Assembly (NCBI GenBank): GCA_977020255.1
Contig: CDROCS010002451.1
Span: forward strand, 558,001-622,000
DNA from: Obrimoposthia wandeli
Lineage: Eukaryota
Length of the DNA stretch: 64,000 bases
Reading direction: 5' to 3'
The notes below the pieces were generated by a model. That model saw only the letters and a list, made by a program, of their open reading frames with translations, was not told the origin of the DNA and searched no databases. The translations under genes were made by a program, and so were the position numbers. How positions within the stretch are numbered: position 1 is the stretch's first letter; each line of letters opens with the position of its first letter. Below are positions 1 through 64,000 of the stretch, in pieces.

Positions 1-1
1 T

Positions 2-226
2 TCCAATATTGGTATTTCCATGACTGATTTCAGAGATAAATATAGTCTTTTCACATTTGTTCTTAGTCCTGATTTTGATATTAATCAAACTCAAGTTCCG
101 AAGCAGGGAAATCTAAAAGTAGAAATTAAGTTTAAGAAAGCCCTAATTAAACCAACGAATATCATCATTTATGGAGTTTTTGATTCTGAGATTCAAATCA
201 CTAAAGGTGGAACTGTGATAGTATAA
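2..226 (+). CDS. Major capsid protein (double jelly-roll, hexon-like), C-terminal fragment
   Basis: 58 of 68 aa identical to the C-terminus of the element B MCP (FTFxLSPDFDINQ...GNLKVEIKF...IIIYGVFDSE). Confidence 0.9.
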   Translation, partial: SNIGISMTDFRDKYSLFTFVLSPDFDINQTQVPKQGNLKVEIKFKKALIKPTNIIIYGVFDSEIQITKGGTVIV

Positions 227-257
227 ACGGAAGAAAGTACGCTGAAAAATAATAATA

Positions 258-633
258 ATGAAGTAAGAATATTAATTTATATAATATAACTAATTATAGT
301 TCAGATGAAATACTAATCAGCGGCAGAAAACTTCTCGACAGTGGATTTATTGGAGTCTATAGTCTTGATAATATCCCGGAATTTACTCGAACGGGAGGAT
401 ATATCATTAATACACAGTCATCGAATTTGGCTGGAGAACATTGGATAGCAATACATGTTGAACCAAAAGAAATTTTTGTTTTTGATCCCTTTGGGTTTTA
501 TTACCCATCAAAATTAGTATCTGCAGTGCTTGATTCTTCAAAACAAGTACATTTCAATAAGAAACATTATCAAAATGTTTTAACACAGACATGTGGACAA
601 CTTTGTCTGCTATGGTTAAAGTATAAACATTAG
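258..633 (+). CDS. Adenain-like cysteine protease, join(258..262,300..633)
   Basis: ATGAA|GTAAGA, 37-nt intron, TAG|TTCAGATGAA gives MNSDEIL.... Catalytic motifs GEHW, FDPFG, YQ and TCGQLC are present and the frame is open. Confidence 0.88.
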
Positions 634-669
634 ATATAAACAATTTCAAATAAAATAAATTGAACAAAA

Positions 670-1160
670 ATGTCTGTTTATTTTATCGATTTTGAAGCTT
701 TCATAGATTCAAATAAAGAATTCGTAATTAAAGAGCTATGTATTATGAATGTTGATAATATTTTGTTTCCTAAACATTATGTATTTAAAATGAAACCTAT
801 GTGGAACAAAATGGATTATTTTACAAACAGAATCAATAGATATTTAATCAAAAGATTTCATCATCTGAAACTAGTTGATGGTAATAGTTTCTTTAATCAA
901 ATTGAAATTAATCGATCAATTAAACGAGACTGTGATTTAGATAAATCTATTTTTTATGTTATTGATAAATATAATGGCTTTAAATTTCAAACCTTAAAGA
1001 AATACTTTCCTGAAATGAGAATTATAAATTATTCAAAAAGTTTAAAAGAAATTATTTAATCTAATATTAAATGTCCGTATATTGAACATGGGTCGCACTG
1101 TGCATATAAAAATGCTTTGCTGCATGTCTTGATTTCAAATTAACTATACTTAATAAATAA
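670..1160 (+). pseudogene. Conserved Polinton ORF with DEDD exonuclease-like N-terminus (IDFEAF) and Cys/His C-terminus; premature TAA at 1057 plus a frameshift near 1110
   Basis: Colinear with the intact element B copy (40543-41052). Sequence after the stop still encodes CPYIEHGSHCAYK. Confidence 0.75.
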
Positions 1161-1254
1161 TTATGTAATAAAAACCCATATTTTTATAAATACACACACA
1201 AAAGTATGCATATTTTAATTCTATACATGCTGACCTGTTGCGTCACATCATGCA

Positions 1255-1284
1255 TATAAAAGGATGCGATTGTATTTGTTCAGT
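1255..1284 (+). promoter_or_regulatory. Putative PolB core promoter: TATAAAA (1255) and Inr-like TCAGT (1280)
   Basis: Canonical ~27-nt TATA-to-Inr spacing, ~20 nt before the predicted ATG at 1301. A TGCGTCA bZIP-type site lies just upstream. Confidence 0.5.
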
Positions 1285-1300
1285 CTTTTACTTTTCAATT

Positions 1301-4300
1301 ATGAACAACGTAAGTTTTATTTCCTAATTTTATATTTTATTTAGTGTAATATTTACAAAACGCCATGCTATGATGTACGTCATGAGCAGTGCAAACAGAA
1401 GATGAAGTCGTACTACGGAAGGAATATGAACCGGTGTTAGTTCTACATCTGTCCGCAATGTGAAACTGCTGTTGAGCAGGAGTGGACCGATTTCATGAAC
1501 CAGCATCGTGATCATCAGGTGTTCTTCCAGACAAGATCCAAGCGAGATATATTTTTATCATCACAACAACAAAAGACAAATTCATCGGTTCCTGTCACTG
1601 CTTCTCCTGTTACTCTCGCAGCTTCTCCAGTTCCTGTCACTGCTTCTCCTGCTCAAGTTCCTGTCGCAGCTTCTCCAGTTCCTGCTCAAGTTCCTGTCAC
1701 TGCTTCTCCAGTTCCTGATGCAGCTGAATATGTTAGTAGAATTCCCACTATTTTACCAGCACCTACCCGCAAGCGAAGTGTTATGCCCACTTCAGGTAGC
1801 TCTGCTGCAAAATTTACTAGATTTGATCGTGTTAGGCGTAAGATGGGATTAAGAGGGACTTTGGAAACTTTATCATTAGATGTTTCTAATGATAATATGA
1901 CCGATTTAGTGGTTCCGGATAGTATTTTAGTTCAATTAAGGGATTCTATGCGGAAATATTCTACGTGTAAGGTCCAATTCGGAGTGTGTGTCGAATTCAT
2001 GAACGAATCCGAGAGACGCGCTTGGAATTTTTCTAATAAAGGACTTCCCTTCGATGATGGATTCATAGAAGCGGGAGTTGGGTTAATCAAGAAGAAGAAT
2101 GAGAATTACTCACAGTGTGGGAGTAATTGGACAGTGAGTAGGTTCCTAGAGATTTCGTTTGTTGTTACAAAAACAACAACGATGAACTATCTCCAGGGAA
2201 GTAGTTACATTCCTACTCCACCATTGTTAGCGCTCTCACATTGTGTGATAAATGTGCAGAACACTAACAACTTTTGCTTTTTATATAGCATATTAGCTTT
2301 GCTTTTCCGCGATGTATTTCGCACTAATCCTCAACGGGTTAATCAATATGATGGCCTGTTGAGTGAATTAGCTTTTGAGGAGGATGAGATGCCGATGCGT
2401 CTATGTAACATACCGCGATTTGAGAGAAAGAACCCTTCGCTCTCAATCAACGTATTTACTTTCAATAGCTTCGCGAATGGACAAACGGATAGGGAAATTT
2501 TCAAAATCCCTATGTGGATGTTATTTATAGAACTTCAAATCCGGAGGCTAGGCCAATAAACCTTCTTCTTTTAGAAAATAATGACAATTTTCATTATGTG
2601 GCCATTCCTAAACTCAATAGGTTACTGAATTATAGGAATAAAGGTGTATCGAATTGCATCCGGTGTACTTGGTGCCATAAGTGTCTCCACGGGTTCCGGA
2701 GACCGATAAGTTACGCCAAGCACGTTCCACTCTGTATGATGAATTTGGAGCATACAACACTCTATTCAATGCCTACAGATAAGTATATTGAGTTTACGGA
2801 CTTTTCCAAGACCATTTCTCCTCCGTTTGCTGTTTACGCAGACTTTGAGGCTGTGCTGCCACCACATGGGATTCATCATCAAATCCAGCTCCCAATCGCG
2901 GCCGGTATGCTCATGTCTCCCGTTGCAGCTACGATCGGGTACACACACGATTATTCGGTTTTCACATGAGAATCTTGTGTTGTTTTCTTTCTACAAAAAT
3001 TGGAGGAATTGGCAAAACACGTTGTTCTCCCATGGTATAAAAATCATGCAATCGAGGTGATGCGTCAACTTACACAGGAACAGGTATCGAGTTTCAATGC
3101 TGCAACAATTTGTTACCTGTGTAAGAAGAGGCTAGTTAACAAAGTTCGAGATCATGATCACATGACGGGCGAGTACCTCGGAGCAGCGCATTCAAAGTGC
3201 AACTTGTCAAGGAGACTGAACCGATCCTTTCCTGTGATTTTTCATAATTTGATGGGATACGATATGTACCACATACTTAAGCATGCGTTAAGTCAATTTC
3301 CGCACTGGAGTATCTCTGTCATTCCTCAATCGACAGAGAAATTTCAAGCTATGTTGGTGCATATTGATGGAGTCTGTATTCGGTTTATAGACTCATTACA
3401 GTTTTTGAACAGCGGACTTGGGAAACTGGTCGAGAATCTGGGTGTCACTCCTCTGACACATTCTGTTTTCCCACAACATTTGGTAAGCAGCAAGGGCATC
3501 TTTCCCCACGATATGGCTGTGTCAGAGACTGCTCTCCGTGCTATTACAAGTTTGCCACCAAAATGGAATGAGAAGATCAAGCCGAAAGAGTACAAGTTGG
3601 CAAAGAAGGTCTAGACTCAAAGCGGCTGCACATCACTCTGGGACTATATGCTGGTGTACATGAAGATGGACGTCTACCAGCTTGCTGACGTTTTCACGGC
3701 ATTCCGAAGCAAGGCCATCGCAGATGACGGACTGGAGCCACTCAATTTCTTCTCCATACCTGGTTTGTATTTTTCACTAAGTAAATTTAGCAACTTTTAG
3801 TAATTTATTTCCATTAATTAATTTTAGTTAATGCTTTGTAAATAATTGATTAAATATGTTTTAGTAGTTTGTCTGTATTTATATTTATTTTCTTCTCACA
3901 GGACTAACTTTTGCGAGTGCATTCAAGTCGCTGCTTCGTCCAGATTCCTCTGATTTTACTGTTGCTTCCACCTCTGCTGCACTTCCTGCTCCAGTTCCTG
4001 TGCCAGTCGAGCTAATCCAAGATCCGGAGATGTACAGTCTCTTCCGATCTGGGATTCGCGGTGGAATGACCTTTGTCAATGAACACCGCGTTGACGCCAT
4101 CAACGGTACTGAACATTTATACATTGACGTTAATAATTTGTACGGGTGGGCCATGTCCCAGTTTTTACCTTGTGGTAACTTTTCGTGGGTAACCGATAGA
4201 TTCATGTTGGGGAAAATTATTACTGAGCTTCAATCTACTGATCTCAGCTGTAGTCGCTTTGCTCATTTATTGGAGGTAGACATATCTATTCCTAATGAGC

Positions 4301-5364
4301 TACACAATAAATTTGATGACTTACCGCTTGCGCCAATTAAACAATGTCCACCTGGGAGTAAGATACCTAAATTATTATTAACACATTATCCTAAAAAACA
4401 TTATGTTGTTCATTCTAGATTGCTACAAATGTACGTTAGACTTGGTGCTAAGGTAGATTTTGTATATAGAGCAATACAGTTTGAACAAACTAATGTTTTT
4501 TCTAAATACATCGAGGATAACTCAGCAAAACGGGCTGCAGCTACAACAGATTTTGAGAAGGATTATTACAAACTGAAGGTAAATTCTTTATTTGGAAAAC
4601 TCATTGAGAATCTAATGAAAAGAATTAACCTTCGGATTTGTAATACTCCACAAAAGCTTGTTACCTATTGTAGTAAAGCGCACTTTCGTAGGACAATCGA
4701 AATCGATACAGACCATATCGCAGTTCTACTGAATAAGGAAAATATCGTTTTGGATCGTCCTAGTTATATAGGCCAGGCGGTTTTAGATTTAAGTAAACTT
4801 CGTATGTATGAGTTACAATATATGCAGTTGGAGAAATATCGAGTGCAATTTAACTGCGATATTAGAATTATAGCGGATGACACTGATAGTTTTTTCTTGA
4901 AGTGTAATAATGTAAATGTTCAAGAATCATTGTTACCTGCTATGATTGCTGATGGGCTGTTGGATACCTCGAAATTTCCAGAACATCATCCGCTTTATAC
5001 GACACGCAATACAGCGATAGGTAAATTTAAAGATGAGAGCAAGGGACTGTTTAGCTATAAGCAAGGAATATTTCTACGTCCAAAATCATATAGCTTAGAG
5101 ACTACAGAAGGAGAATCACAGATGAGAGCGAAGGGTATTAGTCTCCAACAAACTAACATACGACATGCTAATTACCTAGCAGTGTATGAGACTGGGATTA
5201 GTGGGCGAGTGCAACAACAACGCATAAGCTCGATAAATCACCAACTTTTTACAATTCATTTGAGTAAAATTGCACTGAGTAGTGCTGATGATAAACGTAA
5301 GTGGGTTGAGAAGAATCGATCGGTTGCCTACGGTCACTTTTTATACCCGGATGAAATTGTTTGA
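1301..5364 (+). pseudogene. Protein-primed family B DNA polymerase (pPolB), join(1301..1309,1345..3762,3902..5364), disrupted
   Basis: Motifs YADFE, FHNLMGYD, FIDSLQF, GIRGG, YIDVNNLYGWAM, KLKVNSLFGK, DTDS and RPKSY. Lesions by comparison with copy B: TAG 1438, -1 frameshift ~2507, TGA 2967, TAG 3612, and GDTDS changed to DDTDS. Confidence 0.93.
1588..1725 (+). repeat. Coding minisatellite (21-bp GTTCCTGTCACTGCTTCTCC(T/A)-type units encoding VPVTASP) in the PolB N-terminal linker
   Basis: About 5-6 imperfect in-frame units are visible; copy B has a different Ala/Pro/Val/Ser-rich linker at this position. Confidence 0.85.
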
Positions 5365-5839
5365 TCTTTTATTTTGTACATCGTTTTATTTATATTTCTT
5401 ACCCTATTCTTTGTGATTGTAAGTAATATATTTTGACATTAAATAATGTCTTGATTTTATTCTTATTTACAACTGTGTATTAACTACTATTTTCTTTAAA
5501 AATTATACTTAAAATAATATACATTAATTTTGATTTAACGAGTAATATATTTCTATGTAAAAGTTTATTTATAAAAATATTATTTTGAATGTTAAAATTT
5601 TCTTTCTAAAAAATTCAATGTAAATTATTATTCTAAAAATTTATAAGTTAAAACTTTCTTTATAAAAATGTTTAATTAAAAAAAAAAAAAATTTCTTTGT
5701 AAATTTTAATTGTTTTAAAAATAAAAATGTCGGAAAATTTTAAAAAATTCGCAAAAATTTAAAGATTAAAACAAAAATTAAAAATGTCGAAAATTTTGAA
5801 TATTAAAACAAAAAATCGAATAGTAAAACAAAATTTTGG

Positions 5840-6050
5840 CACGTGGCGTGGTTGCCATGGCAACACCAACGACGTAACACACACTTATGACGCAATATAC
5901 ACCACGATATGACGCAATACACACCACATGTTACACAAAACACAACCACGTATGGCGCAACACACCCGCATATGGCGCAATACACACATACTTATGACAT
6001 AATACACATCTGTTTATGACGTAATACACACATACTTATGACACACTACA
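5840..6050. promoter_or_regulatory. Subterminal motif cluster of element A: CACGTG E-box (5840), GTTGCCATGGCAAC X-box palindrome (5851-5864) and repeated ATGACG(C/T)AAT bZIP-like sites
   Basis: Motifs read directly from the sequence; any factor binding is inferred. Confidence 0.5.
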
Positions 6051-8077
6051 TACATGTTATTACATCATACACACCTTCACTTATGCTGGTACCCCCCCCT
6101 TCTCTCATACATTTTGTGCCAGAAATGCCACATCCCCTTACTCACTTAAATTGTGGTACTTTTCGACCTTCTTATCTAACCACAATTGACATATAGTCTT
6201 GGTGTGTTCCAAGTGGAGTATTAGTGTGCAGTTACTATTTAAATGCATCTTAAAAATATTATTTAATACACTATTACTACTGATTTATTTGTATAAATTT
6301 ACCAATGTATTACGCAAATTAACAAAGCTAACGACGATTGCAATATTCAATAGTATCTGAACGTTTAAAAACATAATTCATGTTTATTACAAGTGATTCT
6401 AATTTTTATGACTTGTTTGATGACAATCACAAAAGGTTGGATGCTTAGTTCCATAAAAGTATGTAAAAATTCAGTAGTTCCGTATATGAGCCATGACCCA
6501 AATTGCTGTAATAAGAGACGGAAGTTATTGTTTATGTTAAAAATTGTAAATATAAAATATTTAATACATCCCACTGAACTTCATTAACGGCGTTTGATTG
6601 CTGCCTCAAAATTGTCGAAGAGATTGGATCTCCTTGCTGATACTGCCGAAGTTTCTGGACGAGTGGCTTCTCGGTTCTGGTGGGAAGTACAGTCTTCCCA
6701 ATTCTCAATCGAATCCTGACTAGTCAGGTCGATATATTTGGATCTCTGTACCCCACATCTCACATCCATTGCTTCTTCTCTTGGAGTTGAGCTGGCCAAT
6801 GGTGCTTCTTCTTTTAACAGCTGCGCTCTTGCTGCTGCTTCTCCTTCGTTTCCTTCGCTCACCACCGATGAGTCTTGACTAACCTCTTAAGGACGGACGT
6901 TACATAAATGTAAGATGAACAAAATCAAGCATGTTGTACAAAAATATATTTCTAGAAAAATTCCAATTGAATTGTCATTTGATAATAACATCCAATCGCA
7001 TTTTAGTATTATATAATTGGATGTTGAATGTCGTACGGTTTTATATAAGTGACAGCAATCCTCGTACTTTTGTTTAAACTGTAACCGAAATTTTATTTTT
7101 CTGATGTTCATCAATAAATTTAGAAATATTATGCCAAACTTTTCAAAATATCAAATAAATTCAATTTAAATAAGGTTTTTAAATTAAAATGGAAAAACAA
7201 ACAACATATTGTTGAAATGTTTTCTATTTAATATTTTAATTGACCAATTTAATTAATAACGATTAATCTGTAATCCTCCTATAATGCCCCCAACGTCAGT
7301 TCTATAAAATTATGTTTTATTGATAGTCTTGGTAGTAGCCGGTTAGGCTAAATATGATTTCAGTTCAAAAACAGTTTGGCTGAGCCTAGACCAGAGAAAG
7401 TTTGCATTTAGGAGTTGGACGACTCTGCTTCGAATCGACTTTTCCGACAAACAGCACGGGTCGTTTTCTGATTGGGTGTCGGCCCTCCTTTAGATATTTT
7501 ACTACTTCTCGACTTGTTCAAGTCGCCAACAGTGATTAGAAGTGGAGAAAAACGAATTATGCAAATCTTCGATTAGAATTTGTTTATTACAACAAAATTA
7601 CACTTTCTGTTAAAGTTACGAGAAGGACTATGACAATTTCGATAAATAGGTGGACGTCTCCAGGCTCTTTGGGTGTATTATAAGATTTTCAGTTTTAATG
7701 TGTCTAAAATGAGGTGAAAATGTATTTTCGGGTTGGGAGAAGGGACGGTTAAGATTAAAAAACACTAATACGTTTCTTTTTGTATATAATTCATAATTTC
7801 ATATACAGTGATTTAGTGCCGATGGTATGGTACAGTCGATACACGTGAGGAAAAATTGGGAAATTTCATAAGCTAAATGTTAAGCCAAGAATCGTTGGTA
7901 ATAGCTCAAAATCGCTCTTGATGGACTTCAAGTATCTTATTCTCTTAATCTTCCCATCTGAGTTCACCACCTTGACCTCTGTACTATTCGCTGTCAGTAA
8001 ACTATTCTTGTGCAGTTGGAAAGTGTATATATGTCTCGAAAACTCGGACATGTGTAGAATTTTATACACACATGCAA

Positions 8078-8174
8078 GAAATTTCACTCCATACACACAT
8101 GCATGGTTTCTAAGGACAGAGATACCGTATCTCCTAGGGAGATGGGTGGATTAGACCGGAAACACCCACTTACT
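8078..8174. repeat. Orphan terminus of the AGTAG/6-bp-TSD element family (same family as 16338-16510)
   Basis: GAAATTTCACTCCATACACACATGC...GGATTAGACCGGAAACACCCACTTACT matches the right arm of the 173-bp element. No partner end was found in the window. Confidence 0.75.
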
Positions 8175-9235
8175 TCAGTACAGTTCTTATTGTATAAATT
8201 AACATTCAATTCTTTACCTCACCATCTCATCAAAAAGATCCTCTCTGAATGGTCTTCTTCAAATGGGTCTGGTCCACATGCTTCTCTATGAATGCATCTT
8301 CCGATATTCTTGAATGACTGTTGTCGCTGGCAATTCACCTAATCAATGTTTAATCTTCAACAATTATGTTAGGATTAGGATTTGATAAATATTAAATAAT
8401 TGGTTTAATTTATATCAAAATAAAAGCCTTGAAAGCAAGGTCATAAATTAAATAAAAATTGTATTATTAAATAAATTAATAAAATTAAGACGGTAATTAA
8501 ATATTAAGGACCACGAAGGTCAGGTGTAAGCGTGTGTTGTATTTAAGGGAATTTAAATTTAACCAAAAGGCCCCAAAAAAAGAAAGAATATTGAGAACAC
8601 AGAAGCCAATTAAGAATAATTGAGCCCAGTGGAAAAGGAGAAATCAAAAAAGGAACTTAATCCATTAGTGCCATTAGCGCCACTGAAGAAATCCCGAAGA
8701 ATCCATTCAGCGACATCGGCAATCCAGCAACTGAGAACGAGGACAGCCGCCATCATCTGGAGGTAAGAGCACTTATACTAAGTGCAAAATTATTAGTTAT
8801 GTAGACAGCAGAAGAAATCCATTAATTCAGTGTGTGATTATCACAGCCGTCATCGCCAGGATAGCAAAGATATAATTGTGATTACAAATACCTGATTCCG
8901 CAGAATTCCGAGAAAAAGTTGAGAATCATAAATTGAGTCGGTAAGAGTCATAAAAAGGAAAAAGAAATTAATTATATACAGGACAAACATCTGCACCTAT
9001 AACGAGCAAACAGAAGACAACAGATCGAAGGAACACTACAATTGAACTACTACGGAATCCAGAGCAACCCACCGAACTGGAATCTGCCGACATCGGAAGG
9101 AATCTGCCTGACATTCGAGGAAACATATCGAGGACCGGATCAGCAGCACACGAAGCCAGCATTCCCAACTATTGGTGAGGCAGAAATATAGATGCGTCTA
9201 TTGGTAACAGGCGAATCTGAAAATATATTCTAAAA

Positions 9236-11140
9236 AGATAAAGAGATTTTGATAAAGTAATCAGTTTTGTGTATAAAGATAAAGGAATTTGATATTTTGA
9301 TAAAGAAATCAGTTTTGCGTATAAAGAAAAAGGAATTTGATATTTTGATAAAATAATCAGTTTTTGCGTATAAAGATAAAGGAATTTGAGATTTTGATAA
9401 AGTAATCAGTTTTGCATAAAAATATAAAAGAATTTGATATTTTGATAAAGTAATCAGTTTTGCGTAAAGATAAAAGAATTTGATATTTTGATAAAGAAAT
9501 CAGTTTTACGTATAAAGATAAAGGAATTTGATATTTTGATAAAGAAATTAGTTTTGCGTATAAAGAAAAAGGAATTTGATATTTTGATAAAATAATCAGT
9601 TTTTGCGTATAAAGAAAAAGGAATTTGATATTTTGATAAAGAAATCCGTTTTGCGTATAAAGATAAAGGAATTTGATATTTTGATAAAATAATCAGTTTT
9701 GCGTATAAAGATAAAGGAATTTGATATTTTGATAAAATAATCAGTTTTTGCGTATAAAGATAAAGTAATCAGTTTTGCATATAAATATAAAATAATTGGA
9801 TATTTTGATAAAGTAATCAGTTTGAGTATAAAGATAAAGGAATTTGATATTTTGATAAAGAAATCCGTTTTGCGTATAAAGATAAAGGAATTTGATATTT
9901 TGATAAAATAATCAGTTTTGCGTATAAAGATAAAGGAATTTGATATTTTGATAAAATAATCAGTTTTTGCGTATAAAGATAAAGTAATCAGTTTTGTATA
10001 TAAATATAAAATAATTGGATATTTTGATAAAGTAATCAGTTTGCGTATAAAGATAAAGGAATTTGATATTTTGATAAAGAAATCAGTTTTGCGTATAAAG
10101 AAAAAGGAATTTGATATTTTGATAAAATAATCAGTTTTTGCGTATAAAGATAAAGGAATTTGAGATTTTGATAAAGTAATCAGTTTTGCATAAAAATATA
10201 AAAGAATTTGATATTTTGATAAAGTAATCAGTTTTGCGTAAAGATAAAAGAATTTGATATTTTGATAAAGAAATCAGTTTTACGTATAAAGATAAAGGAA
10301 TTTGATATTTTGATAAAGAAATTAGTTTTGCGTATAAAGAAAAAGGAATTTGATATTTTGATAAAATAATCAGTTTTTGCGTATAAAGAAAAAGGAATTT
10401 GATATTTTGATAAAGAAATCCGTTTTGCGTATAAAGATAAAGGAATTTGATATTTTGATAAAATAATCAGTTTTGCGTATAAAGATAAAGGAATTTGATA
10501 TTTCGATAAAATAATCAGTTTTTGCGTATAAAGATAAAGTAATCAGTTTTGCATATAAATATAAAATAATTGGATATTTTGATAAAGTAATCAGTTTGCG
10601 TATAAAGATAAAGGAATTTGATATTTTGATAAAGAAATCCGTTTTGCGTATAAAGATAAAGGAATTTGATATTTTGATAAAATAATCAGTTTTGCGTATA
10701 AAGATAAAGGAATTTGATATTTTGATAAAATAATCAGTTTTTGCGTATAAAGATAAAGTAATCAGTTTTGCATATAAATATAAAATAATTGGATATTTTG
10801 ATAAAGTAATCAGTTTGCGTATAAAGATAAAGGAATTTGATATTTTGATAAAGAAATCAGTTTTGCGTATAAAGAAAAAGGAATTTGATATTTTGATAAA
10901 ATAATCAGTTTTGCGTATAAAGATAAAGGAATTTGATATTTTGGTAAAATAATCAGTTTTTGCGTATAAAGATAAAGGAATTTGATATTTGGATAAAGAA
11001 ATCAATTTTGCGTATAAAGAAAAAGGAATTTGATATTTTGATAAAGTAATCAGTTTTGCGTATAAAGATAAAGGAATTTGATATTTTGATAAAATAATCA
11101 GTTTTTGCGTATAAAGATAAAGGAATTTGATATTTTACGA
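9236..11140. repeat. ~48-bp tandem array (AAAGGAATTTGATATTTTGATAAAGTAATCAGTTTTGCGTATAAAGAT), about 40 units with higher-order repeats
   Basis: Units are directly visible; variant blocks recur about 775 bp apart (e.g. 9381 and 10157). Confidence 0.95.
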
Positions 11141-11401
11141 AAAAAGAATATTTGATTTGGACATTTTTGAATTCGGAGTAAACCCATAATTGTCCATATT
11201 TTAGAGCAACAGCTCTGTAAAATCTATAAACTAAAATTGCCCGCATTTTTTAGAGTGAAGACTCTAGCGCCCAAGCAAACCTAAACTTAAAATCGATACG
11301 TGGATCATCCCCACTCGTGTAGAGACTTACGGAAGTCTTAGGAATTACTGTAACTTTTTAGAAATACGTACTTAAACGTATTGCTTTGTGTTAGTCTAGT
11401 G

Positions 11402-14117
11402 CAGGGTTTCTCAACCTTTTTTCACCACGGCCCCCTTTAGTTTGCAGCAAATTGCTGTGGCCCCCCTCTACTATGGACAAAAAGATTACATCGTATACGT
11501 ATTGTTTTCAATTATACTATTCTGTCATGGAAACATTCAAAAAGATAATCAATGAGAAAACTATATTTAAAAAAAGTTAGTGTGACCCTTGCGCTTGGCG
11601 TTTGCCAACAAGTGTAGTGAAATCTGGAGCAATTTCAGAAAGTCGTAAACGGATTTCTGCATTGTCACACAACTTGAGATTCATCTGCTGTTTTGCGAAC
11701 GAATGAAGGACAACTGAGAACCCCTTCTCAGCTAACACCGACGTCGGTAGATTAACAATAAAGGGATAAACCTTCTTGAAAATTTCCGGATAAATTTCTG
11801 AATTTTCCAGCCATGCTGCCACCCAATTCTGCTTTGACATGCTGATCATTTTGTCATCTCCGAGAACTTGACATAACTCCATTTGAATGTTCTCAGGAAA
11901 ATCGATGATTTGATCGACTGTCATGACGTGAAGACAATCAATATATGCTGGAACAGTCAACACAATTAAATCCTCAAATCTTAGCTGAAAGTTTGTATAC
12001 AGGACTTCCAAGTGCACTAAAATGATGTCTCGCAAATCTGGATTGCAAACATCGTTGGCCAATTTTGGGAAATGACTGAAGTTACCAGCACGAATACTTG
12101 CTGCCCAAACGATCAATTTGTTCATAAATGATTTGATAATTCGCTTGGCATCAACAATATTGAAATTTTGTGACTGCATAACCATGTTAAGCTCGTTTAG
12201 TTTTTCCAAATATTGCCTCAGATATAAAATGGTGCTTTTTGCTTTCAATCAGTTTGTTTGTGAGATTAGCATCTCTTTCGCTCAAGAATTCAACAACTCT
12301 GTCAAAAAGAGCGACAAATCGCGACAGACAGTTTCCCATCGAGAGCCACCGTACCTCGGTATAGTAAAGCAAGCATTTAAAGTGCTCATCTTGACAAGCT
12401 TCACGAAAAAGGCGGTCTTGTAAAGCTCTTGACTTTATTTTGTTAATTGCTGAGACAACAATGTTAAGACAATCCATCAAAGTTGTTCTGCCCAAGTCTT
12501 TCGCGACCAAATTCTCACGGTGAAGTACACAGTGCATTGTAAAGATGGTCCTGTCTTGCAGAAAGCGACCGACAACACCTTGCTTTTTACCCACCATAGA
12601 TGGGGCACCATCAGTGCAAATGGATATCATGTTTCTCTTGTCTATACCATGATCCTCGAAGTACTTACAGACTGTGTTATACACAGATTCGCCTGTCGTG
12701 TTTACCACAGTTTTGATAAACAACAACTCTTCCTTGAGTTGTCTATCCTTGACGAAAAGGACAAATGCCAAAACAACCGCTTGGTTCGAAAATGTGCTTT
12801 CATCAAGCGTCAATGAGAATTGTGAATTGTGAAGATCATTTGTGATGATGAATTCCACATTTGCAGCCATATCAGAAATACGTCGCGATATGGTGTCATT
12901 TGAGAGAGGAATCGATACGAGCACTGACTGTGGATTTGATACTTTGGCAACATTAAATGCTTCCAAGATAGCAGGTTTAATTAACTGCTCTGCCAGTGTA
13001 TGCGCTCTACCCTGTTTCGCCATTAAATATGCAATTTTATATGATGCTGTTAAGCCAGAAGTAGAGTTCTGAGGAACCACAAATTTTCGAAATTGGGTTG
13101 AGGCTGTTTTCCTCTGATCACGAAGCTGAGTAAAATATGCGCGCGGTTTTGTTTCAATGTCAGGATGCTTATTTTGGAGATGAGCCTCAAGTTTTGATGG
13201 TCGCATTGAGTCATTGGAGAGCACAGTGTTACAGACAATACACTTAGGAAGTTGAGAATTACTTTGGCTTGCAATGAATCCGAAACGTAAATAATCACAA
13301 TTATACTGTCTGCACTTTTTCTTGCTGCTCATTGTTAACTAAAAATCAGAAATGAAAATTGTTTACAAGGGTAACGTGAGCAAAAAGACAAATAGAAAAA
13401 CAAGATCTGTATGTGTGTACATTCAGATATAGTGAATGACAAAGAAGAAGAAAGAAATCAACCACTGACTCATTCAAAACAAACACAAGTGCACGTTTGT
13501 GAGTTAGGTAGGTAGCATTTTACAATGGCAGCGTATTTTGGGCATGTACACATGAAGTGTGACACTCTTTTCTTCACACGCTGAGACACAACACGATTAC
13601 TGATTTTTATATGTAATGCTGTTGTCCCTAAACTGTACTGTACTCATACGAGTGCGCGCTTGATGTGATGATCAGCAAGAAATGAATGCGTCGTGACTTT
13701 TGCACAGGTTAAATTTATCATTAACATATCCGTATGATGCGCACATGTACAAATATACAAGACAGTCCATAGATTACTCAGGATGATGATTATGCACATG
13801 CCACATCCGCCACACAAACTTTTGTGGCGCGATGATATTTTTGCAAAGGCATATTATGATGTTTTACCGTCGGCCCTCATTGGGCTGGTACGCCCACGGA
13901 ATAAGTTGACGCGTCGCGTCCATATGTATCTAGAAGTCTATACTCTGTTTTCATTCCATGTCAAACATTTATTTGTGGCACACGTGTGCAGCCATCGAAG
14001 TGTTTAACCCAGTGAAAACAGGGGTGTTAATTTTTTATTTTTGTTTGGCTCGTGTGGCCCCCCTGGCAAAGTGTGTGGCCCCCCAGGGGGCCCCAGGGCC
14101 CCTGTTGAGAAACCCTG
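11402..14117 (-). mobile_element. hAT transposon, Buster/Charlie (ZBED5/SCAND3-like) family, 2.7 kb
   Basis: Perfect 14-bp TIR CAGGGTTTCTCAAC, 8-bp TSD GTCTAGTG on both sides, and a transposase ORF inside. Confidence 0.96.
11577..13332 (-). pseudogene. hAT Buster-type transposase (~585 aa) with one frameshift in an A-run near 12238
   Basis: BED finger CIVC...HLQNKH, LDES, TDGA, CVLH, EVRW and C-terminal PTSVLAEKGFS. The two ORF-track ORFs overlap at a single frameshift. Confidence 0.93.
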
Positions 14118-16337
14118 GTCTAGTGTGTTAGTAATAAACGATTTCCTACAACTAGAAAGCATTGTTCTAAACCCTTCAGATTAAGACAAAACAACAAACC
14201 TTCAGATAAGAATAGAGACAGGCAACCATAGCATTAAGTAGGCCACAACCATCCTTAAGACCTGCTTCTATAGAACTCACGTTGGGGCCCTCCACTAAAG
14301 AGGATCTATAAGTTTCATATAGAAACCCCAACAATTACATTAAGTCTCTTACAGATTCTTTCTTATATACTTCACATCAGCTCTGCATACCTTTTTGTTT
14401 GTGCGCTTCAATGAACACAGACCGGATGCTTGCTCTTGTCGACTGGGCTTCTACCTGCGGAAATTCAACACAATTTAGTCAACACTCGACTTAACTCGGT
14501 GTTACTAACATATATGCCGGATGTCGCTAATTCATGCGATTTTCTTACTATATCTGGCTTGTGTGAATTTCTCAAGGATTTTTGTCGACCTAATCATGAC
14601 ATATTTGCAAATTCTTTTTTCATATTGTTTCTTTTATACTCGTAGACGTTTTAAGGCCTATCAAGGTTTTAATTTCTTTATCAGTTTGACTACATAAAAT
14701 GCCTAATTTAATTTTATTATTTAACGTTATTTTTACTTTAACTACCCGATTTTAATATTCATATTTAGAATCATTCTGCATTGTAACAGCTAGGTACTTT
14801 AATTACTTATATCAAATTATATTTTATTATTTGATATTGGTTATTGATATAATAACTTATTATGAAAAGTATAATTATTAAATTGTTGTATAAAATTAAG
14901 AAATTTAAAAAATCATACAACAAAATAATTTTAGATTATTATGAAATTATTTATTGTATTTTTTATTTATAATGCATCTAGGGCAAATTTCAACAATATT
15001 TATAATAAGTTAATTAATTATATAATTAATTTTCTTTTTTCGCAAAATTAGTTTTTTAACTTACAAGTTGAACTATAAATACTTCTATTTATTTAAGAAT
15101 TACTTTCTCAAAATAATTTAGAATTTTTAATATTCTCAATAAAATAAATATAATGAATATAATTTTTATTATTTCTCATCGTGTAAATACATATTTATTT
15201 TGAACTCGCACGAAAAGGCTTTGTGAAGTATAATATTTCACCATTATCTATTTATATGCCCAATTTCGTTCAATTCCGAGCGTCCAAGTTGAGAGCTTCT
15301 CCTTGTTAGTATACATCAATAAATTGGACCAAAAGTGAAGTAGAATTTTAGAATATTTCTACATTAAATCTAAATTTAATTAAAATGTTCACAATATTAT
15401 TTCTTTATTACAGTATATTCAAATGTCAAATTATTTAGTCTGGAAATATTTTAATTTGTACCGAAGTCTGTGTAACCAAGTGCTAGATCGACATAGATTT
15501 TTACCAATTTTTTGCAGCGCATAATTTCGATTTTCAGAAATAATTTGCATCAGCTGATCTTGCAATTAAAATTTCTCGACATATATACCAATTAACCGCA
15601 GAACTGTCTGTGAATAGAAGAGCTGACAATTTCTGGGAATTTATACTCTAGCACTCCCTGTTTTGACATTTAACTATATTCATTGAGATGGAATATGTTT
15701 CTAATTTATTCTTTATGTGATGAAATATTTGCCACGAAATTTCCTTGTAAAATTTGACTTCACACGAGATATAAGGGATAAAAAGCCTTTTAGTTAGATG
15801 AAACAAACATAGATACCTATATCGCGTTTCGATGGTTTTTGGTTGTCAAAATTTATAAACATTAATTAAATATATATTTTTGTATAAGATTTATTTGTTT
15901 GTTTCAATAATATTAGACCATTTGCGATTTTGAAGTTTCAAAATAGTCAGAATTATCCGAAATTAATAAAGTAAGTTATTTTATTTCTGAGATTCTTTTA
16001 TGATAAAAGTAAAAAGTTTAAGAAGACAAGATACCAGAAGAGAAGAAATATTAAATAATTAAATTAGCTTAAATAGAAAATCATTCGAGAAGTTCAGAAA
16101 CTGTGCAGACTTGAACTTGGGCGATGTTCACTCAACACTGAAACTCACCTCATCTGATTTTTACATGCTTCCTGCTGTGTCTACTGCCTTTTGTGGAAAA
16201 CATATCTTTGATAATGATAAAATTGATAATTTTCTTGTAAAATCACTGAATCTTTCTCAACAAAATCTAATAAAATCCTACATTGTGGACTGAATTGATT
16301 AATAATGACGTCGATTCAATATTTGATTGATTATGGT

Positions 16338-16510
16338 AGTAGGTGGATGTGTCCGGTCTAATCCACACCCCTTGTCCTTTAAAACTGTGCATGTGTGGAG
16401 TGAAATTTCACTCCACACACCTACACGAAATTTTACTCCACACACATGCACGGTTTTAAAGGACAGGGGGAGGAGGGGGCTGTGGATTAGACCGGACACA
16501 TCCACCTACT
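16338..16510. mobile_element. 173-bp foldback element with AGTAG...CTACT termini and 6-bp TSD (miniature Polinton-like element)
   Basis: 30-bp perfect terminal IR AGTAGGTGGATGTGTCCGGTCTAATCCACA, imperfect IR extending ~75-85 bp, TATGGT duplicated at 16332-16337 and 16511-16516. Confidence 0.88.
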
Positions 16511-16974
16511 TATGGTTAAAGTTAAAATAAATCCCTAGAACTATAAAATTTTCAGGGATGGATCTTGGGAGGAGGGTGTATGCCTAACCTCCTAAGAACC
16601 GTCTCACGATTGATAGAAAACGTTTTTCTATGCCATAAAATCTAATCTCTACTTTTTGTGTCATACATATTTGCATGTTTATCTATTTCAATAATCCATA
16701 TATTTGTGCTGTGTGGTGTATCAGCCTGTTAGTCGAGACAAGATACTTTATTATGACGCAATCTTCAACTTGTATGCTAATAAACGTCCTAGAAAAGTGT
16801 TTTGTTCAATCCACAAGCATGCATTTTATGGCAATGATATATTTATATTCCTATAATTGGAACATATAATAGTTTTACCCATTTTTTAAAATAATTCTAT
16901 TTTATTGCTATTTATAAAAATATATTTTTATATTATACATTTTATTTTAGAACATAACAGTTTAATAAAATATT

Positions 16975-18391
16975 TGTTAGAATTAGGAAACTAAAAATAA
17001 AATTAATAATAACAACTATTTATTCTAGAAATTCTCACCTTAAAAAACCAAGGTGAGAATGAAATAATATTAAAAATATTTAAATAAAATTATTTTGAAC
17101 AAAACTAAAATTGAATAAATTAGGACCTTGAAGAGGTCGTGTTAAGATATATAAAAAGATAAAAAAAAAAGTGCAAGACGAAACGTAAGAATTAAAAAAT
17201 TTATTCATTAGTGATTTTAGAAAATGTACTGTGTGGGAAAATTAACAGCAGTCAAGACAATTTACTGCACTGAACAAATTCCGAAGATAAACGAAAACCC
17301 ATTAGTAGCACTGAAAAAGATAGAGCCGTTGGAACAAGCACGATAGAAGAGAAGAAGAAAAGAAATCGATCAGCCAACAGTTAATTCATATCAGATAAGT
17401 GGGAATAGAGGATCACAAGAAAAGAAGAGAAATATTCAGGAGCTAGACCGCAAGCGAAGGACTGATCGCACAGACGGAATTCGGAAGTTGAACAAGAAAG
17501 GTGATCGGACGAAATATTCATTAAATTGCTCATAATATTTTAATTGTATTGTAAAATTTGAATTGTAATAATTGAATTGCTTATAATATTTTAATTGAAT
17601 TGATATATTTGAATTGTAATAATTGAGTTGCTTATAATATTTGAATTGCTCAGCTGTTTGAATTGTAATATTTGAATTTATTCAATATCTGAATTGCTTA
17701 TAATATTGGATTTGTTCATAATAGTGGTAATTGTTATATTATTGTAATCGTGTTAAGAGCATAATTAAAATAAATGTAATACCTTGTAATTGTGTGAATC
17801 AGAGATCTTGTAAAAGTTATTGACTAAGAAGATTCGTATAAAAGGAGTAACATTTGCTGAGGGTCATCCCATTTCCAGGTTGTTGGAATTAATATAGTTT
17901 ATTTTTAGACGTTATCACTCGTATAATTGTTTAGACATTTTTAGTTGTGTTTCGTAAATAAATTGTAACACTACTAATATATAGGTTGGCCGAGATACAA
18001 CCACGTGACGGTATTCCAACCACTGGGGTATTTGATGATTGTTGTGTCCCAATATTACCGGAGGAATATCGTTATCGTTGCTTGGCTCCGGTTCTTTTCC
18101 ATATATTCGGTCTAGGTTGCTAACCAGACCTTTCCGGAATTTAAACGTCCGACTCCTAAGTCTTCACAACACCACATTAGTTTCTGGACCCTACTAGCTA
18201 TTTTGTGAACACAACTCCTTGAACATACCACAAGACAATAAGACACAAAACCTTCAGATTTGAGACTAGAATTAAGTAGGACACGAACAGGTAGACCACA
18301 AACATATGTAAGCCCTATCGCTACAGAACTCATGTTGCGGGCCTCCATACGAGGATCTACTCGAATGAGAGATTCAATTAGAAACCCAACA
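16975..18391. mobile_element. Solo LTR of a related Gypsy-type family (1.4 kb)
   Basis: TGTTAG...CCCAACA termini and TSD TATT. The 3' end shares AAACCTTCAGAT, AGAACTCAYGTTG and GAGGATCTA blocks with the other two LTRs. Confidence 0.85.
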
Positions 18392-19601
18392 TATTTTTAG
18401 TAAATTACTCCAATTTCTATTTATTGACTTTTTTCATTTAAACTTTTACATTATTTAATTATTTATATGTGATATATTTATTAAAAAATAAAATACATAT
18501 ATGTAAAATATATTGTAAACTGTTATAATAATTATAAGACAAACAACATTTTAAAATAAATATATATATATATATATATCTAATGGCAAGGTAAGGTTAA
18601 ATTTATTACATGAACTATGTATTATGTCAAAAATGTACCAATACAAAATTTTATTCAAACTCATTTCAATCTCTCCTAGAATACGGAAATTCCTCCACTG
18701 GGGAATTCCCCACAGTTTGACTACCTAAACATTTAAAAATGCTGAGAAGCAACTGTTCTAAATTCAGATACATAAATACAAATGTTCAATTAATTAATGG
18801 GGACGATACTGGATAAGCCAATGAGCACAGTTTTACTTACAGATAATATTGATAACTGTGAAGATTATGTAGATTTATTTGTGAACATAGACTGTCATCT
18901 AAGTCCATAAAACTGATATTTCTAGCGGCAAAATCAATTACGGCTGTTATCACCTAGTTGGTGACCTCATTAGAAAATTACGAATTTTGTTGTGACTGCG
19001 GCCCAATATCCGTCGAGGTCAGCTTAGGAGAAAATATAGTCTAAGACGTATTTTTAGAACTTACATTTTCCAATTTTAATGTTTGATATCACTAGTTAAA
19101 TTCATTAAAAAAAAATTATACGTTGCAGTATTTGGACTTTTTAGTTACTTTATTATTCATTTGAATTAACAACCGCTTTTATAATAATTTTATTTATAAT
19201 ATTCAGCAATACAACACAAAAGTACACCAAAACTATGTTTTAATGATCGTTCTAGAGTATTGTCCCATCTACTGCAATAACAGCTTTCTACTTTCTAGAT
19301 AAAACGATCGTTCCCCGTTCAAAAAGGTGACGTCAGTATCAACATACATTTTGCTCGTTTGTTAATTTTTGATGTAACTATTGAATTTTGTGCTCTTTTC
19401 CCCCATTCTGTCAACAAAAAACAAGATCATTGTTATCCCACTAATAACAGAAACTTACTTTTTTTGATTAATTTTAGAGTTGATTTTCAGAGCGATTCCA
19501 TCAAACTTATATTATGACCTTTTTGAAATTCCAGTATCAATGTAACCTTCTTTCACTTGACATTCTTAAAGTGAACTCATAGTAGTGTAAAGTGACAATT
19601 C

Positions 19602-19671
19602 AGCGGCTTGGCGGCAGAACAAAGCCCCGCCAAGCCGCTTAATCGTAACTTTCCTGACGGGTACTACTAGT
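19602..19671 (+). other. GC-rich 13-bp hairpin followed by CGGGTACTACTAG|T; possible Helitron-like 3' end
   Basis: AGCGGCTTGGCGG / CCGCCAAGCCGCT perfect IR, with CTAG about 30 nt downstream (farther than typical for Helitrons). Confidence 0.35.
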
Positions 19672-22429
19672 TACTATGTTCAGATATGCTCAGACATGTA
19701 CTTTAAGACCATTAGTCTGGGTGCCACTGAATCGTCACTTTTTTGGATGATACTCCATGTTACTATTAATAGAAAGTAATATATCCTTACTCAAATTTCC
19801 CGCTGAGTTCAAATTCAAAATCAATAATTCCACTTCATTAAAACAAAATTGATTGAATTCCTTCAAATTAGCTGAATTTAACCTTACATGTTCAACTGAT
19901 TTCAAATTTAACCTCAAATTTAACCTTAAATATACTTCATTGAAACAAAATTAATAAAAATCATGTACAATTCATTTAAATTAACTCAAATTAACCTGAA
20001 AATTTCCACTTAATTCAAATAAATTGTACCTAATTAAAACAAAATTAATTAAATTCGTTCAAATTAGCTGTGATTATATTCAATAACATAATAAATAGAC
20101 AAAAGAAAGCATACAAAGTATGTGTAAAAATGATATATAAGATATTGCTTAAACTATATGTGTATGTTTGGAAATTCTATATAAGGATATATAAATAATT
20201 TTTTATACTTTGTGTGTGTATGTGTTTAAAACAATAAGATAATAAATAATAATGAAATCAGTTCATGTTTATACTCAATTTGATTGATTAATGACATTGA
20301 TTGTTTAAAGACAAAAGAAACTTAAAAATTTTCCACTTAACGTTTTAAAATTATCAAAGGAAGTCTGATAAGACGTGCTTTCGCATATGTCACCCTGCAT
20401 TACCGGGTCACTATCTCACTCTATGTTTATGAATTTTGTTTATCGTCAATAAGATAATAATATATTTATTCAAATAGATCATGTACACAAGTAAGTCCAT
20501 TACATAATTGATAAACCGGTATTATTTTTTTAGATCTCCTATAGCTAAAACGAATCTATGACTTTATAAAAATACCTTCATGATGTTCGAATAAATCCAT
20601 AAGTCGTTCAATAATTAATTCTGGTGCAACATATAAATTAAAATATTTTTACATATTTTTATCGAAAGGTTCATGTGCTAAATTTGTTTTCCATGCACAG
20701 AGCATATTGACATAACTATATTTGATACTCATTTGGAAAATAATGAAATCAGTTTAAAAACACAAGAAACTTCATTACAACCTTATATTTTCTACGTTTT
20801 AATATCTTAATTGCTATATTGTATTGGTTTATATTAAAATAAGATAGTTAAATATTTATTATAAGTGGTTCAGTTACTATCATTCAGATGGATCCAGTTC
20901 ATGAATGTATATAACTTTAATATATCCTCTAGCTAAAATAATACTTAATAAAAAATACCATCATGATATTTGAAGATGTCTAAAATCCTTTCTGAAATAA
21001 TTGCGATGAAGTATAAATGGCGAAATAGTTCCTTTCATAAGAATCATATAGATCTTTAGATAAATTTGTTTTTAACGCATAGAGCATATTGATGTTATTA
21101 TATTTGAAATTCATTTGAAAATAATGACAAAATTAGTTTTGTTTATGTATTTACTCAATTTGTATTGTTTAAAACGAATCCTATGAGAAAAGACGCAAAA
21201 ATGTACGAAATAGAGAGGTCTTAGGAGAATATTTAAGAACATATATTTTCTTTGAATGTCCCATTTTGAGATTTAATTGTATTTATTTATTATTGGCCAT
21301 ATAAAAATGCTACACAAAACCTTAGATCGTGAAATTGGAGGGGAAATCGATATGGTATGTAATTGGTAAAACATCATGTGTGAAATATGTGCAAAATTTT
21401 ATTAAATGAACCAGTTTGTCACAGAGGGTGTAAACACAAGTTCCAAATTGACGAATGTGTTTATACAATGTGAAAATATCATGTTGAACGTGTAAAATTT
21501 AGAGGTATAGATACGATGCTTACGCGGCCCGCAATTTGATATTTTCTTGTTGATTTTATGATATAAAGTAAATTTTTAAATGGCTAATATTTTTAGTTCC
21601 TGTCAAGGACATATTTGGTTTAAAATTAATTAGAATAATAATATTACAATTAAAATATATTTAAAAAAACTGAAAGATGGAAATTAAGAAAAATATTACT
21701 AAAAAAGGAAAAAGAGCGACATTAGAGCCAGCAGCGAGAATTTCTAAGTTGTATGTTGAGGTTATGTGTAGCCAGTCACAGACGAAGAAGCAACAGAAGA
21801 AGTGTAACCAGAAAATTTCAGAGCAGAAAATTGGGTAGCGGTATCCCATTGGTAAGAACAAATCTATAAAATAGTAGAGCAGTGTTCTTTCACAGAAATT
21901 TAGAAAATGACAGCTTAATGCCAAGTAGAGAAGAACCCCGGTAATCTAGAAGTCGCAAACATCCGGGTAAGACGCACGTAGGAACAAACCACAATTAGTA
22001 TTCTTACAATATTATGAACATATTATTTATTTTATTTTACTTTTCCATAATCAATTTTTTTTGTTTTATTGAAATTTATTACCTTTTGTTGCTTTCTGGA
22101 GATTGTCATTATGTAGTTGAACGGTGAAATTTCACGAAAAATTAAATTGTTTACTTTGTTCTCATTCACTTAATTTTTAAAATCTCAGATCCGACACTGA
22201 ATCTCTCTCTGCAAATCACAGCTGACAGCGATTGGATTGGCTTCTGCAATCGCCAAATGTCAGTGGAAGAAAGATTTGTGACTGTTGGCTGTGTCAGACG
22301 ACAGCAGGGAGACAGTGATGGCGACATGGGAATCTGGGCGACTTTGTATAGATAAATGTTTATTATTCACCGTCTTTTTCTTTTTATCTCTGACTTTACG
22401 GGCATTTTGCCTACTGCGAAGCCAGAGAT

Positions 22430-22605
22430 AAATTTGCCGTCTCCCTGACGACCCCGGCAGGGCGAAACCGGCTAAGAATTATCGGGGACCGATAAGGATT
22501 ATTAAAAATGCAAAAGTGCATTAAAAATTATTTCATTATCAATTTCCCTAATTAAGGAAATTATTCAATTAACATTTCACTAATGAAATGATTTCTAATT
22601 TTCTC
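22430..22605 (+). repeat. Dispersed repeat containing a degenerate minimal hammerhead-ribozyme-like core (Penelope/retrozyme-type), copy 1
   Basis: CTGACGA-cCCC-GGCA-GGGc-GAAA-CCGG at 22445-22471. Homologous in inverted orientation to 32645-32830. Confidence 0.5.
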
Positions 22606-22955
22606 CTTTTTCTATCAATAAATTGTAATTTGCACTCAATAAAGTTTTAAATTATTTTTAACAAATATTATTGACAAAAACTCTCCTGACATTTTTGAGT
22701 CTGATATAAAAAACATGCCAACAAAACATTCCCAACAATATTACCCCGAAGCACATTACTTCGTGTAGTGAATTCATGTTTTGTAGTTACTTAATTACCT
22801 TAAGTAATTGGTTGCATAATTATTCAATAAAATTGTATAATTACGTAACAAACAAACCGTTTTATTTTATTTCGTTTTTTAATTAATTTTGAAGACAAAA
22901 TGGAGTAAAAGGGTTTGTTTTAATTTTTATATTTATGGTAATTTTTAAAATTTGA

Positions 22956-23170
22956 ATTACATGATGAATCTCTCAAATACAACATGGTCAACTGCAACAA
23001 CGACTTCTCAAGCTAATCCGGCAGCAAGGTCTATTTCTGCCTATGAACAATATTACAATTATTACATGATGAATCTTTCAAATCCAACATGGCCAGCTGC
23101 AACAACGACTTCTCAAGCTAATCCGGCAGCATGGTCTATTTCTGCCAATGAACTATATTACAATTATTAC
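22956..23170 (+). repeat. Two tandem 105-bp copies inside an unassigned Thr/Ala-rich ORF (22952-23347)
   Basis: ATTACATGATGAATCT...ACAATT repeated with period 105 (in frame). No recognisable product. Confidence 0.8.
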
Positions 23171-24554
23171 CAAACTATATCTCCAGCAGTTACCACTATT
23201 TCAACTACAACTCAAACTCAAACTGTGGAATTTAATCAAGACATAATATCATATGTAATTAAATATATGCTTACACCACACTTCGATATTTTGATTTTAT
23301 CATTGTCAGCTTTGAAAATGTACTTTCCCATAGCCATATGGAACTAACGCATCTTAGGAGTTTAGAAATCACTTCAATCAGTACAATGAATTGATAATTG
23401 TGAATAATTATGTTCAACATCTCTAATACAGTTTCATTTTTTACGTTGTTTGATTGGCTTTACACTGATATTATATCAGATTCCAAATTTTGTCTTAAAT
23501 AAAGTGGGAATTATTAATATCAAAATATCAAAGGTCTTGTGTAAAATCAAAAACTCATTTGGATTTTTCAAAATCTGTGAATCTATCGGAGATTATTTGT
23601 AGCCAACTATACATGTTGACTGTTTCTAAAATTATATTTCTTAATTTTATCTAGGTTTGGAAAATGCATCAAATTTTAACTTATATATATAATTATTTTT
23701 GAAAATTCGATTGAAAACTCTCAAACATATTTAGCTAGTAACGCCTCAATGATTCAAACATTTACACATTTTGATTTTAAAGTGATGAAAATTTTAGTTG
23801 TGTAAACTTCTAATGACAAAGATTGACTTTGATCTGGAATCGGTATATCATTTGTTAAAGAGATAAATCAGATTAGCAGTTTTTTACTTTATCTTGCTTC
23901 GTTTCTGTTAGTTTTCGCTTTTGCGCACTACTCAACTGAAAAAAGCGGTTCTAGGGATCAGTTAAATCTAGAAATAAAACGAAAATTTTGTTGGATTATT
24001 ATAAATAAATATGTCGCAGGAAAATTCATAGTATCATCAGACAAAAACAAAAATAGATTCATAAAAAAGACATGATAGAAAAAACAAAACATATTTTTAA
24101 AAAAACTTCTAAAATTCTAAATTTGATAATATTAAAAATTTAAATGTTGTTATCGGCCTAAAAGTTAAAGAAATGTCATGTGAAAATATTAATAAGTAAA
24201 TAAATATTTTATCTATAATTATGTGAATATAATTATTTGGTAACCTTTCTACAAATTTCTACATATTTTATTTTAATAGTTAATTTAAATTAAATATCAA
24301 TATATAGCTCTATGAAAGTTAATCACTACCATTTCACAAAATTATAAAACATAAATTGCGGTATTTATTGTCAGTATCATAAAAATTGAAAGGAGTTACG
24401 AAAAACGTGGAATCTGCACTCACTTATAAGTTAGCAAATTTATTGAATTCTGTTATGGTTATATATATATTTTTATTTTGTTGCTTTATTTTGTTATTAC
24501 TGTAAAGGAAATTTTTCAGTAAATTAGTGGATGTCTCATTCTGATGCTCTAAGT

Positions 24555-25194
24555 CAGTGGTTCTTAACCTTTTTCTTCCCAGCGCCCCTTTTCAGAGATT
24601 TCCATAGGCTGGCGCCCACCATAAATTCAATTCAATTCAAATTATTTATTTCATAAAAATCATACAAAAATTAGTACAAAGTTTATATGCGTAAATTGAT
24701 ATACAATATCAAATATATTTACAGTGAACTATTTTCTATTTATTCCTTAGTGGATTATTCCTGGAGGTACTACATAAGTACAAAATAATAGATCGGATCT
24801 TTGATTAAGTTTTATTTTCAAGACTTTCAATTTAGGCTATTTTTTTAGCACTCAACCGGCATGTCACTTAATCAACTCTACATCACATGTTTAACCTCCA
24901 AGCGCTAATTAATGACTGTCGCCACAAGGCTTTTGTTTCGACCTTAAAAAAGTATTTGGCAACTCTAGTCGTATTATGAATGGTTAATGAGTTCTGGCGG
25001 GAACAAAACAAAGTTCAAAATGGTTCCATGTTATGGGTAAGATCCAGATTTGGACGTTTTATGGTATAAAAATATAGTTACACCTTCTGAACATAGCACC
25101 CCCCCCATAGCGCCCCTGAGTATTTCCGCTACCGCCCCCCTAAAAGCCAGCACCGCCCACTAGGGGGCGGTAGCGCCCAGGTTAAGAAACACTG
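24555..25194. mobile_element. Non-autonomous hAT (Buster-type) element, 640 bp
   Basis: TIR CAGTGGTTCTTAAC / GTTAAGAAACACTG (13 of 14 match), 8-bp TSD CTCTAAGT, GC-rich subterminal GCGCCC motifs. Confidence 0.9.
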
Positions 25195-26511
25195 CTCTAA
25201 GTAGTGGCTTATTTTTTGAATAGTTTCTCCAGCCTTGTATGTTTAGGACCAAAATCTTCACGGTGGTAAGAGTTTATGAGTGTTAATCGGGCTCTTATCA
25301 TTATACATTATGTGTCTTTAAAATTTAGTTTTATCATTCAAATCAAACATTATTTTCCTGTTTATCTTATTATAAAATTACCTTCTCAACCGAAAAGATT
25401 ATCGAACCTTGATTAATGAAATCTGTGTTATTTTAAAGTCAATATTAATAAAAATTGCTGTAATTTATAACTACAAAAAACAACGTAATATGTCTGAAAT
25501 TTATTGAATTTTTTGACAGAGGGATTAATATTTCTAGATAGTCGAAATGTACTCGATATCGATGTATATTTAGATCTAACGTGGCAGTGGAAAACAGTGG
25601 TTTTACATTAAACACTTATAATATGGGGAATAATTGTGTTATAAAACTAATATTGGACTGACACGAAAGTAATTACACCACTAGTTTGCTAAACATCAAA
25701 ACGGTTTCCTACATTTACAATTGTTAATTGATTATACTTATTATGTTAATATCATATCACATATAACTTTATATTTTCAGATTTTTACTACAAATGACAA
25801 TGAATATTTCTGTGATTTGTTATTCAGCAATTTTGGAAACTGTCTGACAGTCTTTGACAGCAGAGATTTGAATGGGCTTTGAACAATTAGAACGTTTTAT
25901 GCGAGGAAATATGCAACGTAAATCATCGCTGGGAATAATGGAAATGTTTGATAACATCGCACTCAATCAGTTGGGTAGATTAGCCAATAAGTCTGGGGGA
26001 ATAACCTCACATAGGAAAAACAAGAAAAATGGGTTGGTATAGTTACAACAGTTCAAGAGTACGATTCCTATAATATGCAAGGTACAGTCAGATCATAAAA
26101 ACGCAACGAAGTGTGCTTCCTTCGATATTAAAATTTATTTCTAAACTTAATTAGTTAATGCAAAATATAAAAGAAAATTTAAATAAAATAGATTGTATCA
26201 TATAACCCCATTAATAAGCAGTCATTTAAACGGCTACAATCTCAATTGGCGACTAGGGGGGCAATTTTTCAAGGTCAAAGAATAGTTCTATTCACTTAGA
26301 AGATGTTCCAAAACAAAATCAAATGGAAAATATTATGAAAACGGTAAATAACACCGTGGTAAATCCCTTATCATCAATACTTTATTGCACTCTTTTTTTG
26401 GAGTTAAATAAATGATAACAAATTGATTTTTAATTATGAAATTTTATCGGTCAACTACAAATTGACAACATCCAGAAAAGCACCACAATGTAGAACAGAA
26501 ATTCATTCCTT

Positions 26512-27322
26512 TTAATTCCCAAAACACCTTTTTTTTTCCTTAATAGTTAGTTTTAATTTATTGTTAAAACTCTCAACACCCTGAGTATGAACTCCACCTT
26601 CCGGATTCACAAAATGGTATTTGTGACACACGGTTCGGTGTTCAAACCCAGTAATACTTCCTAGGGTTTTATAACTAGCAAATTCATCAGTATGGATGAT
26701 TTGTGAAAAAAATTTGTAACAACCTTGGAAATAATGGGAATGATTGTGGTTTTGGTTCTGTTCGGTAACAAACAACAAAAACCTTTGGCTGGTGTCGTAG
26801 ATGTATCAACAATACACAACACCCATGTTTGACTTCTTGGAGCTCTTCCTCGATGGGCTTTAACTGTATGGTTAACCATCACTTCATCAATCTGCACAAT
26901 ACAGCCTGGCCCACCGAGCATGATTGGATTTTTCATGAAATGTGTATCAATTTGTTTATTGAAACGTTTCTTCATTTTCAGAATTGAATATCTTGCCATT
27001 CCAACATAGTTTTCAATTTCAATCAATTAAAGTTTGTTACAAAGGTGTCCTAAAACTACTCAAATGTTCTTCAAAGGTTTTTGAACATTAAAAAAACCGA
27101 ATTGGTTTTTATTCTCCTGGTTGTTTGAAATTTCATACATCTAGGGTTAAGACACCTCCAATTGTATTCATCACAATTATCTTTGGCGGGTTTCAATATC
27201 ATAAGAACTTCACAATACTTACAGGACATATTTACCTTTATTAACCCTAGTGTCATTGCAAACTGAACGATTTCCTCGTTTAGCGACCTTTCTACCTTGG
27301 ATAAAAATTCATGTAATAACAT
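26512..27322 (-). pseudogene. Merlin (IS1016/ISXO2-like) transposase relic in three frames
   Basis: N-terminal CxxC...WRC, LGGPGCIVQIDE, RGR, IHTDEFASY and VHTQGVESFNNKLK motifs. Confidence 0.88.
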
Positions 27323-27397
27323 TTGGGTGGATTTTTTAAAATAATTTTTAAATCAATTAATTTATTAATCAATTACTAACTAACTCAAATCCTCCTG

Positions 27398-27451
27398 TTT
27401 AATCCTACGGATTAAAACTCCGGATTTATCCTTCGGATAGGACCTACGGTC
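27398..27451. other. Three adjacent mini-hairpins with C(GNA)G triloops on the minus strand, upstream of the Merlin ORF
   Basis: TTTAATCC-TAC-GGATTAAA, TATCC-TTC-GGATA and GACC-TAC-GGTC, flanked by CTAA repeats. Confidence 0.7.
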
Positions 27452-29023
27452 TCTAACTAACTAACTAAATATTCATTTTCTTTTTAATATTTATATTTTT
27501 ATAAATAAATGTATTTTTTTCTGTTGTTTAGTTTTGGTTTTTATATTTGCAAAAATAACAAGTTTGAGTTACCCCTAAGTGGAGGGTAACTCAGACTTGG
27601 TTCAAATTATTTAATATTTTTAACAATCTTCATTTATGTGTATTAATTGTAAACAGTTTTCTGATGATTTAGGTAAATAGTTCACTGAATTTTGCTGTTA
27701 ATTTAGTTTTTCTAACTCGGCTTTTGTATTTTTGTGTATTTCTATATTTGACTCTACCAGCTTGAAGAACATGGAGACTTAGAGTAACTGTGTATAATGT
27801 CATGATGAGAAAGCCATTTGTTTCCAAAGGGCATTTTATGATTCTGCCGTTTTTAATGATTGTTACTAATTTATTACGCAATTTGTAATTTCATATTTTA
27901 TAAAAGTTGTACCAAGTTTTATACACTTGATCTGAATATCTTCTTCAGTCAGTCACAACTTTGTTCATCTAGTAAAATTAATTTGCATATATTTTATATA
28001 AAGCTTTTCAAATACTAAGTCTGAAATTTCAGCTTTAAACACAAATTCGAATAGTAGCGATCCTCAAAAAAAATTATTAATTCTGTTTTGACTAAAGGAG
28101 GTACAGAATTAAAAATCAAAAAATAATACTTTTACATCGAATAAATGTGACTTTAAACCTTCATAAATGCATGGTCTGCTACAAAATTAACATCTTGTAC
28201 AGGCAAAATCGTATCGAATATTAGTCGTATCTCTCACTCCCTCTTGTCTCATTTTGAATGTTGCTAGTCATCACTACAAAAATAGGGGAATTGACATTTT
28301 CAGAATACGTTAATCAAATTTAATTATTAGAAAATGAAATTTGAAAGAAATGTGAAAATCAAATCCACCAAGTTACATTTGCCCTAACAATTGATGTTGA
28401 AACTGTTTATGACAATTTAGAACTGAAATTAATTGAAATTCAGTATAATAACTTATTGAAACAAAAATATATGAAAGTTTGGATACCTAATTTCTATAAT
28501 TATATATAAGGCGACCAATTTTTCAATATATTATGTGTAATTAGGCATATTTTAGATATGCCCAGTAGCACCTTTTTGTACATACAACTATTTTCCACTT
28601 CAAAAATAATAACACGGTGGAAAGATCAAGTTTAATAAATTTGAAGATTTGATTCATAAAAAATGTTGTCAAGTTTCTTCAAAAAATGATTTGATATAAT
28701 AATTTTGCACTTTAAAAGTATTTTTAAGACTGCTTGTATTTTGATTTATTATATTTAGTATGAGAAACTATAATCCTAATAATAAACAATCCGCTTCCTC
28801 TTAATTTGACATTTTTAAAAGTATTCAGTATATTGATTGTTTGAAAAGTATTCATGAAAACGTTGTTGCTAGACCTCGTGTGTTGAAAGAAACTAATATT
28901 TATTAAAACGTAAGGGTATACATGTTTGGAATCAGTCCCCATGTAGTTCAGATTTGTATGTATGATCAGCGGCTATTTAATTTCTTGAAATCTAAGCACT
29001 CTCAAAGAAAGGTCAATAGTTCG

Positions 29024-29112
29024 ACACGAAATTTCACTCCAACACACATGCACGGTTTTAAAGGACAGTGGGGGGAGGGGTGTGTGGATTAGACCGGACA
29101 CATCCACCTACT
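29024..29112. repeat. Second orphan terminus of the AGTAG/6-bp-TSD family
   Basis: ACACGAAATTTCACTCC...TGTGGATTAGACCGGACACATCCACCTACT is nearly identical to the right arm of 16338-16510. Confidence 0.85.
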
Positions 29113-29131
29113 CATCTTAAATATATGTAAT

Positions 29132-31512
29132 TGTTGGGATTAGGATTTGATAAAGTTTAGATAATTTACCTAATTTATATAAAAAGAAAATCCTTGAAAG
29201 CAAGGTTATAATTAAAATAAAAAATTAAATATTAGTATTAAATTGTAAAATTACGAGTAAAATTAAATATTAAGGACCACGAAGGTCGTGTGTAGTGCGC
29301 TGTATGTATGGGAGTTTGAGTTATTATTAAGGGCCCTCAAAGAAAAAGAATTAATCAAGAAATTAGAAAACGAGAAGAAAAGGCAAAGAAGAAATTAACG
29401 AATCAATTAATTAATTTACAAGAAATTGGACGAAGAAGAAAATCTTGTAATTGTATCGTGGGAGCCAGCCGGATTGATCAAACGGCATCAAGGTAAGAAA
29501 AAAGCAATTAGTAAGATAACTGTCATATTTGGACAGAATACAACAGCGCCGCAACAAGTTCCCACAGTGTCGCAGCGGCAATACAGCAGCAATACAGCAA
29601 CAACGGTAAATCTCAGTGGGAGCCAGAACAGTTGCAGCGGAGTCATCAATTCCAGCATCAAGGTAAGTGCGCTTCAATTAGTGGGCGAACTGACATGCAT
29701 TTGACAGTTCCCACAGTATCGTCGATTCGCATCGTCATCGACCCAAGCAGCAACACAGCAGCAGCAGTCATCGAGCTATCCACAGCGCCGCAACAAATCG
29801 ATTCGTCATCATCGCGCCAACTAGCATCGAGCCAGCGCCAACCTGAAAATCAATCGTGGAATATAAATAGCAGTTCACCAATATCGCGGTGGCCACAATT
29901 TTACCATTTTGCTAAAAAAGAGAAGAATCAATATTGCCCAGGAGAAGACAATAGTCGAAAAGAACCAAAGGTAAGAGGAGCAAGAATATCGCCACCAAAG
30001 TTAAGTCAATACGCGCAGGTCTCGCAGCAACAATTCAATATAACCAGATCTCACTGCCGATATCAGACAGCTCAGTTCAAAGTTGCAGTTCCAGTCTCGC
30101 AGTCAATTCCGCTGTTCTGTCTCACAGTCAGTTCCGCTGCTCAGTTCCACGGTTGCCGTCCAGCAGTTTTTCATATCGCCATTTCCGTCTCGCCAATTCG
30201 AGAGACTTAAGCCGGGAGACAAGGAGGATTAATAACCACAGTAAATTAAAGGTATAAATACCCACGAATTTGGTTAAATTAGTTTGGAATATTAAGTTAC
30301 GAAGTGTTGTCTTTATAAGACGAATTTGGTTAAATTAATTTTGATTATTGAATTGTGAAGTGTTGTCTTTATAAGACGAATTTGGTTAAATTAATTGCGA
30401 ATTGCGAATTGCGAAGTGTTGTCTTTATAAGACGAATTTGGTGAAATTAATTTTGATTATTGAATTGCGAAGTGTTGTCTTTATAAGACGAATTTGGTGA
30501 AATTAATTTTGATTATTGAATTGCGAAGTGTTGTCTTTATAAGACGAATTTGGTTAAATTAATTTTGAATTGCGAATTGCGAAGTGTTGTCTTTATAAGA
30601 CGAATTTGGTGAAATTAATTTTGATTATTGAATTGCGAAGTGTTGCCTTTGCAAACCGAATTTGATAAATTGATTTTGAATATTAAACTACTAAGTGTTG
30701 CCTTTGCAAACCGAATTTGATAAATTGATTTTGAATATTAAACTACTAAGTGTTGCCTTTGCAAACCGAATTTGATAAATTGATTTTGAATATTAAACTA
30801 CTAAGTGTTGCCTTTGCAAACCGAATTTGATAAATTGATTTTGAATATTAAACTACTAAGTGTTGCCTTTGCAAAACGAATTTGATAAATTGATTTTGAA
30901 TATTAAACTACTAAGTGTTGCCTTTGCAAACCGAATTTGATAAATTGATTTTGAATATTAAACTACTAAGTGTTGCCTTTGCAAACCGAATTTGATAAAT
31001 TGATTTTGAATATTAACTTACCCCGTGTTAGAGCAAGGACTCTAGCGACTAACCAATCACCCATATTAGAGAGATAAGCTTTCTAAATTCGTTCCCTATT
31101 TTAGAGCAACCAGCTCTTCAAAATCTGTGCCCGGGGTTTATCCACAAGTTAGAGTAAAGACTCAAATAAACTAACCGACCTTAACGTAAAATCGATACGT
31201 GGTTCATCCCCACTTGTGTAGAGACTTACAGAAGTCTTAGGAATTTTATTACAGCTTTTTAGAAAATACGTACGTAAACGTATTGTATTGTTTTAGTCTA
31301 GTGTATTGAAAATAAACGATTTCCTACATTAGCAAGCATTGTTTTAAACCCTTCAGATTAAGACACAATAAAAACCTTCAGATAAGAATTGAGACAGGCA
31401 AGCATAACATTAAGTAGGCCACAACCATCTCTAAGACCTACTTCTATAAGAACTCACGTTGGGGCCCTCCGCATTCAAGAGGATCTATAAGTTTCATATA
31501 GAAACCCCAACA
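29132..31512. mobile_element. Solo LTR (2.4 kb), same family as 8367-14333
   Basis: TGTTGGG...CCCCAACA inverted termini and 4-bp TSD TAAT. Confidence 0.92.
30295..31015. repeat. Two abutting tandem arrays in the LTR: ~7 x 56 bp, then ~7 x 55 bp of a related unit
   Basis: GAAGTGTTGTCTTTATAAGACGAATTTGG... has period 56; TAAGTGTTGCCTTTGCAAACCGAATTTG... has period 55. Confidence 0.93.
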
Positions 31513-32644
31513 TAATTAATCTTTACATGTCCTCGAAAGTATAAATAATGTAATGAATGAATTTTTTTTATAATTCGTTAATTTTGTTTTTTAATATTGG
31601 CTAAATTATCGAATTTGTGTCTGGGGTTGTGCCAGATATTGTTTGAACAAATGTGCAAATTAAGAATTTTATTACAAATATTGTGGAATATACAGTTTTA
31701 TTACGAGTTTTTAAATAAATAAATATCAGAAGAAAGTCAAATTTCATGTAAAATGGTTAGGAAGTAGTAACACAGGTAAAACTTCAGAGATTATGATGCT
31801 CTTCCAATATGAGATCTACCGAGTGGTTTCTAATCCAATATGTGATTTACCCATTAACTAATCATTATTTTCCCATTAAACTAGCAAACTACAGAGTTGT
31901 TAAAATACGTAGTTGTTTACATTCTAATATGTGAACTACAAGTTGTAACTAGTAGGCAACCAAACAATAGATAAAAGTTAAATTTGAAATATAGATTTTT
32001 ATTTTGAATCCCAATACATTCAAAGAAGACTCACGCTGATTTTGTAAGGAACGTTATTTATAGGGAAGAAACAGCTGTAGCTAAACATATGTTTCAGTCA
32101 CATCTGAATGAATAATGTTATAGAATGATGATAAAAGAAACTGTAGATTTATATTCAGAATTTTTAAATGACATTAGAGAGGTTTATCGCTAAATGTCTT
32201 GATTTTTACCTCTTTACAATTGTTTTTTTATCGTTAAATGTATTTATTTCTACATTTTTAGAATTTATATTAAATAAAATCATGTCTTTTTATTTGTCTT
32301 TTTTTACCCTAGTAGATTACATGCCATGAATAGTAGATCTATAGTAGATCACAAACCTTCGGTAGATCACATAACGGAAGAGCACCGAGATTATATTTCA
32401 AAATTAGAAATTATTCCGCCCGATATGTTAAAGTTAATGTAGTAGATGTCTCAAATATAAATGCCTAATTACAGTTAACGTTCAAGAATTTTGTTGGGAA
32501 TATTTTGTGGACATACTCACTGCACCAGGCTCGGAATAATCAAGAGTATTTGTGTTAATTTTGATTAAGAGTAATTTTGTTTTCTAACAAACAATAAAAA
32601 AATTTATAAAAATAACAATTTATAAAAGAAAAAAGAGAAAAGTT

Positions 32645-32830
32645 TAAAATCATTTCATTAATTGAAATGTTAATTGAACAATTTCCTTAATTAGGGAAAT
32701 TATTTATCGAAGTTTTAATGCAATTTGGCATTTTTAATATCCTTATCAGTCCCCGACAGGCTTAACCGGTTTCGCCCTGTCGGGCTCTTCGGATGGATGG
32801 CAAGTTTATCTATGATTTCACGGTGACCAA
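32645..32830 (-). repeat. Dispersed repeat with hammerhead-like core, copy 2 (inverted relative to copy 1)
   Basis: Minus strand reads CCGAAGA-GCCC-GACA-GGGC-GAAACCGGTTA (32763-32792), with a perfect stem II and palindromic AACCGGTT. Confidence 0.5.
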
Positions 32831-34658
32831 ATTGCCCGCGAAGTCAGAGATAAAAGGATTGAATTTTCCCTCTACCATGTGCCGACGAACATCATACACA
32901 GTAACCAAAAAATTCGCACACTTACATATCCATCTCACTACTCACTCACAGTGTCTGTGTTTTAACTAATATTACTACTAATAATGGTCAATTTTCTCTG
33001 TCCAGTCTTGCTCCAACAGTCCTCCCCTGTCTGTGTGCGGTTTTTATTCCCGCTGTCAGATTAGAGGAAGCTTTGCCTTTGGACTGGATTGCAGCAGAAT
33101 TGCCAATTCTCTCTCTCTATCTCTCTCATCAGTCTCGATGAATTGTGTCTGGACTGCTATGAATAGCAGCTATTTTTCAAATATAAAAGCTCCAAATATT
33201 ATTAATATACACACAATTATACGATACTGAAAAATTAACTATCTATTTTCAATATTTGATTTTCTCAATTTAGAATATTATCAGAGGAGTTATACCAATT
33301 TGATGAATACAATTTGATATAATTTTTGCCTAAAAGACATAACAGGAGAAACAAAAGATTATTATTCCAACAATTTATGTTATTCTGGACATAACAAACG
33401 TTTTAGTTGTTAATTTGATTCTGTTGCCGATTGATTTCTAAATCCAAATAATCATTAACAATTTTTGAAGAATACATTTTGCTTAGTTCACCATTTATCT
33501 GAAGATATCGTCGTTTACTGTTTGAATTATATATAAGCATTTCACTGACAAAGTGTGTAAAACACAAAAATTAGTTACTATCATAATTAATACAATGCTT
33601 ATGCTCAATGATTTTTAAATGAATATATTATTGAAAAACGTTAAAAATTGCAGAAACTTTTTATGACACAAAATTTTACTTCGATACAATTTTATCATTC
33701 GCCTCAAGGCATATGACCAATTCTTTTAGCAGAAAATGTAATATATACTTTTCCAAAACTCGGGAAATAATCAGAAAATCCAGTTACAATCAGGAAAACC
33801 ACCAAGCAGTGTCGCACAAACAATCTCTCCTGGAGATTCATCGGTCCTACATGAAGTAGAAGATACCTTACGGTGTATTGCTATAGGAGATTTCGTGGGA
33901 AAATCCGGTTTATCTAATTCTTCGATTATTTGTGTTAAATTCCTAATATCCCTTCTTCTTTTGTAGAAAACTCCCTGACCAATGAAATGGCAAACAACTG
34001 GGGAATTCTAAAATTATCTACTGTACTTGGCCTGATCGATTGCCTCGGGTTTCTCCACTGACATTGACGATCGATTCCTCTACAGACTAGCTTGGTATGA
34101 GTCGTCTGGATTGGTGTGTGTTTGTGGTGCCTCATGTGACTATTTATGCTGTTGAATCAGCGGTCACATGAAGTCAATTAATTTCCATTTCTTGGAATTT
34201 CCAAATTTCACTAAATTGTCTTTTTTCGTAATTTAATTTAATATTTTAAGGTTACAAAATGTCCTTGGCCAGGACTATAAATATAGCCAATTATTTAATT
34301 ATTTATATTAAATTTGTCCAATTCTGGACCTCAACATATATATATATATATGATGAACATATTATAAATCTGAAGTAAATTCATGCATATTTCATAACTA
34401 GTATTAGAATACAAAAAGATTATATTATAAAAACTGCTAAATTATAAAATGTCACTAATTTCATAATATGAAAAGAAGCATGCATAAATTCTTCATTTTG
34501 TAATCTATCATTATAATTTTCATTTTTCACAGAATTGAAATTTGTGTGAAAATTTATTGCAAATTACAATTGCATAATATCTTATTTTGAACATTCTGGT
34601 AAAAGAAACTATATAAATAGACATTCCTTAATATGTACATTCCACCATTATTTGTTAT

Positions 34659-35290
34659 CAGTAATATTAAAATTTATGATTGGATTTTTTGCATAAAATC
34701 GATATACAATTTTATAATTTGAATATAAAAGAAGTAAATAAAGTCTAGGTTGAAAGTTACATATTGAAAATACTATTTATCATCACTTTTAGCAAAGATT
34801 GATTTTAAAAACTTTCGTACAAGTTATCAACTTCCACATGCATTACTATCTCGTTATCAAACATTTTCCAAATTTAAAAAGAGTATCCGAAATTTATCAA
34901 TTAACCAAATGGCAAAGTCTAAGCATAATAGACTAGATTAAAATGATCAAATGATGAGATCACAATAGTAAGAATATTTCTGTTCATCAAAAATTATTTA
35001 AACAGTAATATTAAAATTTATGATTGGATTTTTTGCATAAAATCGATATACAATTTTATAATTTGAATATAAAAGAAGTAAATAAAGTCTAGGTTGAAAG
35101 TTACATATTGAAAATACTATTTATCATCACTTTTAACAAAGATTGATTTTAAAAACTTTCGTACAAGTTATCAACTTCCACATGCATTACTATCTCGTTA
35201 TCAAACATTTTCCAAATTTAAAAAGAGTATCCGAAATTTATCAATTAACCAAATGGCAAAGTCTAAGCATAATAGACTAGATTAAAATGA
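34659..35290. repeat. 288-bp near-identical direct duplication (34659-34946 and 35003-35290)
   Basis: Period 344; I see only one substitution between the copies. Confidence 0.92.
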
Positions 35291-35441
35291 CAGAAGAAGT
35301 GAAAGGAAATAATCAAGATTTAGAAGATTGTAATAATGACGACATGATAATGCATGATGTTAATCAGGGAAACATGAGCGATCCCATTGCTCACATTTCG
35401 TCGGTGGGATCGAGCATATAGAATCAAAGCGGAATGAAAAT

Positions 35442-35833
35442 ATGTATATGAAGAATGATTGTCGTGAATGGAGTATACTGAAGATTAATGATATAGATGT
35501 GGAAATGCTGTGGGACTCCGGAGCATCAGTTACTGTAATGAGTAAGGATTGTTGGAAGAAAGTAGGATGTCACAAAATGAGACAGATTAATTTATATCTG
35601 AGTGGAGTTTTTTCGAATAATCATCAACAGCCCTTACGTAGGTTTAATACTAAAGTGTTATGGAATGGAAAGGAGAATGTTTTGGAAATAAAATTTGTAG
35701 AAGAAATTAAACCAGAATTTAATGGTGGAATCGATACAATGAAAACATTTGGGATAAAGCTGCAGGAAGTTTGTAATTTGAACTCGTATTGCATGATGAA
35801 AACGTTTTCCTCAAAAGAAAGAACAGATAAAAT
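35442..35833 (+). pseudogene. Gypsy-type retropepsin (aspartic protease) remnant, cut off by Polinton B sequence
   Basis: INDIDVEMLWDSGASVTVMS motif. After ~35834 the frame runs into Polinton terminal-repeat sequence. Confidence 0.85.
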
Positions 35834-36045
35834 ATTTATTCTTATACATGTATATATATGTGTGAGTGTCTAACAAAGACAGTCACCAATACCTACAAAG
35901 ACAGTCACGTACTGCATCAATATTGCAAAAACCTGCAAATTTATGTAAATACCAATAATTTTAAAATAAAGACAAGTATTTCAAACACATATATTCCTTA
36001 AAATCACAAAGGAGAATAAAAATATGTACAACACATATAAAAAGT

Positions 36046-37597
36046 TTATACAACCTCGTCCGGGTATAAAAAGTGACCATAGGCGACTGAACGGTTTTTC
36101 TCCACCCACTTGCGCTTATCATCACTACTACTTAAGGCAATTTTACTTAACCTTACAGTAAAAAGTTGATGATTTATATACGTTGTTGTTGTACACGCTC
36201 GCTAACGGCACTCTCATATACGGCTAAGTAATTAGAGTGCCTAATACTCGTCTGTCGGAGACTAATACCTTTCGCTCTCATCTGAGATTCACCTTCTGTA
36301 GTCTCTAGGCTATATGATTTTGGTCGTAGAAAAATCCCTTGCCTATAACTAAATAATCCTTTACTCTCATCTTTAAATTTTCCTATCGCTGTATTAAGCG
36401 TCGTATAAAGCGGATGGGTTTTTGGAAATTTCGAGGTATCCAACAGTCCATCAGCAATCATAGCAGGTAACAGTGATTCTTGAACATTGACATTATTACA
36501 CTTCAAGAAAAAGCTATCAGTGTCACCCGCTATAATTCTAATGTCGCAGTTAAATTGAACTCGATATTTCTCCAACTGCTCATATTGTAGCTCATACATA
36601 CGAAGTTTGCTTAAATCTAATACCGCCTGGCCCATGTAACTAGGACGATCCAAAACAATATTTTCCTTATCCAGTAAAACTGCAATAAGGTCCGTATCGA
36701 TTTCGATTGTCCTACGAAAGTGGGCTTTACTGCAATAGGTAACCAGCTTCTGTGGAGTATTACAAATCCGGAGGTTAATTCTTTTCATCAGATTCTCAAT
36801 GAGTTTTCCAAATAAAGAATTCACCTTCAGTTTATAATAATCCCTCTCGAAATCTGTTGTAGCCGCAGCTCTTTTGAGAGAATTATCCTCAATATATTTT
36901 GAAAAAACATTAGTTTGTTCAAACTGTAATGCTCTATATACAAAATCTACCTTAGCACCAAGTCTAACGTACATTTGTAGCAATCTAGAATGCACAACAT
37001 AATGTTTCTTAGGGTAATGTGTTAATAACAATTTTTCAGTCTTACACCCTGGTGGACGCTGTTTAATGGGAGCAAGGGGAAGATCGTCGAATTTATTATG
37101 AAGCTCGAAGGGAATGGATAAATCTATTTCCAATAAATGAGCGAAGCGACTACAGGATAAATTTGCTGATTTTAAGCTGGAAATAATATTCCCAACTCTA
37201 ACCGATCAGTCACCCAGGAAAAGTTACCACAAGGTAAAAACTTGGACATAGCCCACCCGTACAAATTATTTACATCAATGTACAAAAGTTCTGTACCATT
37301 GATGGCGTCAACGCGGTGTTCATTAACAAATGTCATACCCCCGCGAATCCCAGACCGGAAGAGTCGGTACATTTCTGGATCCTGTATTAGCTCGACTCGC
37401 ACAACGGGAGCAGAAGAAGAAGCCGGACGAAGCAGGGATTTGAAAGCACTCGTGAAAGTCAGTCCTGGAAATAAAAACATTTATTAAAATCATTGTGAAA
37501 ATCATTACTTTGAAAATCATATATCTAACAAAGACAGTCACGCATCTATATTGCAAATACTTGCATCTTTATGTAATCAATAGTAACATTTATTCTT

Positions 37598-37680
<83 letters not shown>

Positions 37681-37758
37681 AGTATCTAACAAAGACAGTC
37701 ACGCATCTATATTGCAAATACTTGCATCTTTATGTAATCAATAGTAACATTTATTCTT

Positions 37759-37794
<36 letters not shown>

Positions 37795-40411
37795 GTATCT
37801 AACAAAGACAGTCACGCATCTATATTGCAAATACTTGCATCTTTATGCAATCAATAGTAACAAGTACTACATTTATTCTTATACATGTATATATATATAT
37901 ATGTGTTAGTGTCTAAAATTAGAAAAAATTAGAAAAATACAAACCAGGGATGGAGAAGAAATTGAGAGGCTCCAATCCATCGTCAGCAATGGCCTTGGTC
38001 CGGAATGCTGTAAATACGTCTGCTAGAAGGTAGACGTCCATCTTCATATAGACCAGCATATAGTCCCAGAGCGATGAGCAGCCGCTCTGAGTCCAGACCA
38101 TCTTCGCCATTTTATATTGTGCTGGCTTGATCTTCTCATCCCACTTTGGCGGTAAGCTGGTGATTGCGCGAAGAGCAGTCTCTGATACTGCCATATCGTA
38201 TGGGAAGATTCCCTTGGCGCTCACCAGATGTTGCGGGAAGACCGAATGTGTAAGAGGAGTCACACCCAGGTTTTCCACAAGTTTTTCAAGTCCGCTGTTC
38301 AAAAATTGAAGGGAATCGATGAAACGTATACAGACTCCTCCAATATACACCATCATAGCCTGGAATTTCTCTGTTGATTGAGGTATAACAGATACATTCC
38401 AGTCAGGAAACTTGCATAGTGCGTGCTTCAATATATGGTGCATGTCATAACCCATAAGATTGTGAAAAATGACGGGAAAAGATCGATTGATTCTCCTTGA
38501 TAAGTTGCATTTCGTATGCGCTGCTCCCAGGTATTCGCCAGTCATGTGATCGTGATCTCGAACTTTGTTTGCGACTTTCTTCTTACACAGATAATAGATT
38601 CTTGCTGCATTGAAACTCAATACCTGTTCCTGTGTGAGTTGTCGCATCTCCTCGATCGCATGCTTCTTGTACCATGGGAGTACAACCTCTTTCGCCAAGT
38701 CCTCTAATTTCTTCAAAAAGGATAACACACAAGATTCTCCGGTAAAGACCGAGTTATCATGTGTATACCCTCTCGTGGCTGCAACGGGAGACATGAGCAT
38801 ACCGGCCGAGATTGGAAGCTGAATCTGATGGTGGATTCCATGCGGCGGTAGCACTGCCTCAAAGTCCGCGTAAACAGCAAAAGGCGGAGAAATCGTTTTT
38901 GAAAAGTCCTTAAACTCAATATGCTTCTCTGTAGGCATTGAATAAAGCGTTGTATGATCTAAATTCATCCTACAGTGTGGAACGTGTTTGGCGTAACTTA
39001 TTGGTCTCCGGAAGCCATGAAGACACTTATGGCACCAAGTACACTGGATGCGATTAGATACACCTCTGTTCCTATAATTAAGCAGCCTATTGAGTTTAGG
39101 AATACCGACATAATGAAAATTATCATTATTTTCTAAAAGGAGAAGATTGATTGGCTTAGCGTCCGGGTTTGTGGTTCTGTAAATGACATCCACATAGGGA
39201 TTTTTGAAGATATCCCCATCTGTTTGCACATTAGAGAACCTATTGAATGTAAATACGTTGATTGAGAGAGATGGATTCTTTCTCTCAAATCGCGGTATAT
39301 TACATAGACGCATCGGCATCTCATTCTCATCAAAAACTAATTGACTCAAAAAGGCATCATATTGATTAACCCGATGAGGATTAGAGCGAAATACTTTGCG
39401 GAAAAGTACAGATAAGATACTGTAAAGGAATCAAAAAGCGTTTGAGTTCTGCACATTGATAACGCAATGTGAGAGTGCTAACTCAGATGGAGTAGGTATA
39501 TAACTACTTCCCTGGAGATAGTTCATTGTCGTTGTTTTAGTCACAACAAACGAAATCTCCAGGAAGCGGTTCACTACCCAATTACTGCTACTTTGAGAAT
39601 AATTCTCAATCTTCTTGTTGATCCCATCTACTCCCGCATCTATAAACCCCTCATCTATGGGGAGCCCTCTATTGGAAAAATTCCAAGCGCGTATTTCTCC
39701 AATATTGGAAAATTCAACACGCACCCCGAATTGAACCTTGCAAGTCGCAAACTTGCTGACTGTGTCCCTTAAGCTAGTCAAAAGGGATACAGGAACTTGT
39801 AAATCGATGAGATTGTCATTAGAAACATCTAATGACAATGTCTCAATCGTGCCCCGAAGACTAGTATTACGCTTAACAGCATCAACCCTGGAAAACTTCG
39901 CAACAGAGCTACCTGAAGTGGACATAACACTTCTCTTGCGGGTAGATGCTGGTAACGGCGCGGGGATCATACCAACTGGAGGAGGCATAACTGGAACCAT
40001 TGATGCAACAGATGGTGGCGAAGCAACTGGACTAGTAACTGGAACAGCAGCAATTGGGGCAGATACTGGAACAGTAGTAGAAATTGGGGCAGCAATTGGC
40101 GAAGCAGCAACAACTGGACCAGCAACACGAGAAATAGTAGCAGATCTATTCTGAAAGATGGCCTTCTTGCCACGTTGCTGGAAATGACGAAGATGGACAC
40201 AATGACGCGCCACAAACTCCGACCAATCAATCTCCTCCGCGGAGAGACATACTGGACATACGTAGAATTGTTGTCCGTTGAACTTCTGTCCAAAGTAGCT
40301 CTTCATTTTTCCGTCACATTCCTTGTGACTCTCCTCGAAGCATAATTCTTTGTTCATATTGCAATTCTAGAAAGAAAGAAATTAGCAGAAAAATAACAAT
40401 AAACTTACCAT
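36046..40411 (-). pseudogene. pPolB, complement join(36046..37464,37945..40366,40409..40411), disrupted
   Basis: Same motifs as copy A, with intact GDTDS. Lesions: in-frame TGA at 39431-39433, -1 G near 37192, and a ~7-nt deletion near 36176. Confidence 0.95.
37524..37916. repeat. Three ~105-bp units plus variable (TA)n inside the PolB intron, homologous to the element's terminal region
   Basis: CTAACAAAGACAGTCACGCATCTATATTGCAAATACTTGCATC... starts at 37524, 37685 and 37798. It matches 35834-35915 directly and 49180-49277 inverted. Confidence 0.92.
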
Positions 40412-40542
40412 TTTCAATTTCGTTTATAATAGGGGATTATTTGTTGATTGATGCTTGCTTATATACTATTTTCGAGCTAGTATTAAGCCAATCAGATTCA
40501 TTCATTATTTAAACCAACCAGATTAATTTAAAACAGAATAGT

Positions 40543-41052
40543 TTACTGACAGATGTCAGTAGTTGAATTTTCATTAATATTTAAATAATCCAAACTAGCT
40601 GCAAAGCATTTCTTGTATGCACAATGCTCGCCATGTTTAATATATGGACAATTGATATTTGATGGATTTAATTGTTTTAATGTTTTCGAGTAATTTATCA
40701 CTCTAAATTCAGGAAAATATTTATTGATTGTCTTTATTTTAGCTCCATTATTTTCATCCAAAACATAGAAAATTGATTTGGATACATCACAACAACGTTT
40801 TATTTCCTCAGTTATTTCTTGTATCTTGAAATAACTATTATCATCAACTAGTTTTAGTCGATGGTAATGCTTAATGAGATATCTATTTATTTTTCTTGAT
40901 TTTCTATTCATCATGTCCCATATGGGTTGCATTTTAAAAACATAATGTTTAGGATAGAAGATTGCATCCACATCCATTATACATAGTTCTTTTATTACAA
41001 ATTCAGTATTATTATCAATAAAAGCTTCAAAATCAATAAAATAAACAGACAT
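40543..41052 (-). CDS. Conserved Polinton protein (169 aa) with DEDD exonuclease-like ExoI motif and C-terminal CxxxxHxxHC
   Basis: MSVYFIDFEAF...FVIKELCIM. Intact ORF, conserved in element A. Confidence 0.8.
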   Translation of the reverse strand: MSVYFIDFEAFIDNNTEFVIKELCIMDVDAIFYPKHYVFKMQPIWDMMNRKSRKINRYLIKHYHRLKLVDDNSYFKIQEITEEIKRCCDVSKSIFYVLDENNGAKIKTINKYFPEFRVINYSKTLKQLNPSNINCPYIKHGEHCAYKKCFAASLDYLNINENSTTDICQ

Positions 41053-41088
41053 TTTTATAGCAATAATTTTATTTGATATTGTTTATAT

Positions 41089-41466
41089 CTATTGTTTATG
41101 CTTTAACCAAAGCAGACAGAGTTGTCCACATGACTGCGTTAAAACATTTTGATAATGTTTCTTACTAAAATGTACTTTCTTTCCAGAGTCAAGTACTGTA
41201 GATACTAATTTAGAAGGGTAATATATCCCAAAGGGGTCAAAAACAAAGATTTCATTTTCTTTAACATGTATTGCAATCCAATGTTCACCACGCAAATTAG
41301 ATGAATGTGTATTGATTACATATCCACCTACTCGAGTCAAAGAGGGGATGTGGTCAAGGCTGTAGACTCCATTGAAACGCGAACCGAGTAGTTTTCTTCC
41401 GCTTTTTGTTATCTCGTCCGAACTAGAATATATATTAATTAATAAATTCAAACTGACTTACTTCAT
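41089..41466 (-). CDS. Adenain-like protease, complement join(41089..41422,41462..41466)
   Basis: ATGAA|GTAAGT, 39-nt intron, CTAG|TTCGGACGAG gives MNSDEIT.... GEHW, FDPFG, YQ and SCGQLC are present. Confidence 0.9.
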
Positions 41467-41497
41467 TTATATATCTTCTTTATTGTTTTCATTCTGT

Positions 41498-42726
41498 TTA
41501 TACTAGTACTGTTCCTCCCTTGGTAATTTGAACCTCAGAATCGAATACTCCATAGATTATAATATTAGTAGGGTGTTCAAGTGCTTTTGAAAACTTGATT
41601 TCTACTTTCAAATTTCCCTGTTTAGGGATTTGAGCTTGATTAATATCGAAATCAGGAGAGAGAAAAAATGTGAACAGTGTATACTTGTCCTTGAAATCAG
41701 TCATTGAAATTCCAATATTAGCATCCTTATCCAAATGACCAAGATTTCTAATTAAAGATTGCACATAAGAAAACACATAATCATCGTTTTCAAAGTCATT
41801 CGTATAAGATTCTTGATAATCAATATTTCGTGTAAGTTTAATTGAACTCACATTCATGTGTCCAAATTGAGAAACCTCATTTTTAGACTCACCTCCATAG
41901 GTAGACGTGTTTTGGAAAGCAATTAAAACAAAGTTTGGAAGTTGCATATCACCAAAAATCTGATCCTTGTAATAAGATAGTGCTCCCGTATCGATAGCGT
42001 GAGAAACAAGATTAGTTTTTCTAATAGGATAACATGCATTTTGCTTCTCCAACCCCATTCGATGTGCAACGAGTACAGATGGTTCCACCTTTACTCGTCG
42101 AACCAGCAGTTTTGCTTCCGTAATCTCAATTGCGGTTTTAATAGTATCAGCGCAAACAACACTAAAACCTACTGGATTTCTCTTCATTCGAATATGTGCA
42201 CTTACACCGGGTAAAAGATACTTTGGTTGCTTAAAGAAATCCAAATGGAGACTCCCACAAAGTGACAATACTTTAGACTTTGCAATCGAAGCAATTCTTC
42301 TTTTTTCATCATTGTCAAACCCAATTGCATCAAGATTAATCAATTTCGTATCATTACCGTAATTCAACAATGTTTCAATCATTGCTTTATGACTGTAACT
42401 AGTATTATTTCCCTCAACTTTCACATTATTGAGACTGAGAATCACATCCTTGAAAAGAGTATGCAACATGTAATTAGCTGATTTGATATCCATACCATCA
42501 TTCAAATCACCTCCACCTTCCTTTGTAACTTTCAATTTAACGAGAAATAAACTATCATTCAAATCAAGATATTGAGTATTGGATCCATTAATATTGAATT
42601 CTAAATCCGGAGAAGATGTCCTGTTAACCGTATTTGTCGGAAAATTTCTTCAAAACTAGCACTATCAACCACAACCTGAGGTATAGGTTTATCGAATATA
42701 CACAATTCAGTTTTAGCACAACTCAT
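41498..42726 (-). CDS. Major capsid protein (double jelly-roll, ~409 aa) with one -1 frameshift in a T-run near 42643
   Basis: Starts MSCAKTELCIFDKP..., typical of Polinton MCPs. Continues YLDLNDS, HTLFKDV, ETLLNY, GSLHLDFFKQPKYLLPGV after restoring one base. Confidence 0.92.
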
Positions 42727-43088
42727 TACTTAAAAATTGTTCCACCTAGTTTCAAACGTTTGTTTATACCCGATGCTTTAGATGTTTTCTTACGTTTATA
42801 ACCACTTCCCTTTTGAGTTTTCTTTTTCAAAAATTCAGCTAGACTTGGTGAAATTTCATTCACCTGATCCAAGGCTGCATCCTTTAGTGTAGGAAGAAAT
42901 TTCTCATCACTTGACAAGTATTTTGATCCAACATTAGCAATAAATTTCCCGAGTCGCTTGAGTAGTGGGAAAGCAAAGCGACCAAAAACCTTCATCCATC
43001 CTGATCCATACTGTTTTCCCGCAAAATAAGGCAAATCACCTCCTTGCATCGGTTTACTATACGCATCGATTATACTTGAATCAATCAT
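42726..43088 (-). CDS. Small basic protein with amphipathic helix (adenovirus pVI-like / membrane-active Polinton core protein)
   Basis: MQGGDLPYFAGKQYGSG followed by WMKVFGRFAFPLLKRLGKFIANVGSKYLSS. Located between penton and MCP. Function inferred. Confidence 0.75.
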   Translation of the reverse strand: MIDSSIIDAYSKPMQGGDLPYFAGKQYGSGWMKVFGRFAFPLLKRLGKFIANVGSKYLSSDEKFLPTLKDAALDQVNEISPSLAEFLKKKTQKGSGYKRKKTSKASGINKRLKLGGTIFK

Positions 43089-44107
43089 AATTTACGAAAA
43101 TGAACCGTTAAACTTGTTTTAGCTCCGTAAGCAAATGTAATTAATCTTCCAGAATCATTACGTATATTAACTTCAATATTGTTTATAGAAGAAGAACTCA
43201 CGGGAATATACATTGGATTTTCAATTGGAATATGTATAACATCACCATACTTGTGCTTTTCCTGTTGAACCCAAATTGCTTTAATTAAGGGAAGTTTCCT
43301 TCCTCCTACGAATATTGGTTCGGTAATACTCGTGTAGATATAAATCTGATTATATGCATTAGTCATTTTAGGAATAATCTTTGCTTTGAAAACCTCATTT
43401 TTATTTTCAATGTCATTTTCATCAAAACCGATAATTGAGGCTAATGATTTATCCATGATGATTTTATCAATATTGGATTTCAATTTGAAATGAATCAATT
43501 TATTAACTAGTTTAAAGTTTTCAAATACATTTGGTAACACTGTTTTAAAATGTTTACACATACTTTTGCTATCGGCAAAAAGAAAATCATTGGGAACTGA
43601 ATATATTTTCCTCTCGCGTTTAACGAATCTGTTTTTTATCTTGAATGTAATTATCGGATACTTGACATGATTATCCATAATTTGTGAAACTGCATGCTTA
43701 CCTTTTTCAACGTTAGGCGGAAATCCATATTGTTCTGCAACAATTTCATCATTAAAAACTATTTCAAAATTATCCCCTTTTCCAATAATTTGAATTCGAT
43801 TCTCTTTATTTAAATAGATTGTGAAATCATCGCCTGACTTAATACGAGCCAAATCCATTTGACCCTTATCAAATAGTAAAGTCACATCAGTTACTTTATC
43901 AGCTTCACGTTGAGTAATATATTCAATCTCAGTTTCACTTTGAATAGATAGAGGAGAGTAATTGAAAGAAAATTCCGTAAGAGCAGCTTCCCAAGCACCA
44001 GGTAAATTGATTGAGCTTTGATAATCAATACTAAAACTATTAGCAGTATTATTCGGTTGAGTTAATGGCGAACCATTACTTGGTAATACAACATACATTG
44101 AGTTCAT
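43085..44107 (-). CDS. Minor capsid protein (penton, single jelly-roll), ~340 aa
   Basis: YVVLPSN...NT.NSF...INLPGAWEAAL N-terminus and IYIYTSITEP...NPMYIPV...IEVNIRNDSG C-terminus. Start placed at the ATG overlapping the integrase stop. Confidence 0.9.
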   Translation of the reverse strand: MNSMYVVLPSNGSPLTQPNNTANSFSIDYQSSINLPGAWEAALTEFSFNYSPLSIQSETEIEYITQREADKVTDVTLLFDKGQMDLARIKSGDDFTIYLNKENRIQIIGKGDNFEIVFNDEIVAEQYGFPPNVEKGKHAVSQIMDNHVKYPIITFKIKNRFVKRERKIYSVPNDFLFADSKSMCKHFKTVLPNVFENFKLVNKLIHFKLKSNIDKIIMDKSLASIIGFDENDIENKNEVFKAKIIPKMTNAYNQIYIYTSITEPIFVGGRKLPLIKAIWVQQEKHKYGDVIHIPIENPMYIPVSSSSINNIEVNIRNDSGRLITFAYGAKTSLTVHFRKL

Positions 44108-45119
44108 TCTATTTGAGAAGCTAATATCCAACTAGGTTCAGTATATCCATGCCACTTAACATGATATTGTTTATGCTTTCCTCTACCTTTTGTCTCTAAA
44201 ATTTCTTGGATTCTATATACATTTGGTTTCTCAGGCAAGACTTGTAATTCCTCATGATAAAATTTACCCGTGATTACATTATTGGTTTCATCCTCAATGA
44301 AATACATTACCGGCATACGTTTATTATCAATTTTAGTTATACGAAATACTTCATCGCTCCAATTCTCTTTGAAATTCTTTATAAAAGGAGTAGTACTAAT
44401 TTGAGAAATACGTACATAATCACCAACTTTATACTTGGGTATCCGCGCAACTTGACTTTGGTTACGGCGTTGCCAAATTTCCATAGCATTCTCATCTGTA
44501 ACATCAACGGGTCTCTTTCGGTCTAATGATGAGTGTTCACTATGATTGTATGCATGTATTATTTGAGGTAAAACAGTAACCCAGGACTTATTTCCCTGCT
44601 TTTCAAACAATCTCTCAATGTTCGATTAAAACGTTCAACTAAAGCGGCTTTATATTGGGAAAATACTGAGTAATGATTAATATTATGTTTTTTCAATAGT
44701 GTTTCAACATGTTTATTATAAAACTCCTTTCCACTATCCGTTTGGAAATTTCTTGGTTTTATTTCTTTAATCAAAAGCTTCATTGCGGTTAAAACATCGA
44801 TACCAGACTTAGACTTTAATGGAATAGCTCGCGCGAATCTGCTAAAGACATCAACACAAGTTAAAATATATCGATATCCGTCGTTAATACTCGCATACGG
44901 AATCATTTCCATCAAATCTGCTTGCCATAAATCATTCGGGCCGCTCGTTTTGTATGATCTCGTTGGGAACCGACGTCTCATTGGTTTGTTTAAGCTGTAA
45001 GCTAATTGATTTCTCAACCACGCCTGAGTTTCCTGCTTTGTCTTCTTTGACTCTTTTGCTAATTTTGAAACCCCTGTGTAACCAACGGGGTGACTTGGAT
45101 CGAACCATATTTTCTCCAT
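44104..45119 (-). pseudogene. Retroviral-like (rve) integrase with C-terminal chromodomain; frameshifted by a short deletion near 44611
   Basis: WFDPSHPVGY, WQADL, FQTDSGKEF and VERFNRTL (D-D-E triad), then the chromodomain-like YRIQEILE...YHVKWHGY...SW. Confidence 0.93.
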
Positions 45120-45216
45120 TGCAGCAAGACGATTTGATTTTTAAATTGAATTTAGGAATAGATGGAAGTGATCCCATACATAAATTCATATTATTGATTC
45201 GAATTTATGTTTATAA

Positions 45217-45636
45217 TCATCGGTTTATTAGTCTACTAGCAAGTGCACCAACTATTGAGCTAATAATTGGTACGCGAAATCCTAAAAATCCACCACTTTG
45301 TTTATAAAGCAACTTACGTTTACCGATTCGTGTTTTGGCATGAAACAAAGCAAGTAGAGGTTTCTTATGCCGATTCAGGTTAGCCTTGACAATTATTTTA
45401 CCAGAAACTATTTTCTGTATCATATTAAGTAAATCATCAATTACAAAAGTAGGGAATGATTTAAGAATAGCTGGGCGGCGAATAGCAGGTGCACGCATGA
45501 GAGAATTGAAATAGGCAATACTCCTAGATTTCTTAACAGTTCTTTTCGATTTTTGAGCAACCATTTTCCTTGCACTTAAAACTGATTTGATCAATTTTTT
45601 AACTTCGGGTTTAACAGTTTCCTTTTTAAAATTCAT
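45217..45636 (-). CDS. Conserved basic Polinton protein (139 aa) ending in KQSGGF plus a hydrophobic helix
   Basis: Lys/Arg-rich, and resembles the widespread Maverick ORF that ends QxGGFL...; located between ATPase and integrase. Confidence 0.75.
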   Translation of the reverse strand: MNFKKETVKPEVKKLIKSVLSARKMVAQKSKRTVKKSRSIAYFNSLMRAPAIRRPAILKSFPTFVIDDLLNMIQKIVSGKIIVKANLNRHKKPLLALFHAKTRIGKRKLLYKQSGGFLGFRVPIISSIVGALASRLINR

Positions 45637-46283
45637 CTTCTCAAAACTGGTTTCTTTGTTTGTTTATAGACGGTTATTCCCGATGGATTGAATACATCAG
45701 TTCTAACTCTAAAGTCATCGGGACAATCTTGAGTAAAATCAATAAAAATGTATCCATGAGGAATAGTAGTTGCATCTTGAAATGAATCAATTAAAAACTT
45801 TCTATTATTCGGGTAAGCTTGTCTTGAAACAAAATCAACAACCGTCTGATCACGTGGATTCTTGAAGAGAACAAGGTAATATACATTTAAATTACGAGTT
45901 CTATGGTTCCCTCCTTGATGAAATAGATTTTGTGTGATGAAAATAACAGTTACTTCCCGATGTCGTGCTATTTTAGTGAATAAATTATTGAAATCACTCT
46001 CTTTATTTGCTTCTTGATATAAATCATCAATAACAATAACATCATGTCGTTGTAATCGCTCAGACCAATTATCATCGAATCCATTAATGACTTTTATATT
46101 TTTGATTTTCTTAAACTCTTTACTGGTTAAATCAGCTTCTCCATCTCCTCCCTGATGCCAGTATATTTTATTAAACTTAAAACTAAAGTATTTATTATTT
46201 TGCAGTAATTTACATACAAAATGTGTTTTCCCACTACCACTAGGACCTACAATCTGAAAAACTGAATTATTTTTTAAGTTCAT
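45633..46283 (-). CDS. A32/FtsK-HerA-like DNA packaging ATPase (216 aa)
   Basis: Walker A GPSGSGKT, Walker B VIVIDDL, ARH...IFITQNLF and RxxxLN. Intact. Confidence 0.95.
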   Translation of the reverse strand: MNLKNNSVFQIVGPSGSGKTHFVCKLLQNNKYFSFKFNKIYWHQGGDGEADLTSKEFKKIKNIKVINGFDDNWSERLQRHDVIVIDDLYQEANKESDFNNLFTKIARHREVTVIFITQNLFHQGGNHRTRNLNVYYLVLFKNPRDQTVVDFVSRQAYPNNRKFLIDSFQDATTIPHGYIFIDFTQDCPDDFRVRTDVFNPSGITVYKQTKKPVLRR

Positions 46284-46330
46284 ATTAAAAATATTAGATT
46301 ATCGGGATAATGTTTATAAGACAAAACTAT

Positions 46331-46609
46331 TTAAAATATTTTATTACGAAACATCCAGCAACAAACAATAAAAAAACTCTTCTCGTAGAAAAAGCTCCTT
46401 TTCTCTTCTTTGTTTGCGAGTTTCTTCTGATTGTATCCCTGAATGAGAAGATTGACTGCCTTGTCGTGCACCATTCTTCTTACGTGCTCCTCCAGGGGTA
46501 GATTTGAGACATCAATGAGTTGCAGGACATCTGGTTCTATGACATTCTTCGAGATGACGCTCTTCACCGCCTTGTCAACATCTTGCTTGAAATAGTTTGG
46601 AGTAGACAT
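46331..46609 (-). CDS. Accessory ORF, 92 aa (MSTPNYFKQD...), unknown, hydrophobic C-terminus
   Basis: ATG at 46609 with a TATA-like TATATAAG upstream. No recognisable domain. Confidence 0.5.
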   Translation of the reverse strand: MSTPNYFKQDVDKAVKSVISKNVIEPDVLQLIDVSNLPLEEHVRRMVHDKAVNLLIQGYNQKKLANKEEKRSFFYEKSFFIVCCWMFRNKIF

Positions 46610-46679
46610 AATGATGATGAAGAAGTAAAAAGTAATCTGCTTATATACTATACATCTGAAATCTGATTGGTTAATAAAT

Positions 46680-46790
46680 ACACTGACTAATAAAGACACT
46701 AAAGACACTGACTAATAAAGACACTGACTAATAAAGACACTGACTAATAAAGACACTGATTAATAAAAACACTGATTAAAGATAAAGACG
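46680..46790. repeat. 16-bp tandem repeat CACTGACTAATAAAGA (about 6 units) between the phosphatase-like gene and the next ORF
   Basis: Directly visible. Confidence 0.9.
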
Positions 46791-46798
46791 AATAAAAT

Positions 46799-47581
46799 TT
46801 ACACATGATAACGATTAAAAATACGTATTTGATGAAGCATAGCTTCATTAGGAGCAGCAATAGTCCGTTTAGCTTTAACAAGATTCGAAGCAGCAGTAAC
46901 ACCAATCGAATGAGATAAAAATGCAATAACAATGCAAGCAGCATGTAAACTACCATAATGACCACATACTAAAATCTTACCACCATTTTCGATAGTTTCT
47001 TTAATTATATTATTAGTCTGTTTATAATACTTCATTATTGTTTCTCCTAATTTTGAGTTTACAAAGACAGAAGTATATTTTAATTTCTTATAATATATTT
47101 TATCCAGTATAGATGTATTGATTACATGAGTGAAATTGGAGTTCAAAAGATTAGTTTCATCAAACCCATCTCGATAATTACCAATATATAATTGATTTAC
47201 TAAAATCTCACTCATCGCTGTTTTGTTTAACTTTTCTACATTATGTTGAGTAAATCTAGCACTAAACAAACTATCAAAAAGATGGGTCATGTGGTTCATT
47301 TCCATACTCAAAGCATGAGCTATTATGGGTTCCATAAAAGCCAAAGCATTTAAAAAATCTATCCGTCTCTTATCTTCAATAATTGGATCTATAATAATTT
47401 CTTCTTCTATCGTCACTTCATCAATAGTTTCTTCTCTTCTTATAACTATTGTTGTTGTTGCTGGTGGTGGTGATGTTACTGATGATGTTGCTGGCAATGA
47501 TGTTGTTGACGATGATATTGCTGGTAGTGATGATGTTGTTGGCGATGATGTTGCTTCTGGTGCTGAATTGATTTTCTCCAT
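46799..47581 (-). CDS. Dual-specificity phosphatase-fold protein with a dead active site (STYX-like pseudophosphatase) and Ser/Thr/Pro-rich then acidic N-terminus
   Basis: SEILVNQLYIGN, FTHVINTS, GGKILVCGHYGSLHAACIVIAFL and VKAKR...PNEAMLHQI align to DUSP hallmarks. HCxxGxSRS is replaced by CGHYGSLHA. Confidence 0.85.
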   Translation of the reverse strand: MEKINSAPEATSSPTTSSLPAISSSTTSLPATSSVTSPPPATTTIVIRREETIDEVTIEEEIIIDPIIEDKRRIDFLNALAFMEPIIAHALSMEMNHMTHLFDSLFSARFTQHNVEKLNKTAMSEILVNQLYIGNYRDGFDETNLLNSNFTHVINTSILDKIYYKKLKYTSVFVNSKLGETIMKYYKQTNNIIKETIENGGKILVCGHYGSLHAACIVIAFLSHSIGVTAASNLVKAKRTIAAPNEAMLHQIRIFNRYHV

Positions 47582-47614
47582 TTTATCAATTCCGAGTCAA
47601 TTTAGTCTTATATA

Positions 47615-47858
47615 TTAAACAAGGTTTGATTTCATTGGAGCATCAGTTTCATCATATGATTTGATTGGAGTATTATTCAACCTTTCCATTGTACTTAACA
47701 TCTCATGTAAATGTAGTTGATGACGTAACCTAAAGAGTTAAATAAACTACATATAAATATTACTCATGATTATTTTTCCTAATTAAAGCATTGAGAATAA
47801 CTGAAGCAAGATCTTTTAATGCATCCTGAACCTCTTTACATTCAATAATTTCATCCAT
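47615..47858 (-). CDS. Predicted spliced accessory ORF, complement join(47615..47729,47764..47858), 69 aa, helical
   Basis: GA|GTAATA, 34-nt intron, TTTAACTCTTTAG|G joins two otherwise separate short frames (MDEIIECKEV...NNHE-LRHQLHL...SNLV). Confidence 0.45.
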
Positions 47859-48019
47859 TTTATGATAAAGCAAATCAAATATTGTTTATAACCTATGAAA
47901 AATCTATTTTTAGACCACAACTATTTGCAACATTACAACGTTTGCAACTATTTGCAAGTAATGACATGTGATGTCTTTGTCTTAGTATAAACAATATTTT
48001 GATAATGATTTTATTGAAA

Positions 48020-48220
48020 ATGGATAATCAAAATAATCAAAATAATGAAAGTAGAGCTAGTACATACATAGGTTCCGATAGTAATTTATATTCTAATATG
48101 AATTATAATAGAAATAATCAGAGAGAAAATATTAATCCATCAAGTCAAACAATAACAAGTCCTACGCGCGTAACCGAAGAACGTGAGCCCTTTAAGGATA
48201 TGACTAATACTAGACGATAA
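48020..48220 (+). CDS. Asn-rich accessory ORF (66 aa), unknown
   Basis: ORF only; low complexity. Confidence 0.3.
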   Translation: MDNQNNQNNESRASTYIGSDSNLYSNMNYNRNNQRENINPSSQTITSPTRVTEEREPFKDMTNTRR

Positions 48221-48333
48221 ACAAGAATGTTAACCAATTGAGACTAATCGATTTTCATAAACAAGAATATCGACCAATTAGAATCGAGCTTTAGAGGATA
48301 AACAATTGAATATTTCAATTTATAATTGTCAAT

Positions 48334-48723
48334 ATGAATTTAGAAAAGCTATATCAACCTATGCATACATATTATGGATATGAGATGCACTTTTTGAAGA
48401 AAGCTCATAACTATAATTTTATTTTTCCCGTCAACATCGAGTCGCTTAAATTTGATTTTGAAATATCAAATTTGACTTCTGTGGATAAAGAGAGAATCAA
48501 TATTATCTTGACTCAATTCGGAATCAACTATGCGCTTCAGGAAAACAAATTCGTAATCAAAGGATCAACTGCCACTTTCAAGCATGAGAATGGAACAATA
48601 TACGAAGCACCTCCTCCTAAGCTAGAATGGATTATCTCAATCAGAATTCAAGGATGCAAGATCGGGCCCAGTGGATTGGAAACTCCGATATGGAAAATAA
48701 TTGATGCTGTTAGAGTTGACTAA
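48334..48723 (+). CDS. Accessory ORF (129 aa), globular, beta-rich, unknown
   Basis: Intact ORF with protein-like composition inside the element. No motif firmly recognised. Confidence 0.6.
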   Translation: MNLEKLYQPMHTYYGYEMHFLKKAHNYNFIFPVNIESLKFDFEISNLTSVDKERINIILTQFGINYALQENKFVIKGSTATFKHENGTIYEAPPPKLEWIISIRIQGCKIGPSGLETPIWKIIDAVRVD

Positions 48724-48790
48724 TAAATTGTTGTGTCTTTATTTGTATTATTTTATATATATAAACAATAGTGATACTTTAATATTTATT

Positions 48791-49156
48791 ATGAAAATGA
48801 CTAAAAAACCTACTAAATCATTAAAGACTAAGGTTAAAAAGACTATGAGTAAAAAGACTATGAGTAAAAAGAAAATCATTGAGGGTTTGGGTATTCATAT
48901 GATGGCAGCAAATCTTTTAGGTAGATGGTTTGGTGGAGTTGATAAAAAAGCTATAAAGCACAAAAAGAATGTGGATTATTTGAGAGGTATACAAAATCAG
49001 AAACGAGTGCAAAAAGGAGATGGTATACAAAAAGGGGATGGTATGCTTGATATTTTTGTAAAATTAGATAAACTTACAAAAGCATTTGAAAAGAATCCTA
49101 GTGCCTATCTTGGTCCAAAACTAAACTTTTTAGCAAACCAACCAAAAACTTTGTAA
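48791..49156 (+). CDS. Lys-rich accessory protein (121 aa) with two amphipathic segments and two QKGDG motifs
   Basis: ATG at 48791 in the 48701-49156 frame. Basic N-terminus, GLGIHMMAANLLGRWFGG, QKGDGIQKGDGMLDIFVKL. Confidence 0.65.
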   Translation: MKMTKKPTKSLKTKVKKTMSKKTMSKKKIIEGLGIHMMAANLLGRWFGGVDKKAIKHKKNVDYLRGIQNQKRVQKGDGIQKGDGMLDIFVKLDKLTKAFEKNPSAYLGPKLNFLANQPKTL

Positions 49157-49164
49157 TTACATTG

Positions 49165-50074
49165 CAGTACGTCTTTGTTAGACACTCACACATATATACA
49201 TCTATAAGAATAAATGTAGTACTTGTTACATTAAGATGCAAGTATTTGCAATATAGATGCGTGACTGTCTTTGTTAAATATAGGAACGTTTAAACATTAT
49301 TATCAAATTATATAATACTTTATTTTATAAGTAGATAGTTTAATTTAATTTAAATAAATTTATCAAATTATATAATACTTTATTTTATAAGTAGATAATT
49401 TAAATAAATTATAAAACACACACACGATATGTATTTTGTTGAATTGGTGTTAATACAGTCTTTAGATAAAAAGATATATAGATTTAAAGTATGTTACTAA
49501 AAATAGAATCTTTTTGACCTCACCATGACCTTAAGTTGTCCTCATAACGTCATGACCTTAACTTGACCTTAACTTGCCTTGACCTCATGAGGTCATGACC
49601 TACATCTTGTCCTCATCGTGACCTTAAGTTGTCCTCATGAATTTTAATAAAAAATCATGTGTACTCGGGAGAAATTTGACCTACATCTGTCATAAAAAAT
49701 TTGAGTTCAAAAATTTTCGCGCTAATTTCAAAAATTTCATGGAAATTTCAAACATTTTCAAAAATTTTCGCGCAAATTTCAAAATAATGACCTTCAGAAA
49801 TCGACTGAAAACACCCTAAATCAACCAAAATTTGAATACGCGCCAATCAAATTTGATGTATTTAAACAAAAATTTATTTAAATAGATGTACTATAGTACA
49901 TAATGACCTTCAAATGACCTTGACCTTAAAATATCACGTGTACTCGGGAGAAATTTGACCTTGACCTTGACTTACATCCGTCATTGACACTAATTTTTTT
50001 TTAATTTAAAAAAAAATTGAGTTTTCGCTAGGGGGACCTTTTTCCTTGAGTCGAAGTAATCACTTCTCACTACT
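49165..50074. repeat. Right terminal (inverted) repeat region of Polinton B, with internal duplications and about a dozen TGACCT motifs
   Basis: Inner part matches the left-end remnant in inverted orientation; ends in ACTACT. The extent is inferred because the left TIR is mostly missing. Confidence 0.7.
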
Positions 50075-50880
50075 AATATATATTCCTATAATCAAAGAAA
50101 TTTTTTTAGATCAAATAGTTGTTGATATAGCCCACATTAAGGAAGGAAGATCTAAAAAGAAATATATGTTGATAGTGATCGATCGATATAGTAAACTGGT
50201 ATCACTATCAGCAACCTCAAAAGAAAATGAAATAACAATTACTAAAGCCCTCGAGACAAATTGGATATATAAATTTAAAAAACCTAAGAGTATTTTAACA
50301 GATAGAGGACGAATATTTGCTGGAAATTATTTTCAGCATTGGCTAGAAAAGATTGGTATTGACATGAGCCTACAGCACTTAATCAACACCAAACTAACGG
50401 TCTAGCAGTAAGAGTTATACGCACTGTAAGAGATATGATTGTAACGACAATAGCGTCTACTAAAACAGGTAAATGTTGGCACGATGTATTGCCCCAAATT
50501 GAATTTGCTATAAATGTAACAGTAAATAGTTCTTTAAAACATTCACTGTTTGAGATCATTTAATGAAGAAAAATAGCAATTCAAGCATCAAATACAAAAC
50601 AAACAATAACGAAAATATCATTCAAGACGTAAGAAAGAACCAACAAATCGCAGCTGAAAATTTAAAGAAGTTAGACAATGAAAGAAGAGGGAAAAGGATA
50701 TTTGAAGTAAATGAAAAGGTGCTTGTTAAAAAGGACCTAATTGAAAGAAGCAAGGATGACCATGAAGGCCCATATAGAATAATAGAATTCTTGAGTCCAA
50801 GACGGGTATCAATTCAGTTTCCAAGAAGAATACTTCCCAGGAAAATCGAATGGCTGAAGAAGTGTAAATTTGATTTGTGA
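50075..50880 (+). pseudogene. Gypsy-type integrase remnant (core plus GPY/F region), frameshifted
   Basis: IVVDIAH, LIVIDRYSK, ILTDRG, HQTNGL, WHDVLPQIEFAIN and EGPYRI in shifting frames. Confidence 0.88.
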
Positions 50881-51564
50881 AGGCGAAATTTATGAAATCA
50901 GAAACAGGAATTATCATACTTTCATTAAGTTGTTTAAGATCTGATATTTAATGAACAAAATATAATTGTGTTGTGAAATCTAAGTCTTGAATTATGTCTG
51001 CGATAGAAAACATAACTAGGATCAAATTATTTATCTTAAAATTAATTTTAATAAAAAATAACTAATCTAAAATGTTTGAAATTCAAAAAAATTAATTGAA
51101 GAAATTCATAAAGCTTATTTGTTGATGCATTAGTAATTTAATACTGATTTGGTAGCCCTTACAGCAAACAAAATAATGATAATATATTTATTTATGATTA
51201 TTAATAAGAATTTTTATTGCGCATAAATTTATGATATCATATTTAAGTTTTTCAAAAATTTAGTATTAAAATTTATTTCCAAAATTTGATTTGCAAAGAT
51301 CAAATACGCTGAATTTTAAACTGTAATGTTCTGTACAAAAGTAAATATATGTTACCAAATTCATAAAATAAAATAAAGTTTCTTATATTTTTTGACTTTC
51401 TATGACTGCTACTTCATTGTGCTAGAGAAATTGAATAAAATTATTTTAAAATATATCTGTAACTTAATTGTATATTTTTATTGTTAAATATAAATAGTTA
51501 ATTGTTTTTCTGTGTCAGTTTTCTATTTTATTCTGGTAACAAAGCAACGTATAAATAATTTGAA

Positions 51565-54500
51565 ATGGATGGTTTGTAATTTTTTTGCTGAACATAATTT
51601 ATCACATTAATTTTAAGGTGAAGGTGACGTAGATTCAGATTTAAGGGAGTGTAAAACTTGTGGCAGGCGGTTTAGATCTGATGTACTGGTAAGATTTGAT
51701 TGTGTTGCACTTAAATTGAACTTTTGAGTAATTTCATGTGTTTTGATTTAAATGTATAGTTTAAATTTAATTACATATGTATTTACTGAATTTAAAAGTT
51801 TTGAATTATTTTGATTTCGCTATAAAAGTTGGAGATTATTTTGCAAGGGTTTTTCTTTCATTGAAGTCACTTGACAGACCTATTTGGTCATTACATACAT
51901 TTTAATGTAAAAATGATGAATTTACCACTCTTACAATTTCTATCTACTGACAGTTCTACAAATTATTTTGACACCGTCTATAACAAAACTTATTGCATTT
52001 AATATAGCGCTAAATTCTTAGTGATTATAAGAATTACAAGGATTTATTGATGTTTATTCTTGTTTATTGCTAATGACAAACTATTGTAAATCGTTTATGC
52101 ATATATATGGAAACACGGGCTTCTCTCTTCTATTTAGATATTTGAATTGCCAGTCTTATATCGTAATTTCTTCTTAAATTAATTGATAGTAGAATCTCAA
52201 TTTCTAGAAGGTTATGCAAATATGGAGGTACTTGAGTGAAAACTATAGTAGCGAGTTGTGTAATGGCCATATGTTATTCCATATGAATATATTACTTACA
52301 TACACTGTAAATAATATTGTCTTTTAAATTACTTTTGCATTATTATTGTAAGATAAATACAAATACACTATTTACAAAGACCATTAGTTGTTTTTCTCTT
52401 TGTTCCACTGTTGATTGGTAATGGTTCTATTAGATTCACATGTTCATCGCATTTATGACATGCATCAGTCGGTTTAGCACAAAACTGTTCCTACAAGTAA
52501 CGATGCATTGTTTAGATAGCGCGATATGATTCATTCTATATTATCTGGTCAATGTCAGTATCATTCGCAACATTTTTGTGTGAAATAAACAGTTAAAAAT
52601 TGAGAGGAAAAATTGAAACCCCCGTTAAATTTAAATTATTTGAACGTGTATCTGATTGACATACACTGCTGACAACTTGTAATGGATAGTACTTACAACG
52701 CTTGCATTTCTGGGTACAATAAGCTATCAACCACTTGGTGTACTTGATTGCAGAACAAGCACGAGCCGATATGCCTCAAGAACGCCAAGAAGAAACGGAA
52801 GGTGTTCGACAGTGGGAAACAGCGAGCGGAGGGCAGTGATGTCCCCATCAACAAGACCATGAAGCCGGGCCAGATCCCCAAACCCGACCCCAAGGCTGCG
52901 GCTGCAGAGGCGCGTACGAAGCAGTGGCGACAACGTCATGAAACACTGGTAGAGTCTCTGCGCGCTGCTAGACAGTACACCAAGGCTAAGGAGTCTGGGG
53001 GACCTTTGCCCCCACCTCCGCCGGCAGCTATAGATCCCAGTAAGTTCCCTTTCAGTGGGGTTACGTCATACTGAGTTCATTGAGAATGATACCCTGTATG
53101 ATCGGGATTGTGCTTGATTGAGATTATTTGACCTAAGTAAGCTGAACCTCACTTTTGCAGGCCTCGTGCAATGTCCCCACTGTCAGAGGCGGTTTAACGA
53201 GAACGCTTGCGAGCGACACATTCCATTCTGTAAGGAGCAACAGACCAGAGTCAATCCGAAATTGGGCATGAACCAGAAGAACACTGTAAGATTCTACTTC
53301 AGGATAAATGGACTTCTTAAAAACCCAATATGAATATTCTTTTATAAGAACTTTATTTTGTAATATAGTGAAACTTTTTTTATAGCTACAGTGGACTAAC
53401 GTTAATACGTTACTCAGTTTTTCAAGTGTCATATCGGTTAGGGCGTGTTGCATCGCTATTTTTTGGATAAAAAGTATTCGTTTATGCGTTGTGTAGCTAA
53501 CATATTAAAATTAACCAAGTTAAATTATACGTACATAAAATGAATACCATATAATTTATTTTCTACCAACTTATTGATTGAATAAAAAAATTATGAATAT
53601 TATTTTAAATGTAGAACACTTACGTATATGCTGTTCTACACTGTGCATCAAGTAAAACTAACATTAAGAGAAAAGCAAAAAATAATTATACAGTAATTAT
53701 TCACCTGTAAGGGTATTCATTAAAACATGTTTTTGAGAGAGACCGACACCGAATCACTTATAGATGCATTATTTAAAAGCTTGGAAAGGTACTATTATAG
53801 GTGAAGCGTGAAATTTTCGGTGACCGGACACCCTTATAGGTGAATAATTACTGTACATGTTAAAATGGAAGAAAATATTTCCGACTTTATTGAAATGGCA
53901 TGAAAATGCAAGAGCAAACAATTAAGTGTGTAGTGGAGCAGTATTACTAGCGAAGGTAGGAGAGTTTGTTTGTAGGTTTAAAGATAGAGCAATGTATAAC
54001 TATTGAAAGTTCGATAATAAAAATGTTGTCCCTGCTGTTTTGATCGAGCGTTTCGGAAAGAGGTGTGGAATAGCTGACCAGGAAACTTGTAGCGAGGCTT
54101 CATATGTTTATCAAAATGTTGTAAGTAATAGGATAATTAATAATCTGCCTAAAATACTCGCGAAGTAATAAAGACATTATTAACTGCAATGAAATTGCGC
54201 TCTACTAGAAAATCAGACAACATAAACCAAAACATTTGAAGACAGTTTTTTCTCCTAGTGAATCAAATAAACAAAACACTAACTTCTTAAACACACGTCA
54301 TTCAATAAATTTCTTACTACATGTTTTACTATGATTGGCTTAGACGAAGTTTAACACGGGAGCATTTTTATAAAGAAGGTTCCTTCCCACCAAATTTATG
54401 TTTTAGTTGTTTTTGAATAGTCCACGATAAGATTGGGTAATACTTTTATATTTTTTAGATTTAAATGTGTATACGATATTTATATAAATGTTTTAAAATA

Positions 54501-57206
54501 TATTAAATATAGATAAATGAAGCTATAATGTCATTTATTCTCAAACTAATCATGTCATATATTTCTAGTTTAAACCATTTTTAAAATATAGGGGAATCTA
54601 TCTTTGATACGAAAAAGACAATAGGACGGGGTATCAATATATAAGTTATAACTTTTTGTTTGTTTGATCCATTATTTTTAATTTAGCCAAGTATCTTTCA
54701 ATTATACTTTTGAACATTTTTTATTTTCTTACTTTCTTTTGCGATAATCTTGTCCAGAGCCGTTTCAAATATGTGCCATAATTCCTCTATATTCTCAATG
54801 GGAATACTTTTGTGAACATATTCATTCATCATTTTCCATACATTTTAAATAATTAAGAGGCCAGGGCTTCGTGATGGCCATTTAAAAACTCTTATACCTT
54901 GTCTTACTTATATATAGAATCGATCCTCTTTCATTTTCTTATTATTGCCAGGAATTTATATCTTAATAAACTGAGGTATGTCTTTGAATTGATTACTTTT
55001 GAATTAAAGAAATGCCAACGATTCAAAAAATCTACAAATTAAAATTCCCCCTCCATAAATCATTACTTTTTGTCTTTTATTGATTATTTCAACTATCTTT
55101 TCTTTGTCGTTCATTCAGTACATGCTTTTTCCTAACATTTCGTAACTGAATTTCTTATTTTAAAAAGATTGCAAAGTCCTTAAATTTACTGGTTCCAATA
55201 TGTCTTTCAATATTTTTGAAACAGTGACTTTGATGTACAGATTTTTAATTTTTTAAATTTATTTTACACATTGGAGTATTGATTTATTTGGATCATATTT
55301 CTTTGGCATACCTCGAGGTTGGGATAGAACATCGTTTAAAATAGAATATACAAATTTTCGACTTTCATAATATGATTACTAATTCAAGTATAACTTTTAT
55401 TGTTCTAATCATTAGATATCTTTCGCTTATTTTGTTGTTTCAAAAATTTTTAAATTACCAAATTCTATCACTTAATTAATTTAAAAATGCCGCTATATAT
55501 TTTTTTATTATTTAGTTTATTTAAATAAGAAATTTTTGATTGCTATATTTACTTCACAATACTATATAAAATTTTATGAAGTTTACTTTTAATAAATCCA
55601 TTATTAACTATATTTAACAACAACAAAAATTGTATGAATATATTTGCTACTCAATCTTATTGTGGACTATATAATTTCATTAATGCGTTACATTTTTATT
55701 TTACAATGGATGAACTATTATAGACAAGCTCCAATGTAGAATATATATCTAATATTGTGTGTTTTCTGTAAGCTACGATTAGATTATTTGGAATAAAGAT
55801 TTTTTACCCGAATACACATAAAACCCCTTCCTTGATCATTTTAGTACAAAGCTCCTCTCCCGAAAAAAGTCACCCATTACAACGCAGCCCCCTCCGCAAA
55901 GGTCTGCCGGTCCAGCTGGAGCGGGTGGACGTAAGTATTACTCTTATTGTCAGAAATTGGTATATATTTGGAAATTTTGTGTGGAAATTATTAGTCGGAG
56001 ATCGTTTACTAATTACTGTCAAGCATGTATTAACTTTTATTAAATATTTGAGTAATTGGAAAATGATGACATTTAGAGATTCTTTTAAAACATGTTTAAT
56101 TACCGTATGAAATATATTTATTTGGGTTGAATGTGTCATTTTACTTTAGTTCAACTTGTCAATATATTTCCATATAAGGACTCAGAAGAAATCTTTTTTT
56201 GTACACCATAAAACCTATAACCGTACATAATTTATAACCTTTGGATATGTAAAAAGGCATTTTTCTCAGTTTTTATCTCTCGATCTTCAGACATCAATTA
56301 AGAGGAAGAAAATTAAACGAATCATCTAATAGCTGGTTCTTTCCGAAGTTTTTCATAGAATAGCTGACATTTGAAGTGTAGTTGTATCTGGTAAAGAGAT
56401 TTCTTGGAATTACTGTGAATGTAACTTACTCTCAAACTTTAAATGGGTGCGATGTGGGAAGAAAATGTTCTAAATATTTTATATGTAAGATGAAAATATG
56501 TAAATAATTTTCAAATAAATAAGATTGATACACGCTATGCAGAAATCCTATTATAGGCTGAAGACTTTGTTTCATAAAGTATAACTAATGATTGCACCAA
56601 ACAAATCTTTAAATAGTCTTCAAAATGTATTGAATAAAGCTCTAATATTGGAAGGGGAATGGATATTTTTCTTAAATCAACCGATGCCAGGAATGTCTGT
56701 TTCACGATTTACTGCATAATTTTGCAATGGAATTAAGCAAAAGAATCTACAGAAACATAATTTGAATATATATTTATTCAAGAACTCCTTCATAATTGAG
56801 TGACTGACTATAAACTTGCACTATAGTAAATGAATAAACTTCTGTTACGTTATATTAAGAATATTCTAACTCCAAAATACAGTGAAAATCCGCTATAACG
56901 AAACGATTTGCTCAGTCCATTGAATTTCGTTTCACTTTATTCTTTTATTTCATTTAAAATGTTCGTAGCTGAATTTGAGATCATTGTATTTGCCCTCATC
57001 ATAAGTTTGATATCATTCTTTGAATGTTACTCGTTAACTTAGATGTAAAAAAACTTTGATTATATTGAATTTTAAAGATTTTTTATTTTCCATTCACTGT
57101 TTCTCATTTTCTAGGAGCAAGAGAGTCGCCCTCGGTGAATCAGATGCAGTCAAACTCCAACAATCGCCAGACCAGAATAACCCCTCCTTCTGTAACCGGT
57201 AGCAAT
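51565..57206 (+). CDS. ZC2HC1A: Host gene, zinc finger C2HC-type protein 1A-like; exons 51565-51571, 51618-51688, 52754-53039, 53161-53285, 55845-55930, 57115-57206; 3' end not located
   Basis: CKTCGRRF...KHEPIC, KKRKVFDSGKQRAEG, WRQRHE, GGPLPPPPP and VQCPHCQRRFNENACERHIPFCKEQ match the ZC2HC1A layout. All junctions are GT-AG with compatible phases if one extra A at ~55863-55868 is removed. Confidence 0.85.
53691..53853. mobile_element. Tc1/mariner/pogo-type MITE, 163 bp, intronic
   Basis: 24-bp TIR CAGTAATTATTCACCT(G/A)TAAGGGT and TA on both flanks. Confidence 0.9.
54650..55330 (-). pseudogene. Tc1-like transposase relic, intronic
   Basis: Minus strand WPSRSPGL...NVWKMM...EELWH resembles the Tc1 WPSQSPDLNPIENVW motif. 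Heavily decayed; boundaries approximate. Confidence 0.55.
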
Positions 57207-57655
57207 GTAAGTTTCATTCATTTTTGACGCAGTAAAAAATATTGTAGTAAGCTTTCCCGAGATCCGAAAACAGCATTCAAAATCAACGTTAAGGAAGTTT
57301 CAATTTTAATATTATTTCTATTTCTAATTACGTTAATTTTTTTGGGTTTGGTTACGAAATTTGTAAACAATGCTGTATTTTAAAAAGAATGGAGTGAAAA
57401 TTTATACTGATAACATTTTCAAAAAATGAAAAATATTTAACCAACAGTTAACTACCTTCCATTCAACACAACACATTGCAAAGACAGCATCGCTCTAGTG
57501 ACATTAAATTAGAATTGTGTTCATCTAACAGGGACGAAAAATGCCCGAAATATAATAGTCCTAATCAGTGCCAAGATGATTATAATTGTTTTGTAAAGTT
57601 TTCTTCTAATTCCAATGTCAAGCACATTTCGATGAATAATCAAAAACGATTTAAT

Positions 57656-57714
57656 ACGAATGCCTAGTGGGCCATTTTGGTAAGCAGAACTGGCGATGTG
57701 GGATGAACCAAACA
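57656..57714 (+). rRNA. Isolated ~60-bp 28S rRNA fragment (not a gene)
   Basis: TGCCTAGTGGGCCATTTTGGTAAGCAGAACTGGCGATGTGGGATGAACC is a conserved eukaryotic LSU rRNA segment; the flanks are not rDNA. Confidence 0.8.
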
Positions 57715-58769
57715 TTCAGTATAGGTTTAATTACTTTTTATGTCACTACAACGATTTCGAACAAATCGTTCACTTCACATTTATTTCTTTGTTTACAGTG
57801 TGTTGTGTTGATTGGAAGGTAGTTAAATGTCAGTTAAAACAAATTCTTTAAAAAATGTTTTCAGTATTCATTTTCGGTGAATGTTTTTAAATTTAAAAAA
57901 TGCAAGTTAAATTTTTAATGCTATTTATGTTACTACAATTTGTTTTTTGTACAATTTGCCAGATATCGTTTAATTCCATTTATAAATTTAATTCAGCATT
58001 TCATTTTGTTAACAAATAACAATGGAACCGGACATTTATATTTTGGAATATGTCAGTTAAAATTTAACCAAGAAAAGTCGGCTAGGAGTTGACCGTGGCT
58101 GTGCAGTTTTGTGTGTGTTTAGTGGCCAATAACAAGATGACAGATTGTAGCAGAACTTGTGTTTGACAGCTAGCTAAGTTTGTGGTATTTTCTGGAAATC
58201 ACAGAGAAACTGAAGTAACATATGCAAAGTATTTTTGAACCAGTGTAGCCAGGGAATCCCTTCTAATTTCCGACTCGTTTTATCAGAGGGCGATATACTC
58301 TTCTATCGTTTGATGTTTTAAGGAGTCTCCTTAGTGTGTCATCTTTTGTTCTGACATCGTAACAGTGATGCTTGTAGAAGCTGATGTGAAGTAGTTGACA
58401 TAGCAAGAGATCTACTTCAATTAGGCATCCAGTTGATGCATTATTTAGTTTATAATGTATCTGAATTGAGGAATTAAACGAGTTCCGTTACCCGCACGTT
58501 CATCGACATTTTATTAGCCGTGGAAATTTTACCCGACTTGTAAGCAAATACACAAACAAAATCTGTTTTAATTTCAATGGAAAATTTGAATGCAATATAA
58601 ATCTTATAATGGCTTCTTGAATCTCATTATTCGTGGACATTCCTGTTTATTTTATACACCAATAACGAAAACCAAGGGACAAAATACGTTTTTAAACAAA
58701 TCCTGTGAAATAAAATTGTTTATAACTCTCTAGCAATTCAGCCTTCACTAAGCAATTTGTTCAAATGAT

Positions 58770-59580
58770 TGGGAGAGAACGAACAAAACATTTCGATAAC
58801 TGCTACTCTGTCTGGTTAATGTAAAAGGTTTTAATAAGTAAAACAAACAACACTTGATATATCCCATCTGCAATTTAACCTGCTGGAACTGGGGAAATGC
58901 CAGTGTCTGTATTTACTGAGCTCCCAGAGTTCCATGTCGAATCCCTACGTTCACATGTTTCTACTAAAGAAAAAAGTGAAAGAAAATTATGCCAACATCA
59001 AGGTTAATCTGAAGAGCTTGCAATAGTAATTTGTGTGGATTTTAAAATGATGAACTTTCTGCTGAGCCTGCAAAAAGATGACATCAAATATCCCTATTTC
59101 CTTTGTTACTGGAACAATAGAGATACAGTAGATCACTGGCTGACAAAGAAATGACAGCTAAGAAAGAGTTTGACTCCTGGTAAAAATGCCAAGAACATCA
59201 TTTATGGCCCTGTGGTTGATAAGAAAAACATTATCTTTCTGCCATTACACATAAAACTTGCTTTGATTAAATAATTTTTCGAAGCTCTTGATCACAGGGG
59301 AAAAAGCTTTGACTATGTTCAACATTTGAAGTCTCAGTGAAGAGAAGTAAAAGGCAGGAATATTTGATGAACCTCAAATAAGAACACTACTTGGGCATCC
59401 GCCCTTTGGATGTATTCTCTCAGATGGTGCTGAATTTCCTTGGGAACAGGAACGCTTACAAATATCAAGATGTTGTAGAGCTGCTCTTGAGTTTGCAAGT
59501 ATTTGGATGTAGAATGAGCACCAAGGAGCACTACTTACACAGTCACTTGGGTTAGTTCCCAGACAACCTGAGTGATGTCA
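58770..59580 (+). pseudogene. CMC/Chapaev3-like DNA transposase relic
   Basis: DNCY.CLVNVKGF, ICVDFKMMNFLL, LPLHIKL, GIFDEPQIR and HYLHSHL across stops and frameshifts. Confidence 0.7.
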
Positions 59581-62500
59581 CGTTTAAACATTTATTTTTA
59601 TATGTTGAAACTTAATTTTACATGCTAACTCTCACATCTTTGTGTAACGACCTATTCAATTTTGTATCTATGTATGTTTAATTAATCTATTATGAGCATA
59701 AAATTGTGGTTTCTTATGAAAAAGCAAGATTTTCTATCTCAAAAGCCTGATATGATACACAAAATCGTATTTCAGTTTTGGATTCAGAACCCCAAAATTA
59801 GATAAAATCCTTTGGAATACAGAAAATTGTATTAAGTATTTAAGTAATACAGTAGTTGTGATTGTATATTCAACAGTTAAGTGCCTGCCATTCGTGTAAA
59901 AGGACCGTATGAAATATTAATATTCTTCTAAATTTATTGATTCAAAATTAGCTTACTTCTATCATTGACTATCTTGGTCTGTATTTCGCACCAATAGTTG
60001 CCTTGAGCTAAATGCCTACTAGTGTAACATTTCTCTAACATTTTCTCCACTCACATTCCCAATACAGGTTTCAATTAGGGAACGCCATCTCTCATATTCT
60101 TAGTCTTTCCTCAAAAAATCGGAATCGTTAACTATTTTAATCTCCTCAAATCTCCATCTGGTCTAACATCTCCATAATCTCTGGTTGATGCATTATACTA
60201 AGATTTGAAATACTAGAACGCACACTCACTGATCTCCCAACTCTATCTTTGATTATATTTCCCCAAATTTCTTCCAACTCATGAGATTTACTCTCGATCG
60301 CTGCTAACACAACCTCAAACTGTCTCGCTATCTCATCATTTTCCATTTTTTGTTGAGTAAATTATCTGTTATTACAAAGGGTCTGTCCAATGTCTAAGAA
60401 AAGTAGAAATAATTTGAGTTACCTGCTATAATGAAGGTCAGTTCATGTTCACAACCATTATTGCAGCAGTTCCAAAATTTTGTAATACGATAATTAAAAT
60501 GGATGAGAACAAAAATATCATAATCAGTGCAAAAATACTATCAGATGTACATTTTAGTTTCCTCTAGTGTTCTTTATTATTTTCAAAATAAAACAAATAC
60601 GCAAAGAAATAAACGTATTAAATCCTCGATTTTAGTAATATTTTTGTTTCTTTCCGGCCAATATCGATATTTTCGATTTGATTCAAGCACTTATTCACTT
60701 TTCAGCTGAAAATCCTGTCTAAAGTAGAATGTGTAGGATTCCTCGATTGTCTGTACTGTGTAAGTCTGCTAAACCAGAGTGAATCACAGCGCAGGAGTGA
60801 CCTTGAAATTTGTCTGCTGACCTGTGACCCACTTCAAGGCCAGTTGGTCCGCGCGATAAGCTGATATGGGTCTCAGTAACACTACTCGGTCGTTAGTTGG
60901 TTCTAGGTAGTTGTTTATCATAAATGATCAGTGAATTTAGCCAGGAAATTGTATTGATTTTCTAAGGTAAAAATTCTTGTTCAGCGATGGTGAACAATCG
61001 GCCTAATTTAATATTTCAGTGATTCGTCTCCTTTGTCATATTTGATAAAATTGTCTGTGGATAATTTGTTAATTGAATCATCTAAATATTATTACCCCAG
61101 ATATTTCTTGAATCATCAGATTTGACTAGACTGAAATCAAGTTTTACAACAAACATAAAATTCCTTCCGTTTCTAAACAATTTTTAAATGTACATATCGT
61201 ATATTCCCATGCGCGTTACTATGTTGTACTAGGAAATTGGGTTTTAAATAAATACATTTTAAAAATCGCTCCAACGGGAAATTGTAACAACATTATATTT
61301 TGTAAATTTAATAATTTAAGAAGATTTGTGATTTACACTTTGATAACTTCCTTAGAAAATTGAAATAGTTTTGATCGCTTTATTTGACAATTGAAAGTAA
61401 TAATAAAATGTCCGAGAATGAGTATTACTTCACGCGACTTTTGCATTACGGTTTTTCACATACGCAATTTGCAGTTGGCATGCAAAGTTTACGCAGGTAT
61501 AAAGATTATTAAGGTTTCCATCATAAGCAGATTTGTATCTCCTGGTCGGATTCTTTTTAAGTATTGCATTAGAAATTTGAGTTTTTGAATTGAATATTAT
61601 GCTTGTAACTACGTCATACATTTCGAATTCTCGGAATACAGTTCTATGGTGACTTCCGAGCACCTGGTTTTTCAAGTTCGCCAAACTCAATTGTGCTGAA
61701 CAAAGCAAAGGAGTTAGTGCTAAGCATTCTTTGTCTATTTGTGTTAAGATAAAAGGCAATATTTATATGGTTTTTTACCTATTTAGTGTTTTTGATGTTG
61801 ATAGTACAGATTTTTAAATTAATATTTAAGATAGTAATTGAAATTATATAATTTATATCTGAAATTTTGTTTAACAGGTTTATTTGAAAATCCCTCCCTA
61901 AAAATGATTGATTCCATTTTGTAAAGATATAACTAAACATATTTGTATTGTTACATATTCACAAAAATAGCGATTGGATGTGGGGAAATGTCATTACTTA
62001 TTGGTCTTTATAGTGCAGTTTCAAGAATATAGTGGAGTCTTTTACATCCAAAATCATATCATAAGAAAGTCTGTAACTTTTTAATTTTCTTAACTTCGAA
62101 ACATAAATTCCGAATTTTCATTAGATTGAAAGTTAAATTTTACTTTTTTCTAACATAGAAACTATAACGATAATAAACGAAAAGTGTAAATGAAAATAAT
62201 AGTCATTTTACTGAATTATAAAAAGAATAATTTGCTTTGCTTTAAAAAATATTTTTAGTTTTTTTATTTCTTACATGTTGAAAATTAAAAGGTTCGCAGA
62301 CTTTTGATATTTTACTTCTCGGTGTAAAAAGAGTTAACCATCTTTAAAGCCTGTTACAATTAAATTGTGGACAAATTATGAGTGAATATTAAAACTCAAT
62401 TTTGCTGACCCTGTCAGCCAATTACATACGCATACTTCACTTGTCAATGATATTGAGCACATGCAATTGATGACACTGTCTCAGATACAGAATACTTCAA

Positions 62501-63526
62501 ATGAGGTGCTCCTCAAGGTTCGATTCTATATAATAGCCAGACATGAATGATGTTCAAACTACGAGGGAAAATTGTTGATGTCGAATTTTGAATAAAAAGT
62601 GTGGATTCTTGACATTTTTAAGATGTCATTAGGAAGTGTGCTTTTGGTATGGGTAATTTTTTGTCAGATATGACAGCTAAATATCCATGAAACAGACAAC
62701 AATGTTCCATTGGCTATCGATCAATGCCAGAATTGAATTCAAGAAACTACATATTATCAAAAAAGTATTCTCTCACAAAATATCAAATATTTATATGATC
62801 TTATTGAACATGTGATGTTAGGATACATGATTATAAGTGCACTTTGATTAAGAAATTCTCATAGAGTTAAGGAAAATTTGAAATTTGTTCTCTGAATATT
62901 TTCATCAATATACCGAAGAATATAAGAAACTGTAAAATGTTCAAAAATGTCATGTAGCAGCATTCAGAATATTTTATAAAAATTAAATGGAATACATAAA
63001 GCTCTTCTGAGTAATAAGTCACTAATTTATTAAATATTAGTGCAAAATTAAATATGTTATGTTGTTATTTAAATTCAAAGCTTTTGTATCATGAATTAAT
63101 TTAAGTAGTTGTGTAAAACAAATGTAAAAATAAAAGTTGTATTTATAAAATTATTTGATTTTTTACAAAATCAATGGCCGAAATAAACTTTATTGAAAGA
63201 CTTACAATATTAAAGGTATTATATAATTTAAATTTTATTTAAGTCTGATTTTCGTAGAAAGCTTCTTTAGTCAGAAATAAGTTGCGATAATTTCTGTCTG
63301 ATAAATGAATATTTTAATCGATTTCTTTAATAAAACGATATAATACTTTTTAATTTTTATAAAAAACTTGTGCAGAAATGCTTGTTTGCATAAAAAATAA
63401 ATTATATTATTATAAATTAACTACATCGACTTTTAACAATTAAAAAGAACAATATCTATATTGCAGAAATCAATTATGACAACTTAGAAGATAATGTGAA
63501 ATAAGAAATTGTATTCTTTTCTTCAG

Positions 63527-63575
63527 GTTCGAATGGGTCCACTTCTACCACAGCTGCAAGAACAATCAGGCCTCC
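63527..63575 (+). other. Putative 49-nt host exon
   Basis: TTCTTTTCTTCAG| acceptor and |GTAAGT donor around a GC-richer segment. Gene assignment unknown (possibly a later ZC2HC1A exon). Confidence 0.45.
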
Positions 63576-63657
63576 GTAAGTTCTCTATCCTTTTTATTCC
63601 AACACATAAAACTGTTGTGAATTTGTGTATAATTGAGATGTCAGCTCGATGCTGTGC

Positions 63658-63895
63658 ATAATCGAGGTTGTGCCTGATCGAGATTGTGTATGATCGAGGT
63701 TGTGCATGATATAGGTTGTGTATGATGAGGTTCTGTATGATCGAGGTTGTAAATGATCGAGGTTGTGCATGATCGAGGTTGTGTATGATCAAGTTTTGTG
63801 CATGATCGAGGTTGTACATGATCGAGGCTGTGCATGATTGAGGCTGGGCATGATAGAGATTGTAGATCGAAGTTGTACATGATCGAGGTTCTGTC
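63658..63895. repeat. 16-bp minisatellite ATGATCGAGGTTGTGC, about 14 imperfect units
   Basis: Directly visible. Confidence 0.9.
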
Positions 63896-64000
63896 CTGTG
63901 GTCAATGACCCTTCATATGTACAACCTTTAGGGGAGGAGTCAGCAGCAAACCCAGCGCTACAGTGGGTCCCCAGCCTCGTACCGGTACCACCCCTGTTGG

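Follow-up and report, generated by a model that had tools for sequence, protein, structure and literature searches.

Gene content of the two elements

The window (the whole 64-kb stretch of DNA analysed) holds two elements, A on the forward strand and B on the reverse strand. Their relevant features are as follows.

1..226, + strand: element A, 3' end of the major capsid protein (MCP) gene (double jelly-roll), in a 410-aa frame that enters from the upstream DNA
258..262, + strand: element A, coding part of protease exon 1 (ATG and the first two bases of codon 2)
263..299, + strand: element A, predicted 37-nt phase-2 GT-AG micro-intron (GTAAG donor, CTAAT close to the 3' end, TAG acceptor)
300..633, + strand: element A, protease exon 2, adenain domain with His/Asp/Gln/Cys motifs (PF00770, E 7e-06; 1avp profile match, E 3e-08)
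1301..1344, + strand: element A, start of the polymerase gene, with a 9-nt coding exon (1301-1309) and a predicted phase-0 micro-intron of 35 nt (1310-1344)
3763..3901, + strand: element A, predicted 139-nt phase-1 polymerase-gene intron, inside the F-S-I-P-G-L-T-F motif
41498..42649, - strand: element B, open part of the MCP gene, lying immediately upstream of the protease (score 0.98; PF21738 in 65% of the best cluster)
41462..41466, - strand: element B, coding part of protease exon 1 (ATGAA)
41423..41461, - strand: element B, predicted 39-nt phase-2 GT-AG micro-intron, GTAAG...TCTAG
41089..41422, - strand: element B, protease exon 2 (PF00770, E 4e-04)
40367..40411, - strand: element B, start of the polymerase gene, with an ATG-only exon (40411-40409) and a predicted phase-0 micro-intron of 42 nt (40408-40367)
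37465..37944, - strand: element B, predicted 480-nt phase-1 polymerase-gene intron, at the same position as in A and lengthened by tandem repeats

A protein-primed family-B polymerase, an integrase, a packaging ATPase and a double jelly-roll MCP were all found in the window, as in Polinton/Maverick elements. The elements depart from the intronless core ORFs that are typical, though not diagnostic, of this group, since intron-like segments interrupt both the protease and the polymerase genes. The protein-primed family-B polymerase model PF03175 matched above its cut-off at 2970-3611 in A and in two frames in B. Element B also carries an rve integrase (E 1e-13) and a Pox_A32 ATPase (E 4e-06), and frames homologous to both are present upstream of element A. 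The MCP of element B, which gave no Pfam match by hmmscan, scored 0.98 to PF21738-bearing double jelly-roll clusters (an atlas feature with a recognition value under 2300), and a penton reading of the gene upstream of the protease was rejected on the basis of this cluster score.

In element A, the TAA stop of the MCP gene (224-226) lies 31 nt upstream of the protease ATG. PF00770 (Peptidase_C5) was matched by the protease frames of both elements, above the cut-off in A and just below it in B. Among the adenain motifs, in an alignment of 25 rows, H47 was invariant while D62, Q91 and C98 were present in at least 90% of rows, and a profile of 25 relatives matched the adenovirus protease 1avp (E 3e-08), whose start lies within about two residues of the start obtained by splicing. 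Read from stop to stop, the protease frames extend over 262-633 in A (123 aa) and 41457-41089 in B (122 aa), and no Met occurs in either, in line with the preliminary description, which had noted the lack of an in-frame ATG upstream of the catalytic motifs. The layout that it had put forward, with ATGAA followed by a GTAAG...YAG segment of 37 nt in A (3' end TATAG) and 39 nt in B, and then by exon 2, proved exact in its coordinates. Removal of the segment does restore a shared start, as claimed: it places a Met 48 residues before the catalytic His, with Asn at position 2, in agreement with the M-x-[ST]-x-[EQD]-[ILV] start of related proteins.

Conservation of the predicted protease micro-intron

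Genome-wide counts were taken over a 1.35-Gb assembly, whose 27 Wnt matches show that the host is an animal. A pattern for the junction gave 3,219 matches, versus 3 for its reversed control, and a second pattern, built on the catalytic core of exon 2, gave 4,543, versus 0 for its control; the two patterns are not nested, and these totals yield no retention ratio. The 30 junction loci retrieved were taken as protease loci wherever they contained the core motif. A scan of 12 element stretches for start-proximal introns (ATG, short exon, micro-intron, open frame) gave 19 hits, versus 0 to 6 in 20 shuffles. Because both results stand well clear of their controls, the junction segment is not a product of chance. 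The patterns revealed five protease families, with the following intron lengths: A (37 nt), B (39 nt), C (40-41 nt), D (38 nt) and E (42 nt). Families C, D and E were recovered by the patterns, three protein searches of the genome having given almost only A and B.

Compared as single natural copies, the families share 52-79% amino-acid identity in exon 2, while only 0.22-0.63 of its fourfold-degenerate sites and 0.17-0.67 of the 12 nt upstream of the ATG are identical between families. Intron interiors were no more alike than shuffles in eight of the ten family pairs, the exceptions being B-C and B-E; between A and B, interior identity was 0.67, shuffles giving 0.61. By contrast, ATGAA|GTAAG and YAG|T are identical in all five families. 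The preliminary description had read kept splice sites and phase around diverged intron bodies as the mark of selection for splicing, and the comparison of five families bears this out. Intron lengths moreover fall in all three classes modulo 3, so that only exact removal yields one common reading frame.

A comparison of other genomic copies, along the lines of a check proposed in the preliminary description, pointed in the same direction: among the first 30 loci picked by the exon-2 core alone, donor and acceptor were intact in 27, the three exceptions being one locus without the donor, one without the acceptor and one with a deletion spanning the start. Among the best protein matches, 29 of the 30 for A and 28 of the 30 for B had an intact junction. 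A pattern that requires an unbroken start before the core motif found no intronless copy in the genome; it is a fair but incomplete control, since it recognised only three of the six intronless loci from outside. Branch-point-like motifs occur at varying distances in an AT-rich background (CTAAT in A, TTAAT in B, C and E, none clear in D), with no uniform motif. Alternative acceptors 5-8 nt further on, present in A, D and E, were set aside, as their product would be out of frame.

Splicing at this very place could nevertheless be dispensed with if translation began at a non-AUG codon inside the segment, or if a leader from far away were spliced to the acceptor, as happens in adenovirus late transcripts or in spliced-leader trans-splicing. 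Flatworm spliced leaders end in AUG. On the acceptor of A, however, such a leader would read ATG TTC AGA TGA, out of frame. In-frame near-cognate codons do exist in families A to D, but they are different codons at different places, and family E has none. The adenovirus protease mRNA does use a 3' splice site of the major late unit, according to the accessible part of PMC7851563, yet a distant leader or a non-AUG start would leave unexplained the invariance of the local ATGAA|GTAAG between saturated flanks. Both variants thus appear highly improbable. Judging from sequence comparison, the protease segment is very likely a real intron. Among the read runs listed for this stretch, none is recorded as RNA. 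The four listed runs (one sample, with even cover as for DNA) contained no joint in 190-380, and none here among the joints listed for 1-6000, which has no bearing on splicing either way.

Comparison with host introns

Eight AT-rich GT-AG introns of host chaperonin genes, picked by eye, measured 41, 42, 45, 69, 85, 90, 142 and 143 nt, and those of 41, 42 and 45 nt have ends similar to those of the element introns. Since host introns go down to 41 nt, the element introns sit at the short end of the host's own range; none of these eight was as short as 37 nt. The protease segment shows features of a U2-type intron, namely a conserved GT(RAG) donor and YAG acceptor around a diverged body, a frame restored whatever the intron length, and a length in the host range. 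Beside the intron-bearing host CCT genes, the assembly (G000) also contains about 20 intronless chaperonin-like frames of 545-585 aa (e.g., L171-L190), which may represent bacterial contigs or an expanded family.

Relatives outside the genome and probable history of the intron

The six metagenome loci retrieved as DNA all lack the intron and encode a Met at the homologous position, immediately behind the upstream gene, and no intron-bearing relative was found among viral contigs searched with a single protein and with the alignment. Of 160 related proteins, 50 have the start M-x-[ST]-x-[EQD]-[ILV] at a distance of 45-54 residues upstream of the catalytic His, and position 2 of these intronless-type starts is mostly Asn and never Ser. 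Nine of the closest relatives instead carry junk N-termini, which are AT-rich and end in [N/I/F]-S-[ST]-x-[EQ]-[ILV], with Ser in nine of nine, as read-through of an AG|Y acceptor would give. A donor trace was found in all four junk N-termini that were long enough, in the form of E-V-[SC] or W-S-K, i.e., shifted readings of ATG-AA|GTA and ATG-GA|GTAAG, with implied intron lengths of 37, 40, 41 and 47 nt; the background of such traces was 12 in 23,985 positions. These outside traces were read from translated predicted proteins, not from DNA (ENA, JGI/IMG and Logan assemblies). Seven further close relatives are annotated from an internal Met. ORF finders do mis-call these genes, as had been anticipated, either in this way or with read-through junk as in the nine.

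The 50 rows of the phylogenetic tree (115 columns, midpoint-rooted) were made up of the five families, two loci and 43 database proteins out of the 160; one of these rows, P0021, had been trimmed at a misplaced anchor and still carried its read-through N-terminus. A single branch, with support of 96/91, united 22 rows: the 16 proteins with odd N-termini, the five families and P0013. Database proteins with a wrong N-terminus thus make up 16 of the 22 rows of this clade, while 28 of the 29 intronless rows of the tree fall outside it, P0013 alone lying inside. One gain and one loss (in P0013) would be the simplest reading of this distribution, and a likely one, on a short, midpoint-rooted tree. 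The absence of the intron from P0013 may reflect either loss or derivation from spliced RNA.

Predicted introns in the polymerase gene and starts of the other core genes

In families A, B and E, the start-proximal scan also marked the beginning of the polymerase gene, in addition to the protease. Within the flanking sequence covered, the polymerase start micro-intron occurs at 28 of the 30 A loci and at 17 of the 30 B loci; in A, it measures 35 nt in the window, and 26 of the 30 sister copies have 42 nt. Of 17 distinct loci chosen by the donor of the internal polymerase intron, 14 had a matching acceptor, at intron lengths of 93-425 nt. By contrast, no micro-intron was found at the ATPase, integrase and capsid frames in the 12 element stretches scanned, each of these frames starting with its own Met. 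Core genes of the intron clade would thus carry at least three introns, one in the protease gene and two in the polymerase gene. As the polymerase gene also has a start-proximal intron and an internal one, the protease is not singled out.

Introns are able to enhance expression, and intronless transcripts can be silenced. It is therefore conceivable that the intron is kept for expression, because it boosts transcription or export, or because it mimics host mRNA and thus escapes the silencing of intronless transcripts. It would fit such a benefit that the protease and polymerase genes both have a micro-intron inside their first three codons, in differing phases and, for the polymerase, at slightly differing positions in A, B and E, and that planarian Polintons are direct piRNA targets (PMC8532177, in the part of the article available). 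However, the ATPase, integrase and capsid frames show that most core genes manage without a micro-intron, and most relatives outside the clade are intronless. We thus consider this explanation unlikely.

Probable origin and maintenance of the protease intron

The preliminary description had also proposed that intron retention could gate virion maturation; regulated retention would then withhold the protease until maturation is due. The unspliced reading is indeed M-K-stop in all five families, which would provide a clean off state, and the protease gene lies directly behind the MCP gene, its ATG even overlapping the capsid stop in family D, so that a post-transcriptional control point would be useful. 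But this stop is a by-product of the donor consensus, because AA|GTAAG at phase 2 forces it, and retention would give no immediate stop in one relative with an apparent GTATG-type donor, while another has no intron at all. In addition, the donor matches the strong, canonical GTAAG, regulatory sites would be expected in the interior, most of which is unconserved, and the polymerase gene has the same kind of intron. The proposal is therefore not upheld by the present comparison, and we regard such a gate as improbable.

The sequence data are probably best accounted for by an old, constitutively spliced micro-intron of host type (U2, GT-AG), which would persist mainly because its exact loss is rare. 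A single gain within the second codon of the protease gene, in the common ancestor of a Polinton clade, would have given rise to this intron. In the nucleus, host RNA polymerase II would transcribe the element, whether integrated or free, and the U2 spliceosome would remove the micro-intron, joining ATG-AA to exon 2, likely in every productive transcript. Translation from the exon-1 ATG would then yield a 112-residue adenain able to mature capsids, while unspliced RNA would give no protease. An intron, once gained, must be spliced, and its ends therefore stay under selection; the splice sites would be held by purifying selection on the copies still spreading. Exact loss is expected to be rare because the element copies DNA to DNA without reverse transcription, and likely losses amount to one among 22 clade members. 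That two core genes keep start-proximal introns nevertheless exceeds a simple account in which the intron cannot be lost, and hints at some benefit. A bolder reading is that an undescribed, widespread Polinton clade keeps host-sized start introns on purpose, as an anti-silencing disguise or as a splicing switch for replication or virion maturation, which would also tie the element to hosts able to cut introns of about 40 nt; we hold this as possible, though doubtful.

Comparison with known systems

The window elements resemble Polinton/Maverick elements (adintoviruses) in their compact module of polymerase, rve integrase, A32-like ATPase, double jelly-roll MCP and adenain. They depart from described Polintons, as far as the accessible texts go, by the conserved spliceosomal-type introns of their protease and polymerase genes. 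Polinton core genes are called intronless both in the accessible text on a vertebrate adintovirus set (PMC8097293) and in that on a nematode set (10.1101/2022.07.12.499685). Our literature searches found no publication that describes an intron in the protease gene of a Polinton; subscription papers, Repbase entries and supplements, which lay outside their scope, could describe such exons. The intron passages of PMC11296320, PMC8502044, 10.1101/2023.08.22.554363, 10.64898/2026.07.28.741278 and 10.64898/2026.10.13.758929 contain nothing on spliceosomal introns in core genes.

Spliceosomal introns have nevertheless been described inside Mavericks, namely in the nematode cargo genes wasp and krma; according to the portion of the preprint available (10.1101/2022.07.12.499685), these are captured host genes in the cargo region, unlike the core genes that bear the introns here. 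Dinoflagellate maverick-polinton-like proviruses also contain spliceosomal introns, but these introners are, in the available part of the text, repeated, mostly young and acquired after integration (PMC11957031), whereas the protease intron occupies one fixed position, is older than the five families and has a saturated interior. In cryptophyte Polinton-like viruses, the introns reported in the accessible text are group I introns (PMC12220804).

The closest enzyme is adenovirus L3-23K (adenain, 1avp), which shares with the window proteases its family, its motifs, a nearly equal start, a gene position behind the MCP and, according to the part of PMC7851563 available, a spliced mRNA. The adenovirus splice joins a leader to an unbroken protease frame, whereas the Polinton intron cuts the coding frame itself. 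The adenovirus pTP and polymerase genes have a three-codon start exon. This start exon is a closer parallel to that of the Polinton genes than L3-23K is. The preliminary description had called dependence on the host spliceosome unusual for a maturation protease. As such, this dependence is not new, given the spliced L3-23K mRNA; the unusual part, for which the statement stands, is an intron inside the coding sequence of a Polinton core gene.

These introns would mark the elements as transcribed and spliced in the host nucleus, by the host machinery, throughout their spread. Intact elements were picked by their intronless ORFs in the accessible text of PMC8097293, and surveys that rely in this way on unbroken ORFs would leave the intron clade mis-annotated or scored as dead. 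Reads across the junction would tell true element mRNA from read-through or DNA, and would thus offer a direct test of the expression of Polinton virion-maturation genes. The clade also offers a dated case of intron gain, and of probable loss, in a DNA virus-like lineage. It aids annotation and can serve as a marker of expression. The regulatory story is unsupported.

Other features of the elements

In family D loci (L126; e.g., G000:C1:481044-484105), the protease ATG overlaps the MCP stop as ATGA, the donor lying one base after the stop, and this overlap may point to termination-reinitiation on a shared mRNA. Families B and C have an upstream ATG in the capsid-protease spacer (41492-41463, - strand, in the window), and a variable (TA)n run among B copies shifts the stop of the short frame in this spacer. 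Module orientation also varies (L157, L156): the polymerase is on the strand opposite the capsid module in family E, and the ATPase side module is inverted in D. Families A, B and C share a small frame of 80-110 aa (M-G-S-L-P/S-S-I...S-S-C-C) that overlaps the beginning of the integrase in a different reading frame (45204-44932, - strand; L095, 6524-6763). The window further contains a strongly GC-skewed stretch resembling tandem repeats, and a frame whose weak matches to zf-C2H2_12/DUF659 are transposase-like (9357-11134; 12187-13338, - strand). Element B contains a dual-specificity phosphatase-like gene (PF00782, E 1e-12; 47596-46802, - strand, extending upstream to about 47860), where an upstream ATG frame and a possible 34-nt GT...TAG segment near 47763-47730, seen by eye, may represent a further exon.

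What the first reader, a model, noticed from the sequence alone, without database searches (positions are those of the whole stretch)
16332..16516. 173-bp gene-less element with Polinton-type ends and a 6-bp TSD
Two arms form a near-complete foldback with 30 bp of perfect terminal IR, flanked by TATGGT on both sides (seen in sequence). 5'-AG...CT-3' ends with a 6-bp TSD are the Polinton integrase signature (established). Its first 14 nt (AGTAGGTGGATGTG) match the element B terminus (AGTAGTGAGAAGTG) at 10 of 14 positions. Non-autonomous Polintons I know of are kilobases long. This looks like a minimal MITE-scale parasite of the Polinton integrase, and possibly of protein-primed replication (inference).
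Basis: partly seen in the sequence, partly recalled or inferred. Interest (0 to 1): 0.78.

Follow-up and report, generated by a model that had tools for sequence, protein, structure and literature searches.

The report
Collapsed Polinton ends mimicking a MITE
This 173-bp foldback is one of several hundred gene-less stubs made from the two ends of a very abundant virus-like Polinton transposon, and most probably arose when longer copies collapsed onto their own hairpin ends rather than by spreading as a tiny parasite.

Summary
Observation confirmed: window 16338-16510, 30-bp perfect TIR, TATGGT on both sides. The TIR is Polinton: 17.5- and 17.4-kb elements with the same tip and their own 6-bp TSDs carry pPolB, integrase and packaging ATPase. 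The partner is not window element B. The tip has 15,282 exact hits; 473 units of 133-224 bp exist; 33 of 50 sampled have exact 6-bp TSDs. Self-propagation is not shown. The unit is a hairpin end found about 4,100 times, mostly on long copies, plus one extra tip. Short units come in the same two types and proportions as those ends (26% vs 24%). Nine of 50 carry copied host flank, and one 'perfect MITE with TSD' is the end of a 14-kb element that copied its far end. Best reading (0.55): solo-TIR-like collapse that inherits the parent's TSD. Rivals: freely integrated copy-back molecules (0.2), true MITE (0.2). The scan noted kilobase fold-back Polinton derivatives in other genomes before.

The parts
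16332..16337 (+). Left copy of the 6-bp target-site duplication (TATGGT)
   Evidence: family-wide 6-bp length
16338..16367 (+). 30-bp Polinton TIR tip. In the best model this is the tip gained by template switch (far end or own end)
   Evidence: origin inferred
16368..16372 (+). Shortened C/G run, the likely switch point. The short form is enriched on this arm of short units
16373..16401 (+). Second arm of the parent's internal hairpin (one-repeat arm), with a 2-nt deletion in this copy
   Evidence: (I2, I8)
16402..16451 (-). Two 25-bp subterminal repeats. The 8-bp palindrome GAAATTTC at 16402-16409 is the hairpin centre ('2+1' type)
   Evidence: (D3, I8)
16452..16480 (-). Outer arm and long C run of an ordinary family end, read on the minus strand
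16481..16510 (-). 30-bp Polinton TIR tip, the original end in the best model
16511..16516 (+). Right copy of the 6-bp TSD (TATGGT)
29024..29112 (-). Orphan end of the same family; no partner tip in the window or the 10 kb before it
   Evidence: (D20)
8054..8174 (-). Diverged end of the same family
6589..6882 (-). Internal fragment of the partner Polinton family, 85-90% identical to fetched long copies
36033..50074 (-). Element B: a different Polinton family (pPolB pieces, protease-like, integrase, ATPase). Not the partner; left limit approximate

Best explanation
The unit is a 'solo-TIR' remnant of a high-copy Polinton family. Shown: many long copies of the family end in tip, C run, then a hairpin whose second arm runs back toward a G run. 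That second arm is a direct repeat of the far TIR. Shown: on integrated copies, DNA synthesis leaves the template at this point and copies a tip plus 12-207 bp of host flank from the same end, the far end or a neighbouring copy, then returns. Inferred: when the switch goes to the far end and does not return, the interior is lost. What remains is tip-hairpin-tip between the two TSD copies that the integrase made for the long element, much as a solo LTR keeps its provirus's TSD. Inferred: this could happen during gap repair right after integration, when both ends are together, or later in chromosome replication. The window copy is a free-standing 2+1 unit of this kind and most likely has no function of its own.
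For: Hairpin centre: 4,703 exact hits against 439 short units of 133-193 bp; 10 of 15 hairpin loci are ends of longer elements. Hairpin types genome-wide are 1,015 '1+1' and 3,131 '2+1'; short units split 116:323, Fisher p 0.38, about 11% and 10% per class. C394:367270-381350 (14.1 kb, TSD CACGCA) has at its left end a full 170-bp unit with an exact 'TSD', then about 35 bp copied from the far flank, then subterminal sequence. Six of 50 units have an inverted copy of their own flank; for 4 of the 6 a long parent with a TSD was found. C176 copied a neighbour's flank and C90 carries left flank at both ends. The short C run is on 23 of 44 one-repeat arms against 10 of 59 long ends and 6 of 42 two-repeat arms. 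No identical pair among 630 pairs of 36 units, and no pair shares two core variants. The one uniform short subfamily is a single insertion copied with its carrier: 20 of 20 have the same flanks.
Against: No locus was found in both long and short state. The only duplicated insertion tested had two filled copies, both short, and the window flank is single-copy. A star-like copy set is also what a MITE burst gives, and the core has only 1.4 changes per copy. C runs also change in passively copied units, with one shortened run in 20, so run diversity is weak evidence. The C-run cut-off of 11 nt was chosen after seeing the distribution; the preset cut-off of 9 gave 10 of 44 vs 4 of 59, p 0.04. The ratio test compares size classes with sequence patterns of different stringency. 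The in-place events caught are switches that returned, not finished collapses. For 2 of 6 inverted-flank units no parent end was found.
Confidence: 0.55

Rival explanations
1. Copy-back by-product. During replication of free linear copies the polymerase folds back at the hairpin end and makes a 150-190-bp molecule with two tips, which the Polinton integrase inserts with a fresh 6-bp TSD. Each unit is a real integration but not a self-copying lineage.
For: Predicts the same constant ratio per hairpin type and the short C run. Own-end fold-back is shown on integrated copies. An 11.2-kb element with the same end type on both sides, inverted duplicated genes and an exact TSD exists (C4).
Against: Every switch product that could be traced carries host flank, so it formed on integrated DNA.
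Confidence: 0.2
2. True Polinton MITE. One or a few short founders were amplified in trans by the Polinton integrase, perhaps after protein-primed replication.
For: Sharp size peak: 323 units at 163-193 bp against 34 at 194-224 bp and 37 at 73-103 bp. 47 of 50 share one internal layout and most have different 6-bp TSDs. Both tips are intact. Empty sites are real in 30 of 30 paralogues of one insertion.
Against: It needs several founders amplified in the same proportion as the long hairpin ends. No identical copies or sub-lineages, unlike the 116 identical copies of a young mosquito MITE (PMC3814204, abstract). A unit with a perfect TSD can form without its own integration. The only uniform subfamily is passive.
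Confidence: 0.2
3. The ends belong to a non-Polinton transposase family with 6-bp TSDs, or the units are assembly or library fold-back artefacts.
For: TSD length alone is not diagnostic: Polintons are given 5-8 bp (PMC10748475, passages), and a hAT group with 6-bp TSDs is recalled, not checked. Hairpins can cause chimeric reads (own knowledge).
Against: All 7 long pairs with a TSD hold Polinton genes. No other transposase family was hit among the 23 ORFs scanned. Copied flanks and tips have diverged from their templates, for example three changes in the outer tip at C90 and a 3-bp indel at C394, so the events are old.
Confidence: 0.05

Closest known systems
Polintons/Mavericks (polintoviruses)
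   Same: AG...CT tips, 6-bp TSD, TIR identical to 17-kb elements with pPolB, rve integrase with chromo-like tail and A32-type ATPase. Published range 13-25 kb, TIRs 100-1,500 bp, TSD 5-8 bp (PMC10748475, passages).
   Different: 173 bp, no genes. The family has thousands of ends with an internal hairpin and at least 15,282 exact tips in one genome.
TIR-only Polinton insertions and TIR-mediated rearrangements in C. elegans (bioRxiv 10.1101/2024.01.15.575659, passages)
   Same: Polinton TIR sequence without genes; recombination between TIRs proposed to rearrange the locus.
   Different: There a 744-bp TIR at a few loci; here hundreds of two-tip units with their own TSDs and traced template-switch intermediates.
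MITE birth by microhomology-mediated internal deletion (Gnome/Elf/Goblin from Ozma; PMC3814204, abstract)
   Same: Short two-ended derivative made by deletion between short homologies.
   Different: There one birth is followed by amplification (116 identical copies). Here the data fit many births with no demonstrated amplification, and the parent is a Polinton, not Tc1/mariner.
Solo LTRs; fold-back inversions; copy-back defective genomes (own knowledge; PMC7467729 seen as search listing only)
   Same: Collapse between direct repeats keeps the original TSD; hairpin-primed synthesis gives inverted flank copies.
   Different: The direct repeat is created by a hairpin inside an inverted-repeat end, not by LTRs.

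Membership tests
Polinton/Maverick (parent family) | Protein-primed family B polymerase between the same TIRs | tested here: met
   PF03175 E 5.5e-18 in the 17.4-kb C12 element and E 2.8e-8 and 5.5e-10 in the 17.5-kb one; frames are interrupted
Polinton/Maverick (parent family) | Retroviral-type integrase | tested here: met
   PF00665 E 1.5e-8 and 6.4e-9
Polinton/Maverick (parent family) | Packaging ATPase | tested here: met
   Pox_A32 E about 2e-6, above the curated cut-off
Polinton/Maverick (parent family) | Adenovirus-type protease and jelly-roll capsid proteins | tested here: inconclusive
   No Pfam hit. The protease candidate is 53% identical to a window ORF with a weak Peptidase_C5 hit. 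Capsid candidates were labelled by position and recalled motifs only, not folded
Polinton/Maverick (parent family) | AG...CT ends with a 5-8-bp TSD, here 6 | tested here: met
   6 of 10 chosen long pairs exact and 1 with one mismatch; 33 of 50 short units exact at 6 bp, at most 1 at 3-10 bp
Autonomous Polinton (the 173-bp unit itself) | Encodes pPolB and integrase, 13-25 kb | tested here: not met
   173 bp; no ORF of 100 aa or more there
MITE | Short, non-coding, TIRs shared with an autonomous partner, TSD | tested here: met
MITE | Many dispersed copies of similar size | tested here: met
   323 at 163-193 bp and 116 at 133-162 bp
MITE | Amplified by transposition of the short form itself | tested here: inconclusive
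   No identical copies or sub-lineages; formation in place shown; no long/short allele pair
Protein-primed minimal replicon | Free, terminal-protein-capped short molecules | not testable with these tools
   Only an assembly and contig-level runs were available
Ginger1/Ginger2 | 4-bp TSD (PMC2836005, passages) | tested here: not met
   0 of 50 exact at 4 bp

The most novel reading that the evidence does not exclude
The 150-190-bp hairpin is itself a substrate of the Polinton machinery: a two-origin, gene-less minimal replicon that is copied by protein-primed synthesis and inserted by the integrase. It would be a Polinton MITE and would define the minimal cis signal for Polinton integration. I found no such element in nine literature searches.
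Probability: 0.2. Interest if true: 0.75.

Novelty: new variant of a known kind. Interest (0 to 1): 0.5.

Why it matters
How Polintons integrate, excise and decay is mostly inferred. This genome holds thousands of copies of one family with traceable intermediates, so end-to-end template switching on integrated Polintons can be counted directly. It also gives a caution for annotation: a short TIR element with a perfect TSD in hundreds of copies need not have transposed in that form. If the short form does move, it marks the smallest end sequence the Polinton integrase accepts. A 61-bp unit with a 6-bp TSD was also seen.

Tried and rejected
Element B as partner: rejected, different tip and 58-68% integrase identity. 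TSD lengths other than 6: rejected. Search for an empty or long allele of the window site: the flank has only its own hit. Test for long and short states of one insertion inside a 1,023-copy carrier: two filled copies, both short; uninformative. A uniform 101-bp subfamily first looked like a true MITE burst; 20 of 20 fetched copies have the same flanks and no TSD, so it was copied passively. Comparing tip variants between arms, by eye, did not separate own-end from far-end copying. Read-level evidence is missing: three contig-level runs of one study hold the stretch and none was laid, so polymorphism and artefact status rest on the assembly. My recollection of named miniature Polintons in C. 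elegans was not confirmed. Kapitonov and Jurka 2006 is not held. Sizes 104-132 bp, below 73 bp and above 224 bp were not counted.

Full report
Observation. The element spans window 16338-16510 (173 bp) with TATGGT on both sides. The outer 30 bp are a perfect inverted repeat; inner arms and two 25-bp repeats around the palindrome GAAATTTC complete the foldback, which folds at -75.4 kcal/mol, z -16.8. The description is correct.

Whose ends. The first 27 nt have 7,723 + 7,559 exact hits in the 1.35-Gb own genome, control 0. I chose 10 inward-facing tip pairs 8-20 kb apart from the first 100 listed hits; 6 have an exact 6-bp TSD, 1 has one mismatch and 3 have none. Two of them, C12:33969-51481 (17.5 kb) and C12:59056-76485 (17.4 kb), carry protein-primed polymerase B, an rve integrase and an A32-type ATPase, with interrupted frames. 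All 7 pairs with a TSD hold genes of this family. The tip is therefore a Polinton tip. Window element B is a different family: its integrase is 58-68% identical and its polymerase about 45%, so the 10-of-14 match is only a family-level likeness. Remnants of the true partner in the window lie at 29024-29112, 8054-8174 and 6589-6882.

Short copies. Requiring exact 14-nt tips at both ends gives 323 units of 163-193 bp, 116 of 133-162 bp, 34 of 194-224 bp and 37 of 73-103 bp. These are lower bounds, and other sizes were not counted. Of the first 50 listed of the 323, 33 have an exact 6-bp TSD and 40 at most one mismatch; lengths 3-10 give at most 1 exact; shuffled pairing gives 0.08. The other classes give 8 of 15 and 11 of 15 exact. 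For one insertion inside a 1,023-copy carrier, 30 of 30 paralogues show the empty site with one copy of the hexamer. Forty-seven of the 50 share the window copy's layout: two repeats on one arm, one on the other ('2+1').

The hairpin is mainly an end of long copies. The hairpin centre has 4,703 exact hits; 10 of 15 fetched loci are ends of longer elements, where tip, C run, hairpin and G run are followed by subterminal repeats. Elements of 1.0, 4.2 and 9.1 kb have this end on both sides and their own TSDs. The short unit equals this end plus one more tip. Genome-wide the hairpin is 1+1 in 1,015 and 2+1 in 3,131 exact hits (24.5%). Short units split 116:323 (26.4%; Fisher p 0.38), or about 23% after allowing for class purity (12 of 15 and 47 of 50, counted by eye). 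About one short unit exists per ten hairpins in both types. The two counts use patterns of different stringency.

Births caught in place. Six of the 50 have, instead of a TSD, an inverted copy of 30-207 bp of their own flank. Four are ends of long elements that have a TSD: C8:139380-151042, C142:211992-228622, C376:598148-601128 and C406:245291-258733. For two no parent end was found. At C394 I predicted, then found, that a 170-bp unit with an exact CACGCA 'TSD' is the left end of a 14.1-kb element: the sequence after it copies about 35 bp of the far flank, then subterminal sequence resumes. At C176 the unit copied 12 bp of the flank of a neighbouring short copy. At C90 both ends of a 20-kb element carry 87 bp of the left flank. 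That makes 9 of 50 with copied host DNA; one more (C420) is unresolved. Copies and templates have diverged, which argues against library artefacts, though no reads were laid.

Junction scar. The C run next to the tip is short (11 nt or less) on 23 of 44 one-repeat arms, 6 of 42 two-repeat arms and 10 of 59 long ends (p 2e-4). I set this cut-off after seeing the gap in the distribution; the preset cut-off of 9 gave p 0.04 and 0.03. This fits a switch at the G run. Against leaning on it: C runs also vary among passively copied units, with one short run in 20.

Is the short form amplified? Among 36 units with a TSD (one of a duplicated pair and three of other layout left out; the C394 unit was kept in by a missed motif, and the window copy is included), 0 of 630 pairs are identical, 3 differ by at most 2 edits, and no pair shares two core variants; 6 of 7 recurrent variants also occur in long ends. 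Power is low (1.4 changes per 95-nt core), and a burst from one master would also look star-like. The only uniform short subfamily (about 101 bp) is one insertion copied with its carrier: 20 fetched of the 37 listed all have the same flanks and no TSD. No site was found in both long and short state.

Mechanism. Shown: Polinton ends; a 6-bp TSD; hairpin ends on long copies whose second arm is a direct repeat of the far TIR; returned template switches to own, far and neighbouring ends on integrated DNA. Inferred: unreturned far-end switches, or deletion between the direct repeats, leave the short unit inside the parent's TSD (0.55). Free copy-back molecules inserted by the integrase (0.2) predict the same ratios and cannot be excluded. 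A self-amplifying MITE (0.2) is favoured by the sharp size peak and intact tips but has no direct support. Another family or artefact: 0.05.

Literature. Nine searches showed no Polinton MITE or hairpin-end collapse in their listings. Passages read: bioRxiv 2025.02.07.637071, bioRxiv 2024.01.15.575659 (TIR-only Polinton insertions in C. elegans), PMC10748475, PMC2836005, PMC6431247, PMC4028283, PMC8504770. Abstract and outline only: PMC3814204. Listing only: PMC7467729, PMC5499653. Kapitonov and Jurka 2006 is not held; Pritham 2007 and Repbase entries for non-autonomous Polintons are recalled, not seen, and short entries may exist there. No supplements were read; those of the two preprints are closed and could list short Polinton derivatives. 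Earlier scan notes (unchecked) describe kilobase fold-back Polinton derivatives in other genomes; nothing was noted for this genome or this sequence. My reading was recorded before those look-ups.

Verdict. A real, Polinton-derived, MITE-like unit. It meets the shape criteria of a MITE, but mobility of the short form is untested and the evidence leans to repeated collapse. New variant of a known kind; interest 0.5.

Noticed in passing
G000: 15,282 exact tips of one Polinton family, roughly 7,600 elements' worth of ends; far above the low copy numbers I recall for animal Polintons.
   Followed up: partly
L031-L032 (C4:80006-91214): 11.2-kb element with the same end type on both sides, inverted duplicated terminal genes and an exact TSD: a large fold-back derivative.
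   Followed up: partly
L206, L207, L208, L121-L122, L129-L130: Kilobase elements with hairpin ends on both sides, 46-bp tandem repeats and CACCA microsatellite inside the ends; two of 13-14 kb hold no genes of the family, one holds LTR-retroelement-like frames. These may be the main non-autonomous form.
   Followed up: partly
L196 (C636, about 61.6-62.0 kb): A 61-bp two-tip unit with a 6-bp TSD repeated at least three times inside a 16-bp satellite.
   Followed up: no
L210-L229: A 101-bp remnant without TSD sits in an unidentified carrier repeated on many short contigs, often two or three times per contig.
   Followed up: partly
L047: A second Polinton family with at least 1,023 copies of one 23-mer; it hosts insertions of the first family and is nested in one of its copies.
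   Followed up: no
window 1-5377 and 36033-41719: Two related Polinton gene sets in opposite orientation, 71-87% identical; element B also has a dual-specificity phosphatase gene at 46799-47581.
   Followed up: no
window 8367-11346 and 29132-31245: Two copies of another repeat with internal tandem arrays (48-bp and 55/56-bp units), each starting within 200 bp of an orphan end of this family.
   Followed up: no
TSDs favour a pyrimidine at position 3 and a purine at position 4 (54 of 68, both orientations of 34 TSDs).
   Followed up: no
C1715:551078-551154 and C6066:12175-12394: Short elements sharing only the first 14-16 nt of the tip, with different inner arms: probably derivatives of related families.
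   Followed up: no
window 12187-13332 (-): ORF with a weak Spin-doc zinc-finger hit.
   Followed up: no

Follow-up and report, generated by a model that had tools for sequence, protein, structure and literature searches.

A degenerate dual-specificity phosphatase of Obrimoposthia wandeli Polintons is constrained between subfamilies and probably shares mobile ancestry with a retroelement phosphatase

Results

A Polinton copy carries a phosphatase-like gene

We analysed a stretch of 64,000 nucleotides (the window: assembly GCA_977020255.1, contig CDROCS010002451.1, positions 558,001 to 622,000, forward strand) from the 1.35-Gb, AT-rich genome of Obrimoposthia wandeli; its features are collected in Table 1. 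A sequence-only reading had proposed that a 260-aa frame encodes a Polinton-borne, STYX-like pseudophosphatase. The frame is indeed present, on the minus strand, and the surrounding element is a Polinton in which DNA polymerase B (PolB), an integrase with chromodomain and an A32-type ATPase were all matched by Pfam. We call the gene the pseudo-DUSP.

Table 1. Features of the window (plain positions) and of other loci used for comparison (positions within the locus whose L number is given)
Feature	Position	Strand	Evidence or remark
Whole Polinton copy, ~14 kb	35830..50074	-	left end truncated, limit approximate
Protein-primed DNA polymerase B, in pieces here	36174..40357	-	DNA_pol_B_2
Presumed minor capsid, small ORF, presumed major capsid	41498..44107	-	ORFs; position and known motifs
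Integrase with chromodomain, split over two ORFs here	44104..45119	-	rve 51.8 bits, weak Chromo
Packaging ATPase, downstream neighbour of pseudo-DUSP	45633..46283	-	Pox_A32 26.9 bits
Pseudo-DUSP gene, subfamily A, 260 aa	46799..47581	-	ORF, Pfam DSPc, near-identical genome matches
DSP-fold domain, residues 123-258	46808..47215	-	Pfam, AlphaFold2, Foldseek; 123-210 strongly constrained, 211-258 weakly
Degenerate P-loop CGHYGSLH, residues 206-213	46943..46966	-	alignment register and tallies over copies
N175, general-acid Asp position (K in subfamily B)	47057..47059	-	alignment
Helical module, residues 70-122, in A, B and D	47216..47374	-	predicted dimer interface
S/T/P-rich arm, about residues 6-45, subfamily A only	47447..47566	-	alignment; pLDDT <50
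TATATAA box, 33 nt before the pseudo-DUSP ATG	47608..47614	-	19/20 A copies
Terminal inverted repeat, cargo side, ending in the 5'-AGTAGT terminus	49150..50074	.	inner limit approximate
Single-repeat TBP-like genes, examples	L094:7711-8061; L091:8310-8651; L051:4177-4518
Burro-like retroelement, very many copies	L083:3-9998, L084:2-1138 (C399); L021-L050
IAP alignment pair	Polinton L097:6611-7612; retroelement L083:3750-4950

The integrase is a single frame of 335-342 aa in other Polinton copies. The genes that we take to encode the capsid proteins, assigned from their position and from known motifs, had no Pfam match at cut-off, and a single-sequence capsid fold model was uninformative (pLDDT 31). 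Among the ORFs of the window none matched an adenain-type cysteine protease in Pfam. The window copy is also without a 1.6-kb block, comprising an inhibitor of apoptosis (IAP) gene and a mini-TBP gene, that fuller copies carry between ~47900 and 48000; a step in read depth agrees with the outline of the copy, the four read runs from one sample covering the non-repeated flanks as DNA would, with depth no measure of copy number. The gene order in fuller copies is IAP (BIR-RING, 333 aa), single-repeat TBP, pseudo-DUSP, ATPase. Inverted ends together with a 6-bp target duplication were present in two of the three fuller copies inspected: those on contigs C435 and C777 have inverted ends starting with AGT and the duplications ACAACC and AACGGC, and the copy on C220 has long repeats with no clear duplication at the ends read.

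These features agree with those of described Polintons, Mavericks and adintoviruses, which have in common PolB, an integrase with chromodomain, an ATPase, inverted repeats starting with AGT, a 6-bp duplication and a length of ~15 kb. The element departs from them in that phosphatases are not among the cargo described in the papers searched and in that no protease gene was recognised here. The sequence-only reading was not aware of such cargo as a standard part of Polintons, and no phosphatase of a Polinton or adintovirus was found in the literature searched: the word occurs 0 times in the main text of PMC8502044, on adintoviruses, and of PMC6431247, and for the terms looked up phosphatases go unmentioned in the parts of PMC13238120, PMC11410931 and PMC8532177 concerned.

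Several further observations concern the architecture of the copies. The window, C435 and C777 copies do not share the same Polinton termini. In the C220 copy (L085-L087) the cargo, ATPase and integrase are 95-96% identical to those of the window copy, PolB is only ~70% identical and the terminal repeats are different and 1.3 kb long, a mosaic pointing to module exchange between Polinton subfamilies. Between pseudo-DUSP and ATPase lies a 92-aa ORF (46331-46609, minus strand) with its own TATATAA box and no Pfam match; subfamily B has only 97 bp in its place. Directly after the subfamily A stop codon follows a short tandem repeat (46690-46780, a unit of ~19 bp repeated five times). PolB is interrupted by a TA microsatellite block (37500-37920) that contains copies of the inner terminal-repeat motif, and elsewhere in the window there are hAT-like transposase fragments (11577-13332, minus strand; weak zf-C2H2_12 and DUF659 matches).

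The encoded protein has a DSP fold and has lost its catalytic residues

The earlier proposal of a full DUSP-like domain and of three catalytic replacements was upheld by profile search, structure prediction and alignment. The Pfam DSPc profile (PF00782; cut-off 33.5 bits) matched residues 131-256 at 48.1 bits, the alignment spanning positions 1-131 of its 133, and 37 PDB sequences matched the protein, those of DUSP19, DUSP10 and DUSP22 ranking highest. AlphaFold2 modelled residues 121-260 with block-mean pLDDT of 88-98, preceded by a long helix at 66-106 and by 50 disordered residues at the start. Foldseek matched this model to DUSP22 (E 6e-12, rmsd 2.3 Å), SSH2, MKP5 and STYX at rmsd of ~2.1-2.3 Å; eight ordinary DSPs were part of the AlphaFold2 alignment, so that the fold match depends on the sequence match. 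Of the low-complexity, S/T/P-rich arm that had been described as part of the protein, subfamily A has it and B and D do not.

A gap-free alignment to DUSP19 and other DSPs placed the P-loop His opposite C206, the catalytic Cys opposite G207 and the Arg opposite H213. A shifted register with C206 as nucleophile was rejected, since no gap occurs in the alignment on either side and the position of the conserved Gly is unchanged. N175 aligns with the general-acid Asp and is Asn in 27/27 A copies. Neither the HCx5R motif nor the general-acid Asp that characterise an active DUSP is found in the protein. PTP chemistry requires the Cys nucleophile, the P-loop Arg that holds the phosphate and the Asp; as all three are gone, phosphatase catalysis by the pseudo-DUSP is, judged from its sequence, very unlikely. 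The FNFL-type docking segment of MAP kinase phosphatases (MKPs) reads EAML in A, DIMC in B and TTLL in D, and Pfam had no match to a rhodanese-type kinase-binding domain at E up to 1, the model having long helices instead.

The pseudo-DUSP occurs in three Polinton subfamilies

A protein search of the genome with the A sequence gave 147 listed matches at 93-100% identity, 135 of them without an internal stop; they were the top scorers out of 15,625 candidates, which biases them towards intact copies. Two further subfamilies have at least 40 copies each. Subfamily B (215 aa, 60% identical to A) carries the motif CGHYGIDL, and one of its genes, a frameshifted pseudo-DUSP orthologue, lies just upstream of the window, in a ~80% identical second Polinton copy of opposite orientation (window 1-5470 and L051:4100-10000). 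Subfamily D (216 aa) carries CGHYGGLH, sometimes CSHYGGLH, Ser replacing Gly at the catalytic Cys position in 5 of the 17 D copies read. Catalytic Cys and Arg were absent from 94/94 copies read at the motif (20 copies plus 30 of B, 27 of A from 28 loci and 17 of D from 25 loci). The Arg position is occupied by His in A and D and by Leu in 30/30 B copies, and the general-acid position by Asn or Lys across subfamilies.

The gene sits between mini-TBP and ATPase in all three subfamilies. Among TBP-anchored loci it was present in 2/20; 13 others had a flanking ATPase 57-81% identical and no DUSP match. Distant Polinton families (ATPase 60-77% identical) have TBP and often IAP with no DUSP match nearby, and the same holds for distant families anchored on IAP. 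The pseudo-DUSP is therefore the mark of one Polinton clade. Many Polinton families of the genome encode a TBP-like protein of 113-116 aa with a single repeat (47-49 bits against Pfam TBP), and several encode an IAP. The A and B pseudo-DUSP, IAP and TBP genes each have TATATAA at a distance of 28-36 nt upstream, and the ATPase and presumed capsid genes have TATAAAC; the D pseudo-DUSP likewise has TATAAAC.

The domain is constrained between subfamilies

For the domain of A versus B, dN was 0.23 and dS 0.94, giving a dN/dS of 0.24 (bootstrap 95% interval 0.13-0.39), and the three subfamily pairs all fell at 0.23-0.26 with intervals below 0.45, at dS of 0.45-1.0; these ratios and those below come from Nei-Gojobori counting rather than from codon-model fits. 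Changes seen in one copy alone were neutral (pN/pS 1.07, 1.22 and 1.09). In a McDonald-Kreitman-type comparison of the A and B domains, fixed nonsynonymous and synonymous changes numbered 61/47 against 123/31 private ones (Fisher p 0.0001); B copies by themselves gave p 0.16, and significance was reached once 27 A copies were added. Frames were intact in 7/27 A copies selected at the DNA level and in 16/30 B copies, counts in which some frameshifts may be assembly errors. The dead domain is under purifying selection between subfamilies, and single copies decay neutrally.

The suggestion that the domain has been kept despite catalytic loss is thus supported at the level of subfamilies. The intact frame of the window copy, which had been read as a sign of selection, is no evidence of it: PolB and integrase are split in the same copy and private changes are neutral. 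A dN/dS comparison across copies, proposed at that stage as one of the checks, divides in the same way, with neutral private changes and many broken frames among copies and constraint between subfamilies.

Constraint is uneven along the protein. Residues 123-210 gave dN/dS of 0.12-0.16 in all three pairs, compared with 0.11-0.16 for core genes, and residues 211-258 gave 0.50-0.57 with intervals that include 1. In the alignment of A, B and D the conserved parts are the sheet side, an invariant YIGNYRDGFDET stretch and CGHYG, which changes little or not at all from one subfamily to another; the next three positions, following the conserved Gly, vary among the subfamilies.

A helical module is predicted to mediate dimerisation

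Residues 70-122 form a helical module that had no Atlas match at 0.9 or above and in which 22/53 positions are invariant across A, B and D. Its dN/dS was 0.20-0.65, the interval including 1 for A versus B. A two-copy model of the D protein scored 0.34 against 0.00 for the best control and passed marginally a mark of 0.32 (runs of 0.35, 0.09 and 0.34, with 87% or more of contacts shared between runs and a pLDDT of 76 or higher). That mark was passed by 21/30 solved pairs and 0/23 single chains in a microbial calibration and by 17/29 pairs and 0/30 single chains in a eukaryotic one, in which only 1/7 pairs without an older solved relative passed. The interface lies wholly inside the new helical module, and 9 of its 15 core contacts are invariant; interface positions were invariant at 14/28 compared with 8/25 for the rest of the module, a difference that is not significant (p 0.27). 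Dimerisation is thus predicted, from the models, to run through the helices of residues 70-113.

A Burro-like retroelement of the same genome carries related DUSP and IAP genes

A genome-wide DSPc search also uncovered 150 copies of a different mobile DUSP, which has an intact HCQKGISRS motif and lies in frames of up to 4,633 aa. These frames encode an env-like fusion protein, two proteases, BIR-RING, reverse transcriptase (RT), RNase H, integrase and two tandem DSP domains. The domain order is that of Burro, a giant Gypsy-like element of planarians, as given in section 7 of PMC6431247: a single long frame in which env comes before protease, BIR-RING, RT, RNase H and integrase. No phosphatase appears there among the Burro domains, and the motif-intact and degenerate DUSPs set the present element apart from the description. 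The motif-intact, MKP-related DUSP follows the integrase, directly succeeded by the degenerate DUSP and then by a hydrophobic segment. An older, decayed family with a motif-intact DUSP (HCYKGISRS; L283:8544-8954, L281:7951-8361) is 53% identical to the young one. A candidate Polinton with an active DUSP, suggested by the HCYKGISRS pattern, was rejected: in its two best-preserved regions the pattern belongs to this older retroelement family, as flanking polyprotein matches on C526 and C897 indicate, with five other regions being too decayed or too mixed with Polinton fragments to assign.

The retroelement DUSPs keep an LNFL/FNFL docking segment, and their best host match is an MKP-like gene on C934 (110 bits, 45% identity). 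The Polinton and retroelement IAPs align end to end, linker included, at 32% over 382 columns (E 2e-50), and score 151-175 bits against each other compared with 69.5 bits for cIAP1, also far above two host BIR exons; no host BIR-RING IAP was found within what is an incomplete host IAP set.

The sequence-only reading had looked to a host DUSP as donor, but the best candidate is the retroelement-borne DUSP. A profile built from A, B and D scored 81.7-88.3 bits against seven of eight retroelement copies, the decayed eighth reaching at most 68.7; the other 281 sequences reached at most 68.1 and the best of nine host DUSPs, an incomplete set found by motif, only 48.4. The three old-family copies scored 88.3 and 68.7, with one outside the best 14. 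The degenerate second retroelement DUSP was rejected as a source (4.3 bits). Among 1.84 billion library proteins the best match to A scored 64.6 bits at 36% identity, compared with 63.0 bits for the retroelement DUSP, and with B as the query the retroelement DUSP outranked the 150 best library matches. Of the top 150 library matches 138 carry an intact HCx5R motif, the Atlas held only generic DUSP19-like clusters at 0.92, viral and metagenome contigs contained no specific relative, and the exact A sequence was absent from a 15-billion collection. Word-index searches gave 0/720 candidates with A and 0/730 with the IAP, the tool being insensitive here.

Trees were built from chosen subsets (45, 33, 15 and 15) of 270 library rows, with the degenerate second retroelement domain left out. 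In three of them the Polinton and retroelement DUSPs grouped together with a metagenomic DSP, P0043 (support 86/83, 82/88 and 89/83, none of them starred), and in the fourth the Polinton and retroelement DUSPs were not joined. A Polinton-retroelement clade was not rejected (p 0.49 and 0.48), and neither was placement with the best library hits (AU p 0.094) or with host MKP (p 0.096). The Polinton stem is long, at 1.4 changes per column, and in the tree that includes the old family the Polinton rows form a sister group of the retroelement rows rather than a lineage inside them. A host DUSP grouped with Macrostomum (100/99), which, like the presence of a Burro-like retroelement, suggests a flatworm host; in a planarian-like flatworm, knock-down would be feasible. 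The trees favour a link between Polinton and retroelement DUSPs and fall short of proof; we consider a common mobile ancestry of the two likely.

Discussion

With STYX and MK-STYX the pseudo-DUSP has in common the DSP fold, the Gly that STYX too has in place of the catalytic Cys, and a predicted role in non-catalytic binding. It differs from STYX in having lost the Arg and Asp as well, in being a mobile-element gene and in its predicted extra helical dimer module; STYX deviates from active enzymes at one position only, according to a passage of PMC10211241. A STYX-type library row (P0127, so called from its HGNAGLSRS motif) was not joined to the pseudo-DUSP in four trees, with borderline AU p values of 0.032 and 0.10. 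The term STYX-like therefore describes the Cys-to-Gly replacement well, but not the accompanying loss of Arg and Asp. A pattern search for a host STYX gave five matches at one mismatch, and the two translated were non-DSPs.

Inactive PTPs of bracoviruses, such as CvBV_22-9, and baculovirus PTP2 resemble the pseudo-DUSP as virus-borne phosphatase homologues with replaced catalytic residues. Bracovirus PTPs differ in being classical PTPs rather than DSPs, in acting in the parasitised host and in being pro-apoptotic, and no sequence link from the pseudo-DUSP to them or to PTP2 was found in the protein library or in a further search. The MKPs DUSP10/MKP5 and DUSP16/MKP7 and the host MKP-like genes on C934 and C2967 have the fold in common with the pseudo-DUSP, which differs from them in lacking the catalytic residues, the FNFL segment and a kinase-binding domain.

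On balance we lean towards the view that the pseudo-DUSP is a selected, non-catalytic, homodimeric binder of a host protein that acts independently of phosphate, and that its gene derives from an MKP-type DUSP related to that of the retroelement. An ancestor of A, B and D would have picked up an MKP-related DUSP from a Burro-like retroelement, after which the enzyme would have turned into a binder. This direction of transfer is suggested, on grounds of parsimony, by the narrow distribution among Polintons, the two divergent retroelement families and the intact motif there. The two-headed homodimeric module would bind its host protein without need for phosphate, and binding would likely hold the host cell in a state that permits replication of the element. 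The gene may be expressed early, together with the IAP, as the TATATAA box common to the A and B gene, IAP and TBP suggests. Going by the MKP-related ancestry and the adjacent IAP gene, our best guess is that the partner could be a protein of a stress or apoptosis pathway; the putative role in host signalling is likewise drawn from neighbours and ancestry. How such a protein could act may be modelled on CvBV_22-9, which binds Rad9A without altering its phosphorylation (in the part of PMC12912956 that deals with this interaction).

Two roles offered by the sequence-only reading, a phospho-substrate trap and a MAPK-signalling decoy of the canonical kind, become unlikely because the phosphate-holding Arg and FNFL are gone. 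By FNFL the catalytic domains of MKPs dock JNK, and MKP7 needs it to act on JNK1, as set out in the relevant portion of PMC4802042; in the pseudo-DUSP the segment is lost in all three subfamilies, within the weakly constrained half of the domain, and a kinase-binding domain is missing. These same losses weigh against a decoy that would bind JNK, p38 or ERK through another surface and thereby shield or sequester the kinase. The nearest relatives are MKP-related and keep LNFL/FNFL, the IAP neighbour suggests stress signalling, and STYX binds ERK2 in competition with DUSP4 (again within the part of PMC10211241 cited); we regard such a decoy as unlikely, yet the best placed of the competing explanations.

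The protein might instead serve the element itself, as a part of the virion or of the replication complex or as a partner of its own TBP, ATPase or IAP. Its place between TBP and ATPase in all three subfamilies would fit, as would the TATAAAC box, of the ATPase and capsid type, in D. Poxvirus VH1 and a baculovirus PTP are, moreover, virion-associated. Related Polinton families have TBP and ATPase without the gene beside them, however, which makes it dispensable for the core cycle, and A and B share their box with IAP and TBP. This explanation seems a shade less probable than the decoy.

A phospho-substrate trap, holding a phosphorylated residue in the dead pocket, is improbable. The near-invariance of CGHYG shows that the first half of the pocket is constrained, and phosphate could be contacted by the His that A and D have in place of the Arg; against this, the Arg position is free to vary, being Leu in every B copy read, the residues after the conserved Gly vary between subfamilies, and the site-shaping Asp-Ser-Asn network (PMC7589817) is not kept. 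We give very little credence to a pocket repurposed for other chemistry or metal binding through C206 and H208: C206, H208 and Y209 are kept across subfamilies and rare in 150 library DSPs (1%, 16% and 4%), but a third ligand at 213 is not conserved, and the library DSP P0085, whose catalytic Cys and Arg are intact, likewise has a Cys in place of the His. Least credible of all is a functionless passenger relic, since the broken state of most older copies and the private pN/pS of 1.07-1.22 reflect a decay that follows insertion and also hits the ATPase, and between subfamilies the frame survived with dN/dS of 0.23-0.26.

Gene exchange between the two element classes is probable. In the wider scenario, which we put forward tentatively and with slightly less than even confidence, the Polinton and the env-bearing LTR retroelement would have swapped host-control genes at least twice (IAP and MKP-related DUSP); the Polinton would have converted its DUSP into a dimeric, phosphate-independent decoy by means of a new helical module, the retroelement would independently keep a tandem of active and dead DUSPs, and both would target stress and apoptosis circuitry. 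The IAP transfer may have run in the opposite direction, IAP being widespread among Polinton families.

Pseudophosphatases borne by viruses are known from large insect viruses; we found none reported for Polintons and, in the literature on LTR retrotransposons, no dual-specificity phosphatase, Burro-type elements included. Should the link hold, class I and class II elements would have exchanged cargo within one host, the genes concerned being those of apoptosis and stress. The genome also holds a series from enzyme to pseudoenzyme, in the form of a host MKP, two retroelement families with an intact motif and three dead Polinton subfamilies. In Schmidtea, Polintons are silenced by piRNAs and de-repressed on differentiation, as stated in a part of PMC8532177. 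The pseudo-DUSP offers a test of whether Polintons manipulate the host cell as viruses do.
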